Program-made: the position numbers and the translations under genes
Notes under the pieces: generated by a model
Seen by the model: the letters and a program-made list of their open reading frames with translations, nothing else
Databases searched by the model: none
Told to the model about the DNA's origin: nothing
Origin: an uncultured Oscillospiraceae bacterium
Lineage (GTDB): Bacteria; Bacillota; Clostridia; Oscillospirales; Oscillospiraceae
Direction of reading: 5' to 3'
Assembly (NCBI GenBank): GCA_947632175.1
Contig: CANROC010000014.1
Span: forward strand, 25,918 to 89,917
DNA length: 64,000 nucleotides
Shown here: one piece after another, positions 1-64,000 of the stretch
Layout: every line of letters starts with the position of its first letter
How positions within the stretch are numbered: the first letter of the stretch is position 1

Positions 1-2
1 CC

Positions 3-740
3 TGGTTTAAGCGCGCCTTTGAGGGCGGCATGTGGCTGGCGGGGAACAACCTGCGCAACTTCTACTTAGAGGGCGAGAAAAATCTGATCCCGCCCCGCCC
101 GGAGCTGGCGGAGGGGATCTTTGAACACGGGGCGGAACTCGGCTACCCGGTTCACCAGCGCTTCCTGGCCGAGCGCCTGGATAAGGCCGGAGATCACGAC
201 GGGGCCTTCCAGTGGTATAAAGCCTCCGCCGAGGGCGGCGAGGTGGTCTCCATGTTCCATCTTGCCAAATATTACGAGCTGGGACAGGGCACGGAAAAGG
301 ACATCCGCAAGGCCGTGGGGTGGTACGAGAAGTACCTGGAGGACGGCATGAACACCGCCGGCTGCAACCGCCTGGGCCGCATCCTCTACGAGGGGACCGG
401 CGGGGTCGAGCCGGACTACGGCAGGGCCTTCCAGCTTTTGAGCTTCGCCTGGAACGACGGCAACACCTGGGGCGCGGACTGCCTGGGCCAGATGTACTTC
501 TACGGCCGGGGTGTCGGGCAGGATTACGTCAAGGCCCGTGAGGTACTTGAGAAGGCAAACGCCGCCAGCCGGGAGGTCCAATACTGCCTCGGCTGTATCT
601 ACGCCGAGGGCCTTGGCACGGCGGAGGACCTCCCAAAGGGCGTGGCCCTGCTCCAAAAGACCGGCGACTACCCCCCGGCGAAGGAGGAGCTCCTGAAATT
701 CAAAAAAACGCTCCTGGGCAAGTGGGTGCGGAGGAAATAG
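3..740 (+). CDS. Sel1-like (TPR-family) repeat protein, 5' end cut by window edge
   Basis: The frame is open from base 3 (WFKRAFEGG...). Units of the form A..WY.KAA..G...A...LG..Y..G.G...D..KA repeat through the protein. Stop at 740. Confidence 0.75.
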   Translation, partial: WFKRAFEGGMWLAGNNLRNFYLEGEKNLIPPRPELAEGIFEHGAELGYPVHQRFLAERLDKAGDHDGAFQWYKASAEGGEVVSMFHLAKYYELGQGTEKDIRKAVGWYEKYLEDGMNTAGCNRLGRILYEGTGGVEPDYGRAFQLLSFAWNDGNTWGADCLGQMYFYGRGVGQDYVKAREVLEKANAASREVQYCLGCIYAEGLGTAEDLPKGVALLQKTGDYPPAKEELLKFKKTLLGKWVRRK

Positions 741-774
741 GGGAGGAAAAGGAAAATGAGCTCAATGCCATTCA

Positions 775-1285
775 AATAAGCAAAATCCAACCCCCTCCAC
801 ACGGGCGGGAACCCGCCCCTACCAAAAAAGTTTTGCGCTGCTTTGCGGCGCAATTTTTATAAAGGCGGCGCGTAGCGCCGCAACCTTATTCCCCCGACCC
901 CTTTTTCGGAAAAAGGGGTGCCGCCGCGGCGGCGGGGTATTCGAGCCCGTGTAGCGTAACGGACGCTTCCGGGAAGCGCATTTCGGAACCACCCCGGCGC
1001 TTCGCGCCACCCCGACCTGGGAGGGGCAAAATGGGTTGCGATGACAGAACGGTTCGGTTATATCGAATCCGCCCTATTTACACCGTAGGGGCGGACCCAT
1101 GTGTCCGCCCGTGCCCACGTTTCGTGACGGGAACGGTTCCGATAAAACGCCACCCGCCCCCGACACGTCAGCCCCTCCAAGGTCGTGGACAGCCGCCAAG
1201 CGGCAGGGGTGGTTCCGCGGCGACCCTTCCGGCGCTTCGCGCCACCTCCCCCACGGGGGGTAAAGGGCGGGTTTGGAACCCGCCC
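775..1285. repeat. cluster of GC-rich palindromic intergenic units (REP/MITE-like family)
   Basis: Contains hairpin units such as gtaggggcggacccatgtgtccgccc, gggcgggtttggaacccgccc and ttgcgccgc..gcggcgcaa. The same units recur at about 22.3, 30.0, 34.0, 36.6, 40.0, 45.4-46.9 and 59.5-60.4 kb. The only ORFs here are shadow ORFs. Confidence 0.6.
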
Positions 1286-2179
1286 CTACTCTGCTTGCGG
1301 TGCTTCCCCCTCGGGCTCCGCCAACGCCGCCGGGTGGAGCTTTTCCCGCTCCTCGCGGGAGAAGCGGTTGATGTACGCGCCCACGAGGAGGATGAAGAGG
1401 CAGTAGTACATCCACAGCAGGGCCACGATGACCGCGCCCAGGATGCCGTAGACGCCGAAGCGGTCGGAATAATCGAGATAGATGGAGAACCCCCAGGAGA
1501 AGACGAGCCACGCAAGCGTGGCGAACAGCGCCCCGGGCCACTGGCGGCGCAGGGAGCGCTTGCCGGTGGGCATCCACTTATAGAAGACCAGGAAGACGAA
1601 ATAGAGGAAGAGCATCATGAAAGGATAGCGGATGACCTTCACCACGCCCAGCAGGATCGTCTCCGCCAGGGTGCCGTCCAGGCTCCGGCTGATGAGGTTC
1701 AAGATCATGCCGCCGTAGACCAGGGCGCAGAGGGTCAACAGCACCGCCGCCAGGGCGATGACCATGAAGAAGCACGCCCGGAGGCGGAAGAGCAGGAAGT
1801 TTTCCCGCCGCTTCAGGTCGTAGGCCGCGTCCATGCCCCGCATCAGCGCCTGCATGGACAGCCCCGCCGTCCAGACCGTCGCCACCGCCGTGATGGACAG
1901 GGTCGTCACGGAGCTGTCGTAGATGCTGGTGATGACGCTCTCCAGAAAGGCGTAGACCTCGCCGGGGGCCACGCGGGAGATGTAGCGCAGCAACGCCTCC
2001 TCCGTCAGGGGCGTGTAGGGCAGGAGGGAGCACACAAGGCCCAGGATCGGCGCCAGCGACAGGAACAGGTAGAAGGTCGCCGCCGCCGCGAAGGTCCAGA
2101 TCTGCCGCCGGCCGATGCCGTCCAGAAAATCCACGACAACGGTGACGGCCCGCTTGAGCTTTTTCATCGAATGGTTCAT
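1286..2179 (-). CDS. YihY/BrkB family integral membrane protein
   Basis: 297 aa and multi-TM. The N-terminal ...FAAAATFYLFLSLAPIL... and the C-terminal ILLVGAYIN are typical of the YihY/virulence factor BrkB family. The start could instead be Met5 (2167). Confidence 0.85.
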   Translation of the reverse strand: MNHSMKKLKRAVTVVVDFLDGIGRRQIWTFAAAATFYLFLSLAPILGLVCSLLPYTPLTEEALLRYISRVAPGEVYAFLESVITSIYDSSVTTLSITAVATVWTAGLSMQALMRGMDAAYDLKRRENFLLFRLRACFFMVIALAAVLLTLCALVYGGMILNLISRSLDGTLAETILLGVVKVIRYPFMMLFLYFVFLVFYKWMPTGKRSLRRQWPGALFATLAWLVFSWGFSIYLDYSDRFGVYGILGAVIVALLWMYYCLFILLVGAYINRFSREEREKLHPAALAEPEGEAPQAE

Positions 2180-2209
2180 CCTTTCGTCCCGAGGGACGGA
2201 GTATTGGGA

Positions 2210-3505
2210 TCACCCGCAAAATTCCGCCACGGCGGCGGCGTACATCTGGCCGGCCAGCATAAGCTGGGCGACCTCCACGCGCTCGTCGGGCTCGTGCATC
2301 CGCACGTCCGCGCCGGGGAACTCCGCGCCGAAAGCCACGCCGCCGTCGATCTCATGGACGTAGGTGCCGCCGCCCATGGAAAACGCCTGGCCCGGCTCGC
2401 CGGTGTAGTCCTCGTAGATCCTGAGAAGCCCCCGGACGAAGTCCGAGTCCGCCGGCGTGTGGTGGGGCCTGGAGAGGGAGAGGATTTGGAGCTCCACGCC
2501 CTCCAGCGCGCGGGCGAACCCGTCCGCGATGGCGTTCCCGTCGCCGCAGACGGGGATGCGGCAGTCCACGTCGGCCCGCAGGCCGGTCTCATCGACCTTC
2601 AAAACCCCCAGATTCACCGTCAGCTCCCCGGAGAGCTCATCCCGGCAGGTGACGCCCACGGCGGACCCGTTCACGTCCCCGTGGGGGAACGCCCTTTGCA
2701 GGGCGCGGAAGACGTCGAAGCCCGGTCCCGGCAGGGCGGCGAGCTTTTCGATCATCCGCGTGGCGGCGTTGTCGCCCTCCTGGGGCAGGCTCCCGTGGGC
2801 GGCGCGGCCCACCGTCTCCAGGCGCGTGCCGTCGGACAGCACCGCCTCGCACCGGGCGGGGACGGCGTTGGGCACGGACCCGCCGGTGAGGCTCACCACG
2901 TGCAGCTCTTCGCCATCATACGCCGGGGCCGTCAGCGTGAAGTGCATCCGGCCCTTTTCCGTATTCGCCACGGGGAAGGACCCGTCCGGCGTGAACACCT
3001 TGCCCGGGACGGGGTAATGCTCCAGATACCACGCAAGATCCGAGGACCCGCACTCCTCGTCGGACCCCAGCAAAAGCTGGACCTTTCGCTTCAAAAGCCC
3101 CAGCTCCCGGGCGCACAAGATCGCCCACAGGGACACCACCGCCGGCCCCTTGTCGTCAATGACGCCTCGGCCGTAGATCCGCCCGTCCAGCTCCCGCATC
3201 TCATAGGGCGCGGTGACGGTCCACTCCCCCGCCGGGGGCACCACGTCCAGATGCGCCAGCAGCGCCAGCTCCGCCTCGCCCTCGCCGGCCTCGATGACCA
3301 GCATCCGGTCGCCGCGAATCTCGCCGGAAAGCCCGTGCTCACGGGCGATGGCCAGCGCCTCGTCCAGCGCCCGCCTGGGCCCCGGCCCGAAGGGCGCGCC
3401 GGGGGCGCTCTCCCCCCGGACGCTGTCCACCGCCACGAGCCGCCGGATATCCGCCAGAATCGCGGCGCGGTTCCTCTCAAAAAACTCCACGATACGCTGT
3501 TCCAT
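2210..3505 (-). CDS. M20 family metallo-dipeptidase (PepV/Sapep-like)
   Basis: Motifs LAHLDVVP, GRGVIDDKGP and SDEECGS are present. Start placed at ATG 3505 (MEQRIVEFFE...), preceded by GGAGGGG; the longer ORF to 3652 lacks an RBS. Confidence 0.85.
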   Translation of the reverse strand: MEQRIVEFFERNRAAILADIRRLVAVDSVRGESAPGAPFGPGPRRALDEALAIAREHGLSGEIRGDRMLVIEAGEGEAELALLAHLDVVPPAGEWTVTAPYEMRELDGRIYGRGVIDDKGPAVVSLWAILCARELGLLKRKVQLLLGSDEECGSSDLAWYLEHYPVPGKVFTPDGSFPVANTEKGRMHFTLTAPAYDGEELHVVSLTGGSVPNAVPARCEAVLSDGTRLETVGRAAHGSLPQEGDNAATRMIEKLAALPGPGFDVFRALQRAFPHGDVNGSAVGVTCRDELSGELTVNLGVLKVDETGLRADVDCRIPVCGDGNAIADGFARALEGVELQILSLSRPHHTPADSDFVRGLLRIYEDYTGEPGQAFSMGGGTYVHEIDGGVAFGAEFPGADVRMHEPDERVEVAQLMLAGQMYAAAVAEFCG

Positions 3506-3589
3506 AGTTCCCCTCCGCTGGCAAAATTTCTTTCCGACCCCATTATACCACACCCTTTTCCCCTCCGCAACCCACTTCCAGAACTTGTC

Positions 3590-3611
3590 TAAGACACGCG
3601 TAAGACACAAA
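3590..3611 (+). promoter_or_regulatory. tandem TAAGACAC motif, copy S1 (candidate recombinase arm-type or regulator site)
   Basis: taagacacGCgtaagacacaaa. It matches the 24-25 nt cores at 6362-6386 (opposite strand) and 7584-7608 with 3 mismatches. Confidence 0.4.
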
Positions 3612-3711
3612 CGCCGAAAAAATCCGCCGCCAAGTGTTCCGATTTCCGCCAAATCAAGCCTAAAATATGCCCTTTTCCCGCCTCAAAAGTTCTCCCTCCC
3701 CTCCCCCGCCG

Positions 3712-3816
3712 TTTTATTAAGGAGGAAACACTACATGAAGACTCTGAAAAAGACCCTGTGCTTGGTCTTGGCGGTAGTCATGGTAGTCGGCGTGCTGATC
3801 TTACCTGCCAGCGCGG
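3712..3816. repeat. IR-L, left arm of a perfect 105-bp inverted repeat
   Basis: Base-by-base reading shows 3712-3816 is the exact reverse complement of 10265-10369. It covers AAGGAGG, the ATG (3735) and codons 1-27 (MKTLKKTLCLVLAVVMVVGVLILPASA). Identity stops abruptly on both sides. Confidence 0.95.
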
Positions 3817-6236
3817 TCGATGCTACTGCCACGGTCGAGTACGACGAAGAGGCCGCCAACTTGCTCCAGGGCATGGGCATTCTCCTGGGCGACGAGGACG
3901 GCGTAAGCCCCGAGAAGGCGGTCACCCGCGCTCAGGCTGCCACGTTCATGGCCCGTCTGGTCGCGACCCCGGCGTTTATGGAGACCTTCTCCAGCACCAG
4001 CACTCCCTTTACGGACTGCGGCGGCGTGGCATGGGCTGTTCCGTCCATCGCTTACTGCTTTGCCCAGCACATTCTCCAAGGCACCGACAAGGGCTTTGAG
4101 CCCGATCGCGGCGTGACCGGACATGAGATGGCCAAGATGCTTCTGTGCGCCATGGGCTACGACGCGGAGAAGGAAGGCTTCATCGGCGTCACCTTTGAGA
4201 CCAACGTCGAGATCCTGGCCAACAAGACCGGCGTCAGCAAGGGCATCAAGAACCTGAAGGCTCCCCTCATTCGCGCTGACGTGATCACTATGATCAACAA
4301 TGCGCTGAATGCCAAAATGGTTTGGTACGGTGAAAACGGTAAGGCCCAGGAATACGAAGATCAAAGGACCCTTTACACCGAGACTTATAAGGGCCAGGTC
4401 CTTTACGGCGTTGTTGTAGGCAACCAGGCTACCGGCCTTAAGGGAACCAATCTTAAGAAGATTAAAAACGCAATCACCGATGATATTCTTTCTTTCGAAG
4501 ACAACCCTGTCCTCTACAACATTGAGACTGGCCTCGACATGATCGGCCACGTTCTCAAGGTCTACTACGCGGACGCTGAGACCGTTTACCTTTCCGAGGA
4601 CGCCTCTGAGCTGAAGACCGTCAAGGATGTTGCTACTGCCGATATTGAAGCCAAGATTGGCAAGAACATGCAGAAGGGCTATGTGATTAACGATTACAAC
4701 CCTGTCATGAAGAGCGGCGGCGAATGGACAGTTGATGGTACCGGCAGCTACATCGTATTCAACGGTAAGGTTGTTGCTAAGTTTGGCACCACCTCTTACA
4801 CCCTGACCAAGGTCACCGATATCGATGCCACCAAGGGAACCGTGACCCTCGATAGTACTGGCCTTACCCTTGCTGAAGGTGAAACTCTTGCTGCGCTCAG
4901 CAACAATGCCACCAAGGACATTGTTGATGAGTACGAGGGCATGAAAGAGGAAGATGTCGTCGCCTACTACAAGACCGGTACTGTCTATCACATCCTGCCT
5001 GTCCAGAAGGTCAGCGGCAAGCTCGAAGGAATCGGCGCTACGACCCTGAGCATCGGCGGCAAGGCTTACCAGCAGGCTGGCGCAGCAGTGAAGTCCTATA
5101 AGGATGCGGACAAGACCACCTCCCTCAGAACAACCGCTAACTTCACCGACTCCTATGACCTTTACATTGTTCCTGACGGAAGCAACAGCTACTACTTCGT
5201 TGCTACGCTTACGCCCGGCGCTACTGAGCCCACCCCCGCAGATGACATTGTGTACGCGGTAGCCAAGTATGCGATTACTGGTGCCGTTGATGCCTATGGC
5301 AAACCGGGTGCGACCAAGTACTATGTCCAGGCTCTTGAGCTGAATGGCGATATTCGTATTATTGAGGTTGCCAAAGCGACTTACGACGGGTTCACAGATG
5401 GGGATGGTAAGATCATGGCACTTAAGAAAGTCGTTCCCGCTGCCAGCGCGACTACTTATCCCACTTTCGAAGATCTCACAAGCAAGTGCTATAATGCAAA
5501 CGGTCCTCTTGCAGCTACTGCCATTAAGTTTAATACCAACCACTACTTCACCAGCGATGTTAAGTTTATCTATGTCAATGGCGTTCTTGGTGATTTGAAT
5601 CCTGAAATTAAAACTGGCGTTCAGGCTATTAAAGAGAACGTACCAATGGAGTACGTTGCTATCCAAGTCGGCGATACACAAAACTACACCGTCAGCGTCG
5701 TGTTCGTTGAGAAATCTTCCAAAGACGCTGCAGCTACGCCCGAACCTCCTAAAACCGTTTACAAAGAGGTCGTGTTTGCTAACGAGGCTGGCGACTCCAC
5801 CACTCAGGCTCCTTACGCCGCTTCTGCTGATACCACAGGGTCTGGTTATGTCCACACCGTTTACATTGACGGCGTGAAGACCGAAATCCTCACTGCTGAT
5901 AAGACTAAGTTGACTGGCTTCTACACGATCAGCGATAAGGTTGACCGGCTCTATACCCTTGCTAGAGCCACTGAGCAAGAGAATCTGATTGGTGGTTCGA
6001 CTGGTTACAAGGTCGAAAACATGTATAGCGGCTTGATCACTCTTGCGTCTGGCAGCAATGTCACTGACGTTCCTGTGACTGGCGCTACCGTGGTGAATCT
6101 GACAGATAAGACTGTTCCCACGAATCCTGCTGAGCTGAACGAGAAAGATACGGTCTGCATGGTTGTGACCATTGATGCGACCACCGAAGCTATCACTGGT
6201 ATTGTTACCATCTACGTGATTGCTTCCGAGCGGTAA
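3735..6236 (+). CDS. SLH-domain cell-surface (S-layer-like) protein, variant A
   Basis: 833 aa. It has a signal peptide, then N-terminal SLH-like repeats (...AVTRAQAATFMARL..., ...GFEPDRGVTGHEMAKMLLCAMGY...), then a long Thr/Val/Lys-rich beta-type region. RBS AAGGAGG. Visibly more AT-rich than its neighbours. Confidence 0.85.
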   Translation: MKTLKKTLCLVLAVVMVVGVLILPASAVDATATVEYDEEAANLLQGMGILLGDEDGVSPEKAVTRAQAATFMARLVATPAFMETFSSTSTPFTDCGGVAWAVPSIAYCFAQHILQGTDKGFEPDRGVTGHEMAKMLLCAMGYDAEKEGFIGVTFETNVEILANKTGVSKGIKNLKAPLIRADVITMINNALNAKMVWYGENGKAQEYEDQRTLYTETYKGQVLYGVVVGNQATGLKGTNLKKIKNAITDDILSFEDNPVLYNIETGLDMIGHVLKVYYADAETVYLSEDASELKTVKDVATADIEAKIGKNMQKGYVINDYNPVMKSGGEWTVDGTGSYIVFNGKVVAKFGTTSYTLTKVTDIDATKGTVTLDSTGLTLAEGETLAALSNNATKDIVDEYEGMKEEDVVAYYKTGTVYHILPVQKVSGKLEGIGATTLSIGGKAYQQAGAAVKSYKDADKTTSLRTTANFTDSYDLYIVPDGSNSYYFVATLTPGATEPTPADDIVYAVAKYAITGAVDAYGKPGATKYYVQALELNGDIRIIEVAKATYDGFTDGDGKIMALKKVVPAASATTYPTFEDLTSKCYNANGPLAATAIKFNTNHYFTSDVKFIYVNGVLGDLNPEIKTGVQAIKENVPMEYVAIQVGDTQNYTVSVVFVEKSSKDAAATPEPPKTVYKEVVFANEAGDSTTQAPYAASADTTGSGYVHTVYIDGVKTEILTADKTKLTGFYTISDKVDRLYTLARATEQENLIGGSTGYKVENMYSGLITLASGSNVTDVPVTGATVVNLTDKTVPTNPAELNEKDTVCMVVTIDATTEAITGIVTIYVIASER

Positions 6237-6272
6237 AGCATTCAGCCCATCATTACCCCCTAACACGCACCT

Positions 6273-6301
6273 CCGGCCCCCGGGTTCATCCCGGGGGCCG
6301 G
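6273..6301 (+). terminator. intrinsic terminator of SLH variant A
   Basis: ccggcccccggg-ttcatc-ccgggggccgg followed by atttttgccttttt. Confidence 0.8.
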
Positions 6302-6361
6302 ATTTTTGCCTTTTTGGTGTGTTTCCACGTGGAAACACAGCTCGCGTCGGAACCTGTCGAA

Positions 6362-6386
6362 ATTTGTGTCTTACGTGTGTCTTACC
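6362..6386 (-). promoter_or_regulatory. tandem TAAGACAC motif, copy S2
   Basis: The reverse complement reads ggtaagacacacgtaagacacaaat, identical to 7584-7608. It abuts the recombinase stop codon. Confidence 0.4.
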
Positions 6387-6391
6387 GTTTT

Positions 6392-7477
6392 TCAACCCAC
6401 GGCGTAGGCGACCTTGTCTATCTCGCGGAGGAGCTCCGGGAGGTCCTTGTGGGTGTAGCGGTCGGTGACGTCGCGCTGGGAGTGGCCGACGATGAAGCGG
6501 AGGGCGCCGGGGCGGACGCCGGCGGTGTCCAGGGCGGAGACAAAGGTGTGGCGCGTGTCGTGGGGCGTGTGGGGGAAGCCCAGGGCGGCGGTGACCCGGT
6601 CGAACCAGCCGTATTTGTAGCTGGCGTAGGTCATGGGCTCCCCGTCGCGGTCGGTGAGGAGCGACTGCTCCCCGGCGCGGGCGAGCAGCGCGGCCATGAC
6701 GGGGACGATCTCCCGGTGGAGGGGGACGCGCCGGCGGGCGGCGCGGGTCTTGGTGCCCCGGAGGTTGATGCACCGGCGGTCCATGTCCACGTCCTCCCGC
6801 CGCAGGGTCAGCAGCTCCCCGACCCGCAGGCCGGTGTAGAGCAGCAGGAGCACCGACCCCAGAAGCCCCAGCCCCCGGAAGCGCGGCGCCTCCCCCGGCA
6901 CCTCCGCCCCGGACCGCCACAGCCGCCAGAGGGCGTCGATCTCCTCCGGCGTGAAGACCCGCCGGGGCGTGTCGGAGGCCTCGGCGGTGAGCTCCACGAA
7001 CTGGCTCCAGTCCCGGTCCACGATGTTGCGCCCCATGCCCCAGCGGTAGATCATGTGCATGAGCGACCGGACCTTGGACTGGTACCCCCGGCTGCGGTCC
7101 ATGCGGTTGATGACGTTCTGGAGCTGCGTCACCCGCAGGTCCCGCAGGGGCACGTCCCAGATGGACCGGCAGAAGACCATGGCGCAGCTCATGACCTTGC
7201 CGGTGGATGGGAATTTGAGGTAGTAGTCCGGGCTCCACTGTAAGTAGGCCTCCCGGAAGGTCACGCGGCGCGCGTCGGTGTCGTAGGGCGAGCGGTTATA
7301 CTGCGCCAGGGCCATCATGGCCTCCGACCGCGTGGCGTAGTAGCCGATGGTTGCGAAGCTCTGGAGCGGCCTTTGCCCCTCGCGCTCCGACCACCCCACC
7401 GTCACCCGCGCCCGATAGGGCCGCCGCCGCGCCCCCGGCAGCTTCGTCACGCCGCCGTACCCGTTTGGATTTTTCAT
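6392..7477 (-). CDS. tyrosine-type site-specific recombinase/integrase with N-terminal arm-binding-type domain
   Basis: Catalytic signature is intact: ..YTGLRVGEL.., HTPHDTRHTF (HxxR), GHSQRDVTDRYTH (Tyr). The N-terminus (GGVTKLPGARRRPYRARVTVGW...IGYYATRSEA) resembles the integrase Arm DNA-binding fold. Start is ATG 7477 after GGGAGG; the track start at 7483 is a TTG. Confidence 0.9.
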   Translation of the reverse strand: MKNPNGYGGVTKLPGARRRPYRARVTVGWSEREGQRPLQSFATIGYYATRSEAMMALAQYNRSPYDTDARRVTFREAYLQWSPDYYLKFPSTGKVMSCAMVFCRSIWDVPLRDLRVTQLQNVINRMDRSRGYQSKVRSLMHMIYRWGMGRNIVDRDWSQFVELTAEASDTPRRVFTPEEIDALWRLWRSGAEVPGEAPRFRGLGLLGSVLLLLYTGLRVGELLTLRREDVDMDRRCINLRGTKTRAARRRVPLHREIVPVMAALLARAGEQSLLTDRDGEPMTYASYKYGWFDRVTAALGFPHTPHDTRHTFVSALDTAGVRPGALRFIVGHSQRDVTDRYTHKDLPELLREIDKVAYAVG

Positions 7478-7583
7478 GGTCAAACCTCCCTAATAAAGAT
7501 GTAAGGAGATTATCCCACTTTTCCCCCGCCGATAGTATCCCCAATCGCGGAAGTTTTAGTCTGGAAGAGTGTGGTTTTTTCGG

Positions 7584-7608
7584 GGTAAGACACACGTAAG
7601 ACACAAAT
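7584..7608 (+). promoter_or_regulatory. tandem TAAGACAC motif, copy S3
   Basis: ggtaagacacacgtaagacacaaat, about 100 bp upstream of the recombinase start. Confidence 0.4.
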
Positions 7609-7668
7609 ACCGACAACCTCCGGCGCTGTCCCGGTTGCCGCGTGGAAACACATATGAACACAAAAAAT

Positions 7669-7698
7669 CCGGCCCCCGGGGATGAACCCGGGGGCCGG
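7669..7698 (-). terminator. intrinsic terminator of SLH variant B
   Basis: Inverted copy of the hairpin at 6273-6301, with the loop also inverted. It is followed on the minus strand by atttttt. Confidence 0.8.
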
Positions 7699-7721
7699 AA
7701 TGGGTGTTGCTGGATTATTGG

Positions 7722-10346
7722 TTAGTCTTTGATTTCCTCGAGGCCAGTGATGACGATAAGGGTGATGTAATCCACGCCATTCACCTTTTCGGTGTAGTAG
7801 CTGACCGTAACCTTATTCTTTGTCAGGTCAGTGGGAAGCGCGCCGACAGTGGGCCATACACCAGCCTTGTGGGCGTCAACAACGACACAAGGCGAACCAA
7901 CTTTAACGGGATCAGCCTCATCTTCACCCTCTGCATTCTTAAACAGGATGTAGGAAGCAGTAGCGAAAGATATTACCTTATTCTTATTCGTGCATGCGAC
8001 AGTGGCAACGGATTTAAGCTTGCCGTCCTTGAGGGTAAGCTTATACACCTGCCCCAAGTTGCTCGTGCCAGCACTAACTGCAGTTGTAATCGCAGCGGCA
8101 TCGGTGTTGTCGGCAACATAGGTCTCGACCTTACCGCCAACGATGAAGCTGAAAGACGTACCGGTGAGGGTCTGCTCGCCCTGGCCAACAAAGATCGCAA
8201 GATCAGTCGGCTCGAGAGTTTTCTCGTCCGATGCGGACGTACCCTTAAGAATCACATAGATATCGGTGGCCATCTTCTCATTCTTGCTGTCGGTGAGGAC
8301 GATTGCCTTATCAACATTGGTACCAGTCAACGCCGGGAACTGAGTATAGCCGGTATACTGAGTGGGAGTGAACTTGTCATCAAGGTGATCCGCGTCAGTA
8401 CCAGACGTGTGAGTAAACACGGTGAGCTTGGTCGTCTCGGACAGATAGAGCGCAGTACCACCAATGGTCATTGTAAGAGCGCCCTTTGTATAATCAGAAA
8501 CGGTCTGGCTCGTCACAGCCTCGCCGAGCACCATCTCACCAGCGGCATTCTCCTCATACTTATAGAAGCCAGCTTCAAACGTGTTCTTGTTCGAGCCAAT
8601 CTCGTTAGTGTTGGCCTGGTGCCCATCTTTGTCGGCGAGATAGTACTTGACACCAGTAGCATCTGCGACACTGTAGAGCGGAAGATTCACGCTGGAAACC
8701 TTACCGGTAGCAAGATCCATCACAACCGCAACAGCCATAGCGGGCTTCTCGGGAGAACCTGCAGTCACGTTGCCGAAGATATCAGTCTTGGCATCCACGG
8801 CATCTTCGTGCTCCTGCTCTTTGTAAGAAAGAAGGTAGGTGTACTTCACTACAGAAGTGGTCTCAGGAGCCTTCTCGGCCGCAACATTGATGATGTTCCC
8901 GTTGTTGTCCAGATAGAAGTTATACTTGGTATCGGCACTGACATTCAATTCGACAATGTCAAGTGTGTCTTTCACGGGAGTCGCAACGGCCTTGTATATC
9001 TTGCTGGTATCGCCGTTGATACGAATGTAGGTATTTGTATCGACATCCGTGCCCTTGCCGGTGATAGTGCCATTGAGGACGGTAGCCACATAGGGCTTGC
9101 CAACAACGACAGTCTCGTCCTTCGCATTCTTGCCGGTGTTGTAAACAACGATATCGCCCTTCTTGGCCTCAATCTTGACGGTCAACGCGGTTGTGCCAGA
9201 ACCCTCAAGGGTCAGAACGCCGTCCTTGTAGTTGGCTGTAGCGCCCTCAGTCACAACAGGTTTATACTTGTCATTAACACGAACGATGTAGTAGACATCG
9301 GTCTTTGCAGTACCGCCTTCCGGTATCTCCTTGACGGTATACACGGTGGTAGTGCTGCCGATAGCGCAGGCAGACGAACCTTTGTCATTGGTAAAAGGCT
9401 GAGCCTTATACTCACTACCAAACGGCGTGCTATTGGAGTAGTAAGACGGAACACCGTCCACAAAGTACTTCGCGGGCATATCGGCCGGAGTGGCCTTGTC
9501 GCCCTTGATGTCCTTGAGAATGTCGCCAAAGGTCTTGGCAGTGTTGTAGGTCTTCACAGCCGTGGCATAGGTGGTGTAGACAGCCTTATCGCCCACCGTA
9601 ACGACGTATGTCTCGGGGACACCGATCTCGTTGTGACCAACCTCGGCTTCCTCAACATCGTAGCCGTTCTGGCTGTTCAGGGTGAGGGGTTTGTTGTCAG
9701 CGCCGGTGCGGTCAGCAAGCTTGCCCAGATTGTCGTAGCCGACCATGGTGGCGTTCAGGGCGTTGTAGGCCATCTGAGCCATGTTGTCGCGGGTGAGGTC
9801 CTCGTCATACTCGAAGTCCTCGATGCCGTCGTCCAGCTTCACGGTCAGGGCGCGGCTGATGACGTTGACATCCCAAAGATTGCCGATGTAGCCCTCGGTC
9901 ACGGCATCGTAGCCCAGCGCGCAGAGGAGCATCTTGGCAAACTCGGTGCCGGTGACGTTGTCATTGGGCTCAAAGCCCTTCTCGGTGCCGTTGATGATGC
10001 CCTGGGAAGCGGCGAAAGCAATGAACCCAGACGCCCAGTCAACGGTCTTGTCGCCGTCCACATCGGCAAAACCGGTCTTGCCGGCGGGATACCGCGCGGC
10101 AATGGCGGGGGTCTGCAGCAGCTTGGTGATGACCGTCGCCGCCTCAGCGCGGCTCAGGGTATCGCCGGGACGGAACCCCTCCGCGTCGCCCGTGAGGATC
10201 TTGAGAGCTGTCAGCACTTCAACAGCCTCTTTGTGGGTGATCTTCGCGTCGTCCTCGTAAGTCGCCGCGCTGGCAGGTAAGATCAGCACGCCGACTACCA
10301 TGACTACCGCCAAGACCAAGCACAGGGTCTTTTTCAGAGTCTTCAT
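7722..10346 (-). CDS. SLH-domain cell-surface (S-layer-like) protein, variant B
   Basis: 874 aa. The first 27 codons are identical at DNA level to variant A, and the sequence diverges after that. SLH-like repeats (..TLSRAEAATVITKLL.., ..GFEPNDNVTGTEFAKMLLCALGY..). Start is ATG 10346 after AAGGAGG. Confidence 0.85.
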   Translation of the reverse strand: MKTLKKTLCLVLAVVMVVGVLILPASAATYEDDAKITHKEAVEVLTALKILTGDAEGFRPGDTLSRAEAATVITKLLQTPAIAARYPAGKTGFADVDGDKTVDWASGFIAFAASQGIINGTEKGFEPNDNVTGTEFAKMLLCALGYDAVTEGYIGNLWDVNVISRALTVKLDDGIEDFEYDEDLTRDNMAQMAYNALNATMVGYDNLGKLADRTGADNKPLTLNSQNGYDVEEAEVGHNEIGVPETYVVTVGDKAVYTTYATAVKTYNTAKTFGDILKDIKGDKATPADMPAKYFVDGVPSYYSNSTPFGSEYKAQPFTNDKGSSACAIGSTTTVYTVKEIPEGGTAKTDVYYIVRVNDKYKPVVTEGATANYKDGVLTLEGSGTTALTVKIEAKKGDIVVYNTGKNAKDETVVVGKPYVATVLNGTITGKGTDVDTNTYIRINGDTSKIYKAVATPVKDTLDIVELNVSADTKYNFYLDNNGNIINVAAEKAPETTSVVKYTYLLSYKEQEHEDAVDAKTDIFGNVTAGSPEKPAMAVAVVMDLATGKVSSVNLPLYSVADATGVKYYLADKDGHQANTNEIGSNKNTFEAGFYKYEENAAGEMVLGEAVTSQTVSDYTKGALTMTIGGTALYLSETTKLTVFTHTSGTDADHLDDKFTPTQYTGYTQFPALTGTNVDKAIVLTDSKNEKMATDIYVILKGTSASDEKTLEPTDLAIFVGQGEQTLTGTSFSFIVGGKVETYVADNTDAAAITTAVSAGTSNLGQVYKLTLKDGKLKSVATVACTNKNKVISFATASYILFKNAEGEDEADPVKVGSPCVVVDAHKAGVWPTVGALPTDLTKNKVTVSYYTEKVNGVDYITLIVITGLEEIKD

Positions 10347-10369
10347 GTAGTGTTTCCTCCTTAATAAAA
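10265..10369. repeat. IR-R, right arm of the perfect 105-bp inverted repeat
   Basis: Exact reverse complement of 3712-3816. Confidence 0.95.
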
Positions 10370-10549
10370 ATTGTTGATGAAATTTTCGCCCGTTACATGA
10401 ACCGGACTGTTTATTATGTAAACGCCGGACCGGAGCCGGTCGGCATATACACCGTGGTTTTTGCTCGTTACGCCCTTTTGACTTTACCGCCGGGTCGTTT
10501 GTTCCCTTTTTATTCACGAAAAATTTTAGAAATTTTTCTAAAAGGAGGA

Positions 10550-10597
10550 GTACGGCGGAGATCCGCGGTTGGGCGGTTCCGAGAACCTCCGCCGTAC
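10550..10597 (-). terminator. terminator-like hairpin inside the variant-B leader (possible attenuator)
   Basis: On the minus strand: gtacggcggag...ctccgccgtac (11-bp stem) followed by tcctcctttt. It lies about 135 nt downstream of the predicted TSS and about 200 nt upstream of the ATG. Confidence 0.35.
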
Positions 10598-10738
10598 ACT
10601 TGCATAATGAAGACTGTCACCGCCCCGCGTGCTTTTCGGAGCGGATCTGTCCGACCCTGCCTTGAGCTGCGGCCCCTGGGGCCTGTCCGGGGGGTCCTCC
10701 CGGCCGAAAACCGGGCGTACCTTGCGGACGTTGGATAT

Positions 10739-10767
10739 ATTCTAGCACATGGCGCGGCCAATGTCAA
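10739..10767 (-). promoter_or_regulatory. sigma-A type promoter upstream of IR-R (expression site)
   Basis: Minus strand TTGACA (10762-10767), 17 nt spacer, tgcTAGAAT (10739-10744) with an extended -10 TG. This predicts a leader of about 385 nt. Confidence 0.6.
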
Positions 10768-11012
10768 CATTTTGGGGAAAATAAGTTACAAAATCGTAAC
10801 CTGGCCGGAAGTGCCGGAAATTCCTAGAGCGCCAAGGGGTTTGGGGTTTGGCTCATTTTTCCTCGCGGAAAAAATTTTAAAAATGTAACAAAAAATATCA
10901 GAAATTTTTTGAAACGCGTCGGATTTTTCCCCGAGAGACGAACCCCAATATAGTCATTTTACTCGTTTTACACGAATTTGCAAGTCTTTTTTTCAAATTT
11001 TTTGGAGTTTTT

Positions 11013-11318
11013 TTATTTGAGGATCTTGATGGCGCCGATGACCGGCAGGGGCTTCTCCTCGCCGTTGACGGCGCTGACGAGGCCGAGGATGGCGAAGACG
11101 AGGACCGCCACGCCGCCCAGGGACCCGACGATGCCGCCCAGCACGGGGATGATCAGGGAGATGACGGTGGAGGCGATGCTGACGCAAAGGGCCCCCAGCC
11201 AAATGACCATGGCCTGGTTGATGTGGAATTTGGAGGCGTTCATGTCGCCGGCGACGATGGCGATGATGAGGCCGATCCAGGTGATGTACGCGACGATGTC
11301 AGTGGTCTTCTTGTTCAT
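11013..11318 (-). CDS. small integral membrane protein (3 predicted TM helices), function unknown
   Basis: 101 aa and hydrophobic. RBS AAAGGAG 7 nt before the ATG. Confidence 0.6.
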   Translation of the reverse strand: MNKKTTDIVAYITWIGLIIAIVAGDMNASKFHINQAMVIWLGALCVSIASTVISLIIPVLGGIVGSLGGVAVLVFAILGLVSAVNGEEKPLPVIGAIKILK

Positions 11319-11368
11319 GGTGATCGCTCCTTTAATAAATAGTTATTTGACGCGCCCGTGCGCGGGGT

Positions 11369-14047
11369 TTACCGGAGAACGGCGCCCAGATTTTTCTCCA
11401 GGGCGGCGAGGACGGCCTTGACCGTCTCGTCGGCGTGGTCGTCGGTGAGGGTGCCCTCGTCGGACCGGAGGACCAGGGAATAGGCGGTGGAGCGCTTGCC
11501 CTCCGGGATGCCGGGGCCCTCGTAGATGTCGAAGAGGGAGACGGATTTGAGGTACTGCCCGCCGTTTTCGCGGATGCAGCGCTCGATCTGGCCGACGGTG
11601 ACCTCATGGGGCGCGATGAGGGCCAGGTCGCGGGTGACGGAGGGGTACTTGGGCAGGGGCCGGTACTCCGGGTCCGGGCCCTGGCTTTGGAGGAGCGCCC
11701 CGAAGTCCAGCTCCGCGCAGTACGCTTCCGCGTCCACGCCGTAGTTTTTGGCAACAACGGGGTGGATCTGGCCCAGCACGCCGATGACGCGCTCCCCGGC
11801 ATAGACCGTGGCGCACCGGCCGGGATGGTAGGAGGGGTTATCCGAGCAGGGCTCGAAAACCACGTCCTCGGCGCGGATGCCCCGCAAAACAGCCTCAACG
11901 ACGCCCTTCAGGTCGTAGAAATCCACGCCCTCGCCGTAAGCGCCCAGCGTGAGGACCCGGTTTTCTTTGGCAAGGTCGCTGTCCGGGTCGGGGAGGTAGA
12001 CGCGGCCCAGCTCGTAAAGGCGCACGTCCTTATTCCTGTAATGATAGTTGCGCGCCAGAATCTCCAGCATGGACGGGAGGGCGGAGGTGCGCATGATGGA
12101 GGTGTCCTCCCCCAGGGGGTTCAAAATTTTGAAGGACTTGCGGCGGGGGTCGTCGGCGGCCCAGCCGATCTTGTCGTAGGCGGTGGGGGAGATGAAGGAG
12201 TAGGTGATGATCTCGTCAAAACCGGCGTCGCGGCACAGCGCCCCCAGCTTATTCTCCAGCTTCTGCTCCCGGTTGTAGCCGCCCCGCGTGGTCTGGCCGC
12301 GCATGAGGGTCACGGGGATGTTGTTGTAGCCGTGGAACCGGGCGACCTCCTCCGCCAGGTCCGCCATGCGCCGCACGTCGCCCCGGAAGCTGGGGACGGT
12401 GACGGTCCGGCCCTCCACCTCAAAGTCCAGCTTGCGGAGGATGCGGACCATCTCGTCCTCGGGAACGTCGGTGCCTAAAAGGGCGTTGATCTTCTCCGGC
12501 TCCAGCTCCATGCGGTAGGGCTCCGGCGCGCGGTTGCGGATGTCGATGACGCCGTCCAGGACCTCGCCGGCGCCCAGCATCTCCACCAGCTCGCAGGCGC
12601 GGTCCACGGCGGGGAGGGTATTTTCGATGTCCAGGCCCTTTTCGAATTTGGCGCTGGCCTCGGTGCGCATCCCCAGGGCCAGAGCGCCCTTGCGGATGCA
12701 GGTCCCGTCAAAGTTGGCCGATTCGAAGACCACGTCGGCGGTGTCCGCCACGATCTCACTGTTGAGGCCGCCCATGATGCCGGCAAGGCCCACGGCGCGG
12801 GTGTCGTCGGCGATGACCAGGTGGTTTTGGTTCAGCTTGCGCACGTTGCCGTCCAGGGTGGTGAGCTCCTCGCCGGCCCGGGCCCTGCGGACCACGATCT
12901 TGCCGCCCTTGACGTAGCGGTAATCGAAGGCGTGCATGGGCTGGCCGTACTCCAGCATCACGTAGTTGGTGATGTCCACGATGTTGTTGATGGGCCGCAC
13001 GCCCATGGAGCGAAGGCGCTCCCGCATCCACTTGGGGGAGGGGGCGATCTTCACGTTGCGCACCATCCGGGCGGTGTAGCGCGGGCAGAGGTCCGGGTCC
13101 GGCGTCTCCACGGTCAGCAAATCGGTAAGCACGCCGGGTCCGCCGCCCTTGACCACGGGGGTATGGAGCGTCAAAGGTTTGTCAAATGTCGCCGCCGCCT
13201 CCCGGGCAAGGCCGATGACACTGAGGCAGTCCGGGCGGTTGGGGGTGATCTCAAACTCCACCACGCTGTCGTCGGCGTTGATGACGGGCTTGATGTCGTC
13301 GCCGGGTTTGCAGTCCTCCCGGAGGACGAAGATGCCGTCCTCAATGCAGTGGGGGAACTCCCGCTGCTCGGCGCGCAGGTCGGCGAGGGTGCAGACGGCG
13401 TTTGTCTTGGTGTTGTAGGCCACCATGTCCCCGGCGTGGACGTTCTGGCAGGCGGTGGTCACCGTCGCGGCGGGGTCCAGCGTCAGGGTGAAGGTGCCGT
13501 CGGGGTTCGGGGCGCAGTCGGTGACCTTGGCGGCCACGACCGGTCCAAACACCTTGTCCCCCGGCTGGATGTCCGCGGGGATGCTGGGCTTTTCGGGGTC
13601 AATGGGGTGGTAGTCATTCAAAAGGGCGGCGGCGGTGATGACGGCATAGGGGAAATCCCGCTCGTCCAGGCCCAATTCCTTGAGGGAGCAGAGCATCCCG
13701 TTGGACTTGACGCCCCGGAGGTTGCCCTTTTCGATTTTTTTCCCGCCGGGGAGTGTGGATTTGTGGAGCGCCACGGGCACCAGGTCGCCCACGTGGACGT
13801 TCCACGCGCCGGTGACGATCTGCACGGGCTCGTCCCGGCCCACGTCCAGCTGACAGACCCACATATGGTCGGAGTTGGGGTGCTTCTCCATGGACACGAT
13901 GCGCCCCACGACCACGTTGCTGATCTCCGCCCCCAGGTCCTCCGTCGTCTCCACCTTGGAGCCGGAGAGGGTCATGGCCTCGGCAAATTCCCGGTCGGAG
14001 GCGTCCACCTTGACGAACTCATTGAGCCATTTTCTGCTTAAATTCAT
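11369..14047 (-). CDS. pheT: phenylalanine--tRNA ligase beta subunit
   Basis: MNLSRKWLNEFV... N-terminus with tRNA-binding, B3/4, B5 and FDX-ACB regions. It follows pheS. Confidence 0.95.
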   Translation of the reverse strand: MNLSRKWLNEFVKVDASDREFAEAMTLSGSKVETTEDLGAEISNVVVGRIVSMEKHPNSDHMWVCQLDVGRDEPVQIVTGAWNVHVGDLVPVALHKSTLPGGKKIEKGNLRGVKSNGMLCSLKELGLDERDFPYAVITAAALLNDYHPIDPEKPSIPADIQPGDKVFGPVVAAKVTDCAPNPDGTFTLTLDPAATVTTACQNVHAGDMVAYNTKTNAVCTLADLRAEQREFPHCIEDGIFVLREDCKPGDDIKPVINADDSVVEFEITPNRPDCLSVIGLAREAAATFDKPLTLHTPVVKGGGPGVLTDLLTVETPDPDLCPRYTARMVRNVKIAPSPKWMRERLRSMGVRPINNIVDITNYVMLEYGQPMHAFDYRYVKGGKIVVRRARAGEELTTLDGNVRKLNQNHLVIADDTRAVGLAGIMGGLNSEIVADTADVVFESANFDGTCIRKGALALGMRTEASAKFEKGLDIENTLPAVDRACELVEMLGAGEVLDGVIDIRNRAPEPYRMELEPEKINALLGTDVPEDEMVRILRKLDFEVEGRTVTVPSFRGDVRRMADLAEEVARFHGYNNIPVTLMRGQTTRGGYNREQKLENKLGALCRDAGFDEIITYSFISPTAYDKIGWAADDPRRKSFKILNPLGEDTSIMRTSALPSMLEILARNYHYRNKDVRLYELGRVYLPDPDSDLAKENRVLTLGAYGEGVDFYDLKGVVEAVLRGIRAEDVVFEPCSDNPSYHPGRCATVYAGERVIGVLGQIHPVVAKNYGVDAEAYCAELDFGALLQSQGPDPEYRPLPKYPSVTRDLALIAPHEVTVGQIERCIRENGGQYLKSVSLFDIYEGPGIPEGKRSTAYSLVLRSDEGTLTDDHADETVKAVLAALEKNLGAVLR

Positions 14048-14059
14048 GGGGGCACCTCC

Positions 14060-15085
14060 TTAAAACTGCTCCAAAAAGCGCACGTCATTTTCAAAAATGA
14101 GCCGCAGGTCGTCGATCTTGAACCGCCGCATGGCCAGCCTCTCCAGCCCGAAGCCGAAGGCCCAGCCGGACCAGACGTCGGGGTCGATGCCGGCCATCTC
14201 TAAGACGTGCGGATGGATCATCCCCGCACCCAGAAGCTCGATCCAGCCCTCGCCCTTGCAGGTGGGACAGCCCACGCCGCCGCACTTGTGGCACTGGACG
14301 TCCATCTCGCAGCTGGGCTCCGTGAAGGGGAAGTGATGGGGGCGGAAGCGGGTCTGGGTGTCCTCGCCGTAGAGGCTCTTGACCACGGTATTGAGAGTGC
14401 CCTTGAGGTCGGCCATGGTGACACCCTTATCTATGACCATGCCCTCCACCTGGTGGAACATGGGGGAGTGGGTGGCGTCCACCTCGTCCTTGCGGTAGAC
14501 CCGGCCGGGGGCGACCATGCGGATGGGCAGGGGCAGGGTGTCCATGGCCCGGACCTGCATGGGGCTCGTCTGCGAGCGCAGCATGACCTTCTCCTCCCGG
14601 TCAAAGTAGAAGGTGTCGGACCAGTCGCGGCTGGGGTGGCCCTCCTCGGCGTTGAGGCGATCAAAGTTGAGCTCCGCAAGCTCGATCTCCGGGCCGTCCA
14701 CCACGGTAAAGCCCATGCCGATGAAGATCTCCTTCATCTCGTCCAGGGCGATATACATGGGATGCCGGTGGCCCACCTTCACGCTCTTGCCGGGGACGGT
14801 GACGTCCACGGCCTCGGCGCGCAGGCGGTGCTCCAGAGCGCGGGCTTCCACCTCACGCTTGGCCTCGGCAAGCTTTTCCTCGATGGCGGCGCGGACCTCG
14901 TTGGCCAGCTGCCCCATCTTGGGCCGCTCCTCGGCGGGCAGACCGCCCATCTGCTTCAAAATGGCGGTCATCTCGCCCTTCTTCCCCAGATACCGCACCC
15001 GCAGCTCCTCCAGCTCGGCGGCGCTCGTCACAGCGGAGAGCTTCGCCAACGCCTCCTCGCGGATCTTTGCCAATTGTTCTCTCAT
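14060..15085 (-). CDS. pheS: phenylalanine--tRNA ligase alpha subunit
   Basis: 341 aa with class II aaRS motifs (..HPMY.., ..GRVYRKDEVDATHSPMFHQVEG.., GFGLERLAM). Confidence 0.96.
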   Translation of the reverse strand: MREQLAKIREEALAKLSAVTSAAELEELRVRYLGKKGEMTAILKQMGGLPAEERPKMGQLANEVRAAIEEKLAEAKREVEARALEHRLRAEAVDVTVPGKSVKVGHRHPMYIALDEMKEIFIGMGFTVVDGPEIELAELNFDRLNAEEGHPSRDWSDTFYFDREEKVMLRSQTSPMQVRAMDTLPLPIRMVAPGRVYRKDEVDATHSPMFHQVEGMVIDKGVTMADLKGTLNTVVKSLYGEDTQTRFRPHHFPFTEPSCEMDVQCHKCGGVGCPTCKGEGWIELLGAGMIHPHVLEMAGIDPDVWSGWAFGFGLERLAMRRFKIDDLRLIFENDVRFLEQF

Positions 15086-15127
15086 GGTATCACTCCATAT
15101 ATAAATGTATAAGATTTGACAAACCTG

Positions 15128-15916
15128 TTATTTGAGGGGCGGCGCGAACCACTCGCGCTTCGCGCCGTCCCGGCGGTAGTAGACGTACTCGTCGCCGCCA
15201 CAGCCGGCGAGGACGATCTCCTCGTCGGTAAACCGTTTGACAGGCCAGTAGATACCGTCGTCGGTGTTCGTGCAATCGCCGTTCTCGCAGACGAGCTTTG
15301 GGACCGGCCTCCAGGCCGCGTCGCCGCCCAGGTCGGCGAAAAAAGCGCAGAAAGGGGCTGAATTGTCTCCAAAATTCCGCAGGCGGAAATACTGCCCCTG
15401 CCCGAACAACCCCTCGGGACGCGGGATGTTGATCGACGCGCCGCAGTAGATGTTGGTGTCCTCCGGCCGGATGGAGAAGACGTACTCGATCCTGTCGGTG
15501 ACCATGGAAAAGCCGATGTGATCCGGCGCGATGTCATAGGTCACCCCCAGCCGCCAGCTGAACAGGCAGCTTTCGATCCCCGCCTCCGTGACGGTTGGCG
15601 GGGTATATGGCCCGGAGGGGCGGATCTCGTCAATGAGCCTCATACCGTCCCTCGGCGGCGCAAGCCGCTCCCCGATCGCCCGTCTCACCCCCTCCGGGTC
15701 GTTGGTGACCACCGCGCCGGCGGGGCCCTCAAAGGCATACAGGGTCAGCTTCTCCGCTTTCCGCCGCTCGGCTATGCCGATGAGCCGTTTTTCGTTCTCC
15801 GTTCCAAAGTAGAGCTTCGCGCCGAGGACATCGCCGTCCTCGCCCCCGTAAAGGGCGATGGCCCACTTGGCGGATTCCGCGATTTCAAGGCTTTGAGATG
15901 TGTAAACGCCGGTCAT
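15128..15916 (-). CDS. hypothetical protein (no recognisable domain)
   Basis: 262 aa counted from ATG 15916, preceded by GAGGAGG; the track start at 15946 has no RBS. It sits between the T-box leader and pheS. Confidence 0.55.
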   Translation of the reverse strand: MTGVYTSQSLEIAESAKWAIALYGGEDGDVLGAKLYFGTENEKRLIGIAERRKAEKLTLYAFEGPAGAVVTNDPEGVRRAIGERLAPPRDGMRLIDEIRPSGPYTPPTVTEAGIESCLFSWRLGVTYDIAPDHIGFSMVTDRIEYVFSIRPEDTNIYCGASINIPRPEGLFGQGQYFRLRNFGDNSAPFCAFFADLGGDAAWRPVPKLVCENGDCTNTDDGIYWPVKRFTDEEIVLAGCGGDEYVYYRRDGAKREWFAPPLK

Positions 15917-16057
15917 TTTTTCCTCCTCAAGCATTCGCCCTATCATAAAAAGGATGTAATAAGGTCCACGTTTTCCTCAACGGGCCGCCTCTCCGTGATC
16001 GCCTTTCACCGCCGCGAAAACAAATCCCTCGTGCGTCCGGACCTCCGCAAGAAACCG

Positions 16058-16291
16058 TCACACCGGAAACCGCTCGTTGTTCTCATCCAGCAAATAAATC
16101 GTTTTGTAGGTCTTATCGCAGCTCCTGCACTGCCAATCGCAGGCGCTTTTCTTTGCTTTCCTGTGCAGAAGCTCCAGGGAGCCTCCGCATATCGGGCATT
16201 CCGCCCCCTGCTGTCCCCACAGCTTTTTCAGGAACGCCAGCGCCTCGTCTCTGGTCTTGAAGGGCAGCTCCCGCAGCACGGCTCTTTCCAT
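16058..16291 (-). CDS. small Zn-ribbon protein (CPICGG...CRSC), function unknown
   Basis: 77 aa counted from ATG 16291 (MERAVLREL...), preceded by GGAGG. The longer ORF to 16360 would overlap the T-box terminator, so it was trimmed. Confidence 0.55.
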   Translation of the reverse strand: MERAVLRELPFKTRDEALAFLKKLWGQQGAECPICGGSLELLHRKAKKSACDWQCRSCDKTYKTIYLLDENNERFPV

Positions 16292-16299
16292 GGATACCT

Positions 16300-16530
16300 C
16301 CGTCAAAATCAAAAGCTCCCCCATCCCGCCATGGGACGGAAGGAGCTTCCGCGGTACCACCCAAATTCGCGCTTTCGCGCGCGCTCGACGCCCTTAACGC
16401 GGGCTGACGCCGGGGATTGGCCGGGGCTCGGAGGCGAACCAGGCGGGGCTTTTCCGGGGGGCTTTCAGCCGCGGCCTCCCCTCTCTGACGGAACGCTTTC
16501 CGCTATTTTCCTCTTCAACGCCATATTTCC
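16300..16530 (-). promoter_or_regulatory. T-box leader (tRNA-sensing riboswitch), probable Phe specifier UUC
   Basis: On the minus strand: AGAGAG bulge, GCUGAAA distal loop, candidate specifier ggUUCg (16436-16438), canonical T-box AAUUUGGGUGGUACCGCG (16350-16367), then terminator gaagctcc...gggagctt plus ttttgatttt. Confidence 0.85.
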
Positions 16531-16535
16531 CTGTC

Positions 16536-16564
16536 AGTTTATCACACTCTCCCGGAATACGCAA
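16536..16564 (-). promoter_or_regulatory. promoter of the T-box leader
   Basis: Minus strand TTGCGT, 17 nt spacer, TAAACT. Confidence 0.5.
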
Positions 16565-16596
16565 GGATTTTTTCGCCGGGGGACCGGGAATTTGCG

Positions 16597-16625
16597 TTGC
16601 GAAGGGCGGGGGAAAATGGTATACT
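16597..16625 (+). promoter_or_regulatory. promoter of the U32 gene pair
   Basis: TTGCGA, 17 nt spacer, tggTATACT with an extended -10. Confidence 0.55.
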
Positions 16626-16653
16626 CTATTAAAAAAGATGTAGGAGGCGCGAG

Positions 16654-17853
16654 ATGGTCAAGGCTGAGCTGTTGGCCCCCGCCGGGGATATGGAGAGCCT
16701 GACGGCGGCGGTGCGGTTTGGCGCGGACGCGGTGTATGTGGGCGGCGAGGCGCTGCAGCTGCGCGCGAAAGCCGCCGGCTTCGACCGGGCGGGGCTTCTG
16801 ATGGCCGCGCAGACGCTCCACGCCGCCGGGAAGCGCCTTTACGTGGCGGTCAATTCCCTGGCCCGCAACGGGGAGATCGACGCCCTTTCCGACTACGCCC
16901 GCTTTCTGCGGGACGCGGGGGCGGACGCGGTCATCGCCTCGGACCTGGGGGTCATCGACACCGTGAAAAGGGCCGCGCCGGCGCTGGAGATCCACCTCTC
17001 CACCCAGGCAAGCTGCATGAACTACGCCGCCGCCAGGGTCTACCGGGACATGGGCGTGCGGCGGATCGTGCTGGCGCGGGAGATGGAGCTTGCGGAGATC
17101 GCGCGCCTGCGTGCCGAGACGCCGGCGGACCTGGAGCTGGAGGCCTTCGTCCACGGGGCCATGTGCATGGCCGTCTCCGGGCGGTGCATCTTAAGCTCGT
17201 TTCTCACCGGCCGCAGCGGCAACCGGGGCGAGTGCGCCCAGCCCTGCCGGTGGAGCTATGCTCTCACCGAGGAGAAGCGTCCCGGCGAGTATTTCCCGGT
17301 CTTCGAGGAGGACGGCTATACCGCCATTCTCAGCTCCCACGACCTTTGCTGTATCGAACTGCTGGACGAGCTCCAAAAGGCCGGGGTCACGTCCTTCAAG
17401 ATCGAGGGCCGCATGAAGACCGCCTACTACGTGGCCAGCGTGGTCCGGGCCTACCGGGCGGCCATGGATGGGACGGCGAGCGTGGAAGCCTGCCGCGCCG
17501 AGCTGGAGCTTGTGAAGCACCGGCCCTATTCCGACGGGTTTTATCACGGCTTTTTGCGGGACAACCACGCCAATTCCGGCCGCTACGAGCACGGGGCGGT
17601 GTTCGTGGGGTCCGTGGTGCGCTGGGAAAACGGCCTTTTGACCGTCCGCCAGCGAAACCCCTTCCGGGTAGGCCAGACGCTGGAGCTCATGTCCCCCCAC
17701 GCGCCCATCCGGCGCTTCCCGGTGGAATCGCTCACCACCAAAACCGGCGAACGGCGGGACGACGCGCCCCACCCCAACGAGCTTTTGACGCTCCCCTGCC
17801 CTTACCCGGCGGCGGAGGGGGACTTTTTGCGGAGGAGGGAGACGGATGGTTGA
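16654..17853 (+). CDS. peptidase U32 family protein (YrrN/TrhP-like)
   Basis: MVKAELLAPAGD...GADAVYVGG... N-terminus, with the Cys-rich segment ...SGRCILSSFLTGRSGNRGECAQPCRW typical of U32. Confidence 0.88.
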   Translation: MVKAELLAPAGDMESLTAAVRFGADAVYVGGEALQLRAKAAGFDRAGLLMAAQTLHAAGKRLYVAVNSLARNGEIDALSDYARFLRDAGADAVIASDLGVIDTVKRAAPALEIHLSTQASCMNYAAARVYRDMGVRRIVLAREMELAEIARLRAETPADLELEAFVHGAMCMAVSGRCILSSFLTGRSGNRGECAQPCRWSYALTEEKRPGEYFPVFEEDGYTAILSSHDLCCIELLDELQKAGVTSFKIEGRMKTAYYVASVVRAYRAAMDGTASVEACRAELELVKHRPYSDGFYHGFLRDNHANSGRYEHGAVFVGSVVRWENGLLTVRQRNPFRVGQTLELMSPHAPIRRFPVESLTTKTGERRDDAPHPNELLTLPCPYPAAEGDFLRRRETDG

Positions 17854-19876
17854 GGTGCTGGCCCCCGCCGGGGGCGAGGAACAGCTCATCGCCGCCGTGC
17901 GGTGCGGCGCGGACGCGGTGTACCTGGGCGCCGGGGGCTTCAACGCCCGCCGGAACGCCGAAAATTTCGGCGGCGGCAGGCTCGCCGACGCCGTGCGCTA
18001 CGCCCACGTCCGGGGCGTAAAGGTCCACGTCACGGTGAACACCTTGGTGATGGATTCGGAGCTGGACGAGCTGGATAGCACCGTCCGGGAGATCGCCCGC
18101 GCCGGCGCGGACGCGGTGATCGTCCAGGACCTGGCGGTGAACGCCGCCTTCCGGGACACGGTCCCGGCCCTCCCCCGCCACGCCTCCACCCAGATGACGG
18201 TCCACAACCTGGACGGGGCCAAGCTGGCCGCCGACCTGGGCTTTTCCCGTGTGGTGCTGGCGCGGGAGCTGACGCTTCGGGAGATCGAGCGCATCACCGC
18301 CCGGTGCGGCATTGAGACGGAGGTCTTCATCCACGGGGCGCTGTGCATGTGCGCCTCCGGCCAGTGCGAGCTCAGCGCCATGCTGGGCGGCCGCAGCGGC
18401 AACCGGGGCCTGTGCGCCCAGCCCTGCCGGCTGGATTTTCACAACGGCGAACGGGCCTTCGCCCTGTCGCTGAAGGACATGTCGCACCTTAAATATGTAA
18501 AGGACTTGGCGGACGCCGGCGTGGCGTCCTTCAAGATCGAAGGGCGCATGAAACGCCCGGAGTACGTGGCGGCGGCGGTGACGGCGACGCGGGCGGCCCT
18601 GCGCGGCGAGCCCTACGACGAGGAATCCCTCCGGGCCGTCTTCTCCCGGAGCGGCTTCACCGACGGCTGCCTCACAGGCAAGCGGGACACGTCCATGTTC
18701 GGCGTCCGCGAAAAGGAGGACGTGGCCGCCTCCACCGCCGTGCTGAAAAAGCTCGCCGCGCTCTACCGGGCCGAGCGGCAGAGCGTCCCCGTGTCCATGG
18801 ACTTCGCCCTCTCCCCCGCCGGCTCGTCCCTCACCGTCTCCGACGGGACCCACACGGTGACGGTCGCCGGCCCCGCGCCGGAGGTCGCCGTCAACCGCCC
18901 CCTGGACGAGGACGCGGCCCGGCGGAGCCTGACGAAAACCGGCGGGACGCCCTACGCCGTGGAGCGCTTCGACGCCCGCCTCGCGCCCGGGCTGACCCTC
19001 CCCGTCTCCTCCCTCAACGCCCTGCGCCGGGAGGCGGCGGACCGCCTCACCGAAGCCCGCTCTCAAGTCACAAGCTGGAAAATTGTGGACAACCGTTCCC
19101 CCATCCCCGCCGGCCGTACCGACCACGCCGGGGTCCTGCGGGGCCGGTTCGAGCATCTCAGCCAGGTCTGCTGTGTGGACGCCCTGGAAAAGGTCATCCT
19201 CCCCCTGGCGGAGGTGGAAAACCACCCCCAGGTTGTGGAAAATCTTGGGGATAAGTTGGTCGTGGAACTTCCTTCGCTCTTTTTCGACAGAGAATCCGGG
19301 GGGATTTCCGGGAGACTTGCCAAAATTTCCGCCCTGGGCGTGAAAAATGTCCTGTGCGAAACGCTCTACGCCGTGAAGGCGGCGGGCAAGCTCGGCTTCA
19401 CTCTCCACGGCGGCGCGGGGCTGAACGTCCTAAACTCCGTGGCGCTGGAGGAGCTTCAAAGGCTGGGCCTTGCCGACGCCACCGTGTCCTTCGAGCTTTC
19501 CATGTCCAAAATCGCCGCCCTGGGCGGCTCTCTCCCCCGGGGCATTCTGGCCTACGGGTACCTCCCCCTGATGCGCTTCCGGGCCTGCCCCCTCAAAAAG
19601 CGCGCCGGTTGCGGCGACTGCCCCGGCTCCGGCACGCTCACCGACCGCAAGGGGACCGAATTTCCTGTCCTGTGCGCCGGGCGGGAGTACGGCACGCTCC
19701 TCAACAGCGTCCCCCTGCACATCGCCGACCGTCCTATTTTAGGCGTGGACTTCAAGACCCTCTGGTTCACCGTGGAGACGCCCCCGCAGGTCCGCGCCGT
19801 GGTGGAGCAGTACCAAAAGTCCCTCCCCTCCCCCGCCCCCCGCACCGGCGGCCTCTACTACCGCCGCCTCCTCTAA
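17846..19876 (+). CDS. peptidase U32 family protein, long form with C-terminal extension (YrrO/TrhP-like)
   Basis: MVEVLAPAGG...GADAVYLG..., ...SGQCELSAMLGGRSGNRGLCAQPCR. It overlaps the stop of the upstream gene. Confidence 0.88.
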   Translation: MVEVLAPAGGEEQLIAAVRCGADAVYLGAGGFNARRNAENFGGGRLADAVRYAHVRGVKVHVTVNTLVMDSELDELDSTVREIARAGADAVIVQDLAVNAAFRDTVPALPRHASTQMTVHNLDGAKLAADLGFSRVVLARELTLREIERITARCGIETEVFIHGALCMCASGQCELSAMLGGRSGNRGLCAQPCRLDFHNGERAFALSLKDMSHLKYVKDLADAGVASFKIEGRMKRPEYVAAAVTATRAALRGEPYDEESLRAVFSRSGFTDGCLTGKRDTSMFGVREKEDVAASTAVLKKLAALYRAERQSVPVSMDFALSPAGSSLTVSDGTHTVTVAGPAPEVAVNRPLDEDAARRSLTKTGGTPYAVERFDARLAPGLTLPVSSLNALRREAADRLTEARSQVTSWKIVDNRSPIPAGRTDHAGVLRGRFEHLSQVCCVDALEKVILPLAEVENHPQVVENLGDKLVVELPSLFFDRESGGISGRLAKISALGVKNVLCETLYAVKAAGKLGFTLHGGAGLNVLNSVALEELQRLGLADATVSFELSMSKIAALGGSLPRGILAYGYLPLMRFRACPLKKRAGCGDCPGSGTLTDRKGTEFPVLCAGREYGTLLNSVPLHIADRPILGVDFKTLWFTVETPPQVRAVVEQYQKSLPSPAPRTGGLYYRRLL

Positions 19877-19908
19877 CCGCCGGGGCGGTGAAAAAGCGCA
19901 AAAAACAC

Positions 19909-19937
19909 TTGCCATTTCCGCGCCTCTGCGGTAAAAT
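19909..19937 (+). promoter_or_regulatory. candidate promoter of the LRR/SLH gene
   Basis: TTGCCA, 17 nt spacer, TAAAAT. This implies a leader of about 280 nt. Confidence 0.45.
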
Positions 19938-20219
19938 AGGAACAGGATAACAAAAAAAGCGGCAGGCCGGGGGAGTTGGCGCTCCCCCAGCCCTGCGCGG
20001 GTGCCGAAACCACCCACACAACAGAATTATCTGCACCGCCCCTATTGTACCTTGCTTTTGTCGTTTTTGCAAGCACAATCGGGTTTGTGTGGCTTATTCG
20101 CGCGTGTGTCGGGTCCTTCCTTGCCCGCCTCGCGCGATTTTTTGTTATCCCCGAAGGCCGGCCGGGAGGCTCCCGCCTCCCCGGCCCGAGGGGAAATAAC
20201 GATTTAAAGGAGGACCCCC

Positions 20220-22304
20220 ATGAAAAAGCTTCTCGGTACCCTTTTCACCCTCATCCTCGTCCTGGCCCTCGCCCCAACCGCCCTGGCGGCAAAGGACGCC
20301 GACGACGTGGCCTACCCCGCGGAGGGCGGCAATATCTACATCGACGAGTCCACCAAAACCGTCACCGACGCGGACACCAGAGTCACCTCAGTCACCATTC
20401 CCAACGGTATCACCAGTATTGGAGAGTATGCGTTCGCCTATTGCAGAAGTCTGACCAGTGTGACCATCCCCGACAGTGTCACAAGTATTGGAGATTGTGC
20501 GTTCGACAATTGCAAAAGCCTGACCGAAGTGACCATTCCGGGAAGTGTCACGAGTATTGGCGACTGTGCGTTCTCCTCCTGCTCCAGCCTGACCGGTATG
20601 ACCATTCCGGACAGTGTTATGCGCATTGGAGCAAGTGCATTCAATGGTTGCACCAGCTTGACCGGTGTGACTATCTCCAACAGCATAAAGAGCATTGAGA
20701 AAGATATGTTTTGGGCTTGCCACAGCCTGACCAATGTAACCATCCCCAAGGGCGTCACCAGTGTTGGAGATTCCGCGTTTGAGTTTTGCCATAATCTTAC
20801 AAGCGTAACCATTCCAGACGGCGTCACAAGCATTGGCGAATACGCATTTTCTTCTTGTTCCAGCCTTAAAAACGTGACCATCCCCGACAGCGTCACAAGT
20901 ATTGGCGCGGAGGCTTTCCGCGAATGCGCCAGCTTGACTGGCGTGACCATCCCAGGCGGCGTTACGAATATTGAACCCAGTACGTTTCAAGGCTGCACCG
21001 CCCTTACCGGTGTAACCATCTCCAACGGCATCGCCAGTATCGGAGGCGGTGCGTTTGCGAAATGCTCCAGCCTTAAAAGCGTGACCCTCCCCAACAGTGT
21101 CACGAGTATTGGGGCTACGGCGTTCTGGGATTGTACCGCTCTGACCGGCATGACCATCCCCGACAGCGTCACGAGTATTGAGGCATCGGCCTTCTATGGT
21201 TGTACCAGCCTGACGGGCGTGACAGTCTCCAGCGGTAATCCATCATATGTCGCTAAAGATGGCGTGCTTTTTACCGCTGACGGGCAAACCCTGCACACGT
21301 ACCCGGCGGGAAAAGCCGGAAAAACTTATACGATTCCCAATGGCGTCACGTACATCGAAGAGGGTGCGTTCGGAGGTTGTCCCAACCTGGCCGGCGTGAC
21401 CATTCCCGACAGCGTCACGTACATCAAAGACGGTGCGTTTGAGAATTGCACCGGTCTGACCGGCGTGACCATTCCCAACGGCGTCAGACGCATCGGCAGC
21501 TACGCGTTCTCTAATTGCTCCAGCCTGGTCGGTGTGACCATCTCCAACAGCGTCACAAGAATCGACAATCTGGTTTTCGCGGGCTGCTCCAGCCTGACCA
21601 GTATATTCATTCCCGAAAGTGTCACTTACATAGGCCATGGCGGGGATTACGGGGCCTTTCTGAGATGTGAAGCCCTGACCGACATCTATTTTGGCGGCAC
21701 GGAGGCACAGTGGACCGCAAACCACGGTAACGAGTCCTGTTACTACATCACCATCCACTTCAACGCCACCGCCCCCGCCGGCTTTACCGACCTTGCGGAT
21801 TGGAACGAGGCCCCCGTCAACTGGGCCGTGGGCAACAAATTCGCCAACCCCAAAAACGCCTCCGTCTTCGGCGCCGAGGACCCCTGCCCCCGCTGGGAGG
21901 TGGTGGACATCCTCTGGAAGGCCAAGGGCTGTCCCAAACCCACCGTCACCTCGGTCCCTTTCCCCGACGTCTCCCCCAGCGCCCCCTACTACGAGGCCGT
22001 CTGCTGGGCCTATGAGAACAAGATCGTCAACGGCAAGGAAAACGGCTTCTGCCCCAACGACACCGTCAAGCGCTGTGAGGCCATGACCATCATCCACCGC
22101 GCCGCCGGGGAGCCCACGGCGCCGCTGGGCACCTCTTTTCCGGACGTGCCCGGCAACGCCTACTACATCAGCGCCATCTCCTGGGCCGTCAGCCGGTCCA
22201 CTCCCATCGCCAACGGCAAAGAAAACGGCTTCTGCCCCGAAGACCCCGTCAAGCGCTCCGAAATGGTCACCTTCCTCTACCGGTGGCTGGTGGAGAACAA
22301 ATAA
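20220..22304 (+). CDS. BspA-type leucine-rich-repeat surface protein with C-terminal SLH-like anchor repeats
   Basis: Signal peptide, then about 18 repeats of roughly 23 aa (..L..VTIPDSVTSIG..AF..C.SL..). The C-terminus has three SLH-like units (F.D....AYY..A..WA...I..GKENGFCP.D.V.R.E). Confidence 0.85.
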   Translation: MKKLLGTLFTLILVLALAPTALAAKDADDVAYPAEGGNIYIDESTKTVTDADTRVTSVTIPNGITSIGEYAFAYCRSLTSVTIPDSVTSIGDCAFDNCKSLTEVTIPGSVTSIGDCAFSSCSSLTGMTIPDSVMRIGASAFNGCTSLTGVTISNSIKSIEKDMFWACHSLTNVTIPKGVTSVGDSAFEFCHNLTSVTIPDGVTSIGEYAFSSCSSLKNVTIPDSVTSIGAEAFRECASLTGVTIPGGVTNIEPSTFQGCTALTGVTISNGIASIGGGAFAKCSSLKSVTLPNSVTSIGATAFWDCTALTGMTIPDSVTSIEASAFYGCTSLTGVTVSSGNPSYVAKDGVLFTADGQTLHTYPAGKAGKTYTIPNGVTYIEEGAFGGCPNLAGVTIPDSVTYIKDGAFENCTGLTGVTIPNGVRRIGSYAFSNCSSLVGVTISNSVTRIDNLVFAGCSSLTSIFIPESVTYIGHGGDYGAFLRCEALTDIYFGGTEAQWTANHGNESCYYITIHFNATAPAGFTDLADWNEAPVNWAVGNKFANPKNASVFGAEDPCPRWEVVDILWKAKGCPKPTVTSVPFPDVSPSAPYYEAVCWAYENKIVNGKENGFCPNDTVKRCEAMTIIHRAAGEPTAPLGTSFPDVPGNAYYISAISWAVSRSTPIANGKENGFCPEDPVKRSEMVTFLYRWLVENK

Positions 22305-22309
22305 ACGCC

Positions 22310-22640
22310 AACCCTCACGCGGCGGCGAGAATAAGGTTGCGGCTTCGCCGCGTTTAGATTGGATTGCGCCTCCGGCGCAATAAAATCGAGAGCGCGGCGA
22401 AGCCGCTCCTTTTTGACCCCCTGTTCGGAAAAGGGGGGCAGGGGGGATTCGAGCCCCCGTAAGCCTCCCCCTTGGGGGAGGTGGCGCGAAGCGCCGGAAG
22501 GGTCGCCGCAGCGGATAATCCAAGAATGCGCCGCAGGCGCAAACCTCTTAAAGCCCCCTCCTCGTAGGAGGGGGGCAGGGGGGCAGCGAGCGTCGGATGC
22601 CGCCCCCGCTCCCCTGAAGACGCCGCCTCCACAAACTTCC
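22310..22640. repeat. cluster of GC-rich palindromic intergenic units
   Basis: Shares units with the other clusters, including ccccctcctcgtaggaggggggcaggggggcagcga. Confidence 0.6.
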
Positions 22641-22669
22641 TTGACAAACCCCCGGGAATGTGCTAGACT
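22641..22669 (+). promoter_or_regulatory. promoter of the ATP synthase operon
   Basis: TTGACA, 17 nt spacer, tgcTAGACT. Confidence 0.6.
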
Positions 22670-22692
22670 TGGTATTTGAATTGTGGTGTTGT

Positions 22693-22962
22693 ATGCGCAT
22701 GAGAAAAGGCTTTGGATTTTTGAAAAATATCGTCTGGCTCACGCAGCTGGGCCTCGGGATCGCGGCGCCTGTCGTGCTGTGCGTGCTGGGGTCCGTGTGG
22801 CTCCGGGACCGGTTCGGCCTGGGCGGCTGGGTGGTGGCCGTGGGAGTGCTTCTCGGCGTGGGGGGCGCTTTCGCCAGCCTCTGGCAGAATTTGCGGGAGA
22901 TGGACCGCCAGGCCCGGGCGGACGACCGGGACGCCGGGACGGGCTTTAACGAACACAAATGA
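22693..22962 (+). CDS. AtpZ/AtpI-family small membrane protein
   Basis: Two TM helices. First gene of the atp operon. The track start at 22660 lies inside the promoter, so the ATG at 22693 (or 22699) is used. Confidence 0.65.
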   Translation: MRMRKGFGFLKNIVWLTQLGLGIAAPVVLCVLGSVWLRDRFGLGGWVVAVGVLLGVGGAFASLWQNLREMDRQARADDRDAGTGFNEHK

Positions 22963-22977
22963 CCGGGAGGCGGTTTC

Positions 22978-23379
22978 ATGTTCCATAACGACGCCGCCAT
23001 ACGGCAGTTTTTCAAGGTGGCCCTGGGCGTGGCGGTGCTGACGGCCATTGAGCTGGGCGTCTACGCGCTTCTCGGGCGCTTCAGTATCAGCGTGCTCCTG
23101 GGGGCGGTCTTTGGGATGGTCGTTTCCTGCGCCAACTTCCTGGCGCTGACCGTGACGGTCTCCCGCGCCGCCGACCGGGCGGAGGGCGGGGACCCCGCCA
23201 AGGCCAAGGCGGCGGTACAGGGCTCCTCGGTGGTGCGGCTGGTGGCGCTTCTCGCGATCTACATCCTGGTCCTCAAGACCACGCATCTCGACCCGCTGGC
23301 GTCGGTCCTGCCGCTGGTCTTCGTCCAGCTGAGCCTCTATGGCATCGAGTTTTTCCGCAGGGACGGTGAGAAAAAGTGA
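22978..23379 (+). CDS. atpI: ATP synthase subunit I
   Basis: 133 aa, 4 TM, positioned immediately before atpB. Confidence 0.75.
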   Translation: MFHNDAAIRQFFKVALGVAVLTAIELGVYALLGRFSISVLLGAVFGMVVSCANFLALTVTVSRAADRAEGGDPAKAKAAVQGSSVVRLVALLAIYILVLKTTHLDPLASVLPLVFVQLSLYGIEFFRRDGEKK

Positions 23380-24236
23380 ACGGTCCGAAAATTTACTTGC
23401 AAATCGGCGGCCAGAACGTCATCACTCAGACGGCGGTGTCCTCCTTCGTGGTGATGCTGCTTTTGTGCGTGGCGGGATACTTCCTGGGGCGGAACCTGAA
23501 AAAGCGTCCGGGGCGTATGCAGGTCCTCACCGAAAAGGGCGTCACCATGCTCTACAACCTGGTGGAGGACACCATGGGCAAGCACAACTCCTACTGGACG
23601 CCCTACATCGGCGCGCTGTTCCTCTCCTCCCTGGGCGGGTCCCTCATCGGCATGACGGGCATCCTCCGCTCCACCACCTCGGACATCTCCACCACCCTCA
23701 CCTGGGCGCTGATGACCAGCTTCCTGGTCTGGGGCTGTACCATCAAGAACAGCGGCCTCAAGTCTTTCCTCAAGGGCTACATAAACCCCATGAACATCAT
23801 CTCCGACATCGCCCAGCCCGTCTCCATGGCTTTCCGTCACTTCGGCAACATCATGGGCGGCAGCGTCCTCATGAGCCTCCTCTACCAGGCCCTGGCCGCC
23901 GGGAGCGCCCTGGTACTGGGCCTCATCCGCTCCAACGGCCTTTCGGTGATCGTCGCCGTGGCGGCCCTGGGGGTCATCGCGTTCCTCTCGGGGCTTAAGA
24001 AGAATAAACTCCTTTTGAAGATCCTGGGCATCGCGCTCTTCGTCCTGGCCGCGGCGGCGGCGCTGGAGTATTTCGGCGTTTTCAAGAGCATCCCCATCCT
24101 GGAGGTGGGCCTTCCCGGCGTCCTGAGCCTCTATTTCGACGTCTTCTCCGGCGGCGTCCAGGCGTTGGTGTTCTCGCTTTTGACCATGGTCTACGTCGGC
24201 ATGGCGTGTCCCCCCAAAGAGGAGAAGCAAAAATAA
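23376..24236 (+). CDS. atpB: F0F1 ATP synthase subunit a
   Basis: Multi-TM with ...MAFRHFGNIMGG... (conserved Arg region). GTG start. Confidence 0.92.
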   Translation: MNGPKIYLQIGGQNVITQTAVSSFVVMLLLCVAGYFLGRNLKKRPGRMQVLTEKGVTMLYNLVEDTMGKHNSYWTPYIGALFLSSLGGSLIGMTGILRSTTSDISTTLTWALMTSFLVWGCTIKNSGLKSFLKGYINPMNIISDIAQPVSMAFRHFGNIMGGSVLMSLLYQALAAGSALVLGLIRSNGLSVIVAVAALGVIAFLSGLKKNKLLLKILGIALFVLAAAAALEYFGVFKSIPILEVGLPGVLSLYFDVFSGGVQALVFSLLTMVYVGMACPPKEEKQK

Positions 24237-24302
24237 GAAGTTAGCCGTTTTACGCGGTTAAGTATAAAAAAGAGTCAATATTACTTTCAGGAGGTAACTT
24301 TT

Positions 24303-24548
24303 ATGGGTATCGCTGAAGCCATCAGAGAGGCCGCTGTCGCCATCGGCGCGGGTCTGTGCATGGGGATCGGGGCCATCGGCCCGGCTTTCGGTGAAGGAAA
24401 CGCCGTGGGCAAGGCGCTGGAGGGCATGGCCCGTCAGCCCGAGTCCGCCGGCACGCTCCGGACCAACATGATCCTGGGCTGCGCCATCACGGAGTCCACG
24501 GGTATCTACTCGCTGGTCGTGGCGCTGCTGCTGCTGTTCCTCTATTGA
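24303..24548 (+). CDS. atpE: F0F1 ATP synthase subunit c
   Basis: 81-aa hairpin proteolipid with [16 protein letters not shown] and AITESTGIY (carboxylate Glu). Confidence 0.95.
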
Positions 24549-24608
24549 GTACCCCGCCGCCCACAGGGCGGCTTACGGGAGTGATTTCAGACGAAAGGAG
24601 CGGTCAAC

Positions 24609-25118
24609 ATGACCGGGTTTGAACAGATCATCGGTATCAACCCCTGGACCGCGCTCTTTACCTTCTGCAACATGATCATCACCTTCCTCCTGCTGAAGAA
24701 GTTCCTCTTCAAGCCGGTGAAGAAGATGATCGACGCCCGCCAGAAGGAGATCGACGACATGTACGCCCAGGCCGAGAGCTCCAAGGCCGAGGCGGCGAAG
24801 CTCCGGGCCGACTATGAGGAGCATCTCTCCTCCGCCCGCGCCGAGCGGGACGAGATCCTGGCGGACGCCGTGTCCCGCGCCCAGAAGCGGGAGGCGGAGA
24901 TCATCGCCGAGGCCAAGTCCGACGCCGCCGCCATCCGCGTGAAGGCGGAGGCCGACATCGCCCAGGAGAAGAAGCGGGCCCTCAACGAGGTCAAAAACGA
25001 GATCTCGTCCATCTCCATCTCCATCGCCGAGCAGGTGGTGGAGCGGGAGATCACCGCCGCCGACCACGAGCGGCTGGTGAGCGAGTTCATCGGGAGGCTT
25101 GGTGAGGACTATGACTGA
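24609..25118 (+). CDS. atpF: F0F1 ATP synthase subunit b
   Basis: N-terminal TM followed by a long charged coiled coil. Confidence 0.9.
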   Translation: MTGFEQIIGINPWTALFTFCNMIITFLLLKKFLFKPVKKMIDARQKEIDDMYAQAESSKAEAAKLRADYEEHLSSARAERDEILADAVSRAQKREAEIIAEAKSDAAAIRVKAEADIAQEKKRALNEVKNEISSISISIAEQVVEREITAADHERLVSEFIGRLGEDYD

Positions 25119-25650
25119 CCGGGCCAGGGTCTACGGGCTGGCGCTCTACGAGCTTGCCCGGGAGGAGGGCCTTGGCGAGGCGCTTTTGCCTGAGCTTGAG
25201 GGCTGTGACAGGCTCTTCGTCGAGAACCCCGACTACGTGCGCCTCCTCTCCACCCCCTCCCTTTCCAAGGAGGAGCGGCGGGAGACGGTGGGCAAGGCCC
25301 TGGACGGGCGCGTTCACACGTATATCGTGAGCTTTCTGAAGCTCCTCATCGACCGGGACGCGGTGCGGGAGTTCCCCGGCTGTGTCCGGGCGTACCGGGA
25401 GCGGTACTACGAGGACAACGGCATCCTGGAGGTCACCGCCACCACCGCCGCGGCGCTGTCGGAGGCGGTGCGGGGCAGACTTTTGGAGCGCCTGGGCACG
25501 GTCTTCGGGAAGAAGATCCTCCTTGTCACCCGCGTGGACCCCTCGGTCCTCGGGGGGATGCGCCTGGAGTGCGCCGGGAAGAGATACGACGGGACCGTGC
25601 GGGACCGGCTCGACCGCATCGAGAAGGGCCTGCGGGACACGGTCCTCTAA
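25111..25650 (+). CDS. atpH: F0F1 ATP synthase subunit delta
   Basis: OSCP-like, in the conserved operon position. Start placed at ATG 25111; the track start at 25099 is a TTG. Confidence 0.88.
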   Translation: MTDRARVYGLALYELAREEGLGEALLPELEGCDRLFVENPDYVRLLSTPSLSKEERRETVGKALDGRVHTYIVSFLKLLIDRDAVREFPGCVRAYRERYYEDNGILEVTATTAAALSEAVRGRLLERLGTVFGKKILLVTRVDPSVLGGMRLECAGKRYDGTVRDRLDRIEKGLRDTVL

Positions 25651-25674
25651 GAAGTTATGTAGGAGAGGCATACC

Positions 25675-27183
25675 ATGGATCTGAAACCAGAGGAGATCAC
25701 CAAAATCATAAAGGCGCAGATCAAGAACTACTCCAAACAGATCGAGGAGAGCGAGACGGGCACCGTCATTCTCGTCGGCGACGGCATCGCCCGGGCCTCG
25801 GGACTGGAGAAGTGCCTGATGAACGAGCTCATCGAGTTCCCCAACGGCGAGTACGGCATGGCGCAGAATCTGGAGGAGAATTCCGTCTCCATCGTCATCC
25901 TGGGCCGGGATTCCGGCATCCGGGAGGGCGACCAGGTCCGGCGCACGGGCCGCGTCGTCTCCGTCCCCGTGGGCGAGGCGCTCATCGGCCGGGTGGTGGA
26001 CGCGCTGGGCGCGCCCATCGACGGCAAGGGGGAGATCGACGCCGTCCGCTATGACCCCATCGAGGCCCCCGCCCCCGGCATCATCGAGCGCAAGAGCGTC
26101 TCCGTGCCGCTGCAAACGGGCATCAAGGCCATCGACTCCATGATCCCCATCGGCCGCGGCCAGCGGGAGCTCATCATCGGGGACCGCCAGACGGGCAAAT
26201 CCACCATCGCCATCGACACCATCATCAACCAGAAGGGCAAGGACTGCATCTGCGTCTACGTGGCCATCGGCCAGAAGCGCTCCACAGTCGCCCAGGTGGT
26301 GAGCACTTTGGAGGCCGCCGGGGCCATGGACTACACCATCGTGGTGTCCGCCACCGCCTCGGAGCTGGCCCCTATGCAGTACATCGCGCCCTATTCCGGC
26401 TGTACCATGGGCGAATATTTCATGAAGCAGGGCAAGGACGTACTGGTGGTCTACGACGACCTTTCGAAGCACGCCGTGGCCTATCGCGCCATCTCCCTGC
26501 TCATCCGCCGGCCCCCCGGACGGGAGGCGTACCCCGGCGACGTCTTCTACCTCCACTCCCGGCTTCTGGAGCGCGCCGCGCGCATGGCCCCGGAGTACGG
26601 CGGCGGGTCTTTGACCGCCCTGCCGGTCATCGAGACGCAGGCCGGAGACGTGTCCGCCTATATTCCAACAAATGTCATATCTATTACGGACGGCCAGATC
26701 TTCCTGGAGACGGAGCTTTTCCACTCCGGCATCATGCCCGCCGTGAACCCCGGCATCTCGGTCAGCCGCGTGGGCGGCTCGGCCCAGATCAAGGCCATGA
26801 AGAAGGTGGCGGGCTCCTTAAAGCTCATCTACTCCCAGTACCGGGAGCTCCAGTCCTTCGCCCAGTTCGGCTCGGACCTGGACCAGGACACCAAGGACCG
26901 CCTGGCCCAGGGCGAGCGGATCGTGGAGGTCTTAAAGCAGAAAAACGGCGCCCCCGTGGAGGTGGCCCACCAGGTGTGCATCTTCTACGCCGCCACAAAC
27001 GGGTATCTGAAGGCCATCGAGACATCGAAAATTTCGGAATTTGAGCAGGGCCTCTACAACTACATGGACGAGCACGGCTACGACGTGCTGAAGGCCATCC
27101 GCGACACCGGCAAGCTGGAGCCGGAGACGGAGGAGGAGCTCAAGTCCTGCATCACCAGGTATATCGAGATCTTCACAAAGTAG
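25675..27183 (+). CDS. atpA: F0F1 ATP synthase subunit alpha
   Basis: Walker [10 protein letters not shown]. 502 aa. Confidence 0.97.
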
Positions 27184-27201
27184 TAAGGGAGGTGTGCGCC
27201 T

Positions 27202-29488
<2,287 letters not shown>

Positions 29489-29492
29489 GCCC

Positions 29493-29906
29493 ATGGCGAG
29501 CTTCATGCTGCGGATCGTCACCCCCGACGGGCTCATGTTCTCCGGTGAAGCCCAAAGCCTCACCGTCCGGACCGTGGAGGGGGACGTGGGGATCCTGCCC
29601 AACCACATCAATTTCCTCACCGCCCTCGGCATGGGCGAGGCCAAGATCGTCGCCGGCGGCCAGACCCGCCGCGCCGCCTGCATCGGCGGGATGCTCTCCG
29701 TCCGGGACAACGAGGTAAACCTGGTCCCCACCACCTTCGAGTGGGCGGACGACATCGATCTTCCCCGCGCCCAGCACGCCCGCGAGGCCGCCGAGGAGCG
29801 CCTAAGTCACCGCGCCGACCTCTCCTCCCAGGAGATTGCCATCGCCGAAGCCAAGCTCAAACGCGCCCTCGTCCGCTCCGGCGTCGCCGGCCGAAAAAAT
29901 ATCTGA
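29493..29906 (+). CDS. atpC: F0F1 ATP synthase subunit epsilon
   Basis: 137 aa, last gene of the operon. Confidence 0.92.
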   Translation: MASFMLRIVTPDGLMFSGEAQSLTVRTVEGDVGILPNHINFLTALGMGEAKIVAGGQTRRAACIGGMLSVRDNEVNLVPTTFEWADDIDLPRAQHAREAAEERLSHRADLSSQEIAIAEAKLKRALVRSGVAGRKNI

Positions 29907-29913
29907 CCCCCCC

Positions 29914-29943
29914 AACGCACGGCCAACGCCGTGCGTTTTTTTC
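29914..29943 (+). terminator. atp operon terminator
   Basis: aacgcacggcc-aa-cgccgtgcgtt followed by ttttt. Confidence 0.8.
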
Positions 29944-29945
29944 TT

Positions 29946-30215
29946 TCTTCGCTGTGCGTATTATACCACAAATCGAACGATTTGTCAAGTATTTTTTAGT
30001 ATTCGTAAGCAAAAATATGTAGTGGTCGCCGTCCCCGGCGGCCCCTACGGCGTTGATGGAACGTAATTTGGAAAATGTAGGGGCGGACCCATGTGTCCGC
30101 CCGTCCCCCGTCCCCGCCGCGCGGGCAAATTTAAAAAATGCGCCGCGAAGCGGCGCATCCTTTTTAAGCCCCCTCCTCGCAGGGCGGGACAGGGGGCAGC
30201 GAAAGGGGGGAATGA
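29946..30215. repeat. repeat cluster including promoter-bearing module copy a (minus strand)
   Basis: Minus strand TTGACA (29983-29988), 17 nt spacer, TATAAT (29960-29965), next to hairpin units gtggtcgccgtccccggcggccc and gtaggggcggacccatgtgtccgccc. Confidence 0.65.
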
Positions 30216-31658
30216 TCAGGCGGCACCGATGTCGCGGATCAGGGCGAGGAAGAGGGGGGTGTGAGTGGCGGTGTCTATGACCATGCAGAGAAAGGGGCGG
30301 TCCAGGGTAAGGCAGGGCTCCAGCACCGTGTCCTTTGTCTCCACGGCGGTGACGGCGGCTGCGCGGGTGCCGTCCTCGGCCACCTCCAGAAGCGTCTTAT
30401 GGAGGACCCGGGAGATGAAGACGTTCCCGGCGTCGCTATAACCGAGGCCGGAGAGGTCCGCAAGGGCGGGCTCAAAGGCCCTGACCATGCCCATGGCCGT
30501 CAGCGCCTCCCGCAGGTCCGACTCCCCCTCTACGGTGAACTTGGGGATGCCGCAGGTCACCCAGGACGCCTCGAAATCCTCGATCCCGTCCGCCTCCCCG
30601 GCCCCCGCCAGGAGCGCCCGGAGCTGCTCCCCGGTGAGGGAGGCCAGGAGCTCCTCCACCGTCACGCCCTCGTCGGGCAGGAGGGCGGCGAAGGCGAAGC
30701 CGTTTTCGTAGTTTTTGAGAAAGCCCGAGACGTTCTCCCCGGTGAAGAAGCCGTCCGGCCTGCTGAACATCATGGAGACGGTCCGCCGGGCGCCGTCCTC
30801 GGCGGTGAAGACGCGGTTCTCGACCCTTTCCACAACGTGATAGCGTCCCCTCTCCCACCTGGCCTCAAAGGCCAGGGCGTTCAAAAGGACCATCACGTCG
30901 TCCCGGGGGAGCTCGTCTAAAATCTCCGGGATCATGCCGTGCGTGCGGTCGCCGGCCCAGGCGTTGATGTCCCGGAGGGTGGCGTCGTCAAATGCCTCGG
31001 CGTGGATGGCGGCACAGTAGGTGTCCGCGTTTTTCTGAAGAAAATCGGGCTGGGCGTGGAAGCGGCTGTCCCGGTTGAGCCAGATGGCGTTGGCGACGCT
31101 CACCGCCTCCCCCGGAAGGCTCTCCCCGTAGGCCCGGAGGTACGCGCCCAGGGTCTCCGGGTCCCGGCCGAGAACGGCGGTCATCTCCTGAAGCGTCTCC
31201 CCCCGCGCCCCCAGGGCCGTCATGCCCAGGGCCGAGAGGACCGAGTAGGGGGAGATGAGCACGTTCCCGCCGGTGTCGCACGCCCGCAAAAGCCGCAGGC
31301 CGAAGTCCGCCGTCAGGGCGGCGTTCTCCGCCGTCAGCGTCCCGGGATCCGTGGGGACGCGGGCGCTCAGGCCCGCCATCAGATCCCCGGCGGCCAGGGG
31401 CAGCGCGGGACCTTGAGAGGGCGGCGTGTGAGCGGCGTCGGTGTCCGTGGGCGAGGCCGTGCCGGGGGTCGTATCCTCCACCGGTCCCGGCTCCCCGCCC
31501 CGGAGGACCGGCCACAGGCCCACCGCCAGCGCCAGGACCGCCGCCGCGGCCGCGATCCTGGGCCAGACCTTTTTCCGTTTCGGCGGGGCGGTAAAGGCCT
31601 CCGCCGCGAAGCTTTCGTCCAGATTTCCGATCTTATCGGCAAGCTGTCTGTCGTTCAT
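30216..31658 (-). CDS. membrane-anchored serpin (short cytoplasmic N-tail, one TM, Pro/Thr linker, serpin domain)
   Basis: Serpin core (..NVLISPYSVLSALGMTALGARGETLQEM..). Inhibitory-type hinge EDGTRAAAVTAV before the C-terminal LDRPFLCMVID. TM segment IAAAAAVLALAVGLWPVL. Confidence 0.85.
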   Translation of the reverse strand: MNDRQLADKIGNLDESFAAEAFTAPPKRKKVWPRIAAAAAVLALAVGLWPVLRGGEPGPVEDTTPGTASPTDTDAAHTPPSQGPALPLAAGDLMAGLSARVPTDPGTLTAENAALTADFGLRLLRACDTGGNVLISPYSVLSALGMTALGARGETLQEMTAVLGRDPETLGAYLRAYGESLPGEAVSVANAIWLNRDSRFHAQPDFLQKNADTYCAAIHAEAFDDATLRDINAWAGDRTHGMIPEILDELPRDDVMVLLNALAFEARWERGRYHVVERVENRVFTAEDGARRTVSMMFSRPDGFFTGENVSGFLKNYENGFAFAALLPDEGVTVEELLASLTGEQLRALLAGAGEADGIEDFEASWVTCGIPKFTVEGESDLREALTAMGMVRAFEPALADLSGLGYSDAGNVFISRVLHKTLLEVAEDGTRAAAVTAVETKDTVLEPCLTLDRPFLCMVIDTATHTPLFLALIRDIGAA

Positions 31659-32212
31659 ATGGGTATATCCTCCTTTTCCAGCGTCTCCCGCAGCTCCCGG
31701 CGCATCCGGTAGAGGATGCCGGTGACCTTGGAGACTGAAAATCCCGTTTCCCGGGCGATGAGGGCGATGGGGTCGAAGCGCCAGTAGCGCCGCAGGAAGA
31801 TGTGGCGCTTCAGGGGGCTCTGGGCGCGGAGGAAGTCCTCGATCACCTGCTCCGTCCGGCGTCCCTCCAACAGCGTCTCAGGTGTGCACGGCCCCGAAAC
31901 GCATTCGGAAAGCTCCTCCAGGGACTGGGTCACGGCGCTTCCCCGGCGCTGGGCGTTGAGGCGGTCGTAGAGCTTCAGCGCCGCCTTGCGCGTCAACGCG
32001 CAGACGAAGGCCCGCAGGGACCGGGGCTCCGTGGGCGGAATGGCGTTCCAGACCCCCAGGTAGGCGTCCTGCACCGCCTCCTCCCGGTCCTCCGCCACCG
32101 CCAGGATATTCCCCGCCACCGCCCGGCACAGCGCCCCATATTTGCGGTCCGTCTCCGCGACAGCCCGCTCGTCCCTGGCCACATACAGCGCCACGATCTC
32201 CCGATCCTCCAT
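31655..32212 (-). CDS. ECF-type RNA polymerase sigma-70 family factor
   Basis: 185 aa with region 2 (..AVQDAYLGVW..) and region 4 HTH (..IARETGFSVSKVTGILYRMRRELR). Its stop overlaps the serpin start (ATGA). Confidence 0.88.
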   Translation of the reverse strand: MEDREIVALYVARDERAVAETDRKYGALCRAVAGNILAVAEDREEAVQDAYLGVWNAIPPTEPRSLRAFVCALTRKAALKLYDRLNAQRRGSAVTQSLEELSECVSGPCTPETLLEGRRTEQVIEDFLRAQSPLKRHIFLRRYWRFDPIALIARETGFSVSKVTGILYRMRRELRETLEKEDIPI

Positions 32213-32428
32213 CGGATCACCTCCCTACCCAATAAGTACGGAAACAGACGAAAATCTCACAAAAAAATTAAAATTTAAAATAATAAAATATTTTTCGCGG
32301 GGCTTTGCCTCGCGAAAAATCCCTCTTGTCGCCCAAGTGTGCCGCCTCCGGCGGCGCGCGCAGGGCGACGGCAGAAGATAAGGCCGTGAATTCCGCAGAA
32401 TTCACGGCCTTATCTTCGCACGTTCCCC

Positions 32429-32460
32429 TTTAAAAATTAAAGGCGGCAACGCCGCCTTTA
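32429..32460 (-). terminator. ferredoxin terminator
   Basis: ttaaaggcggc-gtt-gccgcctttaa followed by ttttt on the minus strand. Confidence 0.75.
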
Positions 32461-32464
32461 ATTT

Positions 32465-32635
32465 TTATGCCTCTTCGATGGCGCCCACCGGGCACTCGCC
32501 CTCGCAGGCTCCGCAGTCGATGCAGACATCGGGATCGACGACGTGCTGGCCGTCGCCCTCGGCGATGGCGCCCACCGGGCAGACAGCCTCGCAGGCTCCG
32601 CAGTTGACGCAAGCGTCGGTAACTTTTCTGGCCAT
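32465..32635 (-). CDS. 2x[4Fe-4S] clostridial-type ferredoxin
   Basis: Two CxxCxxCxxxCP motifs. ATG 32635 lies 8 nt after GGAGG; the track start at 32650 is a TTG inside the RBS. Confidence 0.92.
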   Translation of the reverse strand: MARKVTDACVNCGACEAVCPVGAIAEGDGQHVVDPDVCIDCGACEGECPVGAIEEA

Positions 32636-32882
32636 AGTATGTACCTCCAATCATATTTTTCCAAAACCCGACAGGGCCGCGCCCCGTCAAGGACATTGTA
32701 ACACGTCTTTCGGAAAAATCAAATAGATTTTTTGCGAATTGCGGGGATTTTTTGGCGATTTTTACAATTTTGGCCTTTTGACCGTTTTCCACGGTCAAAA
32801 GCTTGAAAATCGAAGAGATTCATTGAAACTCTTTGAAATTCAAAGAAAATAGGCCGCTATTTCATGGTCAGTGAACGTCAAA

Positions 32883-32962
32883 GGTCAGAAAAGGTCAAAA
32901 TCAACCTTGCGCATCCGGCGGTCCGGCGGTATACTAAGCGCGTAAGGTCAAAGAAAGTCAAA
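32883..32962 (+). promoter_or_regulatory. ctsR promoter flanked by two CtsR operators
   Basis: GGTCAGAaaaGGTCAAA (32883-32899) and GGTCAAAgaaAGTCAAA (32946-32962) bracket TTGCGC, 17 nt spacer, TATACT (32907-32935). They match the tandem heptad CtsR box. Confidence 0.8.
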
Positions 32963-32981
32963 GTCAAAGGAGGCGTCAACG

Positions 32982-33428
32982 ATGGGGATCTCCGATGTGA
33001 TCGCGGACTTCATCAACGAGCTTTTGGAGGACCAGCCCACCGCGGAGGTCCAGCGCGCGGAGCTGGCCAGCCGCTTCAACTGCGTGCCCAGCCAGATAAA
33101 CTACGTCATCGCCACCCGCTTCTCCCCGGAGCGGGGCTACCAGGTGGAGAGCCGCCGGGGCGGCGGCGGGTACATCCGCATCCGCCGGCTCATGCCGGAC
33201 CCGCAGCTGCTGCTGATGCACACGGTGAACGCCCTGGGCGACCGGGTGGATCAGCGCACGGCGGCGGCGCTCTTACAAAACTGCGTCTCCGCCGGGGTCA
33301 TGAGCGAGGCCGCCGCGAAGCTCATGCTCTCCGCCGTGTCCGATCAGGCCCTGCGGCCCGCCGCCCCCGAGGGACGGGATATCCTGCGGGCGTCGATCCT
33401 CAAGCAGATGCTGCTACGCACCATGTAA
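32982..33428 (+). CDS. ctsR: class III stress-gene repressor CtsR
   Basis: ISDVIADFINELL...RFNCVPSQINYVIATRFSPERGYQVESRRGGGGYIRI is diagnostic. Confidence 0.95.
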   Translation: MGISDVIADFINELLEDQPTAEVQRAELASRFNCVPSQINYVIATRFSPERGYQVESRRGGGGYIRIRRLMPDPQLLLMHTVNALGDRVDQRTAAALLQNCVSAGVMSEAAAKLMLSAVSDQALRPAAPEGRDILRASILKQMLLRTM

Positions 33429-33474
33429 TTTCCAAAAATGTTTTGATTTCTTGTTTTGAAAGGAGAAATTCATT

Positions 33475-33975
33475 ATGAAATGCACCAACTGCGGCAAGAA
33501 TAATGCCATGTACCATTACTGCTTCGAGCTCAACGGCGAACGCCAGGAGGCGCACCTGTGCCCCGAGTGCGCCAAGAAGCTCCAGCCGGAGCGGGAGTTC
33601 GCCTCCAAAACCCAGGAGCTCTTCGGGGACATGTTCTCCGACGGCTTCTTCGGCGGGAGCCTCTTTGACCGCCGGCCCGCGCGGGGGCTGTTGGACGGCT
33701 TTTTCGGGCGGGACCCCTTTGAGGGGTTCTTCGGCGGGCCGATGCTCAGCCCCTTCGCCATGCTGGGGATGCCGAGGATCGAGATAAGCTTCCCCGACGC
33801 CGCCGAGCGCGCCCCGGAGCAGACGGAGGCCGCCGAGAAATCCGGCGTGGACCCGGAGCTTGCCAGAGCGCGTGAGCGCAACGCCCTCCGGGAGCAGATG
33901 AAGGCCGCCGCCGAGGCCGAGGACTACGAGAAGGCCGCCGAGCTGCGGGACCAATTGAAGAAGCTGGAAGGCTGA
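33475..33975 (+). CDS. UvrB/UvrC-motif (UVR) zinc-finger protein, McsA-like
   Basis: N-terminal CxxC...CxxC and C-terminal UVR motif EDYEKAAELRDQLKKLE. It lies between ctsR and clpC. No mcsB is present. Confidence 0.8.
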   Translation: MKCTNCGKNNAMYHYCFELNGERQEAHLCPECAKKLQPEREFASKTQELFGDMFSDGFFGGSLFDRRPARGLLDGFFGRDPFEGFFGGPMLSPFAMLGMPRIEISFPDAAERAPEQTEAAEKSGVDPELARARERNALREQMKAAAEAEDYEKAAELRDQLKKLEG

Positions 33976-33979
33976 CGGC

Positions 33980-34070
33980 ACAGAAACCATGACGGGGCGG
34001 GTCCCTGACCCGCCCTGCCTGACGGAGACAGTAGGGGCGGGTTCCAAACCCGCCCGTTTGACGGATAAAA
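33980..34070. repeat. two GC-rich hairpin units of the repeat family
   Basis: ggggcgggtccctgacccgccc and gtaggggcgggttccaaacccgccc. Confidence 0.55.
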
Positions 34071-34085
34071 TGGAGGTGCTTATAT

Positions 34086-36548
34086 ATGAAAAATGAGGAC
34101 CGTTTCACCGAACGCGCCAAGCGCGTCTTTGACCTGGCCCACGAGTCCGCCTCTCAGCTGGGGCACGGGTATGTGGGCAGCGAGCATATCCTGCTGGGCT
34201 TAGCCCGGGACGGCGGCGGGGCCGCCGCCAGGGTCCTGCGGGAGGCCGGCATGACCGAGGACCTCATCCGGACCAGCATCGAAAAGCTGGTGGGGCGCGG
34301 CGAGAGCGGCGACACCACCGTCCAGGGTCTGACGCCCCGGGCCAAGCGGATCATCGAGCTTGCCATGATGGACGCCGGACGCCTGGGCCACAACTACGTG
34401 GGCACGGAACACCTGCTCATGGGCATCCTCCGGGAGTCCGACAGCGTGGCCTACAACATCCTCACCGCCGCCGGGGCCGACCCCAACAGGCTTTACACCG
34501 AGCTTGTGAACATGTTTGACCCGGCCAACCGCCGGCGCGCCGCCGCCGGTCCCGCCGTGCGCCACCCGGAGACGAAGACCCTGGACCAGTTCTCCCGGGA
34601 CCTGACGGTCATGGCCTCCCAGGGCCGGCTGGACCCGGTGATCGGCCGGGAACGGGAGGTTCAGCGGGTCATCCAGATTCTCTCCCGCCGGACGAAGAAT
34701 AACCCGGTGCTCATCGGCGAGCCCGGCGTGGGCAAGACGGCTATCGCCGAGGGGCTGGCGCAGAAGATCGTCTCCGGCGACGTGCCGGAGGACCTGCGGG
34801 GCAAGCGTGTGGTGTCCCTGGACCTCACCGGCATGGTGGCCGGCACCAAGTACCGGGGCGATTTTGAGGAGCGCATCAAGAGCGCCCTCGAGGAGGTCAA
34901 GAAAGCCGGGGACGTGATCCTCTTCATCGACGAGCTCCACACCATCGTGGGCGCCGGCGCGGCGGAGGGGGCCATCGACGCCTCTAACATCTTAAAGCCC
35001 GCTCTCTCCCGGGGCGAGATCCAGGCCATCGGCGCCACTACCCTCAACGAGTACCGCCGGTACATCGAAAAAGACGCGGCCCTGGAGCGCCGGTTCCAGC
35101 CGGTGCAGGTGGACGAGCCCACGGAGGAGGAGTCCGTGGAGATTTTGAAGGGCCTGCGGGATAAGTACGAGGCCCACCACAAGCTGAAGATCACCGACGA
35201 GGCCATCGAGGCCGCCGTCAAAATGAGCACGCGGTATATCAACGACCGCTACCTCCCGGACAAGGCCATCGACCTTGTGGACGAGGCCGCGTCCCGTGTG
35301 CGGATGGAGGACCTGAAGCTCCCGCCGGACTTAAAGACGCTGGAGAGCGAGGCCGCCGCCCTCAGCGCCGAGAAAGAGGCCGCCGTCCAGAACCAGGACT
35401 TTGAGAAGGCCGCCAAGCTCCGGGACGCCGAGCGCGTCAAGCGCGGGGACATCGAGGCCCTGCGGAAAAAGTGGAGCGAGGGGAAGCTGGGCAGCGGCAA
35501 GCAGGTGCTGGCGGAGGACATCGCCAAGGTGGTCTCCGGCTGGACGGGCATCCCCGTCACCACCCTCACCGAGGACGAGGGGGCGAGGCTTTTGCGCATG
35601 GAGGAGATCCTGCACCGGCGTGTGGTGGGCCAGAACGAGGCCGTCTCCGCCGTGGCCAAGGCCATAAGGCGGGGCCGTGTGGGCCTCAAGGACCCCAAGC
35701 GGCCCATCGGCTCCTTCCTCTTCCTGGGCCCCACGGGCGTGGGCAAGACCGAGCTGTGCCGCGCCCTGGCGGAGGCCATGTTCGGCGACGAGAACGCCAT
35801 GGTCCGGGTGGACATGTCCGAATATATGGAAAAGCACACCGTCTCCAAGCTCATCGGCTCCCCTCCGGGATACGTGGGCTTTGAGGAGGGCGGCCAGCTC
35901 ACCGAGAAAGTCCGCCGGCATCCCTACTGCGTGGTGCTCTTCGACGAGATCGAGAAGGCCCACGAGGACGTCTTCAACATCATGCTCCAGATCATGGAGG
36001 ACGGGCGGCTCACCGACTCCCAGGGCCGGCGGGTGGATTTTCGCAACACCGTCATCGTCATGACCTCCAACGTGGGCGCGCGGAACATCACCGAGCGGGC
36101 CAAGACCCTGGGCTTCGCCGCCGACAGCGCCGACAGCGCCGTCATGAGCGACGAGCGCATCCGCGAGGCCGTTATGGGGGACCTCAAACGGACCTTCAAG
36201 CCGGAATTTCTCAACCGCATCGACGAGACCATCGTCTTCCACCAGCTCACAAAGCCGGAGATCAGCGCCATCGCGGACAACATGCTCGCCGCCATTGCCA
36301 AGCGCGTGGAGGCCATGGGCCTTACGCTGGAGGTCACCGACGAGGCCGCGGACAAGCTTGCCGAGCAGGGCTTCGACCCGGCCTACGGCGCCCGCCCCCT
36401 GCGCCGGAAGCTCCAGTCAGCCGTAGAGGACGCCATCGCCGAAAAGCTCCTGGACAACACTCTCAAGCCCGGCGACACCGCGCTGGTGGAGCTCACAGAC
36501 GGCCGGATCGCCGTCACCGCCAAGTCCCCCGCCGCCGCAACCGCATAA
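34086..36548 (+). CDS. clpC: ATP-dependent Clp protease ATP-binding subunit ClpC
   Basis: Clp_N repeats, two AAA+ modules ([16 protein letters not shown]) and a UVR linker. Confidence 0.96.
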
Positions 36549-36860
36549 CAAACCAAGGGCTGCCTCCGGGCGGCCCTTGACAGGTTGTCAAAAAACTCAA
36601 ATCGAGCATTTTTTCCGGCGGCATGTACGTCGGAAAAAATACCTTTTGTTTTGCGGAGTGTGCGGCCCCAAAGGGGCCGTGCGCGGAGCAAAACGGCAGA
36701 AAAAGATTTCGGAAATGTCCGCGGACATTTCCAAAATCTTTTTCGCACGTTCCCCTTTGTCGGAAAAGGCCGCAGGCCTTTTTCGACAGGCTGCCAAGGG
36801 CCGCCTCCGGGCGGCCCTTGAGCCTTTTCCCGACAAGGGGGAACACGCGGAAAAAACCTG
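36549..36860. repeat. composite repeat region downstream of clpC
   Basis: The hairpin ccaagggcNgcctccgggcggcccttg occurs twice (36553-36580 and 36793-36821). Between the copies, 36603-36753 is an inverted copy (a few mismatches) of 59516-59666. Confidence 0.7.
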
Positions 36861-36880
36861 AAATTTTTCCTGCATACGAC

Positions 36881-36909
36881 TTGAAATATTGGCGGCGCGC
36901 TGATATAAT
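36881..36909 (+). promoter_or_regulatory. ppdK promoter
   Basis: TTGAAA, 17 nt spacer, TATAAT. Confidence 0.6.
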
Positions 36910-36971
36910 ATTACCGGTTTTTTGCGAGACAAAAAATTTTTAAAATTTTTATACGAGGAAGGATCACACAA

Positions 36972-39608
<2,637 letters not shown>

Positions 39609-39640
39609 GCCGGAAAAGGTTCGCAAAAGGAATCACAAGA

Positions 39641-39672
39641 AGCGGGTACGCCGAGGCGTACCCGCTTTCTTG
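39641..39672 (+). terminator. ppdK terminator
   Basis: agcgggtacgcc-ga-ggcgtacccgct followed by ttctt. Confidence 0.7.
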
Positions 39673-39723
39673 AGAATGTACTGGAAGTGTTGCGCACCGT
39701 AAAGTCAATAGGGAGGGAAAGAA

Positions 39724-39960
39724 ATGTTTAAAAACCGACTCCGGGAGGCCCGGAAACGCGCCGGTTTGACGCAGGAGAAAATGGCGGACCTCATGGATAT
39801 TTCCCTCTACGGATACCAGAAATACGAGCTGGGCGAGTCCATGCCCACCATAGATAATCTTTTGAAGCTCTCCCACATCCTGGGCGTGACCACCGATTAC
39901 CTCCTTTGCAACGATGATGTAGGCAATAAGGGGACTGACGAATCGAGGGTTGAGGGATAG
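39724..39960 (+). CDS. XRE-family helix-turn-helix transcriptional regulator
   Basis: 78 aa, LREARKRAGLTQEKMADLMDISLYGYQKYELGES.P. Confidence 0.85.
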   Translation: MFKNRLREARKRAGLTQEKMADLMDISLYGYQKYELGESMPTIDNLLKLSHILGVTTDYLLCNDDVGNKGTDESRVEG

Positions 39961-39961
39961 A

Positions 39962-40305
39962 GCTCTATCGTCTAACCCTCGCTACCCCCCTGCCCTCCTC
40001 CTGCGAGGAGGGGCTTTTTAAAGGTTTGCGCCGCTATGCGGCGCAATTTTTTATAATAGCGGCGCAACCTTATTCCCCTTGACCCCTGTTTGGGAAAAAG
40101 GGGTGGCCCCGCAGGGCCGGGGTATTCGAGCCCGTTGAGCGTAACTGGGGCTGCCGGTGAACGAGACTTACTGCGTGCGGGCCGCCAAGAGAGGCGGCCC
40201 CTACAGGCGCGTCCGTTCCCTCCAGCCCCTCCCAGGTCGGGGACAGCCGCGCAGCGGCAGGGGTGGTTCCGAAAGCGCACCCAGCGGGGACCGTCTTGTC
40301 CCTCG
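39962..40305. repeat. cluster of GC-rich palindromic intergenic units
   Basis: Close relative of 830-1010 (ttgcgccgc..gcggcgcaattttt..gcaaccttattccc..aaaaaggggtg..ggggtattcgagcccgt..agcgtaac). Confidence 0.6.
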
Positions 40306-40311
40306 TTCGTC

Positions 40312-40686
40312 TCAGATATATTTTATCGCGTAATAAAGGACGTACACCCAGCCCATGAGGCCGTGGAGGATGGCCCAGCCGATGGAGTGCCAGTGGACGT
40401 AGGAGATGACGACGGCCAGGGCCGACCCTAAGAAGCCGCCCTTTTCCGCTGTGCCGCTGGTGATCTTGATGACCTTGCTTTTCGGCTTTTCCACCTCACC
40501 GTAAATAAGCTCCTCCACCGGCACCTCCAGCTCCCGCGCCAGCGCCCCCAGGGTGTCGATATCGGGCTCCGTTCTGCCGCGCTCCCAGTTGGAGACGGCC
40601 TGCCTCGTCACGTTGAGCCGCTCCGCCAGCCCGTCCTGGGTCATGCCTCGCTGTCCCCGCAGACGCTTGATGTTTTCTCCTACCAT
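40312..40686 (-). CDS. XRE-family HTH protein with C-terminal membrane segment
   Basis: Start is ATG 40686 after AAGGAGG (MVGENIKRLRGQRGMTQDGLAERLNVTRQAVSNWERG...). The hydrophobic C-terminus has 2 TM. Confidence 0.8.
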   Translation of the reverse strand: MVGENIKRLRGQRGMTQDGLAERLNVTRQAVSNWERGRTEPDIDTLGALARELEVPVEELIYGEVEKPKSKVIKITSGTAEKGGFLGSALAVVISYVHWHSIGWAILHGLMGWVYVLYYAIKYI

Positions 40687-40902
40687 GGATCCCGCCTCCT
40701 TGCTTCCATGGCAAAAAGGTACCACGGCGGAGGGGAAACTGTCAAGCAACAAGATGTTGCCCGGGCTTTTTGCGGAACAATCGTGCGAAAGGGCGGATAC
40801 TAGGTCCCCAATCACCGCACCTACAGCGAAGTTGACACCCATTTTCTTTGAAAGGACCTCCCCCACGAAGGTTCGCAGGTGGCATACAAAACAGTGTGTT
40901 GA

Positions 40903-42549
40903 TTATGCTTTTTCAAGAAGTGAAAAGTTGATTTTTCCGTTATCTGTTCTCGGCAAGGGGCCAGCGGTATATTCGATATAACCCGGGCAAGCGCTTTCTC
41001 CAAGCGTTGAAGAAACTAGCTCGTAAATTCTCTTTTCTAACGCCTCTTTATTGCAGGAATCGTCCTTAACAAATAAATGATATTTGGGAAGATATTGCTT
41101 CTTCTGGTCCGGAACCTTTGTTACAGCCGCTTCCACAATTTCATCCATTTTAAGCAAAATGCTCTCAATCTGCTCGGGATAAATATTATCAACCCCGCAA
41201 ACGAAATTTCGCTTTTTTCTTCCTACGTAAACAAATTCACCGTTATTTTTTCTAATTGCAATATCTCCTGTGTTATACCATTTCACCCCATTCGCATCAA
41301 AGAAAAATGCCTTTCTTGTTTCTTCCTCGTTTTCGTGGTATTGAGACATGACACCGGGACCGGATATGAGAAGAAGTCCCTCGTTCCCGTTGGGCAACAT
41401 CTGGAATGTATGCGGATCTACAATTATTGCAGATACAAAGGGGATCGGGTAGCCTATTGTTCCAGGTGTGTTTTTCCCATCCATGCAGACGTGGGTTGGA
41501 GCCCATGTCTCTGTTAACCCCAGTCCGTCACCTATACCGACTCTGCACCCTGCCAACTTTAAGGCATTGTTTGCTGCAATTCTGTTTTCCGTCTTAAATT
41601 GTTCACCCCCGGATAGGGCCTGTATCAGGAAAGACAAATCGCTTGTTTCCAGCCGTTTATCATCTATCAGGGCCTCCCAGTGGGCAGGACCACCCATAGC
41701 CCCGTTTGCGCGTGTGCGAATTATCTCATCTAGGAATTTGTTTGGGAGCATATCCAGAGTTAACGCATATTCAAGATTCTTACATAACGCATAATGCAAG
41801 ACAAGCCGCCCAAAGGCCATGTGCGCCATTGGGATATTCCCAAGATGAATCATTCCGGGTTCAAGAATTAAAACGTGGTCGAGAGCTTTTACGACGCAGT
41901 TTAATCCGTTTCCAATTAGATCGACACCCTTGTGAATGCCGGTAGAGCCACCTGTAAACAAAATATCTGTTATTGCATTTGACTTATAAACTCCATACTC
42001 GACCTCATGGAACTTTTCCTTTTCAACCAGTGCAACAAGATTGCCCTTTTTCGATTCAGCGGTGACTTTATGCCCTCCATCCTCCATAATGATCGGTAGT
42101 GTATATAGAGAGGTCGTTTCCTTTGTGTCTATTGCCTCATCTAAAAGGAAAAATAGCGGTTCTGATACGATTACGGCTTTTGGCCTTGAAATGCCCAAAT
42201 CTATCCTCATCTTATATACATTATTCAGCGGACTGAGACCGACAACAATGGCGCCTAATTTGATCAGCCCATACAATGTAAAAACGCCCTCCGGTGTATT
42301 GAGCAGGCACACGCCCACTTTATCTCCTTGATGAATGCCAAGGGAAAACAAAGTACGCGCATATTCATCTATTTTTCGGTGCAACTCCCCATAGGTTATC
42401 CTTCTGTTATAGAAGGATAAGGCAATATGATCCATATAGCCGTAATTTCTGTGCAAAAGGAAATCATATTGCGATTCATCGGGCAAGACATCTTCTTTTT
42501 CAATGTTGGCGTCGTAGTAGTCAATAAATTTTGCGGTCTTATTTTCCAT
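40903..42549 (-). CDS. ANL-superfamily adenylate-forming enzyme (acyl/aryl-CoA ligase-like), orphan
   Basis: 548 aa with core motifs FTGGSTGIHKG, GLTE, YNTGD and GRKKRNF. It sits in a visibly AT-rich stretch. Confidence 0.85.
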   Translation of the reverse strand: MENKTAKFIDYYDANIEKEDVLPDESQYDFLLHRNYGYMDHIALSFYNRRITYGELHRKIDEYARTLFSLGIHQGDKVGVCLLNTPEGVFTLYGLIKLGAIVVGLSPLNNVYKMRIDLGISRPKAVIVSEPLFFLLDEAIDTKETTSLYTLPIIMEDGGHKVTAESKKGNLVALVEKEKFHEVEYGVYKSNAITDILFTGGSTGIHKGVDLIGNGLNCVVKALDHVLILEPGMIHLGNIPMAHMAFGRLVLHYALCKNLEYALTLDMLPNKFLDEIIRTRANGAMGGPAHWEALIDDKRLETSDLSFLIQALSGGEQFKTENRIAANNALKLAGCRVGIGDGLGLTETWAPTHVCMDGKNTPGTIGYPIPFVSAIIVDPHTFQMLPNGNEGLLLISGPGVMSQYHENEEETRKAFFFDANGVKWYNTGDIAIRKNNGEFVYVGRKKRNFVCGVDNIYPEQIESILLKMDEIVEAAVTKVPDQKKQYLPKYHLFVKDDSCNKEALEKRIYELVSSTLGESACPGYIEYTAGPLPRTDNGKINFSLLEKA

Positions 42550-42715
42550 AATTACTTCCCCCTGTAAGTTTTTCCCGTAACGTATTTTTGTAAATGTGAG
42601 GTCTACTCAACCGCTGAATGTCTTATGACTATAATAATATAGTTGTAAGACACTATATTATTATAATATACAAAAACCGCCTCTGTCAAGATAAACTATA
42701 GTAGAGGTGGTCAAA

Positions 42716-42910
42716 ATGTCTGAAGAAATACGGATCAAGAAGAAATATCCCAAGAAGGGGGACGACGGGTATAAAATCGTCTCTGTCAGAATGAGGGACG
42801 AGCTTATTGAAAGGCTGGATCTTCTCTCGGCACAATCGAACCGCTCCCGAAATGAACTTATCAACATTCTCTTGGAGGCGGCGGTTGAAATCGTGAAGAT
42901 TGACGACTGA
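42716..42910 (+). CDS. ribbon-helix-helix (CopG-like) DNA-binding protein
   Basis: KIVSVRMRDELIERLDLLSAQSNRSRNELINILLE. ATG 42716 lies 6 nt after AGAGGTGG. Confidence 0.8.
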   Translation: MSEEIRIKKKYPKKGDDGYKIVSVRMRDELIERLDLLSAQSNRSRNELINILLEAAVEIVKIDD

Positions 42911-42990
42911 ACGGATTTCGAAAACTTAAAATAGCACAAAAGCGCCCCGGGGCTTTCGCTCCGGGGCGCGGTCGTGCTTTTTGGGGGAAC

Positions 42991-44121
<1,131 letters not shown>

Positions 44122-44317
44122 TCATTTCCGTCATATTTTTCTTCAAAACCATGGACGGAGGAGGACCTCCCGGAAAACAGACGGCTTGCATCTTGGCCCG
44201 ATATCTGTTATGATAACAGTATTCGAGGAAAACGCCGTTTTTTCGGGCGGTTTTTTGGGCCGGCAGGCGCATAGAATAGGCGCAGGGAGAGGAGCTGCCC
44301 CGGTGGGCAGGAGAGGT

Positions 44318-45379
44318 ATGGAAGAATTGAGAGAACCGTTTTTTGATTTTCTGGACGCCCAGCCCACCGCGGTCTTTGCCGTGGAGGACGGGAGGGTCGT
44401 ACACGTCAATCCCGCCGGGCTGTGCCTTGCGCCGGACGCCCTGGGCGGCGACGCCGGGGCGCTCTTTGGGGAAGAGCTGGCCCGGCCCGGCCTGGCGGCC
44501 CGGGTCCCCTGGCGGGGGCTGGACGCCAGGGGGGAGGACCTGGGGAGGCTGCGGCTCATCACCGCCGCCGCGGACGGCCTGCCCCTGTGGGAGGACCGGG
44601 CGCTTTTGAACGACGTGACCGTCGGGCTTCGGGAGAAGCTGAGCGTGGAGCTCTACCAGCTTATGGAGCTGGAGAAAAAGGCCCGCGAGGCCGGGGATAT
44701 CGGCGCCATCCGAGACCTGGCGTCCATGGACAGGCGCCTGTGCCAGGCGCTCCGGATCGTCCGGAACCTGGGCCGGCTTTGCGGCGACGGGGACAACAGG
44801 CCAAGGCTTGCCGGCCTGGAGCTGGGCGCGATGGTGCGGGATCTCCTCGCCACGGTGGCGTATTTCTGCAAGGGCCGGGGCGTGGAGCTGGAGCTCGACT
44901 GCCCCCAGCCCGTGGAGCTCATGGGGGACCGGCGGCTTCTGGAGATCATGGTCATGGAGCTCATCGTCAATGCGGTCAAGCACACCGCCTCCGGCGGGAA
45001 GGTGTCCGTTTCCGTAGGCGTCTCCGCCGGTTTGGCGGTGATCCGCGTCGCCAACGGCGGCACGGACCGCGACAACGCGCGCCTGAAGGACCTGGAGGAC
45101 CGCTTCGACATCCCCGCCCCGGCGCTGGACCCGGAAGCCGGCGCGGGCCTGGGCCTCCAGGTGAGCCGCCGCATGGCCGCCCTCCACGGCGGGGCCGTCA
45201 TCCTCCAGACCCTCCCGGACGGCTCCGGCACCGCCGCCACCGCCGCCCTCCCCATCCGTCCCCCCGAGGACGATATCCTCGCTGAGCCCATCGAGACCGG
45301 CAGCACCGCCTTCGACCTCCTCATCGACCTCTCCGACATCGCCGACGCCTCCGTCTACGAGCTGCGCGAAACGCTGTAA
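44318..45379 (+). CDS. histidine-kinase-like ATPase (HATPase_c) protein, soluble, no recognisable H-box
   Basis: N box ELIVNAVKH and G boxes GAGLGLQV in the C-terminal half. No TM. No His in the predicted dimerisation region. The start is uncertain (ATG 44318). Confidence 0.65.
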   Translation: MEELREPFFDFLDAQPTAVFAVEDGRVVHVNPAGLCLAPDALGGDAGALFGEELARPGLAARVPWRGLDARGEDLGRLRLITAAADGLPLWEDRALLNDVTVGLREKLSVELYQLMELEKKAREAGDIGAIRDLASMDRRLCQALRIVRNLGRLCGDGDNRPRLAGLELGAMVRDLLATVAYFCKGRGVELELDCPQPVELMGDRRLLEIMVMELIVNAVKHTASGGKVSVSVGVSAGLAVIRVANGGTDRDNARLKDLEDRFDIPAPALDPEAGAGLGLQVSRRMAALHGGAVILQTLPDGSGTAATAALPIRPPEDDILAEPIETGSTAFDLLIDLSDIADASVYELRETL

Positions 45380-45844
45380 CCAAAAGCCGGCGCCCCCGCG
45401 GCGCTTTTTTATTTCCCCCACCCTCCATAGGCACGGTCGCCCCCTTGGGAGGGGGTCCCTCCTTTAGCCCCTCCCTCTGGGAGGGCTCCCTCCTTTAGCC
45501 CCTCCCTCTGGGAGGGGGCAGGGGGTGGGAGCGAGGATTTGCCAGCGCAGTTATCCCACGCTCGCTTCCCCCCCTGCCCCCCTCCTACGAGGAGGGGGCG
45601 AAAAAGGTTGCGCCTGCGGCGCAGGCTTGAATTTGCCCGCTGCGGCGGGGACGGGGGACGAAAGACGGGGGAACTTCCGGTGAACGAAACTTACTACGTG
45701 CGGGCCGCCAGGACTGCGCCCGCAGGCGCGCATCACGAGCGCAACCGCCGCGTAGCGGCGGCTCTTAGCGCGGAGATGTGGCGGCCCCTACAAGGTGTGT
45801 TGTCGCAACGGTTCCGGAAATTCGCGCCAGCCTCCGACACGGAG

Positions 45845-46600
45845 CCCCCTCCTCGTAGGAGGGGGGGCAGGGGGGAAGCGAGCGTTGGATGACAGAGCGG
45901 TTCCAACAAACCGCACCAGCCCAAATTATGCCGTACGGGCCGCTGCCCACAGCGGCCCCACGTTGCAGGGCTCGGATTGCCCCCGATAAAAGCCGTAGGG
46001 GTCGCCGTCCCCGGCGACCCGCGTTTCGACAACCACCAATGTCGGTTGAATGGGATAACCTCTCGCATTCCCCGTAGGGGCAGACCCATGTGTTCGCCCG
46101 TGCAACGTTGCGGAACGGGGACGGTTTCGATAAATCGCACCCGCTCCCGTCTTAGTGCCCCCTCCTCGTAGGAGGGGGGCAGGGGGGCAGCGAACGTTGG
46201 ATGACAGAGCGGTTCCGGAAAATCGGACCAGCCCAAATTATGCCGTACGGGCCGCCGCCCACAGCGGCCCCACGTTGCAGGGCTCGGATTGCCCCCGATA
46301 AACGCCGTAGGGGTCGCCGTCCTCGGCGACCCGCGTTCCGATAACCTCCGATGTCGGTTGAATGGGATAACATCCCATATCCCCCGTAGGGGCGGACCCA
46401 TGTGTCCGCCCGTGGCTACGTTGCGGGACGGGGACGGTTCCGATAAATCGCACCCGCTCCCGTCTTAGTGCCCCCTCCTCGTAGGAGGGGGGCAGGGGGG
46501 AAGCGAACGTTGGATAACAGAGCGGTTCCAACAAGCCGCACCAGCCCAAATTACGCCGTAGGGGCCGCCACTCCTGGCGGCCCGTGACCACGTTGTATTA
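45845..46600 (+). repeat. tandem repeat, period 313 bp, about 2.4 copies
   Basis: The unit starts ccccctcctcgtaggagg at 45845, 46158 and 46471. Copies 1 and 2 are near-identical by eye, and copy 3 diverges after about 90 bp. Confidence 0.85.
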
Positions 46601-46822
46601 CGGAAACGGTTCCGATAAAACGGTACATGTCGGTCAACGAAAAAGGGCCGCCGTGGGCCTGCGCCCGCAGGCGCGCATCACAGCGCAACCGCCGCGCAGC
46701 GGCGGCTCTTGGCGCGGAGATGCGGCCCGTACGGCGTTGTTCGGAACGGGTCGATAGTCGATGGGCGGGTCGCCGAGGATGGCGACCCCTACATATTTTT
46801 GCTTTCGAATACTAAAAAATAC

Positions 46823-46851
46823 TTGACAAATTACTCATTTTGTGGTATAAT
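46823..46851 (+). promoter_or_regulatory. promoter-bearing repeat module copy b
   Basis: TTGACA, 17 nt spacer, tggTATAAT. It points toward the 3' end of the convergent tsf gene. Confidence 0.55.
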
Positions 46852-46985
46852 ACGCACATCAGAAGAAAGCGGCGCACAGTGTGACAGCAGGAAGACCTCC
46901 GGGAAAAGCCCGCAGGCTTTTCCCGGAGGTCTTCCGCGCGTTCCCTGTTGCATTTGAAGGCCGCAACGCGGCCTTCAAAGCCAGC

Positions 46986-47900
46986 TTACTTCACTAATTT
47001 CGCCACTTCGGCGGCCAGGTCGTCCTGGCGCTTTTCGATGCCCTCGCCCTTTTCGAAGCGGACGGCGTCCACGAATCTGATGGTGCCGCCCAGGGCCTTG
47101 GCGGAATTGGCGATATACTTCTCCACGGTGACGGAGTTGTCCTTGACGAACTCCTGCTGGAGGAGGCAGTTCTCGGCGTAGAACTTGTTGAGCTTGCCCA
47201 TGACGATGCGCTCGCGGACCTGCTCGGGCTTATTGGCCATGGAGGGGTCGTTGGCCATCTGGGCCATCATGATCTTCTTTTCCTCGTCCAGAACGTCCTG
47301 GGTGACCTGGGACTTATCCCAGAAGCGGGGGTTGAGGGCCGCGATCTGCATGGCGGCGTCCTTGCCCACGGCCTCCACCTGCTCAGCGGGCAGGTCGGTG
47401 TCCAGGTTGACCAGCACGCCGATCTTGCCGCCCATGTGGACGTAAGGGACGGAGACGCCGGTGGCGAAGCGGGCGAAGCGGCGGACGTTGATGTTCTCGC
47501 CGATGACCAGGACCTTCTCGTTCTGGGCCTCCTTGACGGTGAGGTCGGAGCCGGGGTATTGGCAAGCCATGAGGGCGTCCAGATCCGCGGGGCCGTCCTT
47601 GGCGACGACGGCGGCGATCTGGTGGACATAGTCCACGAACACGTCGTTCTTGGCCACGAAGTCGGACTCGGCGTTGACCTCCACGCACACGCCCACGCCG
47701 TCCACTACGGTGGCGTAGGCCACGCCCTCGGCGGCGATGCGGCCGGCCTTCTTTTGGGCGGCGGCAAGGCCCTTCTCACGCAGCCATTCCACGGCCTTGT
47801 CGATATCGCCGTCGGTGGCGGCCAGGGCCTTCTTGCAGTCCATCATGCCGACGCCGGTCATCTCGCGAAGATTCTTTACATCAGCGGCAGTGATTGCCAT
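46986..47900 (-). CDS. tsf: translation elongation factor Ts
   Basis: MAITAADVKNLREMTGVGMMDCKKAL... Confidence 0.97.
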   Translation of the reverse strand: MAITAADVKNLREMTGVGMMDCKKALAATDGDIDKAVEWLREKGLAAAQKKAGRIAAEGVAYATVVDGVGVCVEVNAESDFVAKNDVFVDYVHQIAAVVAKDGPADLDALMACQYPGSDLTVKEAQNEKVLVIGENINVRRFARFATGVSVPYVHMGGKIGVLVNLDTDLPAEQVEAVGKDAAMQIAALNPRFWDKSQVTQDVLDEEKKIMMAQMANDPSMANKPEQVRERIVMGKLNKFYAENCLLQQEFVKDNSVTVEKYIANSAKALGGTIRFVDAVRFEKGEGIEKRQDDLAAEVAKLVK

Positions 47901-47940
47901 AATCAGTTCCTCCTATATATTCTTACGGTTAAAAATCAGC

Positions 47941-48681
47941 TCACTCAGCGGCGCTCTCGGTCTCGGCCTCAGCCTCGGCCTTGGCGGCCTCGGCGTCCTC
48001 GCCCTGACGGCCCTCCTGGACGGCGTTGGCCATGGTGGAGGCGATGAGGCGAATGGCGCGGATGGCGTCGTCGTTGCCGGGGATCACGTAGTCCACCTCG
48101 TCGGGGTCGCAGTTGGTGTCCACGATGGCGACGATGGGGATGCCAAGCTTCCGGGCCTCGGCAATGGCGTTGCGCTCCTTGCGGGGATCGACGATGAAGA
48201 GGGCGGAGGGGAGCTTGCTCATCTCCTTGACGCCGCCGAGATACTTCTCGAGCTTAGCCATCTCGCCCAGGTGCTTCATGACCTCCTTCTTGGGGAGCAT
48301 GTCGAAGGTGCCGTCCTCCTGCATCTTCTTGAGCTGCGCCAGCCTGTCCACGCGGGTGCGCATGGTCTTGAAGTTGGTGAGCATACCGCCCAGCCACCGG
48401 GCGTTGACGTAGTACATGCCCACGCGCTCGGCCTCCTCGCGCATGGCGTCCTGGGCCTGCTTCTTGGTGCCCACGAAGAGGACGGTGCCGCCGTTCTCGC
48501 TAAGCTCACGCACGAAGTTGTAAGCCTCCTCCAGCTTCTTCACGGTCTTCGCAAGGTCGATGATGTAGATGCCGTTGCGCTCCATGTAGATGTAGGGGGC
48601 CATCTTGGGGTTCCACCTGCGGGTCTGGTGGCCGAAATGCACGCCGGCCTCCAGAAGCTGTTTCATTGATACGACTGCCAT
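47941..48681 (-). CDS. rpsB: 30S ribosomal protein S2
   Basis: [30 protein letters not shown] 48681 lies 8 nt after AAGGAGA. Confidence 0.96.
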
Positions 48682-48799
48682 TTGTTTGTTCTCCTTTTCC
48701 ATTTAGTTCTTACCTCCACGGCTATCCACCCGAACGCCAACCGTCGGCACAGACGTCCGGTCCCTCCGTGTGCGTAATACCCCGTTTTGGGGCTTTAGC

Positions 48800-48828
48800 A
48801 TTATACCAGAGCTTTTCCCGGATTGCAA
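48800..48828 (-). promoter_or_regulatory. rpsB-tsf promoter
   Basis: Minus strand TTGCAA, 17 nt spacer, tggTATAAT, followed by a leader of about 110 nt. Confidence 0.6.
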
Positions 48829-48856
48829 GGATTATTTTGCGCTTTTCCCGATTTTT

Positions 48857-50392
48857 TCAGTCAAAAAACCGCTCCGCCTTGTCCCGGATGCCCTCCTTGA
48901 AGGCCGCCAGCGTCTCGTCCGTCTCGGCGATCCAGTAGGGACGTGCCTCGGGGCGGTCGGGCTTGGACTCGTCGTAGTCGGCCTGGTCGAACCAGACGGC
49001 GGCCTTGATGCGGCCGTAGCGGGGAAGCTCCCGGAACATGTCCCGGATCCAGCCGGGCTTGTCCCCGCCCACGGAGGAGGAGGCGAACTCCGTGATCATC
49101 CAGGGAAAGTCCCCGAAGATCGCCCCGTACTTCTCCTCGATATCCTCGTAGATCTCGTCGAAGTCCCGCCAGTCCTCGCCGGTGACGTCCTTATAATAGG
49201 TCCCCGTGTTGTAGCCGGTGACGCCCAACATGTGGACGTACCCGTTGCCGGGGTAGTACGCGAGGAACGAGTTCCAGCCGGCCGGCGGGAAGTCCCGGTC
49301 GTTGGGGTTCCAGACCCAGATGAGGTTATGGACGCCCCGGCTTTCAAAGAAGTCATAGATATACCGCCACACGGCGACAAAGAGGTCGGGGTCCGAGAGA
49401 TTCACCGCGCCGGAATAACTCGTCCAGTCGGAGTTCATCTCGTTGTTGAACCGGAAAAGCACCGGGCGGCCGAAGGCGGCGAGCCCGTCGGCCAGGGAGG
49501 CGAGGACCCCGTCGTACTCCCCGCGCAGGATGCCCAGCATGGGGGACGGGGCGCACAGGTCGGAGTTGTTGTTGACGGTACACTGGAGCGTCAGCTCCGT
49601 CAGCTTCCCCTGGGCGTACCACGCCTCCAGCTTGTCCAGCGGCAGGGGCTCGCTGAGCTGGATGTAGGTGAGGGCAAGGGCGAAGTCGTGGTCCAGCCGC
49701 TCCTCGACGGCCCCCACGTCCCGGCTGTAGACCCCGAAATACGGCTCCTTCGCGGCGCAAAGCCGGTCGTAGGCGTCCCGCGTCTCCCGGGACCAGTCCG
49801 CGGGCAGGACGGGGGCGAAGTCCGTCTCCAGCCGCTTCTTCTCCAAGGTCACCCGCGGGCGGAAGTCCGCGGCGAACGCCGCCACCGCCCGTTCCGCCTC
49901 CTCCGCGCGGGCGCTGTCATATTTGAACATCGCCCGGAGGAAGTAGCGGGTACCGGGGACGTCCCTGGTGACATAGACGTAGGTGTCCGCCATGCCCTCC
50001 GGCAGGGCGTCCACGGTCACGGTGAGCGCCCGGCAGTCCCCGATCTCCTCGTCCCGCAGGACGGCGGCGCCGTTGGCGGCCTGCCACGCCGGGTCCCGGA
50101 CGAAGCGGTCAAAGGACTCCGCGATGTACGTCCGCTTATTGAGATAGGGCGAGCGCTCCACGGAGATGACCGCTTTCAGGTAACCGTTCTCCGCCACGGT
50201 GTACGCCGCGCTCCGGGACTCGTCCACCCGCATATCAGCTGGAAGATTCTCCCCCCCTCGCCAGCTCAGATGGTCCCCCACGATCCCGAAGGCGTCGTAA
50301 AAGAAGACGAACCCATAAACGCCGGCCGCGACCACCAGAGTGACCGCGGCGATGAGAAATCCGATGAAAATTTTCTTTCTCTTTTGTTTCAT
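48857..50392 (-). CDS. membrane-anchored glycoside hydrolase family 26-like protein
   Basis: N-terminal TM. C-terminal half has ..VLFRFNNEMNSDW.., ..LIWVWNPN.. and ..WMITEFAS.. (GH26-type acid/base and nucleophile contexts). Confidence 0.6.
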   Translation of the reverse strand: MKQKRKKIFIGFLIAAVTLVVAAGVYGFVFFYDAFGIVGDHLSWRGGENLPADMRVDESRSAAYTVAENGYLKAVISVERSPYLNKRTYIAESFDRFVRDPAWQAANGAAVLRDEEIGDCRALTVTVDALPEGMADTYVYVTRDVPGTRYFLRAMFKYDSARAEEAERAVAAFAADFRPRVTLEKKRLETDFAPVLPADWSRETRDAYDRLCAAKEPYFGVYSRDVGAVEERLDHDFALALTYIQLSEPLPLDKLEAWYAQGKLTELTLQCTVNNNSDLCAPSPMLGILRGEYDGVLASLADGLAAFGRPVLFRFNNEMNSDWTSYSGAVNLSDPDLFVAVWRYIYDFFESRGVHNLIWVWNPNDRDFPPAGWNSFLAYYPGNGYVHMLGVTGYNTGTYYKDVTGEDWRDFDEIYEDIEEKYGAIFGDFPWMITEFASSSVGGDKPGWIRDMFRELPRYGRIKAAVWFDQADYDESKPDRPEARPYWIAETDETLAAFKEGIRDKAERFFD

Positions 50393-50404
50393 ATCCGTTT
50401 TCGT

Positions 50405-50698
50405 CTATTTGTATTGCGTCCCGCGGCCGCCGGGCCGGGGCTTTTTCTCCCGGGTCTCCACCCGGTCCTCCTCCACCAGGATGATGTCGTCCCCGATGCG
50501 GCGAATGGCGTCCCAGGGGATGACGATGTCGTCCTTCTGCCCGAAAAGCCCCAGCACCTTGTAGGGCCCCGGCACCACCAGCGCCGTCATCTGCCCGGTG
50601 GAGACGTTGAAGACCCCGTCGGACACATACCCCAGCCGCACGCCGGTATTGACGTTGATGACCTCCTTATACCGAAGGTCCCCGATCCTTTGATCCAT
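50405..50698 (-). CDS. YlmC/YmxH family sporulation protein (PRC barrel)
   Basis: ...[23 protein letters not shown]....G....L.VPG... Confidence 0.85.
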
Positions 50699-50759
50699 GC
50701 CCTCCCCTCCCTTTGTGGGAGGATATGCGCCGAAGATCTGTTCCAGAACCCCCGCCGCC

Positions 50760-51899
50760 TCAGTTCAGGAAGTCCTTGAGCTTCTTGCTCCGGGACGGAT
50801 GCCGCAGCTTGCGGAGGGCCTTGGCCTCGATCTGGCGGATGCGCTCACGGGTGACGTTGAACTCCCGGCCCACCTCCTCCAGGGTACGGGTACGGCCGTC
50901 CACGATGCCGAAGCGAAGCTCCAGGACCTTCTTCTCCCGGGGCGTCAGCGTCTCCAGCACCTCCATGAGCTGCTCCTTGAGGAGGGTGAAGCTGGCGGCC
51001 TCCGCCGGCTCGCTGGCGGCCTCGTCCTCGATGAAATCGCCGAGGTGGCTGTCCTCCTCCTCGCCGATGGGCGTCTCCAGGCTCACCGGCTCCTGGGCGA
51101 TCTTCAGGATGTCCCGGACCTTGTCCACGGGCATATCCATCTCCGCGGCGATCTCGTCCGGGGAGGGATCGTGGCCCAGCTCCTGGAGGAGCTGGCGGGA
51201 AACCCTAATGACCTTGTTGATGGTCTCCACCATGTGGACCGGGATGCGGATGGTCCGCGCCTGGTCGGCGATAGCCCTGGTGATGGCCTGACGGATCCAC
51301 CAGGTGGCGTAGGTGGAGAACTTGTAGCCCTTCTGGTAGTTGAACTTCTCCACCGCCTTGATGAGGCCCAAATTGCCCTCCTGGATGAGGTCTAAAAACA
51401 GCATTCCCCGCCCCACGTACCGCTTGGCGATGGAGACGACCAGCCGGAGGTTGGCCTCCGCCATGCGCTTTTTGGCCTCCTGGTCGCCCTCGGCCATGCG
51501 GCGGGCCAGGTCCATCTCCTCCTCCGGGGTCAGGAGGGCCACCTTGCCGATCTCCTTGAGGTACATGCGCACCGGGTCGTCGATGGCGAAGGAATCCGAC
51601 AGCGCGTCGGTGCTCTCCAGCTCCTCCCGGGTGATCTCGTCGATGTCGTCCAGGTCCTCCAGGCTCACGTCGATGTCCTCTAAGAGCTCCAGAGCCTCCT
51701 CGTCGGTGGTCTCCACTCCCAGGGACTCCAGCCGCTCGTAAAACTTATCGACGGTCTCCGGGTCCAGGTTCATGCTGTCCAGGACGCTCAGCTCCTTGGA
51801 GGTCAGGGATCCCTTTTTCTGTCCCTCCTTGATGAGCGCCTCCAGCTTGTCGAGGTTCGCCTGCTGGGTGTCTTTGACAACGTTGTTTTTTTCTTCCAT
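50760..51899 (-). CDS. rpoD: RNA polymerase primary sigma factor
   Basis: Regions 1.2 to 4 are present (..YLKEIG.., [35 protein letters not shown]). ATG 51899 lies 8 nt after GGAGG; the track start is a TTG. Confidence 0.96.
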
Positions 51900-51903
51900 G
51901 TTT

Positions 51904-53652
51904 TTATCCTCCAAGCCCTTTTTTCTTTTGGTAGTTCTCTCTGATGGCCATGATGTCCCTGTCTTTTTTTGTCTTGAGGCCCTCGCGACGGATGACTTCT
52001 ATGTAATCGCCCATGGCCTCACGGGCGTTGGCCGCGTTCACCGGCTCCTGCAGGAGCCTCGTCAGGTGCGCGCACTCGTCGGGCTCCAGGCCCGCCATGA
52101 GCACCGCCGGGGTGACGGGCTCGTGGGCGGCGGCTTTCGCGCGGATGGTCCCGAAGAGCTTCCCCAGAAACGCCGCGCTGAAATCCTCCGGCTCCAGGCC
52201 GCCCACGTATTTGACAAGCTCCGGGTCCCGCAGGAGCGACTTGACGACCCCCTCCTCCGCCAGGGCGGAGGGGACGTTGGCGTAGCGGATGCGCTTGGAG
52301 TCCGGCTGGACCGCCCGCTCCGGGCGCATGACCGCGCGCTCTGCGTCCTTTCTGTTCTTCCCGGCAAGGCCCCGGCGGACGATGCGCAGCTGCTCGGCCA
52401 CGCTCTCCCGTCCCACGCCGGCCAGCTCCGCCACGCGCCCGATGTAGACCTCCGCCTCCAGGGGGTTGAAGCTCCCGGCCAGCATCCGGATGGCCTCCTG
52501 CAAAAAGCCCAGCCTCCCGGCGTCCGTATCCATATCGTATTTGGCCCGCACCGCGTCTATTCTATACTCCACGTGGTTGGCGCTGCGCTCCAGCAAAAGC
52601 TCGAAGGCCTCCGGGCCTTTCGTTTTGATGAACTCGTCCGGGTCCTTGGCCCCCTCCATCCGCAGGACCCGCACCTTGAGGCCCGCCGGCTCCAGAAGCC
52701 CGATGGCCCGCTGGGCGGCCTTGACGCCGGCGGCGTCGGAGTCGTAGGCGATGACCACGTTCTCCTTGAAGTGCTTGATGAGCCGCGCCTGGTCGGCGGT
52801 GAGGGAGGTGCCGAGGCTGGCCACCGCGCAGTCGAAGCCCGCCTGGTGGAGCATCACCACGTCCACGTTGCCCTCGGCCAGAATGAGCATGTCCCGCTTG
52901 GAGCGCTTGGCCAGGTTGAGGGCGAAGAGGTTCCGGCTCTTCTGGAAGACCGGCGTGTCCGGGGTGTTCAGGTACTTGGGCTCCCCGTCCCCCAAGATCC
53001 GCCCGGAGAAGCCGATGACGCTGCCGCGCACGTCGATGACCGGGAAGACGAGGCGGTTGCGGAAGACGTCGTAGGCCCCGCCGTTCTTGCCCTTTTTGGC
53101 AAGGCCGGCGTCGATGAGGTCCCGGTCGGTGTAGCCGCGCTTGCGCATCTCATTGGTGAGGGCGTACCAGTCGTCCGGGGCCGCGCCCAGGCCGAAGATT
53201 TTGGCGGTCCTCGGCGTGATCCGCCGCTCCCGCATATAGGCCGCCGCCGCGGCGCCCTCGGGCTTGGCGAGGTTCTCGTAAAACCACCGGGCAGCGGCGC
53301 GGTTGAGCTCCAAAAGCCGCGTCCGGCGGCCCTGGCGCTCCTTGTCGTCCTCGCTCTCGTCGGGCATCTCCATCCCGGCCCGGCGGGCCAGGAACGCCAC
53401 CGCGTCCCGGAAGGGCAGGTTCTCGATCTCCATGATGAAGCTGATGACCCCGCCGCCCTTGCCGCAGCCGAAGCAGTGGTAGATCTGCTTGTCCGGGGAG
53501 ACGGAGAAGGAGGGCGTCTTCTCCGAGTGGAACGGGCACAGCCCGAACTGGTTGGCCCCGGAACGCTTGGAAAGCGTCACGTAGTCCGACACCACGTCCA
53601 CGATATCACTCCGCGCCACAAGCTCCTCTATAAAGCTGTCTGGGATTGCCAC
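51904..53652 (-). CDS. dnaG: DNA primase
   Basis: Zn finger [28 protein letters not shown] plus a TOPRIM domain. GTG 53652 lies 8 nt after AAGGAGG; the GTG at 53661 abuts the RBS. Confidence 0.93.
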
Positions 53653-53701
53653 TCTCTCCACCTCCTTATCCGTTCCGCGTACCCCGGCCTTTCAAGCCGG
53701 G

Positions 53702-54715
53702 TTATTTGACAGTCCACGCCATGGGGACAAATATGGAATTGTGTATCTCGATGGCGTAGGGGTCCGTCATGCCCGCCACGTAATCGGCGGCGGCGCGTTC
53801 CGGGCCCTCGGTGTAGACCGTTTCCAGGTATTCTGCCGACATTTTTGCCGGATTTTTAACGAAATAATCAAAGATTCCGGAAAGGAGGCCCAAAACCTTC
53901 TTCTCCTCCCCTTTTACCACGGGATTTTTGTAGACCCGCTCGTAGAGAAACGCGGAAAAGACGTCCACCGCCTCCGCTACGCCCTCGCTCATGCGCACGA
54001 CGCCGCCCTCCGTGCCCTGGGAGATGACGTCCTCCACGATGGTGTTGATGCGGGTGCTGTACCGCTTGCCCAAGACCTCCCGGACCGTCTCGGGGATGTC
54101 CTCCCCCCGGAGAGTGCCGGAGCGGATGGCGTCGTCCACGTCGTGGTTTATGTAAGCGATCTTGTCGGAAAGGCGCACCACCTGCCCCTCCAGCGTGGCG
54201 GCAAGGGGGTCGCAGGTGTGGCGCAGGATGCCGTCCCGCGTCTCCATGGTCAGGTTGAGGCCCCGACCGTCCTTCTCGATCTTGTCCACCACCCGCAGGC
54301 TCTGCTCGTAGTGCCGGAAGCCCCCCAGGTCCGCCAGGAGTTCGTTGAGGGCCCGCTCCCCGGCGTGGCCGAAGGGCGTGTGGCCCAGGTCGTGCCCCAG
54401 GCCGATGGCCTCGGTGAGGTCCTCGTTTAAGTTGAGGGCGCGGGCGATGGTCCTGGCGATGCGCGTGACCTCCAGCGTGTGTGTCAGGCGCGTGCGGTAG
54501 TGGTCGCCCTCCGGCTCTAAGAAGACCTGGGTCTTCTGCTTTAAGCGCCGGAAGGCCTTGGAGTGGGTGATGCGGTCGATGTCCCGCTGAAAGCAGGTGC
54601 GCACGTCGTCCTCCTCCTCGGCGCGAAGCCGCCCGGCGCTCTGCTCCGCCCGGACGCCGGCGTCCGAGACGATGAGCCGCTCCAGCGCCTCCCGCTTTTC
54701 ACGAATCGATGCCAA
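53702..54715 (-). CDS. dGTP triphosphohydrolase-like HD-domain protein
   Basis: ..FQRDIDRITHSKAFRRLK.KTQV.., ..GHDLGHTPFGHAGE... Start is probably TTG 54715, 8 nt after GGAGG; the track start at 54736 is a GTG. Confidence 0.88.
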   Translation of the reverse strand: MASIREKREALERLIVSDAGVRAEQSAGRLRAEEEDDVRTCFQRDIDRITHSKAFRRLKQKTQVFLEPEGDHYRTRLTHTLEVTRIARTIARALNLNEDLTEAIGLGHDLGHTPFGHAGERALNELLADLGGFRHYEQSLRVVDKIEKDGRGLNLTMETRDGILRHTCDPLAATLEGQVVRLSDKIAYINHDVDDAIRSGTLRGEDIPETVREVLGKRYSTRINTIVEDVISQGTEGGVVRMSEGVAEAVDVFSAFLYERVYKNPVVKGEEKKVLGLLSGIFDYFVKNPAKMSAEYLETVYTEGPERAAADYVAGMTDPYAIEIHNSIFVPMAWTVK

Positions 54716-54849
54716 GCCGGCCGCCTCCTTCCTCACGCAGACACTCGCATTATCTTATATACGCCGCAAAAAACAAAAATCCTTTGTTTTTTTCAAAAAT
54801 TTTTGTGAACATGACCCGCCGGAAAACGGGCCGGAGACGGAAAAAAGTG

Positions 54850-54878
54850 TTGACTTTCCCGCCCCGGTATGCTAAAAT
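54850..54878 (+). promoter_or_regulatory. str operon promoter
   Basis: TTGACT, 17 nt spacer, tgcTAAAAT. Confidence 0.65.
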
Positions 54879-54962
54879 ACTAGCTTGCCTGGGGTTTTTG
54901 CACCCATTTATGGGTAAACTACCCTTGGGAAAAAACCGATTTTTTGAGAAAGGAGGAACACA

Positions 54963-55388
54963 ATGCCCACCATTAACCAGCTCGTCCGCAAGGGACGCCA
55001 GACCAGCGTCTACAAGTCCACCAGCCCCGCGCTCCAGAAGGGCCTCAACACCCTGAAGAACCGCGCCACGGACTTAAGCTCCCCCCAGAAGCGCGGCGTG
55101 TGCACCGCCGTCAGGACCATGACCCCGAAGAAGCCCAACTCCGCTCTGCGGAAGATCGCCCGTGTGCGTCTGACCAACGGCTTTGAGGTCACGGCCTACA
55201 TCCCCGGCGTCGGCCACAACCTGCAGGAGCACTCCGTGGTGATGATCCGCGGCGGCCGTGTCAAGGACCTCCCCGGTGTCCGTTACCACATCATCCGCGG
55301 TACCCTCGACACTCAGGGCGTCAACGGACGTATGCAGGCCCGCTCCAAGTACGGCGCCAAGCGCCCGAAGGCCGGCAAGAAGAAGTAA
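54963..55388 (+). CDS. rpsL: 30S ribosomal protein S12
   Basis: [12 protein letters not shown]... Confidence 0.98.
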
Positions 55389-55509
55389 GCGCATCCCCAA
55401 CAGCGTCCTCGTTGTTGTGTTTATATCGTATATACACACCTCGGGGCGCAAACGCGGCTTATGTGGCCGCGAGTACCTGTGAATTCTTTTTAAGAAGGAG
55501 GGAAGCAAA

Positions 55510-55980
55510 GTGCCCAGAAGAGGTAATGTTCCCAAAAGAGAAATTTTGCCCGATCCTGTTTACAACTCCGTGCTCGTCACGAAGCTGGTGAACTCCATCA
55601 TGCTCGACGGCAAGAAGGGCGTGGCCCAGAAGGTGGTCTACGGCGCCTTTGACATCGTCAAGGAAAAGACCGGCAAGGAGCCCCTGGAGGTTTTCCAGGC
55701 CGCCCTTGAAAACATCATGCCGTCTCTGGAGGTCAAGGCCCGCCGTGTGGGCGGCGCCACCTACCAGGTGCCTATCGAGGTCCGTCCGGCCCGCCGCCAG
55801 ACCCTCGGTCTCCGGTGGCTCACCAACTACACCCGCGCCCGCGGCGAGAAGACCATGCGCGAGAAGCTGGCCGCCGAGATCATGGACGCCGCCAACAACA
55901 CCGGCGCGTCCGTGAAGAAGCGCGAGGAGACCCACCGCATGGCTGAGTCCAACAAGGCGTTCGCGCACTTCCGTTGGTAA
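55510..55980 (+). CDS. rpsG: 30S ribosomal protein S7
   Basis: [20 protein letters not shown]... GTG start after AAGGAGG. Confidence 0.98.
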
Positions 55981-56071
55981 GCCTTTCACGGCATTTTCGC
56001 GATTTCCAGCGTTATTTTGAGTCTGGTCCCGGGCCGTCGGAGCCCCGGACGCATCAGGAGAAAGAATTTTT

Positions 56072-58153
56072 ATGCCCAGACAGTATTCCTTAGAGAGAAC
56101 CAGAAACATCGGCATCATGGCCCACATCGACGCCGGCAAGACCACCACCACGGAGCGCATCCTCTTCTACACCGGCCGCACCCACAAGCTGGGCGAGGTC
56201 CACGAGGGCGCGGCCACCATGGACTGGATGGTCCAGGAGCAGGAGCGCGGCATCACCATCACCTCCGCCGCCACCACCTGCTTCTGGAAGGGCACCCGCA
56301 TCAACATCATCGACACTCCGGGCCACGTGGACTTCACCGTGGAGGTGGAGCGTTCCCTGCGCGTCCTGGACGGGTCCGTCACGGTGATGTGCGCCAAGGG
56401 CGGCGTGGAGCCCCAGTCCGAGACGGTGTGGCGTCAGGCCGACACCTATCACGTCCCCCGGATGATCTACGTCAACAAGATGGACATCATGGGCGCGGAC
56501 TTCTTCAACGTCATCCGCATGGTCCATGAGCGCCTCCACGCCAACGCCGTCCCCATCCAGCTGCCCATCGGCAAGGAAGCGGACTTCAAGGGCATCATCG
56601 ACCTTATCGAGATGAACGCCGACGTCTACTACGACGAGCTGGGCCAGGACATGCGGGTGGAGCCCATCCCCGAGAACATGCGCGACATGGCCGAGGAGTA
56701 TCGCATGAAGCTCCTGGAGGCCGTGTCCGACTTCGACGACGAGATCATGGAGAAGTACCTGGAGGGCGAAGAGGTCAGCACCGAGTCCATCAAGGCCGCC
56801 ATCCGGAAGGCCACCATCGCCAACAAGATGGTCCCCGTGGTCTGCGGCACCTCTTACCGCAACAAGGGCGTCCAGAAGCTCATCGACGCCATCGTGGACT
56901 ACATGCCCTCGCCTCTGGATATCCCGCCCATCAAGGGGACGAATCCCCAGACCGGCGAGGAGGACGAGCGTCCCGCGGACGACGACGCCCCCTTCTCCGC
57001 TCTGGCGTTCAAGATCATGACCGACCCCTACGTGGGGCGTCTCAGCTTCTTCCGCGTCTATTCCGGCACCGCCGAGGCCGGCGCCACGGTCATCAACCCC
57101 GTGAAGCGCCAGCGTGAGCGCCTGGGGCGCATCCTTCAGATGCACGCCAACCACCGGGAGGACATCGACAAGGTCTACACCGGCGACATCGCCGCCGCCG
57201 TGGGCCTCAAAAACACCACCACCGGCGACACCCTGTGCGACCCGGACCATCAGATCGTCCTGGAGTCCATGGAGTTCCCCGAGCCCGTCATCCGCGTGGC
57301 CATCGAGCCGCGCACCAAGGCCGGCCAGGAAAAAATGGCCATCGCGCTGGCCAAGCTTGCCGAGGAGGACCCCACCTTCAAGACCTACACCGACGAGGAG
57401 ACGGGCCAGACCATCATCGCCGGCATGGGCGAGCTCCACCTGGAGATCATCGTGGACCGCCTTCTCCGGGAGTTCAAGGTAGAGGCCAATGTAGGCCGTC
57501 CCCAGGTCAGCTACAAGGAGACGATCAAGGGCACGGCGGATGTGGATACCCGCTATGTCCGCCAGTCCGGCGGCAAGGGCCAGTACGGCCACGTGAAGCT
57601 CCGCATCGAGCCCAACGAGTCCGGCAAGGGCTACGAGTTCCTCAACGAGATCACCGGCGGCGCCATCCCCAAGGAGTATATCCCTGCGGTGGACGCCGGT
57701 ATCCAGGGCGCCATGCTCTCCGGCGTGGTGGCCGGCTACCCCGTGGTGGACGTGAAGGTCCACCTCTACGACGGGTCCTTCCACGAGGTGGACTCCTCCG
57801 AGATGGCCTTTAAGATCGCCGGCTCCATGGCCTTTAAGGAGGCCATGGCCAAGGCCGACCCCACCATCCTGGAGCCCATCATGAAGGTCACGGTCATCGG
57901 CCCCGACGAGTATATGGGCGACATCATCGGCGACATCAATTCCCGCCGCGGCGCCGTCACCGCCACGGAGATGGAAAACGGCACCGTCCGCGTCACCTGC
58001 GATGTGCCCCTCTCCACCATGTTCGGCTACTCCACGGACCTCCGGTCGAAGACCCAGGGCCGCGCCAACTACTCCATGGAGCCCAGCCACTTCATCGAGA
58101 TCCCCAAGAGTCTCCGGGACGAGATCGTGAAAAATCACGGCTCCGCCAAATAA
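56072..58153 (+). CDS. fusA: translation elongation factor G
   Basis: [21 protein letters not shown]... 693 aa. Confidence 0.98.
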
Positions 58154-58177
58154 ACGGCGGGAAAGCCCACAAAACAG

Positions 58178-58206
58178 TTGCAAAATTCCCGTGAATGTAT
58201 TAGAAT
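58178..58206 (+). promoter_or_regulatory. internal promoter in front of tuf
   Basis: TTGCAA, 17 nt spacer, TAGAAT. Confidence 0.55.
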
Positions 58207-58261
58207 ACACTCAGAATTTGAAAACACCCTTTTCCAAAAACATTAAGGAGGATAAGTACCA

Positions 58262-59470
<1,209 letters not shown>

Positions 59471-60387
59471 AAATGACTGGCTTTAGAGCCCGCGAAGCGG
59501 GCTCTAAATGCCAAGAGGAACGTGCGAAAAAAGTTTCGGAAATGTCTGCGGACATTTCCGAAACTTTTTTCTGCTGTTTTGCTCCGCGCACGGCCCCGTC
59601 GGGGCCGCACACTCCGCAAAACAAAAGGTATTTTTTCCGACGTACATGCCGCCGGAAAAAATGCTCGGCAGAGAGTTTTGTCCGCTTTCTTCTGATGTGC
59701 GTATTATACCACAAAATGAGTGATTTGTCAAGTATTTTTTAGTATTCGTAAGCAAAAATATGTAGGGGTCGCCGTCCCCGGCGACCCGCCCATCGTTTAT
59801 TGACACGTTTCGTACACCGCCGTACGGGCCGCATCTCCGCGCTAAGAGCCGCCGCTTCGCGGCGGTTGCGCTCCGAAACGCGCCTGCGGGCGCAGGCCCA
59901 CGGCGGCCCTTGCCCCCGATAACCGACATGTACCGTTTTATCGGACCCGTTCCCGTCCCGCAACGTGCCACGGGCGGACACATGGGTCCGCCCCTACGGG
60001 GAATATGGGAGGTTATCCCATTCAGCCGACATGGGAGGTCATCGGAACGCGGGCCGCCGTGGGCGGCGGCCCCTACGGCGTGAATGGGGCTGATGCGGCT
60101 TTTTGAAACCGCTCTGTTATCCAACGCTCGCTGCCCCCCTGCCCCCCTCCTACGAGGAGGGGGCACTAAAACCGGGGCTGGTGCGTTTTATCGGAACCGG
60201 TCCGTCCCACAACCGCGCACGGGCGGGTTTAGAACCCGCCCGTCCCCCGTCCCCGCCGCGCGGGAAAATCAAAGAATGCGCCGCAAGGCGGCGCAAACCT
60301 TTTTAAGCCCCCTCCTCGTAGGAGGGGGGCAGGGGGGCAGCGAAGGTTGGTTGACAGACCGGTCCCGGCGACCCGCATCCGCCCCTC
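59471..60387. repeat. repeat cluster downstream of tuf including promoter-bearing module copy c (minus strand)
   Basis: Minus strand TTGACA (59726-59731), 17 nt spacer, TATAAT (59703-59708). 59695-59945 is an inverted near-copy of 46620-46870, and 59516-59666 is an inverted copy of 36603-36753. Confidence 0.75.
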
Positions 60388-60918
60388 TCATCCTTTCAAA
60401 AATCCCCCCGTGTGGTCCTGCGGGCGCAATGGGAGGCCGCGGGAGATGAGGGAGTCGGCCTTGAGGGCCACCAGGTTCACGTCGGAGGAAAGGGCGGCGG
60501 CGATCTGGTGGGTGTCCCGGCCCTCGCGGATGGCGTCCAGGACGTCCTCGTCGGGCAGGAGGAGCTCGGCGGCGAAGATGTTGGCCTCGTACTCCATGCG
60601 GTCCGTGCCCATCTCGAAGATGTTGAACTCCTGAAAGCCCCCCAGCCGCTGGGCCTCCAGGCGGTGGAGGCAGTGATGCCCCAGCTCGTGGGCCAGGACG
60701 ATGCGCTCCATGGCCGGGTCTAAATCGGATTTGATGAAAATAAAGGGGTTGCGCATGACGATCTTATAGGCGCCCTTTTGCCTCTCAAAGGGCCGCGCCA
60801 GGACCTCCACCCCCAGTGCCGCGCACAGCTCCCCGGGTTCCCGGGTGCCGAACCGCGCCGTGAGCTCCCGGACGCGCTCGGCGATCTCCTGAATTTTAAT
60901 ATACATATCCGTCACCAA
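60388..60918 (-). CDS. ImmA/IrrE family metallo-endopeptidase
   Basis: HEXXH motif LAHELGHHCLH. It lies downstream of its XRE partner. The start is uncertain (TTG 60918 or ATG 60906). Confidence 0.85.
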   Translation of the reverse strand: MVTDMYIKIQEIAERVRELTARFGTREPGELCAALGVEVLARPFERQKGAYKIVMRNPFIFIKSDLDPAMERIVLAHELGHHCLHRLEAQRLGGFQEFNIFEMGTDRMEYEANIFAAELLLPDEDVLDAIREGRDTHQIAAALSSDVNLVALKADSLISRGLPLRPQDHTGGFLKG

Positions 60919-60939
60919 AAACCGAAAAAATCCCGAAAA

Positions 60940-61335
60940 TCAGGACTCTTTCCCGTATTTCCGGTTCTTCTCCTTGGCGATCCAGTAGGCGTCCTGGATG
61001 GCGCGGAGCATCTCGTCCTTGTCCTCGTCGTTGAGCTCCCCGCCGGCGAAGAGGGCCGTGGCCTCCCGCACCAGAGCCTCCGCCTGCCGCCGGCCCGAGG
61101 CGCCGTAGCGCTCCCCGGCCAGGGAGACGAAGTCCTCGTCCTCGGTGAGGAGGTAGTTCACGTCGCACCCGAAGAGGGCCGCCAATCTCACGTAGATCTC
61201 CCGGTTCCGGGGGTAGACCCCCTCCTGCTCGTAGGACCCGTAGGCCCGCCGGGAGATCCCCGCCGCCCGCGCCGCCTCCTCCTGAGAGAGCCGCTTCTCC
61301 GTCCGCAGCGCCTTCAGCTTTTCTCCAAATTTCAT
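60940..61335 (-). CDS. XRE-family HTH repressor-like protein
   Basis: FGEKLKALRTEKRLSQEEAARAAGISRRAYGSYEQEGVYP. Confidence 0.88.
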   Translation of the reverse strand: MKFGEKLKALRTEKRLSQEEAARAAGISRRAYGSYEQEGVYPRNREIYVRLAALFGCDVNYLLTEDEDFVSLAGERYGASGRRQAEALVREATALFAGGELNDEDKDEMLRAIQDAYWIAKEKNRKYGKES

Positions 61336-61349
61336 AGGTCGCCCTCCTT

Positions 61350-61462
61350 GGGAAGTTAAACTTCACAAAATACAAAATTTCCTCTTGACAAGAGAAGTGT
61401 AAACGCCTATAATAGAGCCAGATGGGAAGTTTATTTTCCCATATTGTACATCAAACTTCCCC
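61350..61462. promoter_or_regulatory. divergent control region: consensus promoter plus GGGAAGTTT/AAACTTCCC operator-like palindromes
   Basis: TTGACA (61385-61390), 17 nt spacer, TATAAT (61408-61413) facing the polymerase gene. Palindrome gggaagttAaacttc at 61350-61364. Half-sites gggaagttt (61424-61432) and aaacttcccc (61453-61462) lie just downstream of the -10. Confidence 0.6.
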
Positions 61463-61487
61463 GTCTGTCAAGAGGTGAAACGGAAAA

Positions 61488-62846
61488 ATGCCGTATATCA
61501 GCATTGACCTCAAGTCCTTTTATGCCTCCTGCGAGTGCGTGGCGCGGGGGCTGGACCCGCTGACGGCGAGGCTCGTGGTGGCGGACGAGGAGCGGACGGA
61601 CGGGACCATCTGCCTGGCGGTGTCGCCGGCCTTAAAAGCCTACGGCGTGCCGGGGCGGCCGCGGCTTTTTGAGGTGCGTGAGCGTCTGCGGGAGGTGAAG
61701 GCCCGGACAGGGGAGGACGTGGACTTCATCGTGGCCCGGCCACGGATGGGGCTTTACGTGGACGTGTCCACGAAAATCTACGCCATTTACCTCAAATTTG
61801 TGGCCCCGGAGGACATCCACGTCTACTCCATCGACGAGGTGTTCATCGACGCCGCGCCCTATCTGCGCCCCCGCCGCCAGAGCGCGCAGGAGCTGGCCAT
61901 GGAGATGATCCGCGCGGTCCTCGCTGAGACGGGCATCACCGCCACGGCGGGGGTGGGGACGAATCTCTATTTGGCCAAGATCGCCATGGACATCGTGGCT
62001 AAGAAAATGCGGCCCGACAAAAACGGCGTGCGGCTGGCCAGCCTCACGGAGGAGAGCTACCGGCGGCTTTTGTGGGACCATCTGCCGCTGACGGACTTCT
62101 GGCAGGTCGCCGGCGGCACCGTCCGGCGGCTGGAGAAATTAGGCGTCCACACCATGGGGGAGCTGGCGCGGCTGAGCCTCACGAACGAGGACGCCCTCTA
62201 CCGGACCTTTGGCGTCAACGCGGAGCTGCTCATCGACCACGCCTGGGGGCTGGAGAGCACCACCATGGCGGACATCAAGGCGTACAGGCCGTCGTCCCAG
62301 TCCCTCAGCGCCGGGCAGGTGCTCACCAGGCCCTACCGCTTTGAGGAGGCGCGGGTCGTCATCCGGGAGATGGCGGAGGAGCTGGCCATGGAGCTCATGG
62401 AAAAGGGCCTGGTCACCGATGGCATCGTGGTGCATCTGGGCTACGACCGGGGGAATTTCGACTGGGACGGCCCCAAAAAGGCGGACCACTACGGCCGCTT
62501 CGTCCCCGCCTCCGCCCACGGCACGGCGGGGCTGGCGGGCTTCACCGACGAGCTGGAGCCCATCACCCAGGCGGTGCTGGGACTCTTCGACAGGCTCGCC
62601 AACCGCGCCCTCACCCTGCGGCGGCTCAATTTGGCCGCCATCCGCCTGGAGCGGGAGGGCGAGCGGCCGGAGCAGCTGGATCTCTTCGACAGCTTTGAGG
62701 ACCGGTCCCGCCGCCGCGCCCTCCAGCGAGCGGTGCTGACGGTGCGGGACAAGTACGGCAAAAACGCCCTCCTGCGGGGGCATGACTTTCTCGAGGGCGC
62801 CACCGCCAGGGAGCGCCACGAACAGATCGGAGGACACAGAAAATGA
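61488..62846 (+). CDS. Y-family (UmuC/DinB-like) translesion DNA polymerase
   Basis: MPYISIDLKSFYASCECV...ICLAVSPALKAYGV..., YSIDEVFID. 452 aa. Confidence 0.9.
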   Translation: MPYISIDLKSFYASCECVARGLDPLTARLVVADEERTDGTICLAVSPALKAYGVPGRPRLFEVRERLREVKARTGEDVDFIVARPRMGLYVDVSTKIYAIYLKFVAPEDIHVYSIDEVFIDAAPYLRPRRQSAQELAMEMIRAVLAETGITATAGVGTNLYLAKIAMDIVAKKMRPDKNGVRLASLTEESYRRLLWDHLPLTDFWQVAGGTVRRLEKLGVHTMGELARLSLTNEDALYRTFGVNAELLIDHAWGLESTTMADIKAYRPSSQSLSAGQVLTRPYRFEEARVVIREMAEELAMELMEKGLVTDGIVVHLGYDRGNFDWDGPKKADHYGRFVPASAHGTAGLAGFTDELEPITQAVLGLFDRLANRALTLRRLNLAAIRLEREGERPEQLDLFDSFEDRSRRRALQRAVLTVRDKYGKNALLRGHDFLEGATARERHEQIGGHRK

Positions 62847-63235
62847 ACGAGTATACAGACCTGCGGGACCGGAAACGGGCCTGCTCGCCCCGTCCCCGGA
62901 TGGACCGGGCCGACCGGGCCAAGCTCTTCGCCCCCTACGCGGCCCTGAAGGGCTACAACGAGTCCGCCCACGCCATGGAGCGCCGCCTTGTCCCCCGCCC
63001 CGTTTTGGCGGAGGACCGGGCCGAGCAGCTGGACCGGCGCCTCCGATCCCTCCGGCGCGGCGACCCGGTGACCGTCACCTGGTTTGAGCCGCTGAAAACC
63101 GAAAACGGCCAAGACCTGGGCCAATACCGCACCGCCTCCGGCGTGTACCTGGCCTCCCACCCCGCCTCCGGCGTCCTGGTCCTGGACACCGCCAGGATTG
63201 AGACGGGGAATATTGTGGACGTGGGGACAAGGTGA
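62843..63235 (+). CDS. YolD-like protein
   Basis: 130 aa, translationally coupled to the polymerase (ATGA overlap). ..RAKLFAPYAALKGY.. is typical of YolD-like partners of Bacillus UvrX/YqjW. Confidence 0.7.
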   Translation: MNEYTDLRDRKRACSPRPRMDRADRAKLFAPYAALKGYNESAHAMERRLVPRPVLAEDRAEQLDRRLRSLRRGDPVTVTWFEPLKTENGQDLGQYRTASGVYLASHPASGVLVLDTARIETGNIVDVGTR

Positions 63236-63264
63236 GGCGGCGCCGGTGAACCCGCGTTTTATGG

Positions 63265-63293
63265 TTGAAAACGCCTGCCGCCTGTGGTAAAAT
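63265..63293 (+). promoter_or_regulatory. candidate promoter
   Basis: TTGAAA, 17 nt spacer, tggTAAAAT. Confidence 0.5.
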
Positions 63294-63320
63294 CAGACTA
63301 ACAACAAAGGGGGCGGCGGG

Positions 63321-63902
63321 ATGAGCAGGATCTTTTGTCTGGTGGGGAAGAGCGGCGCGGGGAAGGACACGCTGTACGCGGCGGTGACGGCGCGGTACGG
63401 GGACCGCCTCACGCCCATCGTGCCCTGCACCACCCGGCCCAGGCGGGCGGGGGAGCGCAACGGGGAGAACTACTTCTTCGTGACGGAGCAGGAGCTGCGG
63501 GGCCTGGAGGAGCGGGGCCAGGTCATCGAAAAGCGGGTCTACCAGACGGTAAACGGCCCCTGGACGTACTTCACCCGGCGGTTTTCGCTGCTGGAGAGCT
63601 GCGATTACATCGTCATCACCACTTTAGAGGGGGCGCGGTCCTTCATCCGGGCCTTCGGCGCGGACACGGTGCGGACGGTGTACCTGACCCTGCCCGACGG
63701 CCAGCGCCTGCGCCGCTGTCTGGACCGGGAGGACGCCCAGCCCACCCCCAACTACGCCGAGCTCTGCCGCCGGTACCTGGCCGACGAGCGGGACTTCTCC
63801 CCGGAGGCCCTGGCCTCCCTCCCCAACCTCCGCCCCCTGGACACCTCCTCCGACCTGGCCGACGCCATGCGCCAGTGGGAGGATATCTTCAACGGGGAAT
63901 AA
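63321..63902 (+). CDS. guanylate-kinase-like P-loop protein
   Basis: Walker A GKSGAGKDT, ..TTRP.R.GE..G..Y.FV... Confidence 0.7.
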   Translation: MSRIFCLVGKSGAGKDTLYAAVTARYGDRLTPIVPCTTRPRRAGERNGENYFFVTEQELRGLEERGQVIEKRVYQTVNGPWTYFTRRFSLLESCDYIVITTLEGARSFIRAFGADTVRTVYLTLPDGQRLRRCLDREDAQPTPNYAELCRRYLADERDFSPEALASLPNLRPLDTSSDLADAMRQWEDIFNGE

Positions 63903-63925
63903 TAAGGGCTTTTCAACGCAAAAAA

Positions 63926-63948
63926 GGCCGCCGACGGGCGGTCTTTTT
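63926..63948 (+). terminator. intrinsic terminator
   Basis: ggccgcc-gac-gggcggtc followed by ttttt. Confidence 0.55.
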
Positions 63949-64000
63949 CCGGAATAAGCGGTAATACTAATATCTAATTAAAATAAGACATTCGCGCCGG

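Follow-up and report, generated by a model that had tools for sequence, protein, structure and literature searches.

We identified in an uncultured Oscillospiraceae bacterium a locus that probably operates as a two-cassette surface-protein switch, in which a tyrosine recombinase would invert a 6.4-kb segment and thereby swap the SLH gene that stands behind a fixed promoter. In the window (the whole 64-kb stretch of DNA that was analysed), two convergent SLH genes, A and B, start inside the arms of an inverted repeat and enclose the recombinase gene. The elements of the locus are as follows:
3712-3816, plus strand: left arm of the inverted repeat, silent side, 105/105 complementary to 10265-10369; it holds a T-rich lead-in, the ribosome-binding site AAGGAGG, the ATG at 3735 and signal peptide codons 1-27
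3735-6236, plus strand: gene A, SLH surface protein of 833 aa, on the promoter-less (silent) side in this assembly
6272-6302, plus strand: terminator hairpin of gene A
6392-7477, minus strand: tyrosine recombinase of 361 aa, between the convergent genes; match to PF00589 (Phage_integrase), E = 1e-20
7489-7485: ribosome-binding site GGAGG of the recombinase gene, with a -10-like GATAAT at 7514-7509
7668-7699, minus strand: terminator hairpin of gene B
7722-10346, minus strand: gene B, SLH surface protein of 874 aa, behind the conserved promoter and leader in this assembly
10265-10369, minus strand: right arm of the inverted repeat, expression side, with the same content as the left arm and the ATG at 10346
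10347-10732, minus strand: fixed, structured 5' leader of about 386 nt
10739-10767, minus strand: expression-site promoter TTGACA-17-TG-TAGAAT, 11/12 matches

The arms are 105 nt long, 100% complementary and separated by 6448 nt; in BLAST the repeat grows to 109 nt at 99%. The next-best inverted repeats of the region are all at most 86% complementary, so the repeat is far beyond chance. Each arm starts 23 nt upstream of its ATG (3735 on the plus strand, 10346 on the minus strand) and ends at the first base of codon 28, directly past the signal-peptidase site ...LPASA. A preliminary description of this DNA had proposed a perfect 105-bp repeat with just these limits and an internal AAGGAGG, and all three points held in both arms. 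It had also described the two convergent genes as distant paralogs: the A and B proteins are 44% identical over roughly their first 250 residues, beyond which we found no recognisable similarity. SLH was the only Pfam family found in either protein and the SLH domain of Bacillus anthracis Sap their sole match to a solved structure. The signal peptide, N-terminal SLH repeats and large body give both the layout of SLH-anchored proteins of the Sap/EA1 type. Both terminator hairpins are strong and, together with the strong promoter, long structured leader and strong ribosome-binding site, they hint at a crystalline surface layer and very high expression.

The flanks of the segment differ. The promoter of the right (pheT) flank had been described as TTGACA-17-TAGAAT followed by a leader of about 385 nt; both are present, with a TG element added. 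The pattern AATGTTGACA...TGTGnTAnAAT is kept in 10 species, and in these species promoter and leader are conserved on one flank only. Two leader segments, 10615-10596 (AGTCTTCATTATGCAAGTGT) and 10550-10541 (CTCCTCCTTT), have their complements inside the repeat, at the ribosome-binding site and around the start codon. The leader folds with a z of -4.2, and its consensus fold has 24 invariant long-range pairs and a hairpin with 3 compensatory pairs. In agreement with the earlier failure to find a good promoter on the left flank, we found no promoter-like site there reading towards gene A; inspection of this flank by eye gave a weak TTCCGA-18-TAAAAT match, which makes low-level expression of gene A possible. 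With a promoter on the pheT side only, expression would differ between the two orientations, and the parked gene would be silent.

The inversion itself was visible in a sister lineage represented by two assemblies (L093 and L094). These carry the same M20-peptidase and pheT flanks, collinear with the window at 93.8% identity up to position 3820 and at 92.5% from position 10264, and the whole segment between the repeats, recombinase included, is inverted. A B-like gene (45.8% over 806 aa) lies on the M20 side and an A-like gene (48.6% over 875 aa) behind the leader. Read base by base, the L093 junctions join the silent flank to the repeat and the B-like gene, and the leader to the repeat and the A-like gene; promoter and leader remain with the pheT flank in both orientations. 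The L093 repeat (109 nt at 100%) has two lineage-specific substitutions, shared by both arms. The search for the opposite orientation in related assemblies, which the preliminary description had proposed as a check, was thus positive, with both reciprocal junctions in L093/L094, and the comparison supports its proposal of an in-frame recombination between the arms that flips the segment and swaps the SLH protein behind the fixed promoter. Since the segment has the opposite orientation in the sister lineage, its inversion would determine which of the two genes stands behind the one strong promoter. Judged by sequence comparison, the whole segment has been inverted between the sister lineages, with breakpoints inside the repeat. 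As in a programmed inversion switch, inverted repeats bracket a segment with a recombinase gene inside, and both orientations exist, here between sister lineages (window versus L093/L094). In at least four pairs of sister species, the recombinase gene points in opposite directions with respect to the flanks: L020/L021 (96.6% recombinase identity), L028/L029 (95.5%), L017/L018 and L014/L015. The repeat-spanning assemblies of one species had one orientation and were of the same strain (99.9-100% identity). We infer that the inversion occurs reversibly within populations.

In the switch that we propose, the pheT side would be a fixed expression site, whose strong sigma-70-type promoter and structured leader of about 386 nt drive whichever SLH gene is joined to them. 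Recombination within the 105-bp repeat would flip the 6.4-kb segment with both gene bodies and the recombinase gene, preserving the frame and the secretion signal and bringing an entirely different mature protein behind the promoter. The other gene copy would be parked intact beside the gene for the M20 peptidase, on a flank in which we saw no promoter of this kind. The recombinase probably acts at a core site inside 44 invariant nucleotides of the repeat, and may use AAGACAC double motifs as accessory binding sites.

About 19 Oscillospiraceae species, almost all of them represented by rabbit-gut MAGs, share this layout, and the order core, SLH gene, recombinase, SLH gene, core was read in the about 17 species with enough flank. 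Throughout the clade the recombinase gene lies between two SLH genes, apart from one species (L002/L013) that has the recombinase, a single SLH gene and no leader nearby. In one genome (L026) both flanks seem to be of the silent type. Short-read assemblies break at the repeats, as in L006, L011, L012, L016 and L025. Alignment of the arms across species delimited two nested elements:
3718-3761, plus strand: 44-nt core TAAGGAGGAAACACTACATGAAGACTCTGAA(A/G)AAGACCCTGTGC, with a mirror copy at 10320-10363 on the minus strand
3750-3769, plus strand: candidate crossover dyad AAGACC - CTGTGCTT - GGTCTT, taken from the core alignment, with a mirror at 10312-10331

The core is essentially invariant in an alignment of 29 arms from 17 species, even though the recombinase proteins of the core-bearing species are just 55-74% identical. 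Six of its 8 degenerate codons are invariant, against 12% of comparable codons in the recombinase gene (invariant degenerate residues at which the same codon was kept). The core on the silent flank is as invariant as that of the expressed arm. Some of this invariance may reflect pairing of the RNA with the leader and the demands of translation and secretion rather than recombinase binding. The AAGACC/GGTCTT dyad is a candidate for the point of crossover. Its spacer has a sole variable base (T/C/A), identical between both arms in 10/12 genomes; the exceptions are L020 and L026, whose arms mismatch inside the candidate spacer.

The recombinase had been described as intact, which its PF00589 match and catalytic residues bear out: R218, K243, H306, R309, H332 and Y341 are all present and invariant across 23 homologues. 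Its best structural match was Tn1549 Int (6en2, E = 7e-10), and full-length lambda Int (1z1b) aligned with it over 359 columns. The AlphaFold model of the N-terminus has strands at residues 8-12, 21-32 and 35-47 and a helix at 50-62 (pLDDT about 83-88), a predicted three-stranded sheet plus helix resembling an arm-binding domain. A Pfam search of the protein gave no arm-domain match, and in NCBIfam it fell below every cut-off, Xer models included. The gene is not within a mobile element: its neighbours on either side are chromosomal SLH genes, the bracketing repeats have inverted rather than direct orientation, and the pheT and M20 flanks are syntenic in most species with enough flank. The protein looks like a domesticated lambda/Tn1549-type integrase and is most likely the enzyme of the inversion; from strict co-occurrence we infer that it catalyzes the reaction.

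Candidate accessory sites for such an enzyme were found at three places:
3590-3611, plus strand: double motif TAAGACAC-GCG-TAAGACAC-AAA, in the flank of the silent side, some 100 nt beyond the left arm
7586-7607, plus strand: second copy, about 110 nt upstream of the recombinase start codon
6363-6384, minus strand: third copy, just past the recombinase stop codon and inverted relative to 7586-7607

Three copies compare with 0 expected. In the species examined, the motif has the form AA(G/T)ACAC-N4-AAGACAC and lies on the silent flank at a distance of about 125 nt from the core; it is full in some species and half or degenerate in others, and is kept even where the neighbouring gene differs. 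Most species have it upstream of the recombinase promoter (several as a half motif), and only some species have a copy downstream of the recombinase gene. The AAGACAC double motif may be an arm-type site of the recombinase.

The inversion and swap could be real and yet proceed by RecA-dependent homologous recombination, with the recombinase a passenger or engaged in another role. The perfect 105-bp repeat is a RecA substrate too, and the length of the repeat differs greatly from species to species (about 96 nt to at least 725 nt); however, the homology has its outer boundary at roughly the same position in every species, and even the arm on the silent flank has an invariant 44-nt core. Also in line with RecA, the two genes of a genome mostly group with each other in their N-terminal modules, indicating gene conversion, and all 20 differences between L004 and L005 fall inside the repeat, with 10 sites altered alike in both arms. 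These symmetric differences could instead be an assembler artefact in which bubbles between near-identical arms were collapsed onto one path. The recombinase gene, moreover, keeps its place between SLH genes throughout the clade, with the one exception given above, and all its catalytic residues, and we regard a purely RecA-driven inversion as unlikely. We give still less credence to the absence of any ongoing switch, that is, to a rare historical rearrangement between paralogues that left the recombinase as a mobile-element remnant and a repeat whose identity is maintained by selection acting on the translation start region, on the signal peptide and on pairing with the leader. The single orientation in the spanning assemblies of one species (the same strain), the predicted pairing of the leader with the ribosome-binding site and start codon, and the membership of the recombinase in a mobile-element integrase family would all fit such a history. 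Yet the four or more changes of orientation among sister species, together with the resolved window/L093 case, are too many for rare accidents, and the silent-side arm, which by comparison of the flanks has no adjacent leader, is invariant like the expressed one. In no species is the parked gene truncated; all are full-length open reading frames, which argues for their occasional expression. We found no mobile-element genes or direct-repeat ends around the recombinase gene, and the bracketing repeats occur in this clade only: recombinase relatives at 39% identity or less had none.

It is likewise very improbable that the recombinase mainly captures and replaces cassettes between the core and the AAGACAC motif, in the manner of an integron, with inversion as a by-product. 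Cassette exchange would account for gene bodies that, even where the flanks of two lineages are about 93% identical, show no relationship or no more than 49% identity, and for the homology between the window and its nearest relative (L012), which begins inside one motif copy and ends inside the other, the two flanking the recombinase gene. Motif and core also have an AAGAC box in common, but the two are too dissimilar for obvious partner sites. The 64-kb window holds no circular or tandem cassettes and no third core, and homologous recombination anchored on the conserved 5' module and the recombinase module explains the replacement equally well. We therefore retain inversion by the embedded recombinase as the preferred reading. 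In a more tentative extension of it, about which we are more doubtful than confident, the clade would have domesticated a lambda/Tn916-type integrase, with its arm-binding domain and AAGACAC arm sites, as an invertase for S-layer antigenic variation. The core site would be part of the sequence that serves for ribosome binding, translation start and the signal peptide; its 44 nt would also pair with a fixed translation-masking leader, and the locus would be a landing pad for very rapid cassette replacement.

The two slp genes of Lactobacillus acidophilus are reported (Boot et al. 1996) to be oriented towards one another on a segment of roughly 6 kb and to have their 5' ends in common. Active and silent S-layer genes (slpA/slpB) are interchanged there by inversion of a chromosomal segment at a fixed promoter (PMC3666127, PMC7858073). 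As in our locus, two S-layer genes occupy one invertible segment with the promoter outside (PMC3666127), but the Lactobacillus proteins are without SLH domains, no dedicated recombinase is mentioned in PMC3666127 and PMC7858073, whereas a lambda-type one lies inside the segment here, and our locus has conserved candidate accessory motifs and is found in about 19 Oscillospiraceae species. In Mycoplasma agalactiae, the tyrosine recombinase Xer1 swaps vpma genes behind a single promoter, with related systems in M. bovis (vsp) and M. pulmonis (vsa/HvsR) (PMC2268961). The likeness extends to a locus-encoded tyrosine recombinase, a unique promoter and, on the reading proposed here, recombination sites in conserved 5' regions and inversions that bring silent genes to the promoter. 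However, vpma-type systems are lipoprotein families of at least 6 genes with the recombinase gene beside the locus, outside the invertible segment, whereas here there are two SLH cassettes and the site overlaps the ribosome-binding site, start codon and signal peptide. Consistent with its scores below the NCBIfam cut-offs of the Xer models, our recombinase is not closely related to Xer1-type enzymes. In the sap system of Campylobacter fetus, the promoter is on the invertible element and inversion is RecA-dependent. Like sap, our locus would vary S-layer antigens by inversion via conserved 5' regions of paralogous genes; in contrast, promoter and leader are fixed outside the segment here and a dedicated recombinase is present. 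The heterobivalent lambda Int and Tn916/Tn1549 Int integrate and excise mobile elements, whereas the sites here are inverted and lie in two chromosomal genes. Clostridioides difficile cwpV/RecV is alike in that a tyrosine recombinase governs a cell-wall protein in a Firmicute, but a small invertible leader element turns one gene on or off there, without exchange of gene bodies (PMC2784873). Milman et al. 2023 (PMC9881135, Table 1) list SLH-domain proteins as enriched among the targets of predicted programmed inversions. The gene-altering inversions in the available portion of that paper (Bacteroides SusC/SusD swaps, hsdS shufflons) likewise have repeats inside coding sequences and an adjoining recombinase; for SLH proteins that portion gives a statistical enrichment, without description of an SLH locus or of this clade, core, leader or motif. 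As the logic matches that of L. acidophilus slpA/slpB and Mycoplasma vpma/vsa, the kind of system is already known. The novelty claimed in the preliminary description was thus too strong, as the principle is documented for slpA/slpB and vpma/Xer1; this SLH version itself is undescribed.

S-layer and SLH-anchored proteins are the outermost face that many gut Firmicutes present to phages, the immune system and neighbours. To our knowledge, there is hardly any information on the ways in which uncultured Oscillospiraceae vary it. The locus offers a clean, conserved and testable example, with a 44-nt site, one recombinase, two cassettes and one promoter. The mature proteins of the two cassettes are unrelated and have been replaced even between lineages with about 93% identical flanks, a pattern that suggests strong pressure to diversify. 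The recombinase seems to have been recruited as an invertase from integrases that possess an arm-binding domain; since the classical tyrosine invertases are not known to have such a domain, it would be unusual, and it could become a compact tool. The orientation of the segment in a MAG is not to be taken as fixed. With this locus, expression-site switching in the style of Lactobacillus and Mycoplasma would extend to SLH proteins in Clostridia.

The 6.4-kb segment that carries both SLH surface-protein genes and the tyrosine recombinase gene is bounded by a single inverted repeat, which grows from 105 to 109 nt at 99% identity in BLAST; no further inverted pair above 86% was found in the region. 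Genes A and B are convergent within it, each ending in a strong terminator hairpin.

Features of the SLH locus (window coordinates)
3712-3816 and 10265-10369: left and right arms of the inverted repeat, 105 nt, 100% complementary, 6448 nt apart
3735-6236, + strand: gene A, 833 aa, SLH domains
10346-7722, - strand: gene B, 874 aa, SLH domains
7477-6392, - strand: tyrosine recombinase gene, 361 aa, located between genes A and B
10767-10739, - strand: expression-site promoter, TTGACA-17-TAGAAT preceded by TG, matching 11/12 positions
3590-3611, 7586-7607 and 6363-6384: three copies of the 22-nt double motif, found nowhere else in the 64 kb

Each arm contains AAGGAGG and an ATG placed 23 nt inside its outer end (3735 on the + strand, 10346 on the - strand), and extends through codon 27 (...LPASA). 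The proteins encoded by A and B share 44% identity across the first ~250 residues and none beyond; their sole solved-structure match is the SLH domain of Bacillus anthracis Sap, and neither matched an NCBIfam family. The perfect repeat, this arm anatomy and the distant paralogy of the two products had all been claimed in the preliminary description, which also placed an intact recombinase between the arms and a TTGACA-17-TAGAAT promoter on the right flank, with no good promoter towards gene A on the left. All of these claims were upheld, and no promoter-like site reading into gene A was found on the left flank, which it has in common with the M20 peptidase gene. The 3' untranslated region of gene A also holds a perfect 20-nt palindrome, GTGTTTCCACGTGGAAACAC (6319-6338), whose half-site GGAAACAC is present in the 44-nt core of the repeat; gene B has a degenerate copy of the palindrome in its 3' region (about 7640-7655).

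In 10 species the pheT side keeps its promoter (AATGTTGACA...TGTGnTAnAAT) and a leader in which long blocks are invariant. Just upstream of the -35 box lies a palindrome, GTTAC-N6-GTAAC (10785-10800, - strand), kept in 8/10 species (missing from the relatives' loci L024 and L028), which from its sequence looks like an operator for a regulator. Compared with shuffled sequences, the leader has a much better fold (z = -4.2). The consensus fold of seven species joins its 5' part (AGUCUUCA..UGUA.GUGU and CUCCUCCUU) to the start-codon region and ribosome-binding site inside the repeat through 24 invariant long-range pairs, and these enclose a hairpin with three compensatory pairs. Because the long-range pairs never vary, covariation neither backs nor contradicts them. 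The fixed leader carries AGTCTTCATTATGCAAGTGT and CTCCTCCTTT (10541-10615, - strand), both invariant in 10 species and complementary to the start-codon region and ribosome-binding site in the repeat (10330-10363, - strand). The resulting long-range helix between leader and repeat is predicted to mask translation initiation. Such pairing could explain part of the core conservation in the expressed arm but cannot account for the equally conserved arm on the silent flank. Rfam returned no family for the leader at the gathering or E-value threshold, the lone match being a chance miRNA.

Does the segment invert, exchanging the SLH gene behind this fixed promoter? The recombinase gene is co-directional with the leader-side gene in the window and in the related loci L015, L018, L021, L027, L028 and L030, and opposite to it in L004, L014, L017, L023, L024 and L029 and probably in L020 and L022. 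On the recombinase tree, sister species differ in this orientation at least four times, including the pairs L020/L021 (96.6% identity) and L028/L029 (95.5%). These counts alone cannot tell whether the whole segment inverted or only the recombinase gene flipped between the motif copies beside it, because different species lack orthologous SLH gene bodies. The two readings do diverge in a sister lineage (contigs L093 and L094) reached by searching with gene B and then with its 46%-identical homologue P0123. Positions 1-2663 of L093 are collinear with window 1145-3820 (93.8%) and positions 9381-13664 with window 10264-14478 (about 92.5%), and everything in between aligns reversed: the recombinase gene and the 5' parts of B and A. 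Along their full length, the gene on the M20 peptidase side is B-like (45.8% over 806 aa) and the gene behind the leader is A-like (48.6% over 875 aa). A flip confined to the recombinase gene is therefore rejected for the window and L093, since both the A-like and the B-like gene have swapped sides along with it.

Read base by base, the L093 junctions join the silent flank, the repeat and the B-like gene on one side and the leader, the repeat and the A-like gene on the other. These are the two reciprocal junctions foreseen in the preliminary description, and its proposed comparison with related assemblies thus uncovered, in L093 and L094, the whole segment inverted. The L093 repeat spans 109 nt at 100%, and its two substitutions relative to the window are common to both arms. 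The breakpoints fall inside the repeat, because collinear homology reaches precisely to its inner ends and no further. Comparison between lineages supports the inversion interpretation, and inversion of the segment by way of the repeat is, in our view, very probable. A separate reading, raised by BLAST of L028 against L029, had the N-terminal modules staying with the flanks; it was not borne out by the tree, in which the modules mostly cluster by genome. Within single species, the repeat-spanning assemblies show one orientation but come from the same strain (L004/L005 at 99.9%; L004 identical to L006 and L008, and L009 to L010, at 100%). Similarly, L001 is 100% identical to the window and therefore not independent. 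Exact-protein matches to gene B and the M20 peptidase, sought for the same strain in the other orientation, were found in one place each.

Each arm contains a 44-nt core, TAAGGAGGAAACACTACATGAAGACTCTGAAGAAGACCCTGTGC, essentially invariant in 29 arms from 17 species; the recombinase proteins of the core-bearing species are just 55-74% identical. Among degenerate codons, 6/8 in the core are unchanged, versus 13/112 at invariant residues in the recombinase gene. On the outer side, homology stops at roughly one point in all species, in a T-rich stretch immediately before TAAGGAGG, and its inner edge varies among species from about +40 to beyond +700. A plausible, if loosely held, candidate for the crossover core is AAGACC-CTGTGCTT-GGTCTT (3750-3769). 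Its one variable base lies in the spacer, where most genomes carry matching bases in their two arms (A/A in L004, C/C in L018 and L028), with L020 and L026 as the exceptions. We found no third core or additional cassettes in the 64-kb window. Furthermore, the core had 0 matches in JGI metagenome contigs, and the clade therefore appears absent from that collection.

All of the catalytic residues of the recombinase (R218, K243, H306, R309, H332 and Y341) are in place. Close homologues number ~27 at ≥53% identity, after which identity falls to about 40%. A scan of one genome per species found the recombinase at ≥55% identity in 19 species, all of them uncultured Oscillospiraceae and 18/19 represented by rabbit-gut ('Lapin') MAGs. 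Wherever the flanking sequence suffices, the order core - SLH gene - recombinase - SLH gene - core is constant, and in most species the locus lies between pheT and the M20 peptidase gene. The association of repeat and recombinase is specific to the clade, because no inverted repeats were found around distant relatives (≤39%; Phascolarctobacterium, Bacillaceae and others). The protein scored under every NCBIfam cut-off, and Pfam at E ≤ 1 gave no arm-binding domain family. In both sequence and predicted structure it comes closest to Tn1549 Int, phage Brujita Int and lambda Int, and its AlphaFold model (mean pLDDT 82.5) begins with a three-stranded sheet and then a helix. The arm-binding domains of the lambda and Tn916 integrases are built in this way; classical tyrosine invertases such as FimB/E and RecV are not known to have such a domain.

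Candidate accessory sites are provided by the double motif AA(G/T)ACAC-N4-AAGACAC. The silent flank is poorly conserved except for this motif, ~125 nt from the core, which is half or degenerate in several species. It is retained beside genes other than that of the M20 peptidase: purE (L014), an M23 peptidase gene (L020), a LacI-family gene (L026) and an aminotransferase gene (L002). Since it survives these other neighbours, the motif is part of the switch and not of the peptidase promoter. Another copy lies upstream of the recombinase promoter in most species (as a half motif in several) and a third downstream of the recombinase gene in some species only. Homology between the close relative L012 (636-1864) and window 7604-6377 starts and stops inside these recombinase-flanking copies, so the recombinase module forms a separate conserved block with unrelated gene bodies on either side. 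Taken with the conserved double motif, the N-terminal fold in the model suggests that a heterobivalent integrase, with its accessory sites, has been domesticated.

Several related loci depart from this plan. In one species (L002/L013, 7103-12609), a lone SLH gene and a recombinase gene lie directly beside the M20 peptidase gene, with no second cassette, no pheT or leader nearby and an upstream flank of the silent type with a half motif. This arrangement resembles a locus that has degenerated or been split. L026 (6135-6288, 15575-15635) seems to have silent-type flanks on both sides, and in L028 (1-5557) and L024 (8097-14432) the leader flank adjoins a homologue of window 36912-39566 rather than pheT. 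These varied contexts suggest larger rearrangements or further core-bearing loci elsewhere in the genomes concerned. L004 and L005 are 99.9% identical across 19.2 kb, and all 20 differences lie within 725-nt repeat arms, with ten sites altered alike in both arms (L004 6153-6240 and 14164-14251). Either very recent gene conversion or assembly-bubble collapse would produce this symmetry, and we set these differences aside as evidence because bubble collapse explains them equally well.

The window holds other repeats as well. A long array of 69-nt (23-residue) repeats (20394-21625) is followed by repeated units that are perhaps SLH-like (22023-22282); if so, this would be another repeat-rich surface protein gene. 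No copy of the core was found there. G+C-rich intergenic families (GCCCCCTCCTCGTAGGAGGGGGGCAGGGGGG...; 22553, 45545-46872, 59513-60390, 29953-30146, 36603-36757) are dispersed over the window in both direct and inverted orientation, with copies reaching 230 nt at 93%, and are perhaps REP- or MITE-like elements. Two adjacent paralogous stretches ~1.18 kb apart (16662-18601) have as counterparts in L002 two adjacent Peptidase_U32 genes. Between pheT and the expression-site promoter lies a small 101-aa gene (11013-11318, - strand), conserved in L093 and with a faint MamF_MmsF match on record.

In Campylobacter fetus sap, the promoter lies within the invertible element, unlike in the window locus. 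In C. difficile cwpV the switch is a small one in the leader (PMC2784873), again unlike this locus. The logic of the window locus is that of slpA/slpB in Lactobacillus acidophilus, where 0.3% of chromosomes in culture were found to carry the silent gene at the expression site (PMC3666127) and where switching was observed in mouse ileum (PMC7858073). A further match is the vpma/Xer1 system of Mycoplasma agalactiae, in which a unique promoter is combined with a tyrosine recombinase encoded at the locus and with sites in a conserved 5' region (PMC2268961). SLH-domain proteins are 2.3-fold enriched among the inversion targets predicted by Milman et al., and the passage giving this enrichment describes no locus (PMC9881135). 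The kind of mechanism is already known; the locus, clade, core and recombinase represent a variant for which we found no description in the literature. It is likely that these bacteria change the SLH protein they express by means of the embedded recombinase.

Follow-up and report, generated by a model that had tools for sequence, protein, structure and literature searches.

Probable arm-type sites of a phage-like integrase at a surface-protein inversion switch in an uncultured Oscillospiraceae bacterium

FimB/FimE, RecV, HvsR and Rci are tyrosine recombinases of the simple two-domain kind. The Arm domains of integrases of the lambda/Tn916 type bind repeated arm sites that are separate from the crossover core, and the enzymes of the Tn916/Tn1549 family bind tandem 11-bp (DR2-type) repeats near both ends of the element. 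Among the inversion switches of surface-layer genes, that of the sap genes in Campylobacter fetus is RecA-dependent. Tyrosine recombinases divide into simple two-domain enzymes and those with an arm-binding domain, the latter being best known as integrases of phages and ICEs (PMC8138268). SLH proteins are enriched at predicted programmed inversions (PMC9881135), and the word 'arm' was not found in that study of programmed gene-altering inversions. Here we analyze an inversion switch of SLH genes that carries paired copies of TAAGACAC. These pairs probably are arm-type sites for the switch's own, apparently phage-derived recombinase, a reading to which we assign a probability of about 0.72 and which we adopt because phage relatives of the enzyme carry the same repeats beside int.

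The window, that is, the entire 64-kb stretch of DNA under analysis, contains two genes for SLH-domain surface proteins, A (3735..6236, plus strand) and B (7722..10346, minus strand), and between them the gene for a 361-aa, three-domain integrase of the Tn1549/lambda type (6392..7477, minus strand). A 105-nt inverted repeat spans the ribosome-binding site and signal peptide of gene A (IR-L, 3712..3816, plus strand) and recurs, with 100% complementarity, at the 5' end of gene B (IR-R, 10265..10369, minus strand). Gene B now lies on the flank with the strong expression-site promoter (TTGACA-17-TGnTAGAAT, 10739..10767, minus strand), which is kept in relatives 332-426 nt before the conserved block, and gene A lies on the promoter-poor (S-type) flank, where a divergent promoter (TTGCGG-17-TGgTATAAT, 3542..3570, minus strand) points away from it. 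Visual inspection suggested an M20-type peptidase for the neighboring gene at 2210-3504, whose first 137 residues matched no family in a Pfam scan. The segment is found in either orientation among species: the recombinase faces the arm-bearing flank in 7 of 14 species and faces the opposite way in the other 7. Comparison of 8 genomes narrows the identity between the repeats to a minimal stretch, 3718-3772 (plus strand), from −17 to +37 relative to the ATG, and the crossover therefore must lie there. This shared block includes a candidate core site at 3750-3769, a 6-8-6 dyad of the form AAGACC-CTGTGCTT-GGTCTT, and only 1 of 81 copies from 32 genomes differs in the 23-nt block AAGGAGGAAACACTACATGAAGA.

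The motif in question is a direct repeat of two 7-8-bp half-sites with a period of 11 bp, or one helical turn. As a core-type site, with inverted half-sites and a 6-8-bp overlap, it was ruled out, being a direct repeat that lacks a dyad. A search for TAAGACAC-N3-TAAGACAC with at most 2 mismatches yielded exactly 3 matches in the window (0.00 in 100 shuffles); allowing 3 mismatches added weak matches only, the switch-proximal one being at 6306-6323. The outer pair (3590..3608, plus strand; TAAGACAC GCG TAAGACAC), on the S-flank, reads towards the conserved block AAGGAGGAAACACTACATG and starts 128 nt before it. The second pair (6366..6384, minus strand) lies 7 nt past the recombinase stop and doubles as the 3' pair of gene A, and the third (7586..7604, plus strand) lies upstream of the recombinase gene and doubles as the 3' pair of gene B; both are candidate arm-type sites as well. 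The third pair belongs to a 25-nt sequence, GGTAAGACACACGTAAGACACAAAT, at 7584-7608 (plus strand), which has its exact reverse complement at 6362-6386, and the S-flank copy, TAAGACACGCGTAAGACACAAAC, is an imperfect version at 3590-3612. The first-pass annotation had located all three sites correctly, save that it ended the S-flank copy at 3611. Its account of each site as a direct repeat agrees with the two TAAGACAC units separated by a 3-nt spacer, and its estimate of about 100 bp between the S-flank copy and IR-L with the 103 nt that we count. The absence of a copy from the right flank, also noted there, holds for 10370-11010 even at 3 mismatches, and this asymmetry is real and conserved, no arm pair having been found on the strong-promoter flank across the genus.

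The genome-wide search that had been proposed as a check recovered 5 copies in 3.54 Mb and none with the reversed pattern, and the motif is not common at unrelated loci: all 5 copies lie at the ends of SLH cassettes or adjoin the recombinase. The two copies outside the window bracket a third SLH gene, on contig C4, which has the same 105-nt 5' block. The idea of a motif private to this locus had to be abandoned, given that it also marks promoter-poor cassette flanks elsewhere in the genome and throughout the genus. Gene A, the recombinase gene and the stand-alone cassette on C4 are each bracketed by inverted copies and, within an imperfect 125-nt inverted repeat around the recombinase, the 25-nt core is the sole part that is 100% identical. 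These two observations favor the view that crossover takes place at the pairs, or that these are the terminal repeats of mobile SLH cassettes, such that inverted copies flip the recombinase gene or a cassette and the direct copies at 3590 and 7586 excise gene A along with the recombinase. We consider this highly improbable. The cores of tyrosine recombinases require a dyad around the spacer, which the pair lacks, and the same-orientation pairs of related phages flank a region of about 200 nt, an arrangement of arms and not of cores. Furthermore, exchange at the 5' block with the flank pair stationary accounts for the two arrangements found in the 14 species, and the purE-adjacent cassette keeps its syntenic position throughout the genus, with no gain or loss at the motif boundaries.

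Across 38 genomes of the genus, we found 58 hits to the motif, compared to 6 for the reversed control, and nearly all of them are at cassette flanks. The pair is present 125-128 nt before the block on 29 of the 33 unique S-type flanks, stand-alone cassettes included. The expectation that the repeats would be conserved among orthologous loci while the surrounding sequence drifts was borne out by alignment: the pairwise identity among these flanks is 0.79 for the motif and 0.34 for the spacer. Among the 18 orthologous loci, 17 have retained the pair that lies upstream of the recombinase, 48-219 nt from its ATG, over a range of recombinase identities of 56-95%. Of the loci of the genus that were inspected first, no more than 5 had the downstream pair, which has been lost from most orthologous loci. 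This loss, and the evident copying of the entire S-type flank module, including the promoter of the neighboring gene, to stand-alone cassettes, would fit pairs that are inactive relics of an ancestral phage attP, spread with duplicated cassette flanks and homogenized by gene conversion. Such an origin without a present function appears very unlikely, however, in view of the difference in identity between motif and spacer, the narrow range of spacer lengths and the persistence of the upstream pair in diverged loci.

The recombinase itself appears to be equipped for binding arm sites. Its catalytic residues (R218, K243, H306, R309, H332 and Y341) are intact, and its core-binding and catalytic domains are matched best, in structure as in sequence, by Tn1549 Int, but the alignments of both Tn1549 Int and lambda Int begin only at residue 72-75. 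In an AF2 model built with an alignment (pLDDT ~90), residues 9-62 of the preceding region adopt a beta-beta-beta-alpha fold (strands 9-12, 21-32 and 35-47, helix 50-62), and the corresponding N-terminal domain (residues 1-66, encoded at 7280..7477, minus strand) is the proposed arm-binding domain. The N-terminus of the window recombinase has no Pfam match of its own, and a fold search with a domain-only model (pLDDT 69) gave only AP2-like matches, none of them significant. PF14657 (Arm-DNA-bind_4) is matched by 8 of 61 homologues and, in the 3 full-length-aligning homologues that were checked, the match covers residues 21-57 and is above the cut-off. Both the model and the homologues indicate that the enzyme has an extra domain of the arm-binding type ahead of the core-binding and catalytic domains, in support of the Arm-like N-terminus that the first-pass annotation had suspected.

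The closest outgroup homologues of the recombinase are prophage integrases, and both the motif and the N-terminal domain have phage homologs. The same motif, in the form GTGTCTT-N4-GTGT(C/A)TT, occurs at four integrase-linked phage loci (L116, L120, L124 and L125), with an exact 18/18 match in three of these, and the respective integrases are 28-42% identical overall to the recombinase. Each of the four phages has two tandem pairs, the nearest one located 1-47 nt past int. In prophage L116 (GTGTCTTACGTGTGTCTT, an exact 18/18 match) the pairs are 33 nt apart, and in the other three the distance is 187-242 nt: 242 nt between GTGTCTTATGTGTGTCTT and GTGTCTTATGTGTGTATT in L120, and 209 and 187 nt in the IMG/VR contigs L124 and L125, where the nearest pair lies 12 and 47 nt past int, respectively. 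A related form of the motif adjoins int in L117, and other pairs with an 11-nt period, of the GCGACAT or TAGTTAC types, do so in three further loci; all 6 phage or prophage loci so read have at least two tandem pairs with this period after int. Judging by sequence, two same-orientation pairs adjoining a phage int constitute the architecture of attP arms, and same or similar repeats appear to be a common possession of the related integrases. The N-terminal domain is 65%, 56% and 54% identical to those of the phage integrases P0028, L124 and L125, respectively, whereas the nearest phage integrase shows only 29% identity in the core-binding domain and 39% in the catalytic domain. We conclude from the values for the N-terminal and core-binding domains that the arm specificity was kept and the core specificity was not, as would be the case if the recombinase is a domesticated temperate-phage integrase with a diverged core-binding domain.

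The phage loci also bear on the possibility that the recombinase does not touch the pairs, which would instead be operator or activator sites through which a separate transcription factor controls the weak promoters of the cassettes, the divergent promoter and the recombinase gene. Such a factor could be a winged-helix response regulator of the kind that reads direct repeats at 11-bp spacing. The promoter context on the S-flank is in accord with this possibility. A −10-like TAnAAT, 17 nt downstream of a TTGTCA-type −35 element, overlaps the first half-site of the flank pair in relatives, and some 20 nt separate the pair from the −35 hexamer of the divergent promoter, which is kept as TTGAC(T/A)-17/18-TGnTATAAT in the alignment of promoter-poor flanks; the position of the pair is fixed relative to the S-flank promoters. 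A purely regulatory role is thus possible for the flank pair. In one genome (G004), moreover, the recombinase gene has its pair 31-48 nt ahead of the ATG. As an explanation of the pairs in general, a separate factor is unlikely: the motif adjoins int in the four phages, whose contexts are unrelated and without SLH genes; the 3' copies have no promoter context; the distance to the promoter or ATG of the recombinase varies within the range given above; no regulator gene linked to the switch locus was found; and genomes that have just one SLH gene and lack the recombinase do not contain the motif.

Within the arm-site reading, the pairs are not equivalent. The invertible segment does not include the flank pair, which, unlike the inner copies, lies at a distance typical of arm sites (tens to ~150 bp from the core). 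The recombinase-linked pairs are inside the segment, 2.6-3.9 kb from any crossover site and in the place of the int-adjacent arms of the phages, and for these reasons are not classical arms of the inverted repeats; the 3' pairs of stand-alone cassettes are as far from any crossover site, and both these and the inner pairs are oriented opposite to the int-proximal pair of the phages. Given the distances and orientations, the classical arm role fits only the S-flank pair. The domain structure, the phage relatives and the conservation in the genus support the arm-type interpretation of the first-pass annotation, with the classical role confined to this pair.

Rather than simply flipping, the coat switch probably operates in the manner of lambda, as a machine with multiple sites. 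Under the model that we propose, the N-terminal beta3-alpha domain would bind the pairs, and strands would be exchanged inside the 55-bp block common to the 5' ends of both SLH genes (3718-3772 and its inverted copy). The promoter-poor S-flank, with its arm pair fixed ~127 nt (~12 helical turns) from the block, would be the attP-like partner, and the armless flank with the strong promoter and a long leader the attB-like one. Because each inversion remakes one armed and one armless site, we propose that the reaction is reversible without a directionality factor. We infer that the enzyme bridges arm and core, that inversion needs the arm and that binding may affect the overlapping flank promoters. 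The pairs adjoining the recombinase, in the int-proximal arm position, probably would provide extra docking for the N-terminal domains of the synaptic tetramer, or else titrate or autoregulate the enzyme. To our knowledge, no characterized lambda-type reaction has an arm on one partner only and on only one side of the core.

A broader and rather doubtful extension of this model assigns the arm pairs more than an auxiliary part in one inversion: they would mark all SLH cassettes in the genome that are not expressed, 5'-terminally at the fixed 127 nt from the core and often 3'-terminally too, and the integrase would perform two jobs with one DNA-binding domain. It would deliver any cassette with an arm to the one expression site, which has none, in a reaction of an attP-like with an attB-like site that dispenses with a directionality factor, and would silence armed cassettes by occupying their weak promoters or by looping the 5' and 3' pairs together. 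If so, silencer-flanked mating-type cassettes would have a counterpart in bacteria.

Among the known systems, lambda Int (P1, P2, P'1-P'3) is similar in that short tandem half-sites with a 10-11-bp period are read by a separate N-terminal beta-sheet domain, here by prediction. In lambda attP, we examined the tandem 10-11-nt arm sites AGGTCACTAT, CAGTCAAAAT and AAATCATTAT; P1 is ~138 nt from the core, compared to ~127 nt between the start of the pair and the block here, and the half-site AAG(A/T)CAC resembles the (C/A)AGTCAC of lambda. However, in lambda one partner bears arms flanking the core on either side, and their use together with IHF, Xis and Fis sets the direction, whereas the switch has a pair near the core on one side of one partner only, undergoes reversible chromosomal inversion and has no linked Xis-like gene. 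The Tn916/Tn1549 integrases share the N-terminal Arm-DNA-bind domain but excise and integrate a mobile element via a circular intermediate; the switch involves no such element, and exchange is between two sites fixed in the chromosome. The temperate phages of gut Clostridia (L116, L120, L124 and L125) have an arm motif identical or nearly identical to that of the switch, but their same-orientation pairs lie directly past int, around the presumed core, whereas those of the switch are dispersed and the pair after the stop is inverted. As in the S-layer switches of Lactobacillus acidophilus (slpA/slpB) and C. fetus (sap), two surface-layer genes alternate behind one strong promoter through inversion at a conserved 5' region; the present locus differs from these in having a three-domain, phage-type integrase and conserved accessory sites. 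Finally, like FimB/FimE, RecV, HvsR and Rci, the recombinase would control surface structures by site-specific inversion but, unlike these enzymes, it has a predicted arm-binding domain and yet serves a chromosomal switch.

The three tandem pairs were confirmed, and the motif proved to be rare in the genome. Each copy consists of two octamers in direct repeat, 11 nt from start to start. One pair precedes the start of the recombinase gene by about 110 nt (rec-upstream, 7584-7608, + strand, GGTAAGACACACGTAAGACACAAAT); a second, the reverse complement of GGTAAGACACACGTAAGACACAAAT, lies 7 nt past the recombinase stop codon (rec-downstream, 6362-6386, − strand); and the third (TAAGACACGCGTAAGACACAAAC, 3590-3612) ends 103 nt before the left inverted repeat, outside the invertible segment. 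The first-pass annotation had described these copies exactly. With up to two mismatches to TAAGACAC-N3-TAAGACAC, they are the sole matches in the 64 kb, compared with none in 100 shuffles, and allowing three mismatches added only weak matches. The same scan of the window found no copy of the pair on the right flank, bearing out the asymmetry noted at first reading, and the genome-wide search proposed there yielded five copies in the 3.54-Mb assembly, as opposed to none for the reversed-pattern control. The fourth and fifth copies, on contig C4, are inverted and bracket a third SLH gene that carries the same 105-nt block. This third cassette (C4:54558-57454 of the source genome G000; positions 6558-9456 of locus L006) is located between a kbl-like gene and purE and shares the 5' block; one arm pair stands 127 nt upstream, and another, inverted, follows the terminator. 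The purE-linked cassette is syntenic in many congeneric species.

The switch itself comprises two SLH-domain surface protein genes, A (3735-6236, +) and B (7722-10346, −), with a tyrosine recombinase gene between them (6392-7477, −). A perfect inverted repeat (3712-3816 and 10265-10369) covers the first 105 nt of both genes, including the ribosome-binding site (RBS) and the signal peptide. The best sigma-70-type promoter of the region, TTGACA-17-TGnTAGAAT, is on the right flank (10767-10739, −), about 390 nt before gene B, and no comparable forward promoter was found on the left, motif-bearing flank; we accordingly denote the right flank the E-flank, for expression, and the left flank the S-flank.

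This layout is shared across the genus. Orthologues of the recombinase (56-95% identity) were detected in 17 of the 36 sampled congeneric genomes, and in one more (G061) that was checked later; the 13 loci with readable flanks all show the order SLH-recombinase-SLH, with inverted repeats at the 5' ends of the SLH genes. Most of these genomes were assembled from metagenomes, with breaks at the repeats, and related species are non-independent samples. The genus form of the motif is AA(K)ACAC-N4-AAGACAC (consensus AATACAC GCG CAAGACAC). In the readable loci, the outer pair occurs on one flank only; in every case, the opposite flank combines the strong promoter with a conserved leader some 400 nt long. 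On the strong-promoter flank, we sought an arm-like element with constant spacing, and the sole candidate, AGTCAAAAGGGCGT, was rejected because its distance from the block varies from 88 to 235 nt.

The first-pass annotation had named two patterns as contrary to a role in the switch, absence of the motif from orthologous switches and its frequent occurrence at unrelated loci. Neither was observed: 17 of 18 loci retain the rec-upstream pair, which is oriented away from the recombinase gene at a distance of 48-219 nt from its ATG, and 17 of 20 further matches read outside the switch loci are at SLH cassettes. Across the genus, a degenerate pattern produced 58 matches, compared with 6 for the reversed control. 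The cassette pairs are of two types, one upstream, before the block AAGGAGGAAACACTACATG, and the other downstream, inverted just past the SLH terminator and without promoter context. The pair is present on 30 of 33 unique S-type flanks, and on 29 of them it starts 125-128 nt before the block. Between these flanks, the pair is 79% identical and the spacer 34%, so that the half-sites are conserved while the surrounding sequence drifts, a comparison proposed in the first-pass annotation. The retention of spacer length within 3 nt despite randomised sequence argues for selection on distance rather than on spacer sequence. The loss of the downstream copies would be compatible with the pairs being functionless relics, but the other two classes of pairs are conserved, with fixed spacing, which does not fit decay. 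In one species (G012 contigs C53, locus L052, and C29, locus L111), the recombinase orthologue, 65% identical, is not beside SLH genes and lacks a clear upstream pair, and the S-flank pair has drifted to AAGTCGC-N4-AAGTCAC.

The motif and the recombinase are distributed together with the 5' block. A 23-nt segment of the block, AAGGAGGAAACACTACATGAAGA (RBS, start and first codons; 3719-3741 and 10340-10362 in the window), is identical in 80 of 81 copies from 32 genomes. Given recombinases only 56-95% identical, this conservation exceeds the needs of an RBS, and the segment is therefore probably part of the recombination site. It contains GAAACAC-N5-GAAGAC, loosely resembling the arm half-sites. 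The 15 genomes with at most one block have no recombinase and, one stray match aside, no motif; among the 23 with at least two blocks, the motif is present in 21 and the recombinase in 19. Calls of recombinase presence or absence are unreliable in genomes whose metagenome assemblies break exactly at the 5' block (G017 C11/C64, G033 C12/C25 and many relatives), since the bin may lack the invertible middle segment. Two near-complete genomes, G017 and G033, were rejected as examples of the motif without the recombinase: both their S-flank and their E-flank are contig ends, and the segment between them is missing from the assembly only, not from the organism.

The two repeats also delimit the likely place of strand exchange. 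Their perfectly identical stretch varies by genome, and its intersection over eight genomes spans −17 to +37 relative to the ATG (3718-3772 in the window), including the invariant block. Within it, at 3750-3769, lies a 6-8-6 dyad, AAGACC-CTGTGCTT-GGTCTT, which is built like the core site of a tyrosine recombinase and is a candidate for the core of this switch. The tandem pairs have no such dyad symmetry and are thus unlikely to be crossover sites. Orientation is informative as well: the window and the 13 relatives with readable flanks are evenly divided, seven with the recombinase directed at the arm-bearing flank and seven with it directed the other way, so that the segment has evidently been flipped repeatedly; across the two orientations, the flank pair stays in place and the recombinase-linked pair moves with the segment. 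This pattern, together with the arrangement of the pairs in phages and a purE-linked cassette that is syntenic throughout the genus, argues against the pairs being either crossover sites or the ends of mobile cassettes.

The recombinase has intact catalytic residues and resembles integrases that bind arm sites. Sequence and profile searches of solved structures ranked Tn1549 Int first (profile E = 4e-29), with lambda Int among the matches; the alignments to both begin only at residue 72-75. The N-terminus itself has no Pfam match even at E = 10. However, 8 of 61 homologues alignable over the full length match Arm-DNA-bind_4; in the three that were checked, the match spans residues 21-57 and exceeds the curated cut-off. 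A structural model built from the 61 homologues (mean pLDDT 90) places strands at residues 9-12, 21-32 and 35-47 and a helix at 50-62 before the core-binding domain, a predicted beta-beta-beta-alpha order that is the layout of an arm-binding domain, and Foldseek aligned full-length lambda Int with it over the entire length. Modelled without an alignment, isolated residues 1-70 reached a pLDDT of 69, and Foldseek returned no significant match, only weak ones to AP2 domains. The predicted strands and helix, together with the Arm-DNA-bind_4 matches of the homologues, support the Arm-type N-terminus proposed at first reading; the putative target sequence of this domain is TAAGACACACGTAAGACAC.

The closest parallels outside the genus come from phages. 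The nearest homologues, at about 35-42% identity, are prophage or phage-genome integrases whose neighbours are HTH repressors, ERF and replication genes, or lysis genes. All six phage loci that we read have at least two tandem pairs with an 11-nt period directly after int. Prophage L116 (integrase P0028) carries GTGTCTTACGTCCGTCTT and GTGTCTTACGTGTGTCTT, the latter an 18/18 match to the window motif; L120 (P0036) carries GTGTCTTATGTGTGTCTT and GTGTCTTATGTGTGTATT, 242 nt apart, the second with the genus-consensus half-site variant; L117 (P0032) has a related GTGTC(T/A)C form; and L115, L118 and L119 (P0030, P0029 and P0038) show the same arrangement with different repeat words. Searching IMG/VR with the exact 18-mer recovered five contigs. 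Two of these, L124 and L125, each encode an integrase homologue and carry two pairs, 209 and 187 nt apart, respectively, the nearer one 12 and 47 nt past the int stop; the other three, from a single unrelated phage group, lack a neighbouring integrase and were treated as chance or unrelated matches. Identity to the phage enzymes is concentrated in the N-terminal domain: it amounts to 65% for P0028, compared with 29% in the core-binding and 39% in the catalytic domain, and to 56% and 54% for the L124 and L125 enzymes, compared with 28% and 30% overall. Taken with the shared motif, this distribution indicates that recombinase and motif descend as a unit from a phage attP/int module; arm recognition appears to have been retained, and core recognition to have changed. 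The pairs are less likely to be sites of a separate regulator, given that the same motif recurs in phage contexts, that the 3' copies have no promoter and that the distance to the recombinase promoter is variable. Possible degenerate second pairs, about 43 nt from each inner pair (6306-6323, −, AACACACCAAAAAGGCAA; 7647-7663, +, GAAACACATATGAACAC), recall the doubled pairs of prophage L116 and phage L119.

Under the arm-site interpretation, the S-flank site would combine arm and core, and the E-flank site would consist of the core alone. The N-terminal domains of the recombinase would dock on both S-flank half-sites, and the same or neighbouring protomers would reach the core across the 127-nt spacer, about 12 helical turns. 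The armless E-site would then be captured, as an attB is by an attP intasome. Since the exchanged segment does not include the arm, every product would again contain one armed and one armless site, which would allow a two-way switch without an excisionase. The inner pairs occupy the place of the int-proximal arm of phages. The post-stop pair is inverted relative to the phage arrangement and lost in most species, and the rec-upstream pair is nearly universal. By looping, the inner pairs could provide the remaining docking points of the tetramer; alternatively, they could buffer or autoregulate the recombinase.

Occupancy of the flank pair may also alter S-flank transcription, considering that, in relatives, half-site 1 overlaps a −10-like hexamer, with the pair some 20 nt past the −35 of a divergent promoter that is itself conserved. 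This strong promoter, located at 3542-3570 (−) in the window and conserved across the S-type flanks of relatives as TTGAC(T/A)-17/18-TGnTATAAT, is directed away from the SLH gene; it has been copied with the flank module onto stand-alone cassettes with different neighbours. A conserved GTCAA upstream of the flank pair was first read as a forward −35; in the alignment, it doubles, more convincingly, as the −35 (TTGAC) of the divergent promoter.

Several further elements were observed around the switch. A CT-rich run directly before the S-flank RBS (TTCTCCCTCCCCTCCCCC, 3690-3711) is complementary to the Shine-Dalgarno sequence AAGGAGG and is a possible anti-SD element keeping gene A untranslated on the S-flank. 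In relatives (L036, L038 and L039), GTGTTTCC is found just upstream of the S-flank RBS, where pairing with GGAAACAC could mask the RBS. A perfect 20-bp palindrome, GTGTTTCCACGTGGAAACAC, lies between the gene A terminator and the arm pair (6319-6338), with a half copy on the other side of the recombinase (7640-7655); GGAAACAC also forms part of the RBS block. The otherwise unconserved S-flank spacer contains, at 3630-3650 and in relatives, a weakly conserved AAA(A/T)GTTC(C/G)GAAAA about 35-45 nt after the arm pair, to which a bending or accessory protein could bind. In the E-flank leader (10347-10738, −) and its counterparts in relatives, the genus-conserved blocks GACAGTCTTCATTATGTAAGTGTACGGCGG...CGCCGTACTCCTCCTTT and GTCCGGCGTTTACATAA...GTCCGGTTCATGTAACGGGCG point to a structured 5' UTR. 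In several relatives, CGGCGTTTACATAA occurs in reverse complement about 25-35 nt from the rec-upstream pair.

Taken together, these results suggest that a genus of gut Oscillospiraceae has built a phage integrase and its putative arm sites into a surface-coat switch, and the locus offers a concrete, testable route from a directional phage reaction to a reversible switch. The signature, a tandem pair of 11-bp period 127 nt from a conserved 5' block, could flag silent cassettes and expression sites in metagenomes. Because the coat proteins are likely to be phage receptors or host-facing antigens, the frequency and control of switching matter for gut ecology.

Inversion switches of S-layer genes are already known. 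Arm-binding integrases are regarded as a hallmark of mobile elements, and chromosomal phase variation is ascribed to recombinases of the simple, two-domain type; one survey divides the tyrosine recombinases into this type and a class with an arm-binding domain, the best characterised of which are phage and ICE integrases (PMC8138268). SLH proteins are enriched among predicted programmed inversions in a study in which arm sites go unmentioned (PMC9881135). In the genus studied here, a three-domain integrase with conserved putative arm sites appears to serve a chromosomal switch, the putative arms being present on only one switch partner and on every spare cassette. The grammar of the sites is the same as that of lambda attP, whose record shows tandem arm sites of 10-11 nt with P1 about 138 nt from the core, and the half-sites themselves are close, (C/A)AGTCAC in lambda and AAG(A/T)CAC in the switch.

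Follow-up and report, generated by a model that had tools for sequence, protein, structure and literature searches.

A membrane-anchored serpin in the anti-sigma position behind an ECF sigma factor of gut Clostridia

In an uncultured Oscillospiraceae gut bacterium (Clostridia; genome of 3.54 Mb), a gene for an ECF-type sigma factor is directly followed, on the minus strand, by the gene for a membrane-anchored serpin. The serpin protein stands in the position of an anti-sigma factor, and genomic comparisons give good support to its being the cognate partner of the sigma factor. The architecture is real and is a variant of sigma/anti-sigma signalling, the mechanism of which we infer. The pair points to a mode of sensing protease attack, and of countering it, that has not been described. 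Serine proteases of host and microbial origin are a major stress in the gut. On how commensal Firmicutes sense them, the one case known to us is the two-component system of Bifidobacterium breve. In Clostridia, serpins are tied to a dedicated sigma clade by a very widespread gene layout; in the fused version, a single polypeptide comprises both the inhibitor and the presumed sigma-holding tail. In a literature search, no paper linking serpins with sigma factors was found, and serpins are not mentioned in the main text of the ECF classification paper.

The features of the gene pair are collected in Table 1, with positions counted in the window, that is, the whole stretch of 64,000 nucleotides that was analysed. 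Coordinates and sequence bear out the overlap of the two genes reported in an earlier note on this DNA: the TGA of the sigma gene and the ATG of the serpin gene share 4 nt, which read TCAT on the plus strand and ATGA on the coding strand. The same 4-nt overlap recurs in orthologues and in other fused loci. Because both the overlap and the N-terminal tail of the serpin protein are conserved, chance adjacency and a mis-called start are ruled out. The parts that the note had described in the serpin protein, namely a tail of about 30 aa, one transmembrane (TM) helix, a Pro/Thr linker and a full serpin domain with an inhibitory-type hinge, are likewise all in place. In the fused operons, both in the window and in the fetched loci of serpins carrying the tail module, there is no further candidate anti-sigma gene. 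The terminator that follows the serpin gene (GCGCCGC-TTCG-GCGGCGC, then TTTTTT on the minus strand) is bidirectional and shared with a convergent atp operon.

Table 1. Features of the sigma-serpin gene pair and their positions in the window
Feature	Position	Strand	Detail or basis
-35-like element TGTGAGA, putative ECF-type autoregulated promoter	32255..32261	-	orthologue footprint
-10-like element CGTACTTAT (CGT core)	32232..32240	-	orthologue footprint
Shine-Dalgarno GGAGGTG of sigma gene	32218..32224	-	read from sequence
ECF-type sigma factor gene	31655..32212	-	185 aa, regions 2 and 4 only
Shine-Dalgarno AGGAGG of serpin gene, inside sigma 3' end	31669..31674	-	10 nt before ATG
ATGA stop/start overlap (translational coupling)	31655..31658	-	read from sequence
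Serpin gene	30216..31658	-	480 aa
Cytoplasmic module, residues 1-24 (MNDRQLADKIGNLDESFAAEAFTA), candidate sigma-binding tail	31587..31658	-	module HMM, 81 bits
Basic patch PPKRKKV (positive-inside, N-in topology)	31566..31586	-	read from sequence
Single transmembrane helix, residues ~32-53 (WPRIAAAAAVLALAVGLWPVL)	31500..31565	-	hydrophobic stretch; AF2 helix 34-46
Pro/Thr/Gly-rich disordered linker, residues 54-105	31344..31499	-	AF2 pLDDT < 50
Serpin domain, residues 116-473	30240..31313	-	Pfam E 4.5e-68
Reactive-centre loop, residues 428-448 (EDGTRAAAVTAVETKDTVLEP)	30315..30377	-	hinge position; P1 by spacing = Thr444
Intrinsic terminator 3' of serpin gene	30131..30158	-	terminator scan and minus-strand reading

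The sigma protein matches Pfam Sigma70_r2 (E 6.8e-7) and NCBIfam TIGR02937 sigma70-ECF (45 bits for a cutoff of 42.9), both above cutoff and together spanning residues 23-178. Its size and its possession of sigma-2 and sigma-4 only make it an ECF (group 4) factor. When a profile of the family was compared with the PDB, the best match was SigW (5WUQ, E 3e-10), followed by SigL, SigE and CnrH (E 1e-6 for the last). Upstream of the sigma gene, TGAGAT-N14-CGTACTTAT is conserved in orthologues. Four orthologous loci keep the (G/T)TGAGAT part, even if alignment breaks down farther upstream, and the -10-like element is the same in four of the five sequences (window, L092, L094, L095), the fifth, L093, having CGGTCTTAT. 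A CGT core in the -10 element is typical of ECF promoters. Related sigma genes of other Clostridia carry TG(A/C)AACC at the position of the -35-like element, and TGAAACC-N14-CGAGATAT lies 60-80 nt 5' of the sigma gene in these relatives; the motif was also sought there in the gap between partner and serpin genes, where none is present. The promoter search combined a regular expression, the orthologue footprint and a genome-wide count, a two-block PWM having missed the variant of the motif used by this genome. The pattern TGAGA[TC]-N12-16-CGTAC[TA]TA occurs once in the 3.54-Mb genome, upstream of the sigma gene. A near-match at C14:10950-10968 was considered as a second promoter target and rejected, as it probably lies inside a coding sequence (no long ORF is listed there). 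The conserved element would act as an ECF-like promoter, judged from motif match and footprint and not from a mapped start site, and the two-gene operon is probably autoregulated.

On the serpin side, the Pfam model (PF00079) is covered from position 3 to 366 of 370, i.e. the domain is full length. The closest solved structure is that of tengpin (2PEE/2VH4, E 3e-70, residues 111-474), and the core of the AF2 model has a pLDDT of 85-96. Tengpin, from Thermoanaerobacter tengcongensis (2PEE, 2VH4, 2PEF), is also a serpin of Clostridia with an N-terminal extension; we know of no link between it and a sigma factor or a tail module. About 30 residues of the linker are missing from the orthologues L094, L095 and L002. 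With A-L-A at residues 42-44, the TM segment may be a cleavable signal peptide. Inhibitory serpins have a hinge with Glu at P17, Gly at P15, Thr or Ser at P14 and small residues from P12 to P9. The hinge found at residues 428-439 (EDGTRAAAVTAV) fits this consensus (E428-D-G-T-R-A-A-A-V-T), and the spacing from P17 to RPF, counted by hand, equals what we take to be that of alpha-1-antitrypsin. The ectodomain is thus predicted to be of the inhibitory type. In the AF2 model, the reactive-centre loop has a pLDDT below 50; such a low-confidence, unplaced loop is compatible with the exposed loop of a native serpin. Its distal part is hypervariable even among 80%-identical orthologues. The loop sits 35 residues from the C-terminus and, therefore, a cut in it would by itself leave the ectodomain no shorter.

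The cytoplasmic tail of the serpin protein comprises residues 1-31 (MNDRQLADKIGNLDESFAAEAFTAPPKRKKV). Its module follows the pattern L-x-D-x-I-G-x-L-D-E…EA, which in the partners of the paralogous sigma factors reads L-x-D-A-I-G-x-I-D-E-x-x-I-x-E-A, succeeded by the basic patch, which is kept in all module proteins, and by the TM helix. The wider family, hitherto undescribed and made up of partners of Clostridia sigma factors, shows L-x-D-A-(I/L)-(G/N)-x-(I/L)-D-D-x-(L/I)-x-E. Among orthologues whose serpin domains are 49-51% identical, the tail (residues 1-30) is 47-53% identical and the linker 17-23%; all orthologues compared share an unchanged RQLAD-IG--DE core. Class I anti-sigma domains, including zf-HC2, measure about 80-90 aa, have four helices and often carry H-x3-C-x2-C. 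The 31-aa tail does not correspond to this description. It contains neither Cys nor His and therefore no zf-HC2, in agreement with the earlier note, and with its ~31 residues it is presumably shorter than the domains of both class I and class II. The same note had proposed a search for anti-sigma similarity in the N-terminal region. Performed with the single sequence, with five or six partner proteins and with a 19-sequence profile, it matched no known anti-sigma domain in Pfam, NCBIfam or the PDB, in which no entry covers the tail; the sole match, of 17-19 bits, was to the TM region of NF052375. Two-helix anti-sigma domains of class II, which clamp sigma-2 and sigma-4, do exist, such as CnrY and NepR (PMC6101532; CnrH-CnrY is 4CXF). 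The tail is, like them, a very short element, for which AF2 predicts, with low confidence (pLDDT < 55), a pair of short helices at residues 3-11 and 15-21. Unlike them, it is shorter still, and comparison of the tail profile with PDB chains gave zero sequence similarity to CnrY or NepR. Binding of the sigma factor by the tail is thus a prediction drawn from conservation and gene order.

An exhaustive profile search among 1.84 billion representatives retrieved 7311 clusters for the module family, and in the matches listed the alignment nearly always begins at residue 1. It was used in place of a word-indexed homologue search with the tail of the module serpin P0006, which gave 18 candidates and was uninformative. 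If the tail does hold the sigma factor, these proteins would form a new family of minimal anti-sigma domains, thousands strong and without a database model. Thousands of hypothetical proteins encoded behind Clostridia sigma genes could then be named as candidate anti-sigma factors, and the tail-TM unit with its exchangeable ectodomain would be a natural modular scaffold for sensor engineering.

Within the genome, phmmer finds about nine paralogous sigma factors. After seven of the nine, the next gene overlaps by 4-14 nt and starts with the module; a further module partner, on contig C15, was found by the module HMM, and one sigma factor has no module partner. The ectodomains of the partners differ (three serpins, one BNR/Asp-box protein and unknowns). 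Conversely, the module HMM detects nine proteins at E<1e-4, eight of which directly follow a paralogous sigma, the ninth being a tandem second serpin behind a sigma-serpin pair. All four serpins of the genome bear the tail module. In this genome, the module is therefore confined to operons led by this sigma subfamily; the other ECF sigma factors have as partner either a classical zf-HC2 protein or a 654-aa protein of unidentified domain type. A gene for an M50 site-2 protease is present (regular expression and Pfam).

The sigma-serpin pair recurs in other Clostridia in different neighbourhoods. The module serpins P0002, P0006, P0069 and P0004 each lie behind a sigma gene of 185-186 aa with a 4-nt overlap, and these pairs stand in at least three different neighbourhoods. 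In congeners, 25 of the 33 serpin genes fetched are of the sigma-coupled module type, including orthologues in four species. Two congeneric loci (L120, L121) have a lipoprotein serpin directly after the sigma gene and the module serpin second; hence, the gene order is not absolute. All assessable module genes of the fetched loci (21 of 21) follow a sigma gene. In 80 species-representative loci, 32 of 84 serpin genes have an ECF-like sigma gene at most 2.6 kb upstream in the same orientation. The pairing, conserved in orthologues and paralogues, is far beyond chance.

Besides the fused form, 12 species-representative loci have an unfused order of sigma, small module protein and lipoprotein serpin. 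In the sigma tree, unfused and fused forms interleave within one clade supported at 97%. L035 and L073 stand beside L076 on the sigma tree and on the serpin tree, and the latter requires at least six switches between lipoprotein and module N-termini. The fusion of tail and serpin has at least five separate origins. Serpins are also borne by two further tail types, which belong each to a sigma subfamily of its own. In all, at least three tail/sigma types acquired a serpin independently, and one whole sigma clade is given over to serpin operons. In the module family, the serpin is the commonest recognisable ectodomain (4 of the 115 top matches of at least 150 aa). Tail-less lipoprotein serpins are the majority, with 97 of the 120 best homologues, and their genes often come after a sigma/partner pair or have the same promoter motif in front. 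The unfused operons thus identify serpins as outputs of this sigma clade.

Taken together, an autoregulated sigma/anti-sigma operon in which the tail holds the sigma factor, the surface displays the serpin and a feedback loop replenishes it is a reading that we hold to be somewhat favoured. The 24-residue module and the basic patch would stay cytoplasmic and hold the sigma factor at the membrane, while the TM helix and the disordered Pro/Thr linker would present the inhibitory-type serpin at the cell surface. The ATGA overlap and the internal Shine-Dalgarno sequence would lead to roughly stoichiometric co-production of both proteins. At the surface, the serpin would trap attacking serine proteases. 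Should the protease load exceed or consume the serpin, the ectodomain or linker would be clipped, or the serpin-protease complex degraded; the remaining stub would then be cut by the site-2 protease, and the freed sigma factor would transcribe its own operon, giving more serpin. The idea that the serpin doubles as anti-sigma factor, put forward in the earlier note, has gained a cognate-partner position, a conserved family-specific tail and repeated pairing; its other half, sigma binding, stays a prediction, as do the identity of the signal and the regulated proteolysis. If correct, the scheme is a directly testable protease-sensing pathway.

In a stronger version, which we regard as possible but doubtful, the signal is received by the serpin ectodomain itself. 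The covalent trapping of a protease, together with loop insertion and the conformational switch, or else clearance of the dead complex, would render the membrane-proximal region cleavable; intramembrane proteolysis and sigma release would follow. Site-2 proteases usually require a shortened ectodomain. Since loop cleavage leaves the ectodomain unshortened, the step from protease capture to sigma release is speculative. If this is true, the serpin suicide mechanism would for the first time be seen to underlie a transmembrane signalling receptor, which would also be part of a wider undescribed system of ECF-controlled, membrane-tethered protease traps in gut Clostridia, with fused and three-gene forms.

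RsiV, the anti-sigma factor of SigV, has a full anti-sigma domain and a DUF4179-type ectodomain. A DUF4179/RsiV ectodomain was sought with Pfam in the serpin protein and is absent; the resemblance between the two is functional only. In Bacillus subtilis, Clostridioides difficile and Enterococcus faecalis, SigV is an ECF sigma factor co-transcribed with the single-pass RsiV, the ectodomain of which binds lysozyme (PMC4183432, PMC5014341). Lysozyme binding licenses site-1 cleavage, intramembrane proteolysis follows, and the regulon confers lysozyme resistance (PMC4183432, PMC5014341). RsiV is an anti-sigma factor acting as a receptor for the attacking host enzyme (PMC4183432). For the sigma-serpin pair, the proposed logic would be alike, with proteases instead of lysozyme. 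In contrast to RsiV, the tail has only ~31 aa and matches no known anti-sigma family, that of RsiV included, and the ectodomain is a serpin, that is, a covalent suicide inhibitor which is itself the resistance factor.

Serpins with surface anchors or dedicated regulators are known from other commensals. The bifidobacterial serpin has an N-terminal TM anchor and is cell-associated, that of B. longum being TM-anchored (PMC8012564). The B. breve serpin is described as protease-inducible via an adjacent autoregulated two-component system (Alvarez-Martin 2012, as cited in PMC8012564 and PMC8201313). Both cases have in common a gut commensal serpin with a dedicated adjacent signalling system; in B. 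breve the sensor is a histidine kinase separate from the serpin, whereas here the regulator is an ECF sigma factor and the candidate regulator-binding tail is on the serpin polypeptide. Gut and oral bacteria have further secreted or lipoprotein serpins, siropins and miropin among them, which are inhibitory and thought to shield commensals from host proteases (PMC8201313). Most close homologues of the present serpin are lipoproteins of that kind. Siropins, miropin and the like differ from it by a signal peptide or lipobox, the lack of a cytoplasmic tail and no described sigma linkage.

Two other explanations of the gene pair are unlikely and have to be weighed. In one, the protein is an anti-sigma factor with the serpin as mere cargo, fused so that surface display of the inhibitor keeps step with the sigma factor, and the sigma factor is released by a cue other than protease attack on the serpin, e.g. 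general envelope stress or constitutive low-rate intramembrane proteolysis. This would account for the many unrelated and mostly unknown ectodomains borne by the same tail, for the replacement of the small partner of three-gene operons by a serpin with the operon kept, and for the anatomy of the loop, cleavage of which leaves the ectodomain length unchanged. However, the frequency of the serpin among recognisable ectodomains, its repeated recruitment and the dedicated sigma clade argue for a functional tie between signal and output, and in the known analogues, RsiV and B. breve SerRK, the enzyme that is countered is also the one that triggers the response (PMC4183432, PMC8012564).

The other, also improbable in our view, is that the serpin is an output of the sigma factor without anti-sigma activity, the tail serving membrane insertion, localisation or another cytoplasmic contact and the sigma factor being regulated transcriptionally or by an unlinked factor. 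The earlier note had offered such a sigma-controlled surface inhibitor as its alternative, and this holds in part: the predominance of tail-less lipoprotein serpins and the serpins placed behind sigma/partner pairs or the same promoter motif make serpins clearly outputs, and the tail is short to an unusual degree, with no match among known anti-sigma domains. Yet a plain anchor needs no conserved cytoplasmic motif, and the tail core is no less conserved than the serpin domain and much more so than the linker. Moreover, eight of the nine module proteins of the genome are encoded by the gene next to a sigma of this subfamily, and the fused operons offer no other candidate anti-sigma gene.

Finally, non-inhibitory serpins exist, and a Thr at P1 is unusual and P14 is Cys or Gly in a divergent clade of paralogues, but the consensus hinge, the hand-counted spacing to RPF, the closeness in sequence to tengpin, which we take to be inhibitory, and a distal loop as variable as expected of specificity evolution make a non-inhibitory ectodomain acting as a binding or chaperone-like sensor very improbable.

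The membrane-anchored serpin of the window is probably the cognate membrane partner of the ECF sigma factor whose gene precedes its own. The earlier note had described the two genes as translationally coupled and the serpin, lying in the anti-sigma position, as a possible anti-sigma factor, and all of the anatomy on which it relied was recovered, including the short tail, the single transmembrane (TM) helix and the Pro/Thr-rich linker. The genes overlap at 31655-31658, where TCAT on the + strand reads ATGA on the coding strand, the sigma stop codon TGA and the serpin ATG having two bases in common; an AGGAGG lies within the end of the sigma gene, 10 nt upstream of this ATG. The 185-aa product matches Pfam Sigma70_r2 and scores above the cutoff of TIGR02937 (sigma70-ECF) over residues 23-178. 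The 480-aa product matches Pfam Serpin across nearly the complete model (E 4.5e-68), in agreement with the full-length domain described before, and its hinge indeed fits the inhibitory consensus. The feature is real, no artefact, and belongs to the serpin and ECF sigma families.

Features of the sigma-serpin pair, other serpins of the same genome (contigs C1 and C2) and additional tail types at serpin loci of other genomes (L-numbers)
Feature	Position	Strand	Basis or sequence
Sigma ORF, 185 aa	31655-32212	minus	Pfam Sigma70_r2, NCBIfam TIGR02937
Serpin ORF, 480 aa, downstream of sigma ORF	30216-31658	minus	Pfam Serpin
Tail of the 480-aa protein, 31 residues	N-terminal		MNDRQLADKIGNLDESFAAEAFTAPPKRKKV, read from sequence
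Hydrophobic helix	residues ~32-53		read from sequence
Pro/Thr/Gly-rich stretch	residues 54-105		read from sequence
Serpin domain	residues 116-473		Pfam Serpin
Hinge	residues 428-439		EDGTRAAAVTAV, read from sequence
Promoter-like element, window variant	32255-32261		TGTGAGA
Promoter-like element, window variant	32232-32240		CGTACTTAT
Bidirectional terminator shared with convergent atp operon	30131-30158
Module serpins following a sigma gene	window's; C1:72210-73670; C2:182181-183635
Fourth serpin, in tandem, same N-terminal start	C2:180650-182164
Additional tail, first type	L011 950-2416; L078 2607-4200		M-K-E-I-E-E-Y-T-A-E-V-L-R-R-A-E-S...
Additional tail, second type	L110 1541-2981; L124 1342-2947		M-N-R-Y-K-D-A-N-N-D-I-H-T-P-C-K-L-C...

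The genome of the window (3.54 Mb, 82 contigs), surveyed with the window's sigma protein, holds about nine close paralogues of this factor (E 1e-27 to 1e-47). Seven of the nine sigma genes overlap by 4-14 nt with the gene that follows, whose product begins with the same module, made up of a helix-like cytoplasmic motif (L-x-D-A-I-G-x-I-D-E-x-x-I-x-E-A), a Lys/Arg run and one TM helix. Beyond this helix the partners differ, three being serpins and one carrying BNR/Asp-box repeats, the rest being without a match. A module HMM retrieved nine proteins of the genome at E<1e-4, later matches being only TM-like noise; eight are encoded right behind a sigma gene of the subfamily, the tandem serpin being the ninth. 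Since this fourth serpin also has the module, all serpins of the genome bear it. Two other ECF-like sigmas have partners of another kind downstream, of which one shows a classical H-x3-C-x2-C motif, and thus the module is tied to this sigma subfamily, not to sigma genes generally. Five further module proteins lie behind paralogous sigmas (C1:8788-9660, C6:4637-5761, C6:172060-172815, C9:84455-85276 and C15:~44851-46035). None of them has a serpin ectodomain: one carries BNR/Asp-box repeats, one resembles FG-GAP weakly, and the other three match nothing. These proteins are candidate sensors. Outside the window, at C2:180650-184188 (minus strand), a paralogous sigma gene is followed by two module serpins in tandem.

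The pairing is conserved beyond this genome. Serpins occur in 17 of 24 other species of the genus; of the 33 serpin genes fetched from it, 25 carry the module and lie in operons headed by a sigma gene. Among the 25 are orthologues of the window pair, from four species, and the tandem form. One orthologous record is labelled as an uncultured Oscillospiraceae bacterium of a rabbit sample. The 120 best serpin homologues comprise 97 lipoproteins of about 410 aa with a lipobox, 13 proteins with the module and 10 with other starts. Four module-bearing homologues were examined on their contigs. In three of them (P0002, P0006, P0069), the gene immediately upstream encodes a sigma factor of 185-186 aa and overlaps by 4 nt, and these loci represent at least three unrelated neighbourhoods. 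P0004, the fourth, is located at the edge of its contig, and a fragment of the preceding gene there (32 aa) likewise shares 4 nt with it. An equivalent arrangement with a sigma of 187 aa holds for P0056, whose tail is of another type. As for lipoprotein controls, P0105 has no sigma gene nearby and P0018 lies behind a sigma gene and a 446-aa module protein.

How often serpins follow ECF-like sigma genes, a question raised by the earlier note, was surveyed in 80 species-representative loci holding 84 serpin genes. Three genes encode module and serpin on one polypeptide (fused form). Another 12 are preceded by a sigma gene belonging to the same subfamily, most of them with the gene of a small module protein (160-450 aa, mostly 180-300; acidic linker, small C-terminal domain) directly before the serpin gene. 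For 17 more, the sigma gene, up to 2.6 kb upstream, is of a more distant ECF-like type, and the fetched flanks of the remaining 52 contain none. Hence 38% of the serpin genes stand behind an ECF-like sigma, vs. about 1% expected by position alone, a figure estimated roughly from the 11 sigma genes of this kind in 3.5 Mb. In the three-gene operons (sigma, small module protein, lipoprotein serpin) of L018, L026, L041, L048, L057, L070, L076, L082 and L083, the linker of the module protein is acidic and of low complexity, and the small C-terminal domain has no Pfam match (for example, ...IVTIEKWDKNGFDGIISE...).

The tail itself is part of a large sigma-partner family without a database model. Searched against 1.84 billion cluster representatives, the module profile matched 7311 clusters at E<=0.001; among the matches listed, the module almost always begins at residue 1 of proteins ranging from about 50 to more than 800 aa. 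A Pfam scan of 115 of the 150 best matches (those of at least 150 aa) found Serpin four times, the sole domain found more than once, nearly all remaining proteins having no Pfam match. Pfam and NCBIfam searches returned no model for the module, and the tail resembles none of the solved chains in the PDB; very short two-helix anti-sigma domains, CnrY and NepR, are known (PMC6101532). Where orthologous serpin domains share 49-51% identity with that of the window, the tail is 47-53% identical with an invariant core (RQLAD-IG--DE), whereas the linker is just 17-23% identical and about 30 residues of it are missing. Such conservation of a cytoplasmic sequence suggests more than a membrane anchor, as a plain anchor would not need it. 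Across 115 aligned module proteins, the TM helix carries a nearly invariant A-A-C motif (consensus AAACLCL), at which the window protein has AAAAAV, without Cys.

Comparison of the sequences also indicates that the module-serpin fusion arose repeatedly and that an unfused form exists. In the serpin-domain tree (FastTree, local support values only, as for the sigma tree), lipoprotein serpins are interspersed with at least five or six separate clades of the module type, for which no fewer than 6 changes are needed; the clade that holds the window's serpin (99% local support) adjoins Oscillibacter-type lipoproteins. Nine three-gene operons and four fused ones are intermingled within a single clade of the sigma tree (97% local support). 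The fused L035 and L073 group with the three-gene L076 in both trees, on close, weakly supported branches, as expected from in-place fusion of a partner's tail and TM helix to the downstream serpin. In two congeners (L120, L121), the first of two tandem serpins is a lipoprotein instead; therefore, the N-terminus at one and the same place in the operon has switched between lipobox and module. A TM helix and serpin also follow two additional kinds of tail, each with its own ECF-like sigma subfamily, and the second kind comes near a zf-HC2 pattern in L110.

Upstream of this family's sigma genes in other Clostridia, at 60-80 nt, lies TG(A/C)AACC-N14-CGAGATAT, which has the general look of an ECF promoter. 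No such site occurs in the partner-serpin gap of three-gene operons, so that the serpin is probably co-transcribed. A similar site, TG(T/C/A)AAC(C/T)-N15-CG(A/T)C, directly precedes four stand-alone lipoprotein serpin genes without a sigma nearby (L020 ~1495, L023 ~2875, L032 ~833, L045 ~2847), where a rough count gives about 0.16 by chance; the pattern points to their control by a sigma factor of this family that is encoded elsewhere. Four orthologous loci keep the window's promoter-like block, including ones where alignment breaks down further upstream. Its combined pattern occurs once in the genome, and we infer that the sigma factor drives mainly its own two-gene operon. One genomic near-match was dropped as probably lying within coding sequence, as judged from the sequence.

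The closest solved structure to the serpin domain is tengpin (E 3e-70). In an AF2 model built on 16 sequences, the serpin core is confident (pLDDT 85-96), the loop at 433-448 has low confidence, the linker is disordered, the TM helix is predicted, and the tail forms two short low-confidence helices (3-11 and 15-21). The P17-to-RPF spacing, counted by hand, equals that of alpha-1-antitrypsin, and on spacing alone would place P1 at Thr444. The distal loop is entirely different between orthologues 80% identical overall (ETKDTVLEPCLTL vs. EFKYFGFPDLRLAL), which would suit an evolving target specificity. At residues 357-365 (window 30564-30590), a 9-residue insertion of low model confidence, GIEDFEASW, is missing from all other sequences of the 16-sequence alignment, including P0002 (80% identical) and P0003.

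Sigma binding, protease inhibition, signal and regulated proteolysis are what we infer from these features. The serpin protein would most likely retain the sigma factor at the membrane, translational coupling providing matched amounts of both, while the serpin, on its linker at the cell surface, would trap serine proteases. The ectodomain could be lost by clipping of the exposed linker or by removal of spent serpin-protease complexes, leaving a stub for a site-2 protease, a gene for which is present (C6:154294-155343); cutting of the stub would free the sigma factor and renew the operon. The chief obstacle lies in the geometry. On its own, a cut in the reactive-centre loop severs only about 35 residues at the C-terminus, and because this fragment stays bound in loop-cleaved serpins, a further step is needed. 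The full protease-feedback mechanism is put forward tentatively, as the less probable part of the proposal; taken together with the cognate partnership as one statement, we lean slightly in favour.

The system would be a new variant of sigma/anti-sigma signalling. The one nearest to it in logic is SigV-RsiV, in which the anti-sigma ectodomain is a lysozyme receptor and binding lets signal peptidase begin its destruction (PMC4183432). In biology, the nearest is the serpin of Bifidobacterium breve, protease-inducible under an adjacent two-component system; the related B. longum serpin is TM-anchored (PMC8012564). Among the papers searched, none was found to link serpins with sigma or anti-sigma factors, and the link is absent from the ECF reclassification paper, a serpin phylogeny paper and a gut serpin review.

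The pair forms an isolated unit, flanked on one side by the convergent atp operon and upstream by a ferredoxin gene, which has its own terminator hairpins. At 32290-32460, ferredoxin gene and sigma promoter are separated by three hairpins. They could serve as terminators or represent repeat elements, and one is a long near-perfect palindrome (GAAGATAAGGCCGTGAATTC-TGCG-GAATTCACGGCCTTATCTTC). Immediately past the terminator region of the serpin gene, at 29960-29988 on the minus strand, a 12-of-12 match to a sigma-70-type promoter (TTGACA, 17 nt, extended TG, TATAAT) is oriented antisense to the 3' end of the atp operon.

Follow-up and report, generated by a model that had tools for sequence, protein, structure and literature searches.

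A candidate LexA-independent mutagenesis cassette putatively controlled by an XRE repressor and an ImmA/IrrE-type protease in an uncultured Oscillospiraceae bacterium

Introduction

The closest described relatives of the locus reported here form a class of repressor/protease switches that includes ImmR/ImmA, DdrO/IrrE (PprI) and CapH/CapP. ImmR is cleaved at F95-M96, in a linker equivalent to the one that contains F96 in the repressor described below (PMC8960796). CapP is activated by single-stranded DNA (bioRxiv 10.1101/2022.04.27.489752), as is PprI (PMC10904395). A different arrangement is found in the HdiR-umuC cassettes of Streptococcaceae and of Tn5252/Tn5253 and in UmuDAb of Acinetobacter, lineages without LexA in which a local repressor is divergent from an error-prone polymerase and constitutes a minimal SOS-like circuit; the streptococcal HdiR-umuC elements include a YolD-like gene (PMC8565304; PMC4260502). 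A polymerase with a small subunit of the uvrX-yolD or yqjW-yqjX type is a putative third type of mutasome (PMC12926913). DUF955 metallopeptidases, the same family as M78, have been linked to ImuB-C/DinB operons, and the family has been recruited to SOS and mutagenesis neighbourhoods (Aravind et al. 2013, PMC3765255). That study was the one partial precedent encountered in the literature on ImmA or M78 with UmuC, Y-family polymerases or YolD, in which no account of the cassette described here was found.

The cassette lies in a 64,000-nucleotide stretch of DNA (the window) from an uncultured gut Oscillospiraceae bacterium (GCA_947632175.1, CANROC010000014.1:25918-89917). An XRE repressor gene and an ImmA/IrrE-type protease gene are divergent from the genes for a Y-family polymerase and a YolD-like protein (Table 1).

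Results

The repressor and protease genes are co-oriented on the minus strand, as a preliminary description of the locus had stated, with a gap of 21-33 nt, and wherever both genes were found among the homologous loci examined, XRE was followed by M78. The protease open reading frame encodes 176 amino acids when counted from a TTG codon; the likelier start is an ATG at 60906, which gives 172. The protein contains the motifs HELGH and E..EAN, and residues H77, E78, H81, E109, E111, A112 and N113 were invariant among 14 orthologues, leaving the zinc-protease motifs intact. Its nearest solved structures were IrrE (3DTE, 8.7e-5) and then CapP (7T5T, 1.7e-4). The alignment with IrrE ends at IrrE residue 173 of 301, and a Pfam search found no GAF-like C-terminal domain, the 176 residues comprising the M78 domain only. 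The C-terminal part of the XRE repressor is predicted to form a two-helix hairpin with the motif F96-A-G98-G99. An AlphaFold prediction (pLDDT 85) placed helices at residues 65-97 and 103-123, and F96, G98 and G99, at the junction of the helices, were invariant in 44 homologues. The repressor resembles that of phage phi106 (9SF2), its closest solved relative, across its full length, and NCBIfam returned weak matches to the spr1629 repressor/antitoxin family. A weak terminator-like hairpin covers the XRE stop codon and the XRE-ImmA spacer, and may cause less ImmA than XRE to be expressed.

Table 1 Features of the cassette and its control region. Coordinates are counted from the first letter of the window.
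Feature	Position	Strand	Remarks
M78 zinc metalloprotease, ImmA/IrrE-type	60388-60918	-	Peptidase_M78, Pfam PF06114, E=1e-22; without GAF domain
Weak terminator-like hairpin	60924-60952	-	Pattern scan only; 13 pairs, 4 G-C
XRE-family repressor, 131 aa	60940-61335	-	HTH_31/HTH_3 in N-terminal domain
Palindrome GGGAAGT-TAA-ACTTCAC, candidate operator	61350-61366		Half-sites s1 (61350-56) and s2 (61360-66); from sequence
Polymerase promoter (P_pol), TTGACA-17-TATAAT	61385-61413	+	12/12 match; predicted start ~61420
Half-site s3, GAGAAGT	61392-98		Inside P_pol spacer
Half-site s4, GGGAAGT, central	61424-61430	+	A short way downstream of the two predicted starts
Repressor promoter (P_xre), TTGACA-17-TACAAT	61443-61471	-	11/12 match; predicted start ~61436; faces P_pol
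Half-site s5, ACTTCCC	61455-61		Inside P_xre spacer
Y-family translesion polymerase, UmuC/UvrX-like, 452 aa	61488-62846	+	IMS PF00817 and IMS_C PF11799
Divergent YolD/YqjX-like small subunit, 130 aa	62843-63235	+	Homologues and ATGA overlap

The polymerase, whose best NCBIfam match was PRK03103 (2e-52), has the catalytic motif SIDEVFID and a C-terminal QLDLF clamp motif. The ATG start of the 130-aa open reading frame overlaps the TGA stop of the polymerase gene, and this ATGA overlap, present as first described, predicts that the two genes are translationally coupled. The YolD-like identity that had been proposed for the second gene is weak when the protein is compared with Pfam YolD by itself (E=0.17), and is upheld by its homologues, which are located downstream of related polymerases; 10 of 19 match PF08863, the best at 8e-9, and the protein is assigned on that basis. 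No anti-repressor or Rap-like gene was found among the open reading frames of the cassette, and no S24 self-cleaving repressor in the window. The genome contains recA.

The control region holds two facing promoters. The perfect polymerase promoter that had been reported matches the consensus at every position, and the minus-strand promoter of the repressor operon had been missed. The two are mirror-symmetric around ~61428, and a promoter scan of the region recovered four promoter-like sites where 0.3 were expected. The -35 box of P_xre adjoins the polymerase ribosome-binding site, and in most congeners P_xre takes the form TGnTATAAT. The predicted RNA polymerase footprints at P_pol and P_xre overlap, so that only one of the promoters would be occupied at once. 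The preliminary description counted three half-sites, where there are five, including the GAGAAGT in the spacer of the polymerase promoter. The palindrome it had placed over the XRE ribosome-binding site exists, and adjoins that site (61343-50) rather than covering it, at ~+70 to +86 of the predicted XRE transcript; the two half-sites described as straddling the polymerase transcription start are likewise real, and both lie downstream of ~61420.

Blocks of the control region are conserved in nine congeners though the polymerases are only ~71% identical. The position of the palindrome and its right half-site are kept in nine species, as are the P_pol hexamers and s3; s4 is kept in eight of the nine and differs by one base in the other. 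Outside the control region, no 120-bp interval of the 3.54-Mb genome contained four or more such half-sites, a uniqueness that is partly circular as the half-site set was defined from the same region. The five conserved half-sites over both promoters are candidate operators of the XRE repressor, and their spacings of 31-37 bp would be unusual for a simple dimer operator, making the operator definition uncertain. An Rfam search of 59300-64000 returned a spurious miRNA match only, and no riboswitch or leader family.

The control region contains no LexA box, in agreement with the preliminary description; the best match had 5/10 mismatches. Nor were Cheo, E. coli, actinobacterial, alphaproteobacterial or cyanobacterial SOS-type boxes, or the RDRM motif, detected there. 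Canonical LexA was not found in this genome or in 19 congeners (20 genomes searched). In a sample of the family that included this genome, LexA was present in 24 of 46 genomes and in about half of the genera. A match to the LexA model on contig C41 proved to be a prophage CI-like XRE+S24 repressor beside an integrase, not LexA. To look beyond the cassette, the genome was scanned for the palindrome, the long inverted repeat and half-site clusters. The strict 13-bp palindrome occurs three times, against a rough expectation of ~3 for a genome of such length; one of the other two copies lies within a 447-aa open frame and one beside a short unannotated open reading frame, neither by a recognisable promoter. 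No further half-site cluster was found, and only the cassette scored. A global DdrO-like regulon was rejected from these scans, which confine the operator array to the cassette.

The linkage of XRE/ImmA pairs to polymerases, for which a neighbourhood survey had been proposed, proved strong and recurrent: a Y-family polymerase lies nearby in 43 of the 80 closest ImmA loci (Clostridia). A facing promoter pair was present in 10/10 lineages examined, the outer ends of the two -35 boxes being separated by 84-94 bp, and within this common architecture each lineage repeats a word of its own 3-6 times. Conserved promoters with lineage-specific words are the pattern expected if the word were the cognate operator. 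In other families' co-directional cassettes, the genes between ImmA and polymerase, including a small conserved open reading frame, gave no Pfam match. Three sister species (G003, G009 and G008) carry, at the same position, an S24 self-cleaving repressor divergent from a related polymerase, and more distant relatives within the taxonomic order have Cheo-type LexA boxes, e.g. CGAACATTTGTTCT, upstream of the polymerase. At least 13 changes of regulator type were needed on the polymerase tree. A Tn916-like tetracycline element (ICE) contains a related XRE/ImmA pair with a different (411-aa) Y-family polymerase; this cassette-bearing element is 96-99% identical across several families, and its cassette copies adjoin the tetracycline-resistance gene. 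A mobile origin of the cassette is likely because these close homologues ride on a Tn916-like ICE.

That element also bears on the first of three alternative explanations, in which XRE/ImmA would be the immunity module of an adjacent or decayed ICE, controlling its excision or transfer, and the polymerase and YolD genes mere cargo. Membership of a prophage or ICE had been raised in the preliminary description, together with a check for mobile genes beyond the window edge, and ICE-type genes (HTH_17 excisionase-like, AbiEii, ArdA and LPD28) do begin ~1.1 kb past a gmk-like gene, just outside the window. The canonical ImmR/ImmA does govern an ICE. Against this explanation, the gmk-like gene has its own promoter and separates the cassette from the ICE-like DNA, the cassette has a core-like G+C content of 64-69% against 44-60% in that DNA, and its neighbours on the ImmA side are tuf and repeat DNA, with no integrase. 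The operator array is found only inside the cassette. Moreover, the cassette is kept in nine other species of the genus, mostly amid housekeeping genes (mnmE, nadE, an aminoacyl-tRNA synthetase and other core genes), no ICE genes lie within +/-8 kb of it in these nine congeners, and the polymerases of the genus form one clade (98% SH-aLRT). Because of this conservation, clade structure and setting, the cassette does not serve the neighbouring ICE-like region as immunity module, and in this genus it is chromosomal. Neither of the two sequence-based grounds for refutation in the preliminary description, a LexA site and membership of a prophage or ICE, was thus borne out. We consider it quite improbable that the polymerase genes are passengers of an ICE switch. 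The cassette does change position between congeners, with at least five contexts and interspersed repeats at its flanks, and even the closest relative, G017, has a different ImmA-side flank. Strict positional orthology was rejected on account of these shifting contexts, although the polymerases form one clade.

The two remaining alternatives concern what the repressor and protease do. The switch could be real and respond to another trigger (infection by a phage, a peptide or anti-repressor signal, metal stress or oxidative stress, for example), or the pair could be a COG2856/XRE toxin-antitoxin-like module. The weak spr1629 matches speak for this alternative. The phi106 repressor is inactivated by the small anti-repressor AimX, and ImmA is described, in the discussion of the CapH/CapP preprint, as answering to RapI besides RecA (bioRxiv 10.1101/2022.04.27.489752). 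The protease also has no GAF domain, and for this reason the activation mechanism of IrrE and CapP may not transfer to it. However, the regulated genes encode a translesion polymerase and its accessory subunit, the cassette has no anti-repressor or Rap-like gene of its own, and regulators in the same position in relatives are damage-sensing S24 repressors or LexA boxes, which argues that the demand being met is damage induction. We regard a different trigger, or a toxin-antitoxin-like role, as unlikely. Less credible again, and in our view very improbable, is a plain autoregulated XRE repressor with a protease of unrelated role and a polymerase that is constitutive or governed by some regulator not yet seen. 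XRE proteins are very common and the tie between protease and repressor is drawn by inference, yet the XRE-then-M78 order recurs in every cassette examined, and the catalytic motifs of the protease and the C-terminal motif of the repressor are both invariant.

Discussion

The reading that we favour, and think likely to be correct, is a self-contained, chromosomal, LexA-independent mutagenesis cassette that is held by its repressor and released by damage-triggered protease cleavage. The repressor and protease have probably replaced the usual SOS control of the polymerase, as judged from the sequence. Damage induction and repressor cleavage are suggested by homology and by the anatomy of the locus; XRE binding to the half-sites, damage as the signal and promoter competition are likewise what we infer from it. 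In the resting state, XRE dimers would sit on the five GGGAAGT half-sites that span the two facing sigma-A promoters. An occupied array would shut both operons, that of the polymerase and YolD-like protein and that of the repressor and protease, and the repressor would thus be autoregulated. DNA damage is the most likely signal, and would be sensed as single-stranded DNA or a RecA filament, by analogy with ImmA, IrrE/PprI and CapP. Cleavage of the repressor by the M78 protease would follow, close to F96-A-G-G, where a linker joins the two helices of the C-terminal dimerisation hairpin. With the cut repressor off the DNA, the consensus polymerase promoter would fire and translesion synthesis would become available, until fresh repressor synthesis reset the switch.

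A broader reading joins three propositions, and we hold its truth or falsity about evenly balanced. An ImmR/ImmA-type two-protein proteolytic switch would have taken over error-prone synthesis in a whole genus that has lost LexA, making it, with HdiR and UmuDAb, the third arrangement to have arisen independently for silencing a mutagenic polymerase without LexA; the facing promoters would form a mutually exclusive toggle of repressor versus polymerase; and damage-inducible mutagenesis would travel between gut Clostridia as a portable cassette aboard Tn916-like resistance elements, its operator words rewritten lineage by lineage.

Mutation induced by stress, the emergence of antibiotic resistance included, is driven by error-prone polymerases. 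To our knowledge, their control is understood almost wholly via LexA, and LexA is missing in many gut Clostridia. The cassette, a compact system of four genes and a 150-bp control region, would account for the gating of mutagenesis in gut Clostridia without LexA, and would widen the ImmR/ImmA-DdrO/IrrE-CapH/CapP switch class to a new kind of target. The ICE-borne copies by a tetracycline-resistance gene suggest that inducible mutagenesis is itself passed around the gut microbiome.

Compared with known systems, the cassette shares most of its anatomy with ImmR/ImmA of Bacillus subtilis ICEBs1 and with the phi105/phi106 repressors and their ImmA homologues. There, too, the gene of a small XRE repressor precedes that of a ~170-aa GAF-less M78 HEXXH protease, and the repressor acts on its own expression through a divergent control region, as the sequence predicts here. 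The repressors likewise combine an HTH with a C-terminal two-helix hairpin whose linker has a conserved Phe at ~95/96. In contrast to ImmR/ImmA, the target here is a translesion polymerase with a YolD-like partner rather than excision and transfer genes, and the module in this genus is chromosomal and has no integrase.

CapH/CapP, known from CBASS and other defence operons, resembles the cassette in that repressor and protease lie upstream of the controlled operon on the opposite strand. Damage, in the form of single-stranded DNA, leads there to cleavage in the C-terminal dimerisation domain of the repressor, a sequence of events that would apply here by analogy. CapP, however, has a C-terminal GAF domain that is absent from the present protease, and the target here is a DNA-damage tolerance operon, not an immune system. 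DdrO/IrrE of Deinococcus is a LexA-independent damage response derepressed by a protease, as the cassette would be. IrrE is a three-domain protein, one of its domains being GAF-like, whereas the present protease is M78 only, and DdrO governs a genome-wide regulon via the RDRM motif, whereas the array here is confined to the cassette.

On the side of the polymerase, uvrX-yolD and yqjW-yqjX of Bacillus subtilis encode a polymerase and a small subunit of this type under LexA control; here there is neither a LexA box nor a lexA gene. The earlier link between M78 peptidases and mutagenesis concerns ImuB-C/DinB contexts, and does not describe an XRE partner, operators or a UmuC-like/YolD cassette (PMC3765255). 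HdiR and UmuDAb self-cleave through an S24 domain on RecA filaments, whereas a separate zinc protease would perform the cut here, and the S24 form of the HdiR type is exactly what the sister species of the genus carry.

Genes of the cassette

The four genes named in the preliminary description, an XRE repressor and a protease beside a divergent Y-family polymerase/YolD-like pair, are present at 60388-63235 of the window. The genome (G000) is 3.54 Mb with 58% G+C, and its closest relative found was a rabbit-gut Oscillospiraceae MAG. The protease gene begins 21-33 nt 3' of the XRE gene. The polymerase bears the SIDE catalytic motif and the QLDLF clamp motif, and its best NCBIfam match was PRK03103 (2e-52). 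The claimed coupling of the polymerase to a YolD-like gene was confirmed as a gene overlap. The YolD identity was marginal when the small ORF was searched by itself (Pfam YolD, E=0.17) and was supported through its homologues, which were found downstream of related polymerases in other genomes and matched PF08863 in 10 of 19 cases (best 8e-9). A weak direct match with clear homologue matches fits the recent view that the N-terminal arm is the main common part of YolD/YqjX-type subunits (PMC12926913).

Features of the cassette and its control region (window coordinates)
Feature	Position	Strand	Details
M78 'IrrE N-terminal-like' protease (ImmA-like)	60388-60918	minus	PF06114 1e-22
XRE repressor	60940-61335	minus	131 aa; HTH_31 2e-9
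Control region	61336-61487		40% G+C
Half-sites s1, s2	61350-56, 61360-66		palindrome, abuts XRE ribosome-binding site
P_pol (polymerase promoter)	61385-61413	plus	TTGACA-17-TATAAT; 12/12, pattern scan
Half-site s3	61392-98		within P_pol spacer
Half-site s4	61424-30		just downstream of both predicted starts
P_xre (repressor promoter)	61471-61443	minus	TTGACA-17-TACAAT; 11/12, pattern scan
Half-site s5	61455-61		within P_xre spacer
Y-family polymerase	61488-62846	plus	452 aa; IMS 4e-26, IMS_C 3e-12
YolD-like ORF	62843-63235	plus	130 aa; ATG overlaps polymerase stop codon
gmk-like gene promoter	63265-63293		TTGAAA-17-TAAAAT
gmk-like gene	63321-63902		193 aa; well under NCBIfam guanylate kinase cut-off

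Between tuf and the protease gene, ~900 bp (59471-60387) contain no credible gene. This segment is composed of GC-rich hairpin units with more than 100 BLAST-detected copies across many G000 contigs; in G017, the closest relative, such units likewise border the cassette. A 69% identical copy of the gmk-like gene adjoins the cassette of another congener (G006), on the opposite side. A second Y-family polymerase, a 441-aa open frame and the genome's best IMS-domain match, lies on a separate contig (L004, G000:C23:30284-30727).

Facing promoters and half-sites

The perfect polymerase promoter reported earlier was confirmed, and a second promoter that had been missed, P_xre, faces it from the minus strand. 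The pattern scan detected four promoter-like sites in the region scanned compared to 0.3 expected. P_pol and P_xre are mirror-symmetric about ~61428, with predicted transcription starts at ~61420 (rightward) and ~61436 (leftward), such that the transcripts overlap by ~17 nt. We infer from this spacing that the RNA polymerase footprints on the two promoters would be mutually exclusive. The palindrome and half-sites of the preliminary description were also recovered, with the corrections that the palindrome abuts the XRE ribosome-binding site rather than covering it and that the GGGAAGT-type half-sites number five. At least four such half-sites per 120 bp occurred nowhere else in the genome, a test with some circularity, since the word set was taken from this region itself. 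In nine congeners, whose polymerases are 70-75% identical to that of the window except for one at 96%, both promoters retain their -35/-10 hexamers and the half-site blocks are retained as well, and the remaining spacer has diverged. This conservation provides independent evidence for the half-site blocks.

Facing promoters were kept in all ten divergent control regions examined, with outer -35 ends 84-94 bp apart, and every region has a word of its own in 3-6 copies (among them ACGCAA, CACGAC, CACGAA, AAGTTC and GGGTAA). Co-evolving repressor-operator pairs would give this pattern, in which the architecture is fixed and the words are lineage-specific.

A RidA/L-PSP-like ORF (PF01042, 6e-7) separates the conserved promoter/operator block from the polymerase gene in three congeners, G017 (L045:1974-2402), G002 and G108. 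The window genome lacks this ORF, and in its place other congeners have a leader of 100-200 nt that includes a conserved GTCC-T-rich-GGAC hairpin.

LexA in the genome and its relatives

The reported lack of a LexA box was borne out; no box of any known type was found in the control region, where the best Cheo-box match had 5/10 mismatches. The genome, which is 97.7% complete, contains recA, and a LexA model search found no canonical lexA. The best match to the model, and the only strong S24 match in the genome, was rejected as a canonical LexA. It is a CI-like XRE+S24 repressor of 217 aa adjoining a 386-aa tyrosine-integrase-like gene in the first 3.2 kb of contig C41, the part that was read (L002, G000:C41:1-3237), and this locus is probably a prophage or integrative element. 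The LexA cut-off was reached in none of 19 other genomes of the genus, three of which have a LexA-like wHTH+S24 gene slightly under the cut-off, each adjoining a polymerase. Clear LexA was found in 24 of 46 genomes of the family sample (one genome per genus except G000 and G108) and in 7 of 12 other families of the order.

The cassette is a long-standing resident of the genus

The preliminary description had raised the possibility that the four genes are simply the immunity module of a prophage or ICE, and had advised looking for mobile genes past the window edge. ICE-type genes do start there, ~1.1 kb beyond the gmk-like gene, and the region reaches the contig end (L001:6400-13600). It encodes an HTH_17 excisionase-like protein, an HTH_3 protein with an AbiEii toxin, an ArdA antirestriction protein and an LPD28 polyvalent-protein domain. 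The G+C content of this DNA is 44-60%, compared to a core-like 64-69% for the cassette, and the separately promoted gmk-like gene lies between the two. The complete cassette was found in nine congeners (G017, G006, G011, G014, G015, G007, G002, G001 and G108), with identities to the window proteins of 81-97% (XRE), 70-96% (polymerase), 57-97% (ImmA) and 53-94% (YolD-like). In four of the nine it lies next to mnmE, nadE, an LTA-synthase-like gene and a tRNA synthetase, and in the remainder in different core contexts. Furthermore, in a tree of 71 polymerases those of the genus form a single clade (98% SH-aLRT), all members of which are XRE/ImmA-linked. These results argue against an ICE immunity module and indicate that the cassette is a long-standing resident of the genus. 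It has nevertheless moved or been rearranged, because its position differs between species and its borders are the genome's abundant interspersed repeats.

Regulators of related polymerases

A survey of neighbourhoods for XRE/ImmA linkage, as had been proposed, found the linkage to be recurrent. A Y-family polymerase was present within the available flank of at least 43 of the 80 closest ImmA homologues (one-genome-per-species contigs), a lower bound because many of these contigs are short. The polymerases near these homologues fall into two deeply separated subfamilies. In a 301-genome sample of the order, the linkage recurs in four other families, with a divergent layout and no canonical LexA in G141, and a co-directional layout with LexA present in G203, G196 and G272. 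Sister species (G003, G009 and G008) place an S24 self-cleaving repressor divergently from a related polymerase (45-50% identical) and a YolD-like gene, as is known for HdiR and Tn5252/Tn5253 (PMC8565304, PMC4260502). Good Cheo boxes, such as CGAACATTTGTTCT and AGAACATATGTTCT, precede the polymerase elsewhere in the order, in other genera and families. The polymerase tree requires 13 or more changes of regulator type, which indicates that the regulatory module was swapped repeatedly.

One polymerase group is carried by a Tn916-like element with genes for Tn916 Xis, CHAP and sortase proteins and a Tet(M)-type ribosomal-protection gene. Copies of the element from several Clostridia families, found in Pseudoflavonifractor, Hominifimenecus, Brotonthovivens, Yeguia and Ruminococcus, share 96-99% identity. 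Also on the element (L100:1-12510; L088-L106) are a PemK toxin and an XRE-ImmA pair that diverges from a Y-family polymerase of 411 aa. In other lineages, polymerase cassettes come with a small conserved protein that has the motif ..YVSVNVDIDE.G...PR.I.W.DGR.F.. and no Pfam match (L047:2507-2851, L054:8404-8664, L056:7662-8045). Its gene either opens the polymerase operon or lies divergent from XRE, and the window does not have it.

Proposed switch and comparison with known systems

The HExGH and E..EAN motifs of the protease are invariant, and among solved structures it matches IrrE and CapP best. Unlike these, the window protease (176 aa) has no GAF domain, as is also the case for ICEBs1 ImmA. 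The phage phi106 repressor 9SF2 gave a full-length alignment to the window repressor (5e-5) and was also its top fold match, before SinR, CapH, ImmR and DdrO. The AlphaFold model (pLDDT 85) consists of an HTH domain followed by a long helix (65-97) that a short linker joins to a second helix (103-123), and F96, G98 and G99 at the helix junction are invariant in 44 homologues. Cleavage of ImmR occurs at F95-M96 of the equivalent linker (PMC8960796). By analogy, the repressor is predicted to be cut near F96, homologous to the ImmR site.

The cassette is a real, conserved feature, and its sequence suggests the following switch. XRE would repress both facing promoters, and DNA damage would activate the protease through either ssDNA, as shown for CapP and PprI (bioRxiv 10.1101/2022.04.27.489752; PMC10904395), or RecA, to which ImmA responds (bioRxiv 10.1101/2022.04.27.489752). 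Cleavage of XRE would then allow expression of the polymerase and YolD-like genes, and fresh XRE synthesis would reset the system.

The literature searched did not describe an XRE/ImmA-UmuC-like/YolD cassette or its operators, nor did it connect such a cassette with LexA loss. The type of switch is itself well known from the XRE/M78 pairs ImmR/ImmA, DdrO/IrrE and CapH/CapP, and CapH/CapP-like modules lie upstream of, and on the opposite strand to, diverse operons, mostly defence operons. Local S24 control of error-prone polymerases in LexA-less lineages is likewise known and has been called convergent (PMC8565304), and DUF955 (M78) peptidases next to ImuB-C/DinB operons were noted by Aravind and colleagues in 2013 (PMC3765255).
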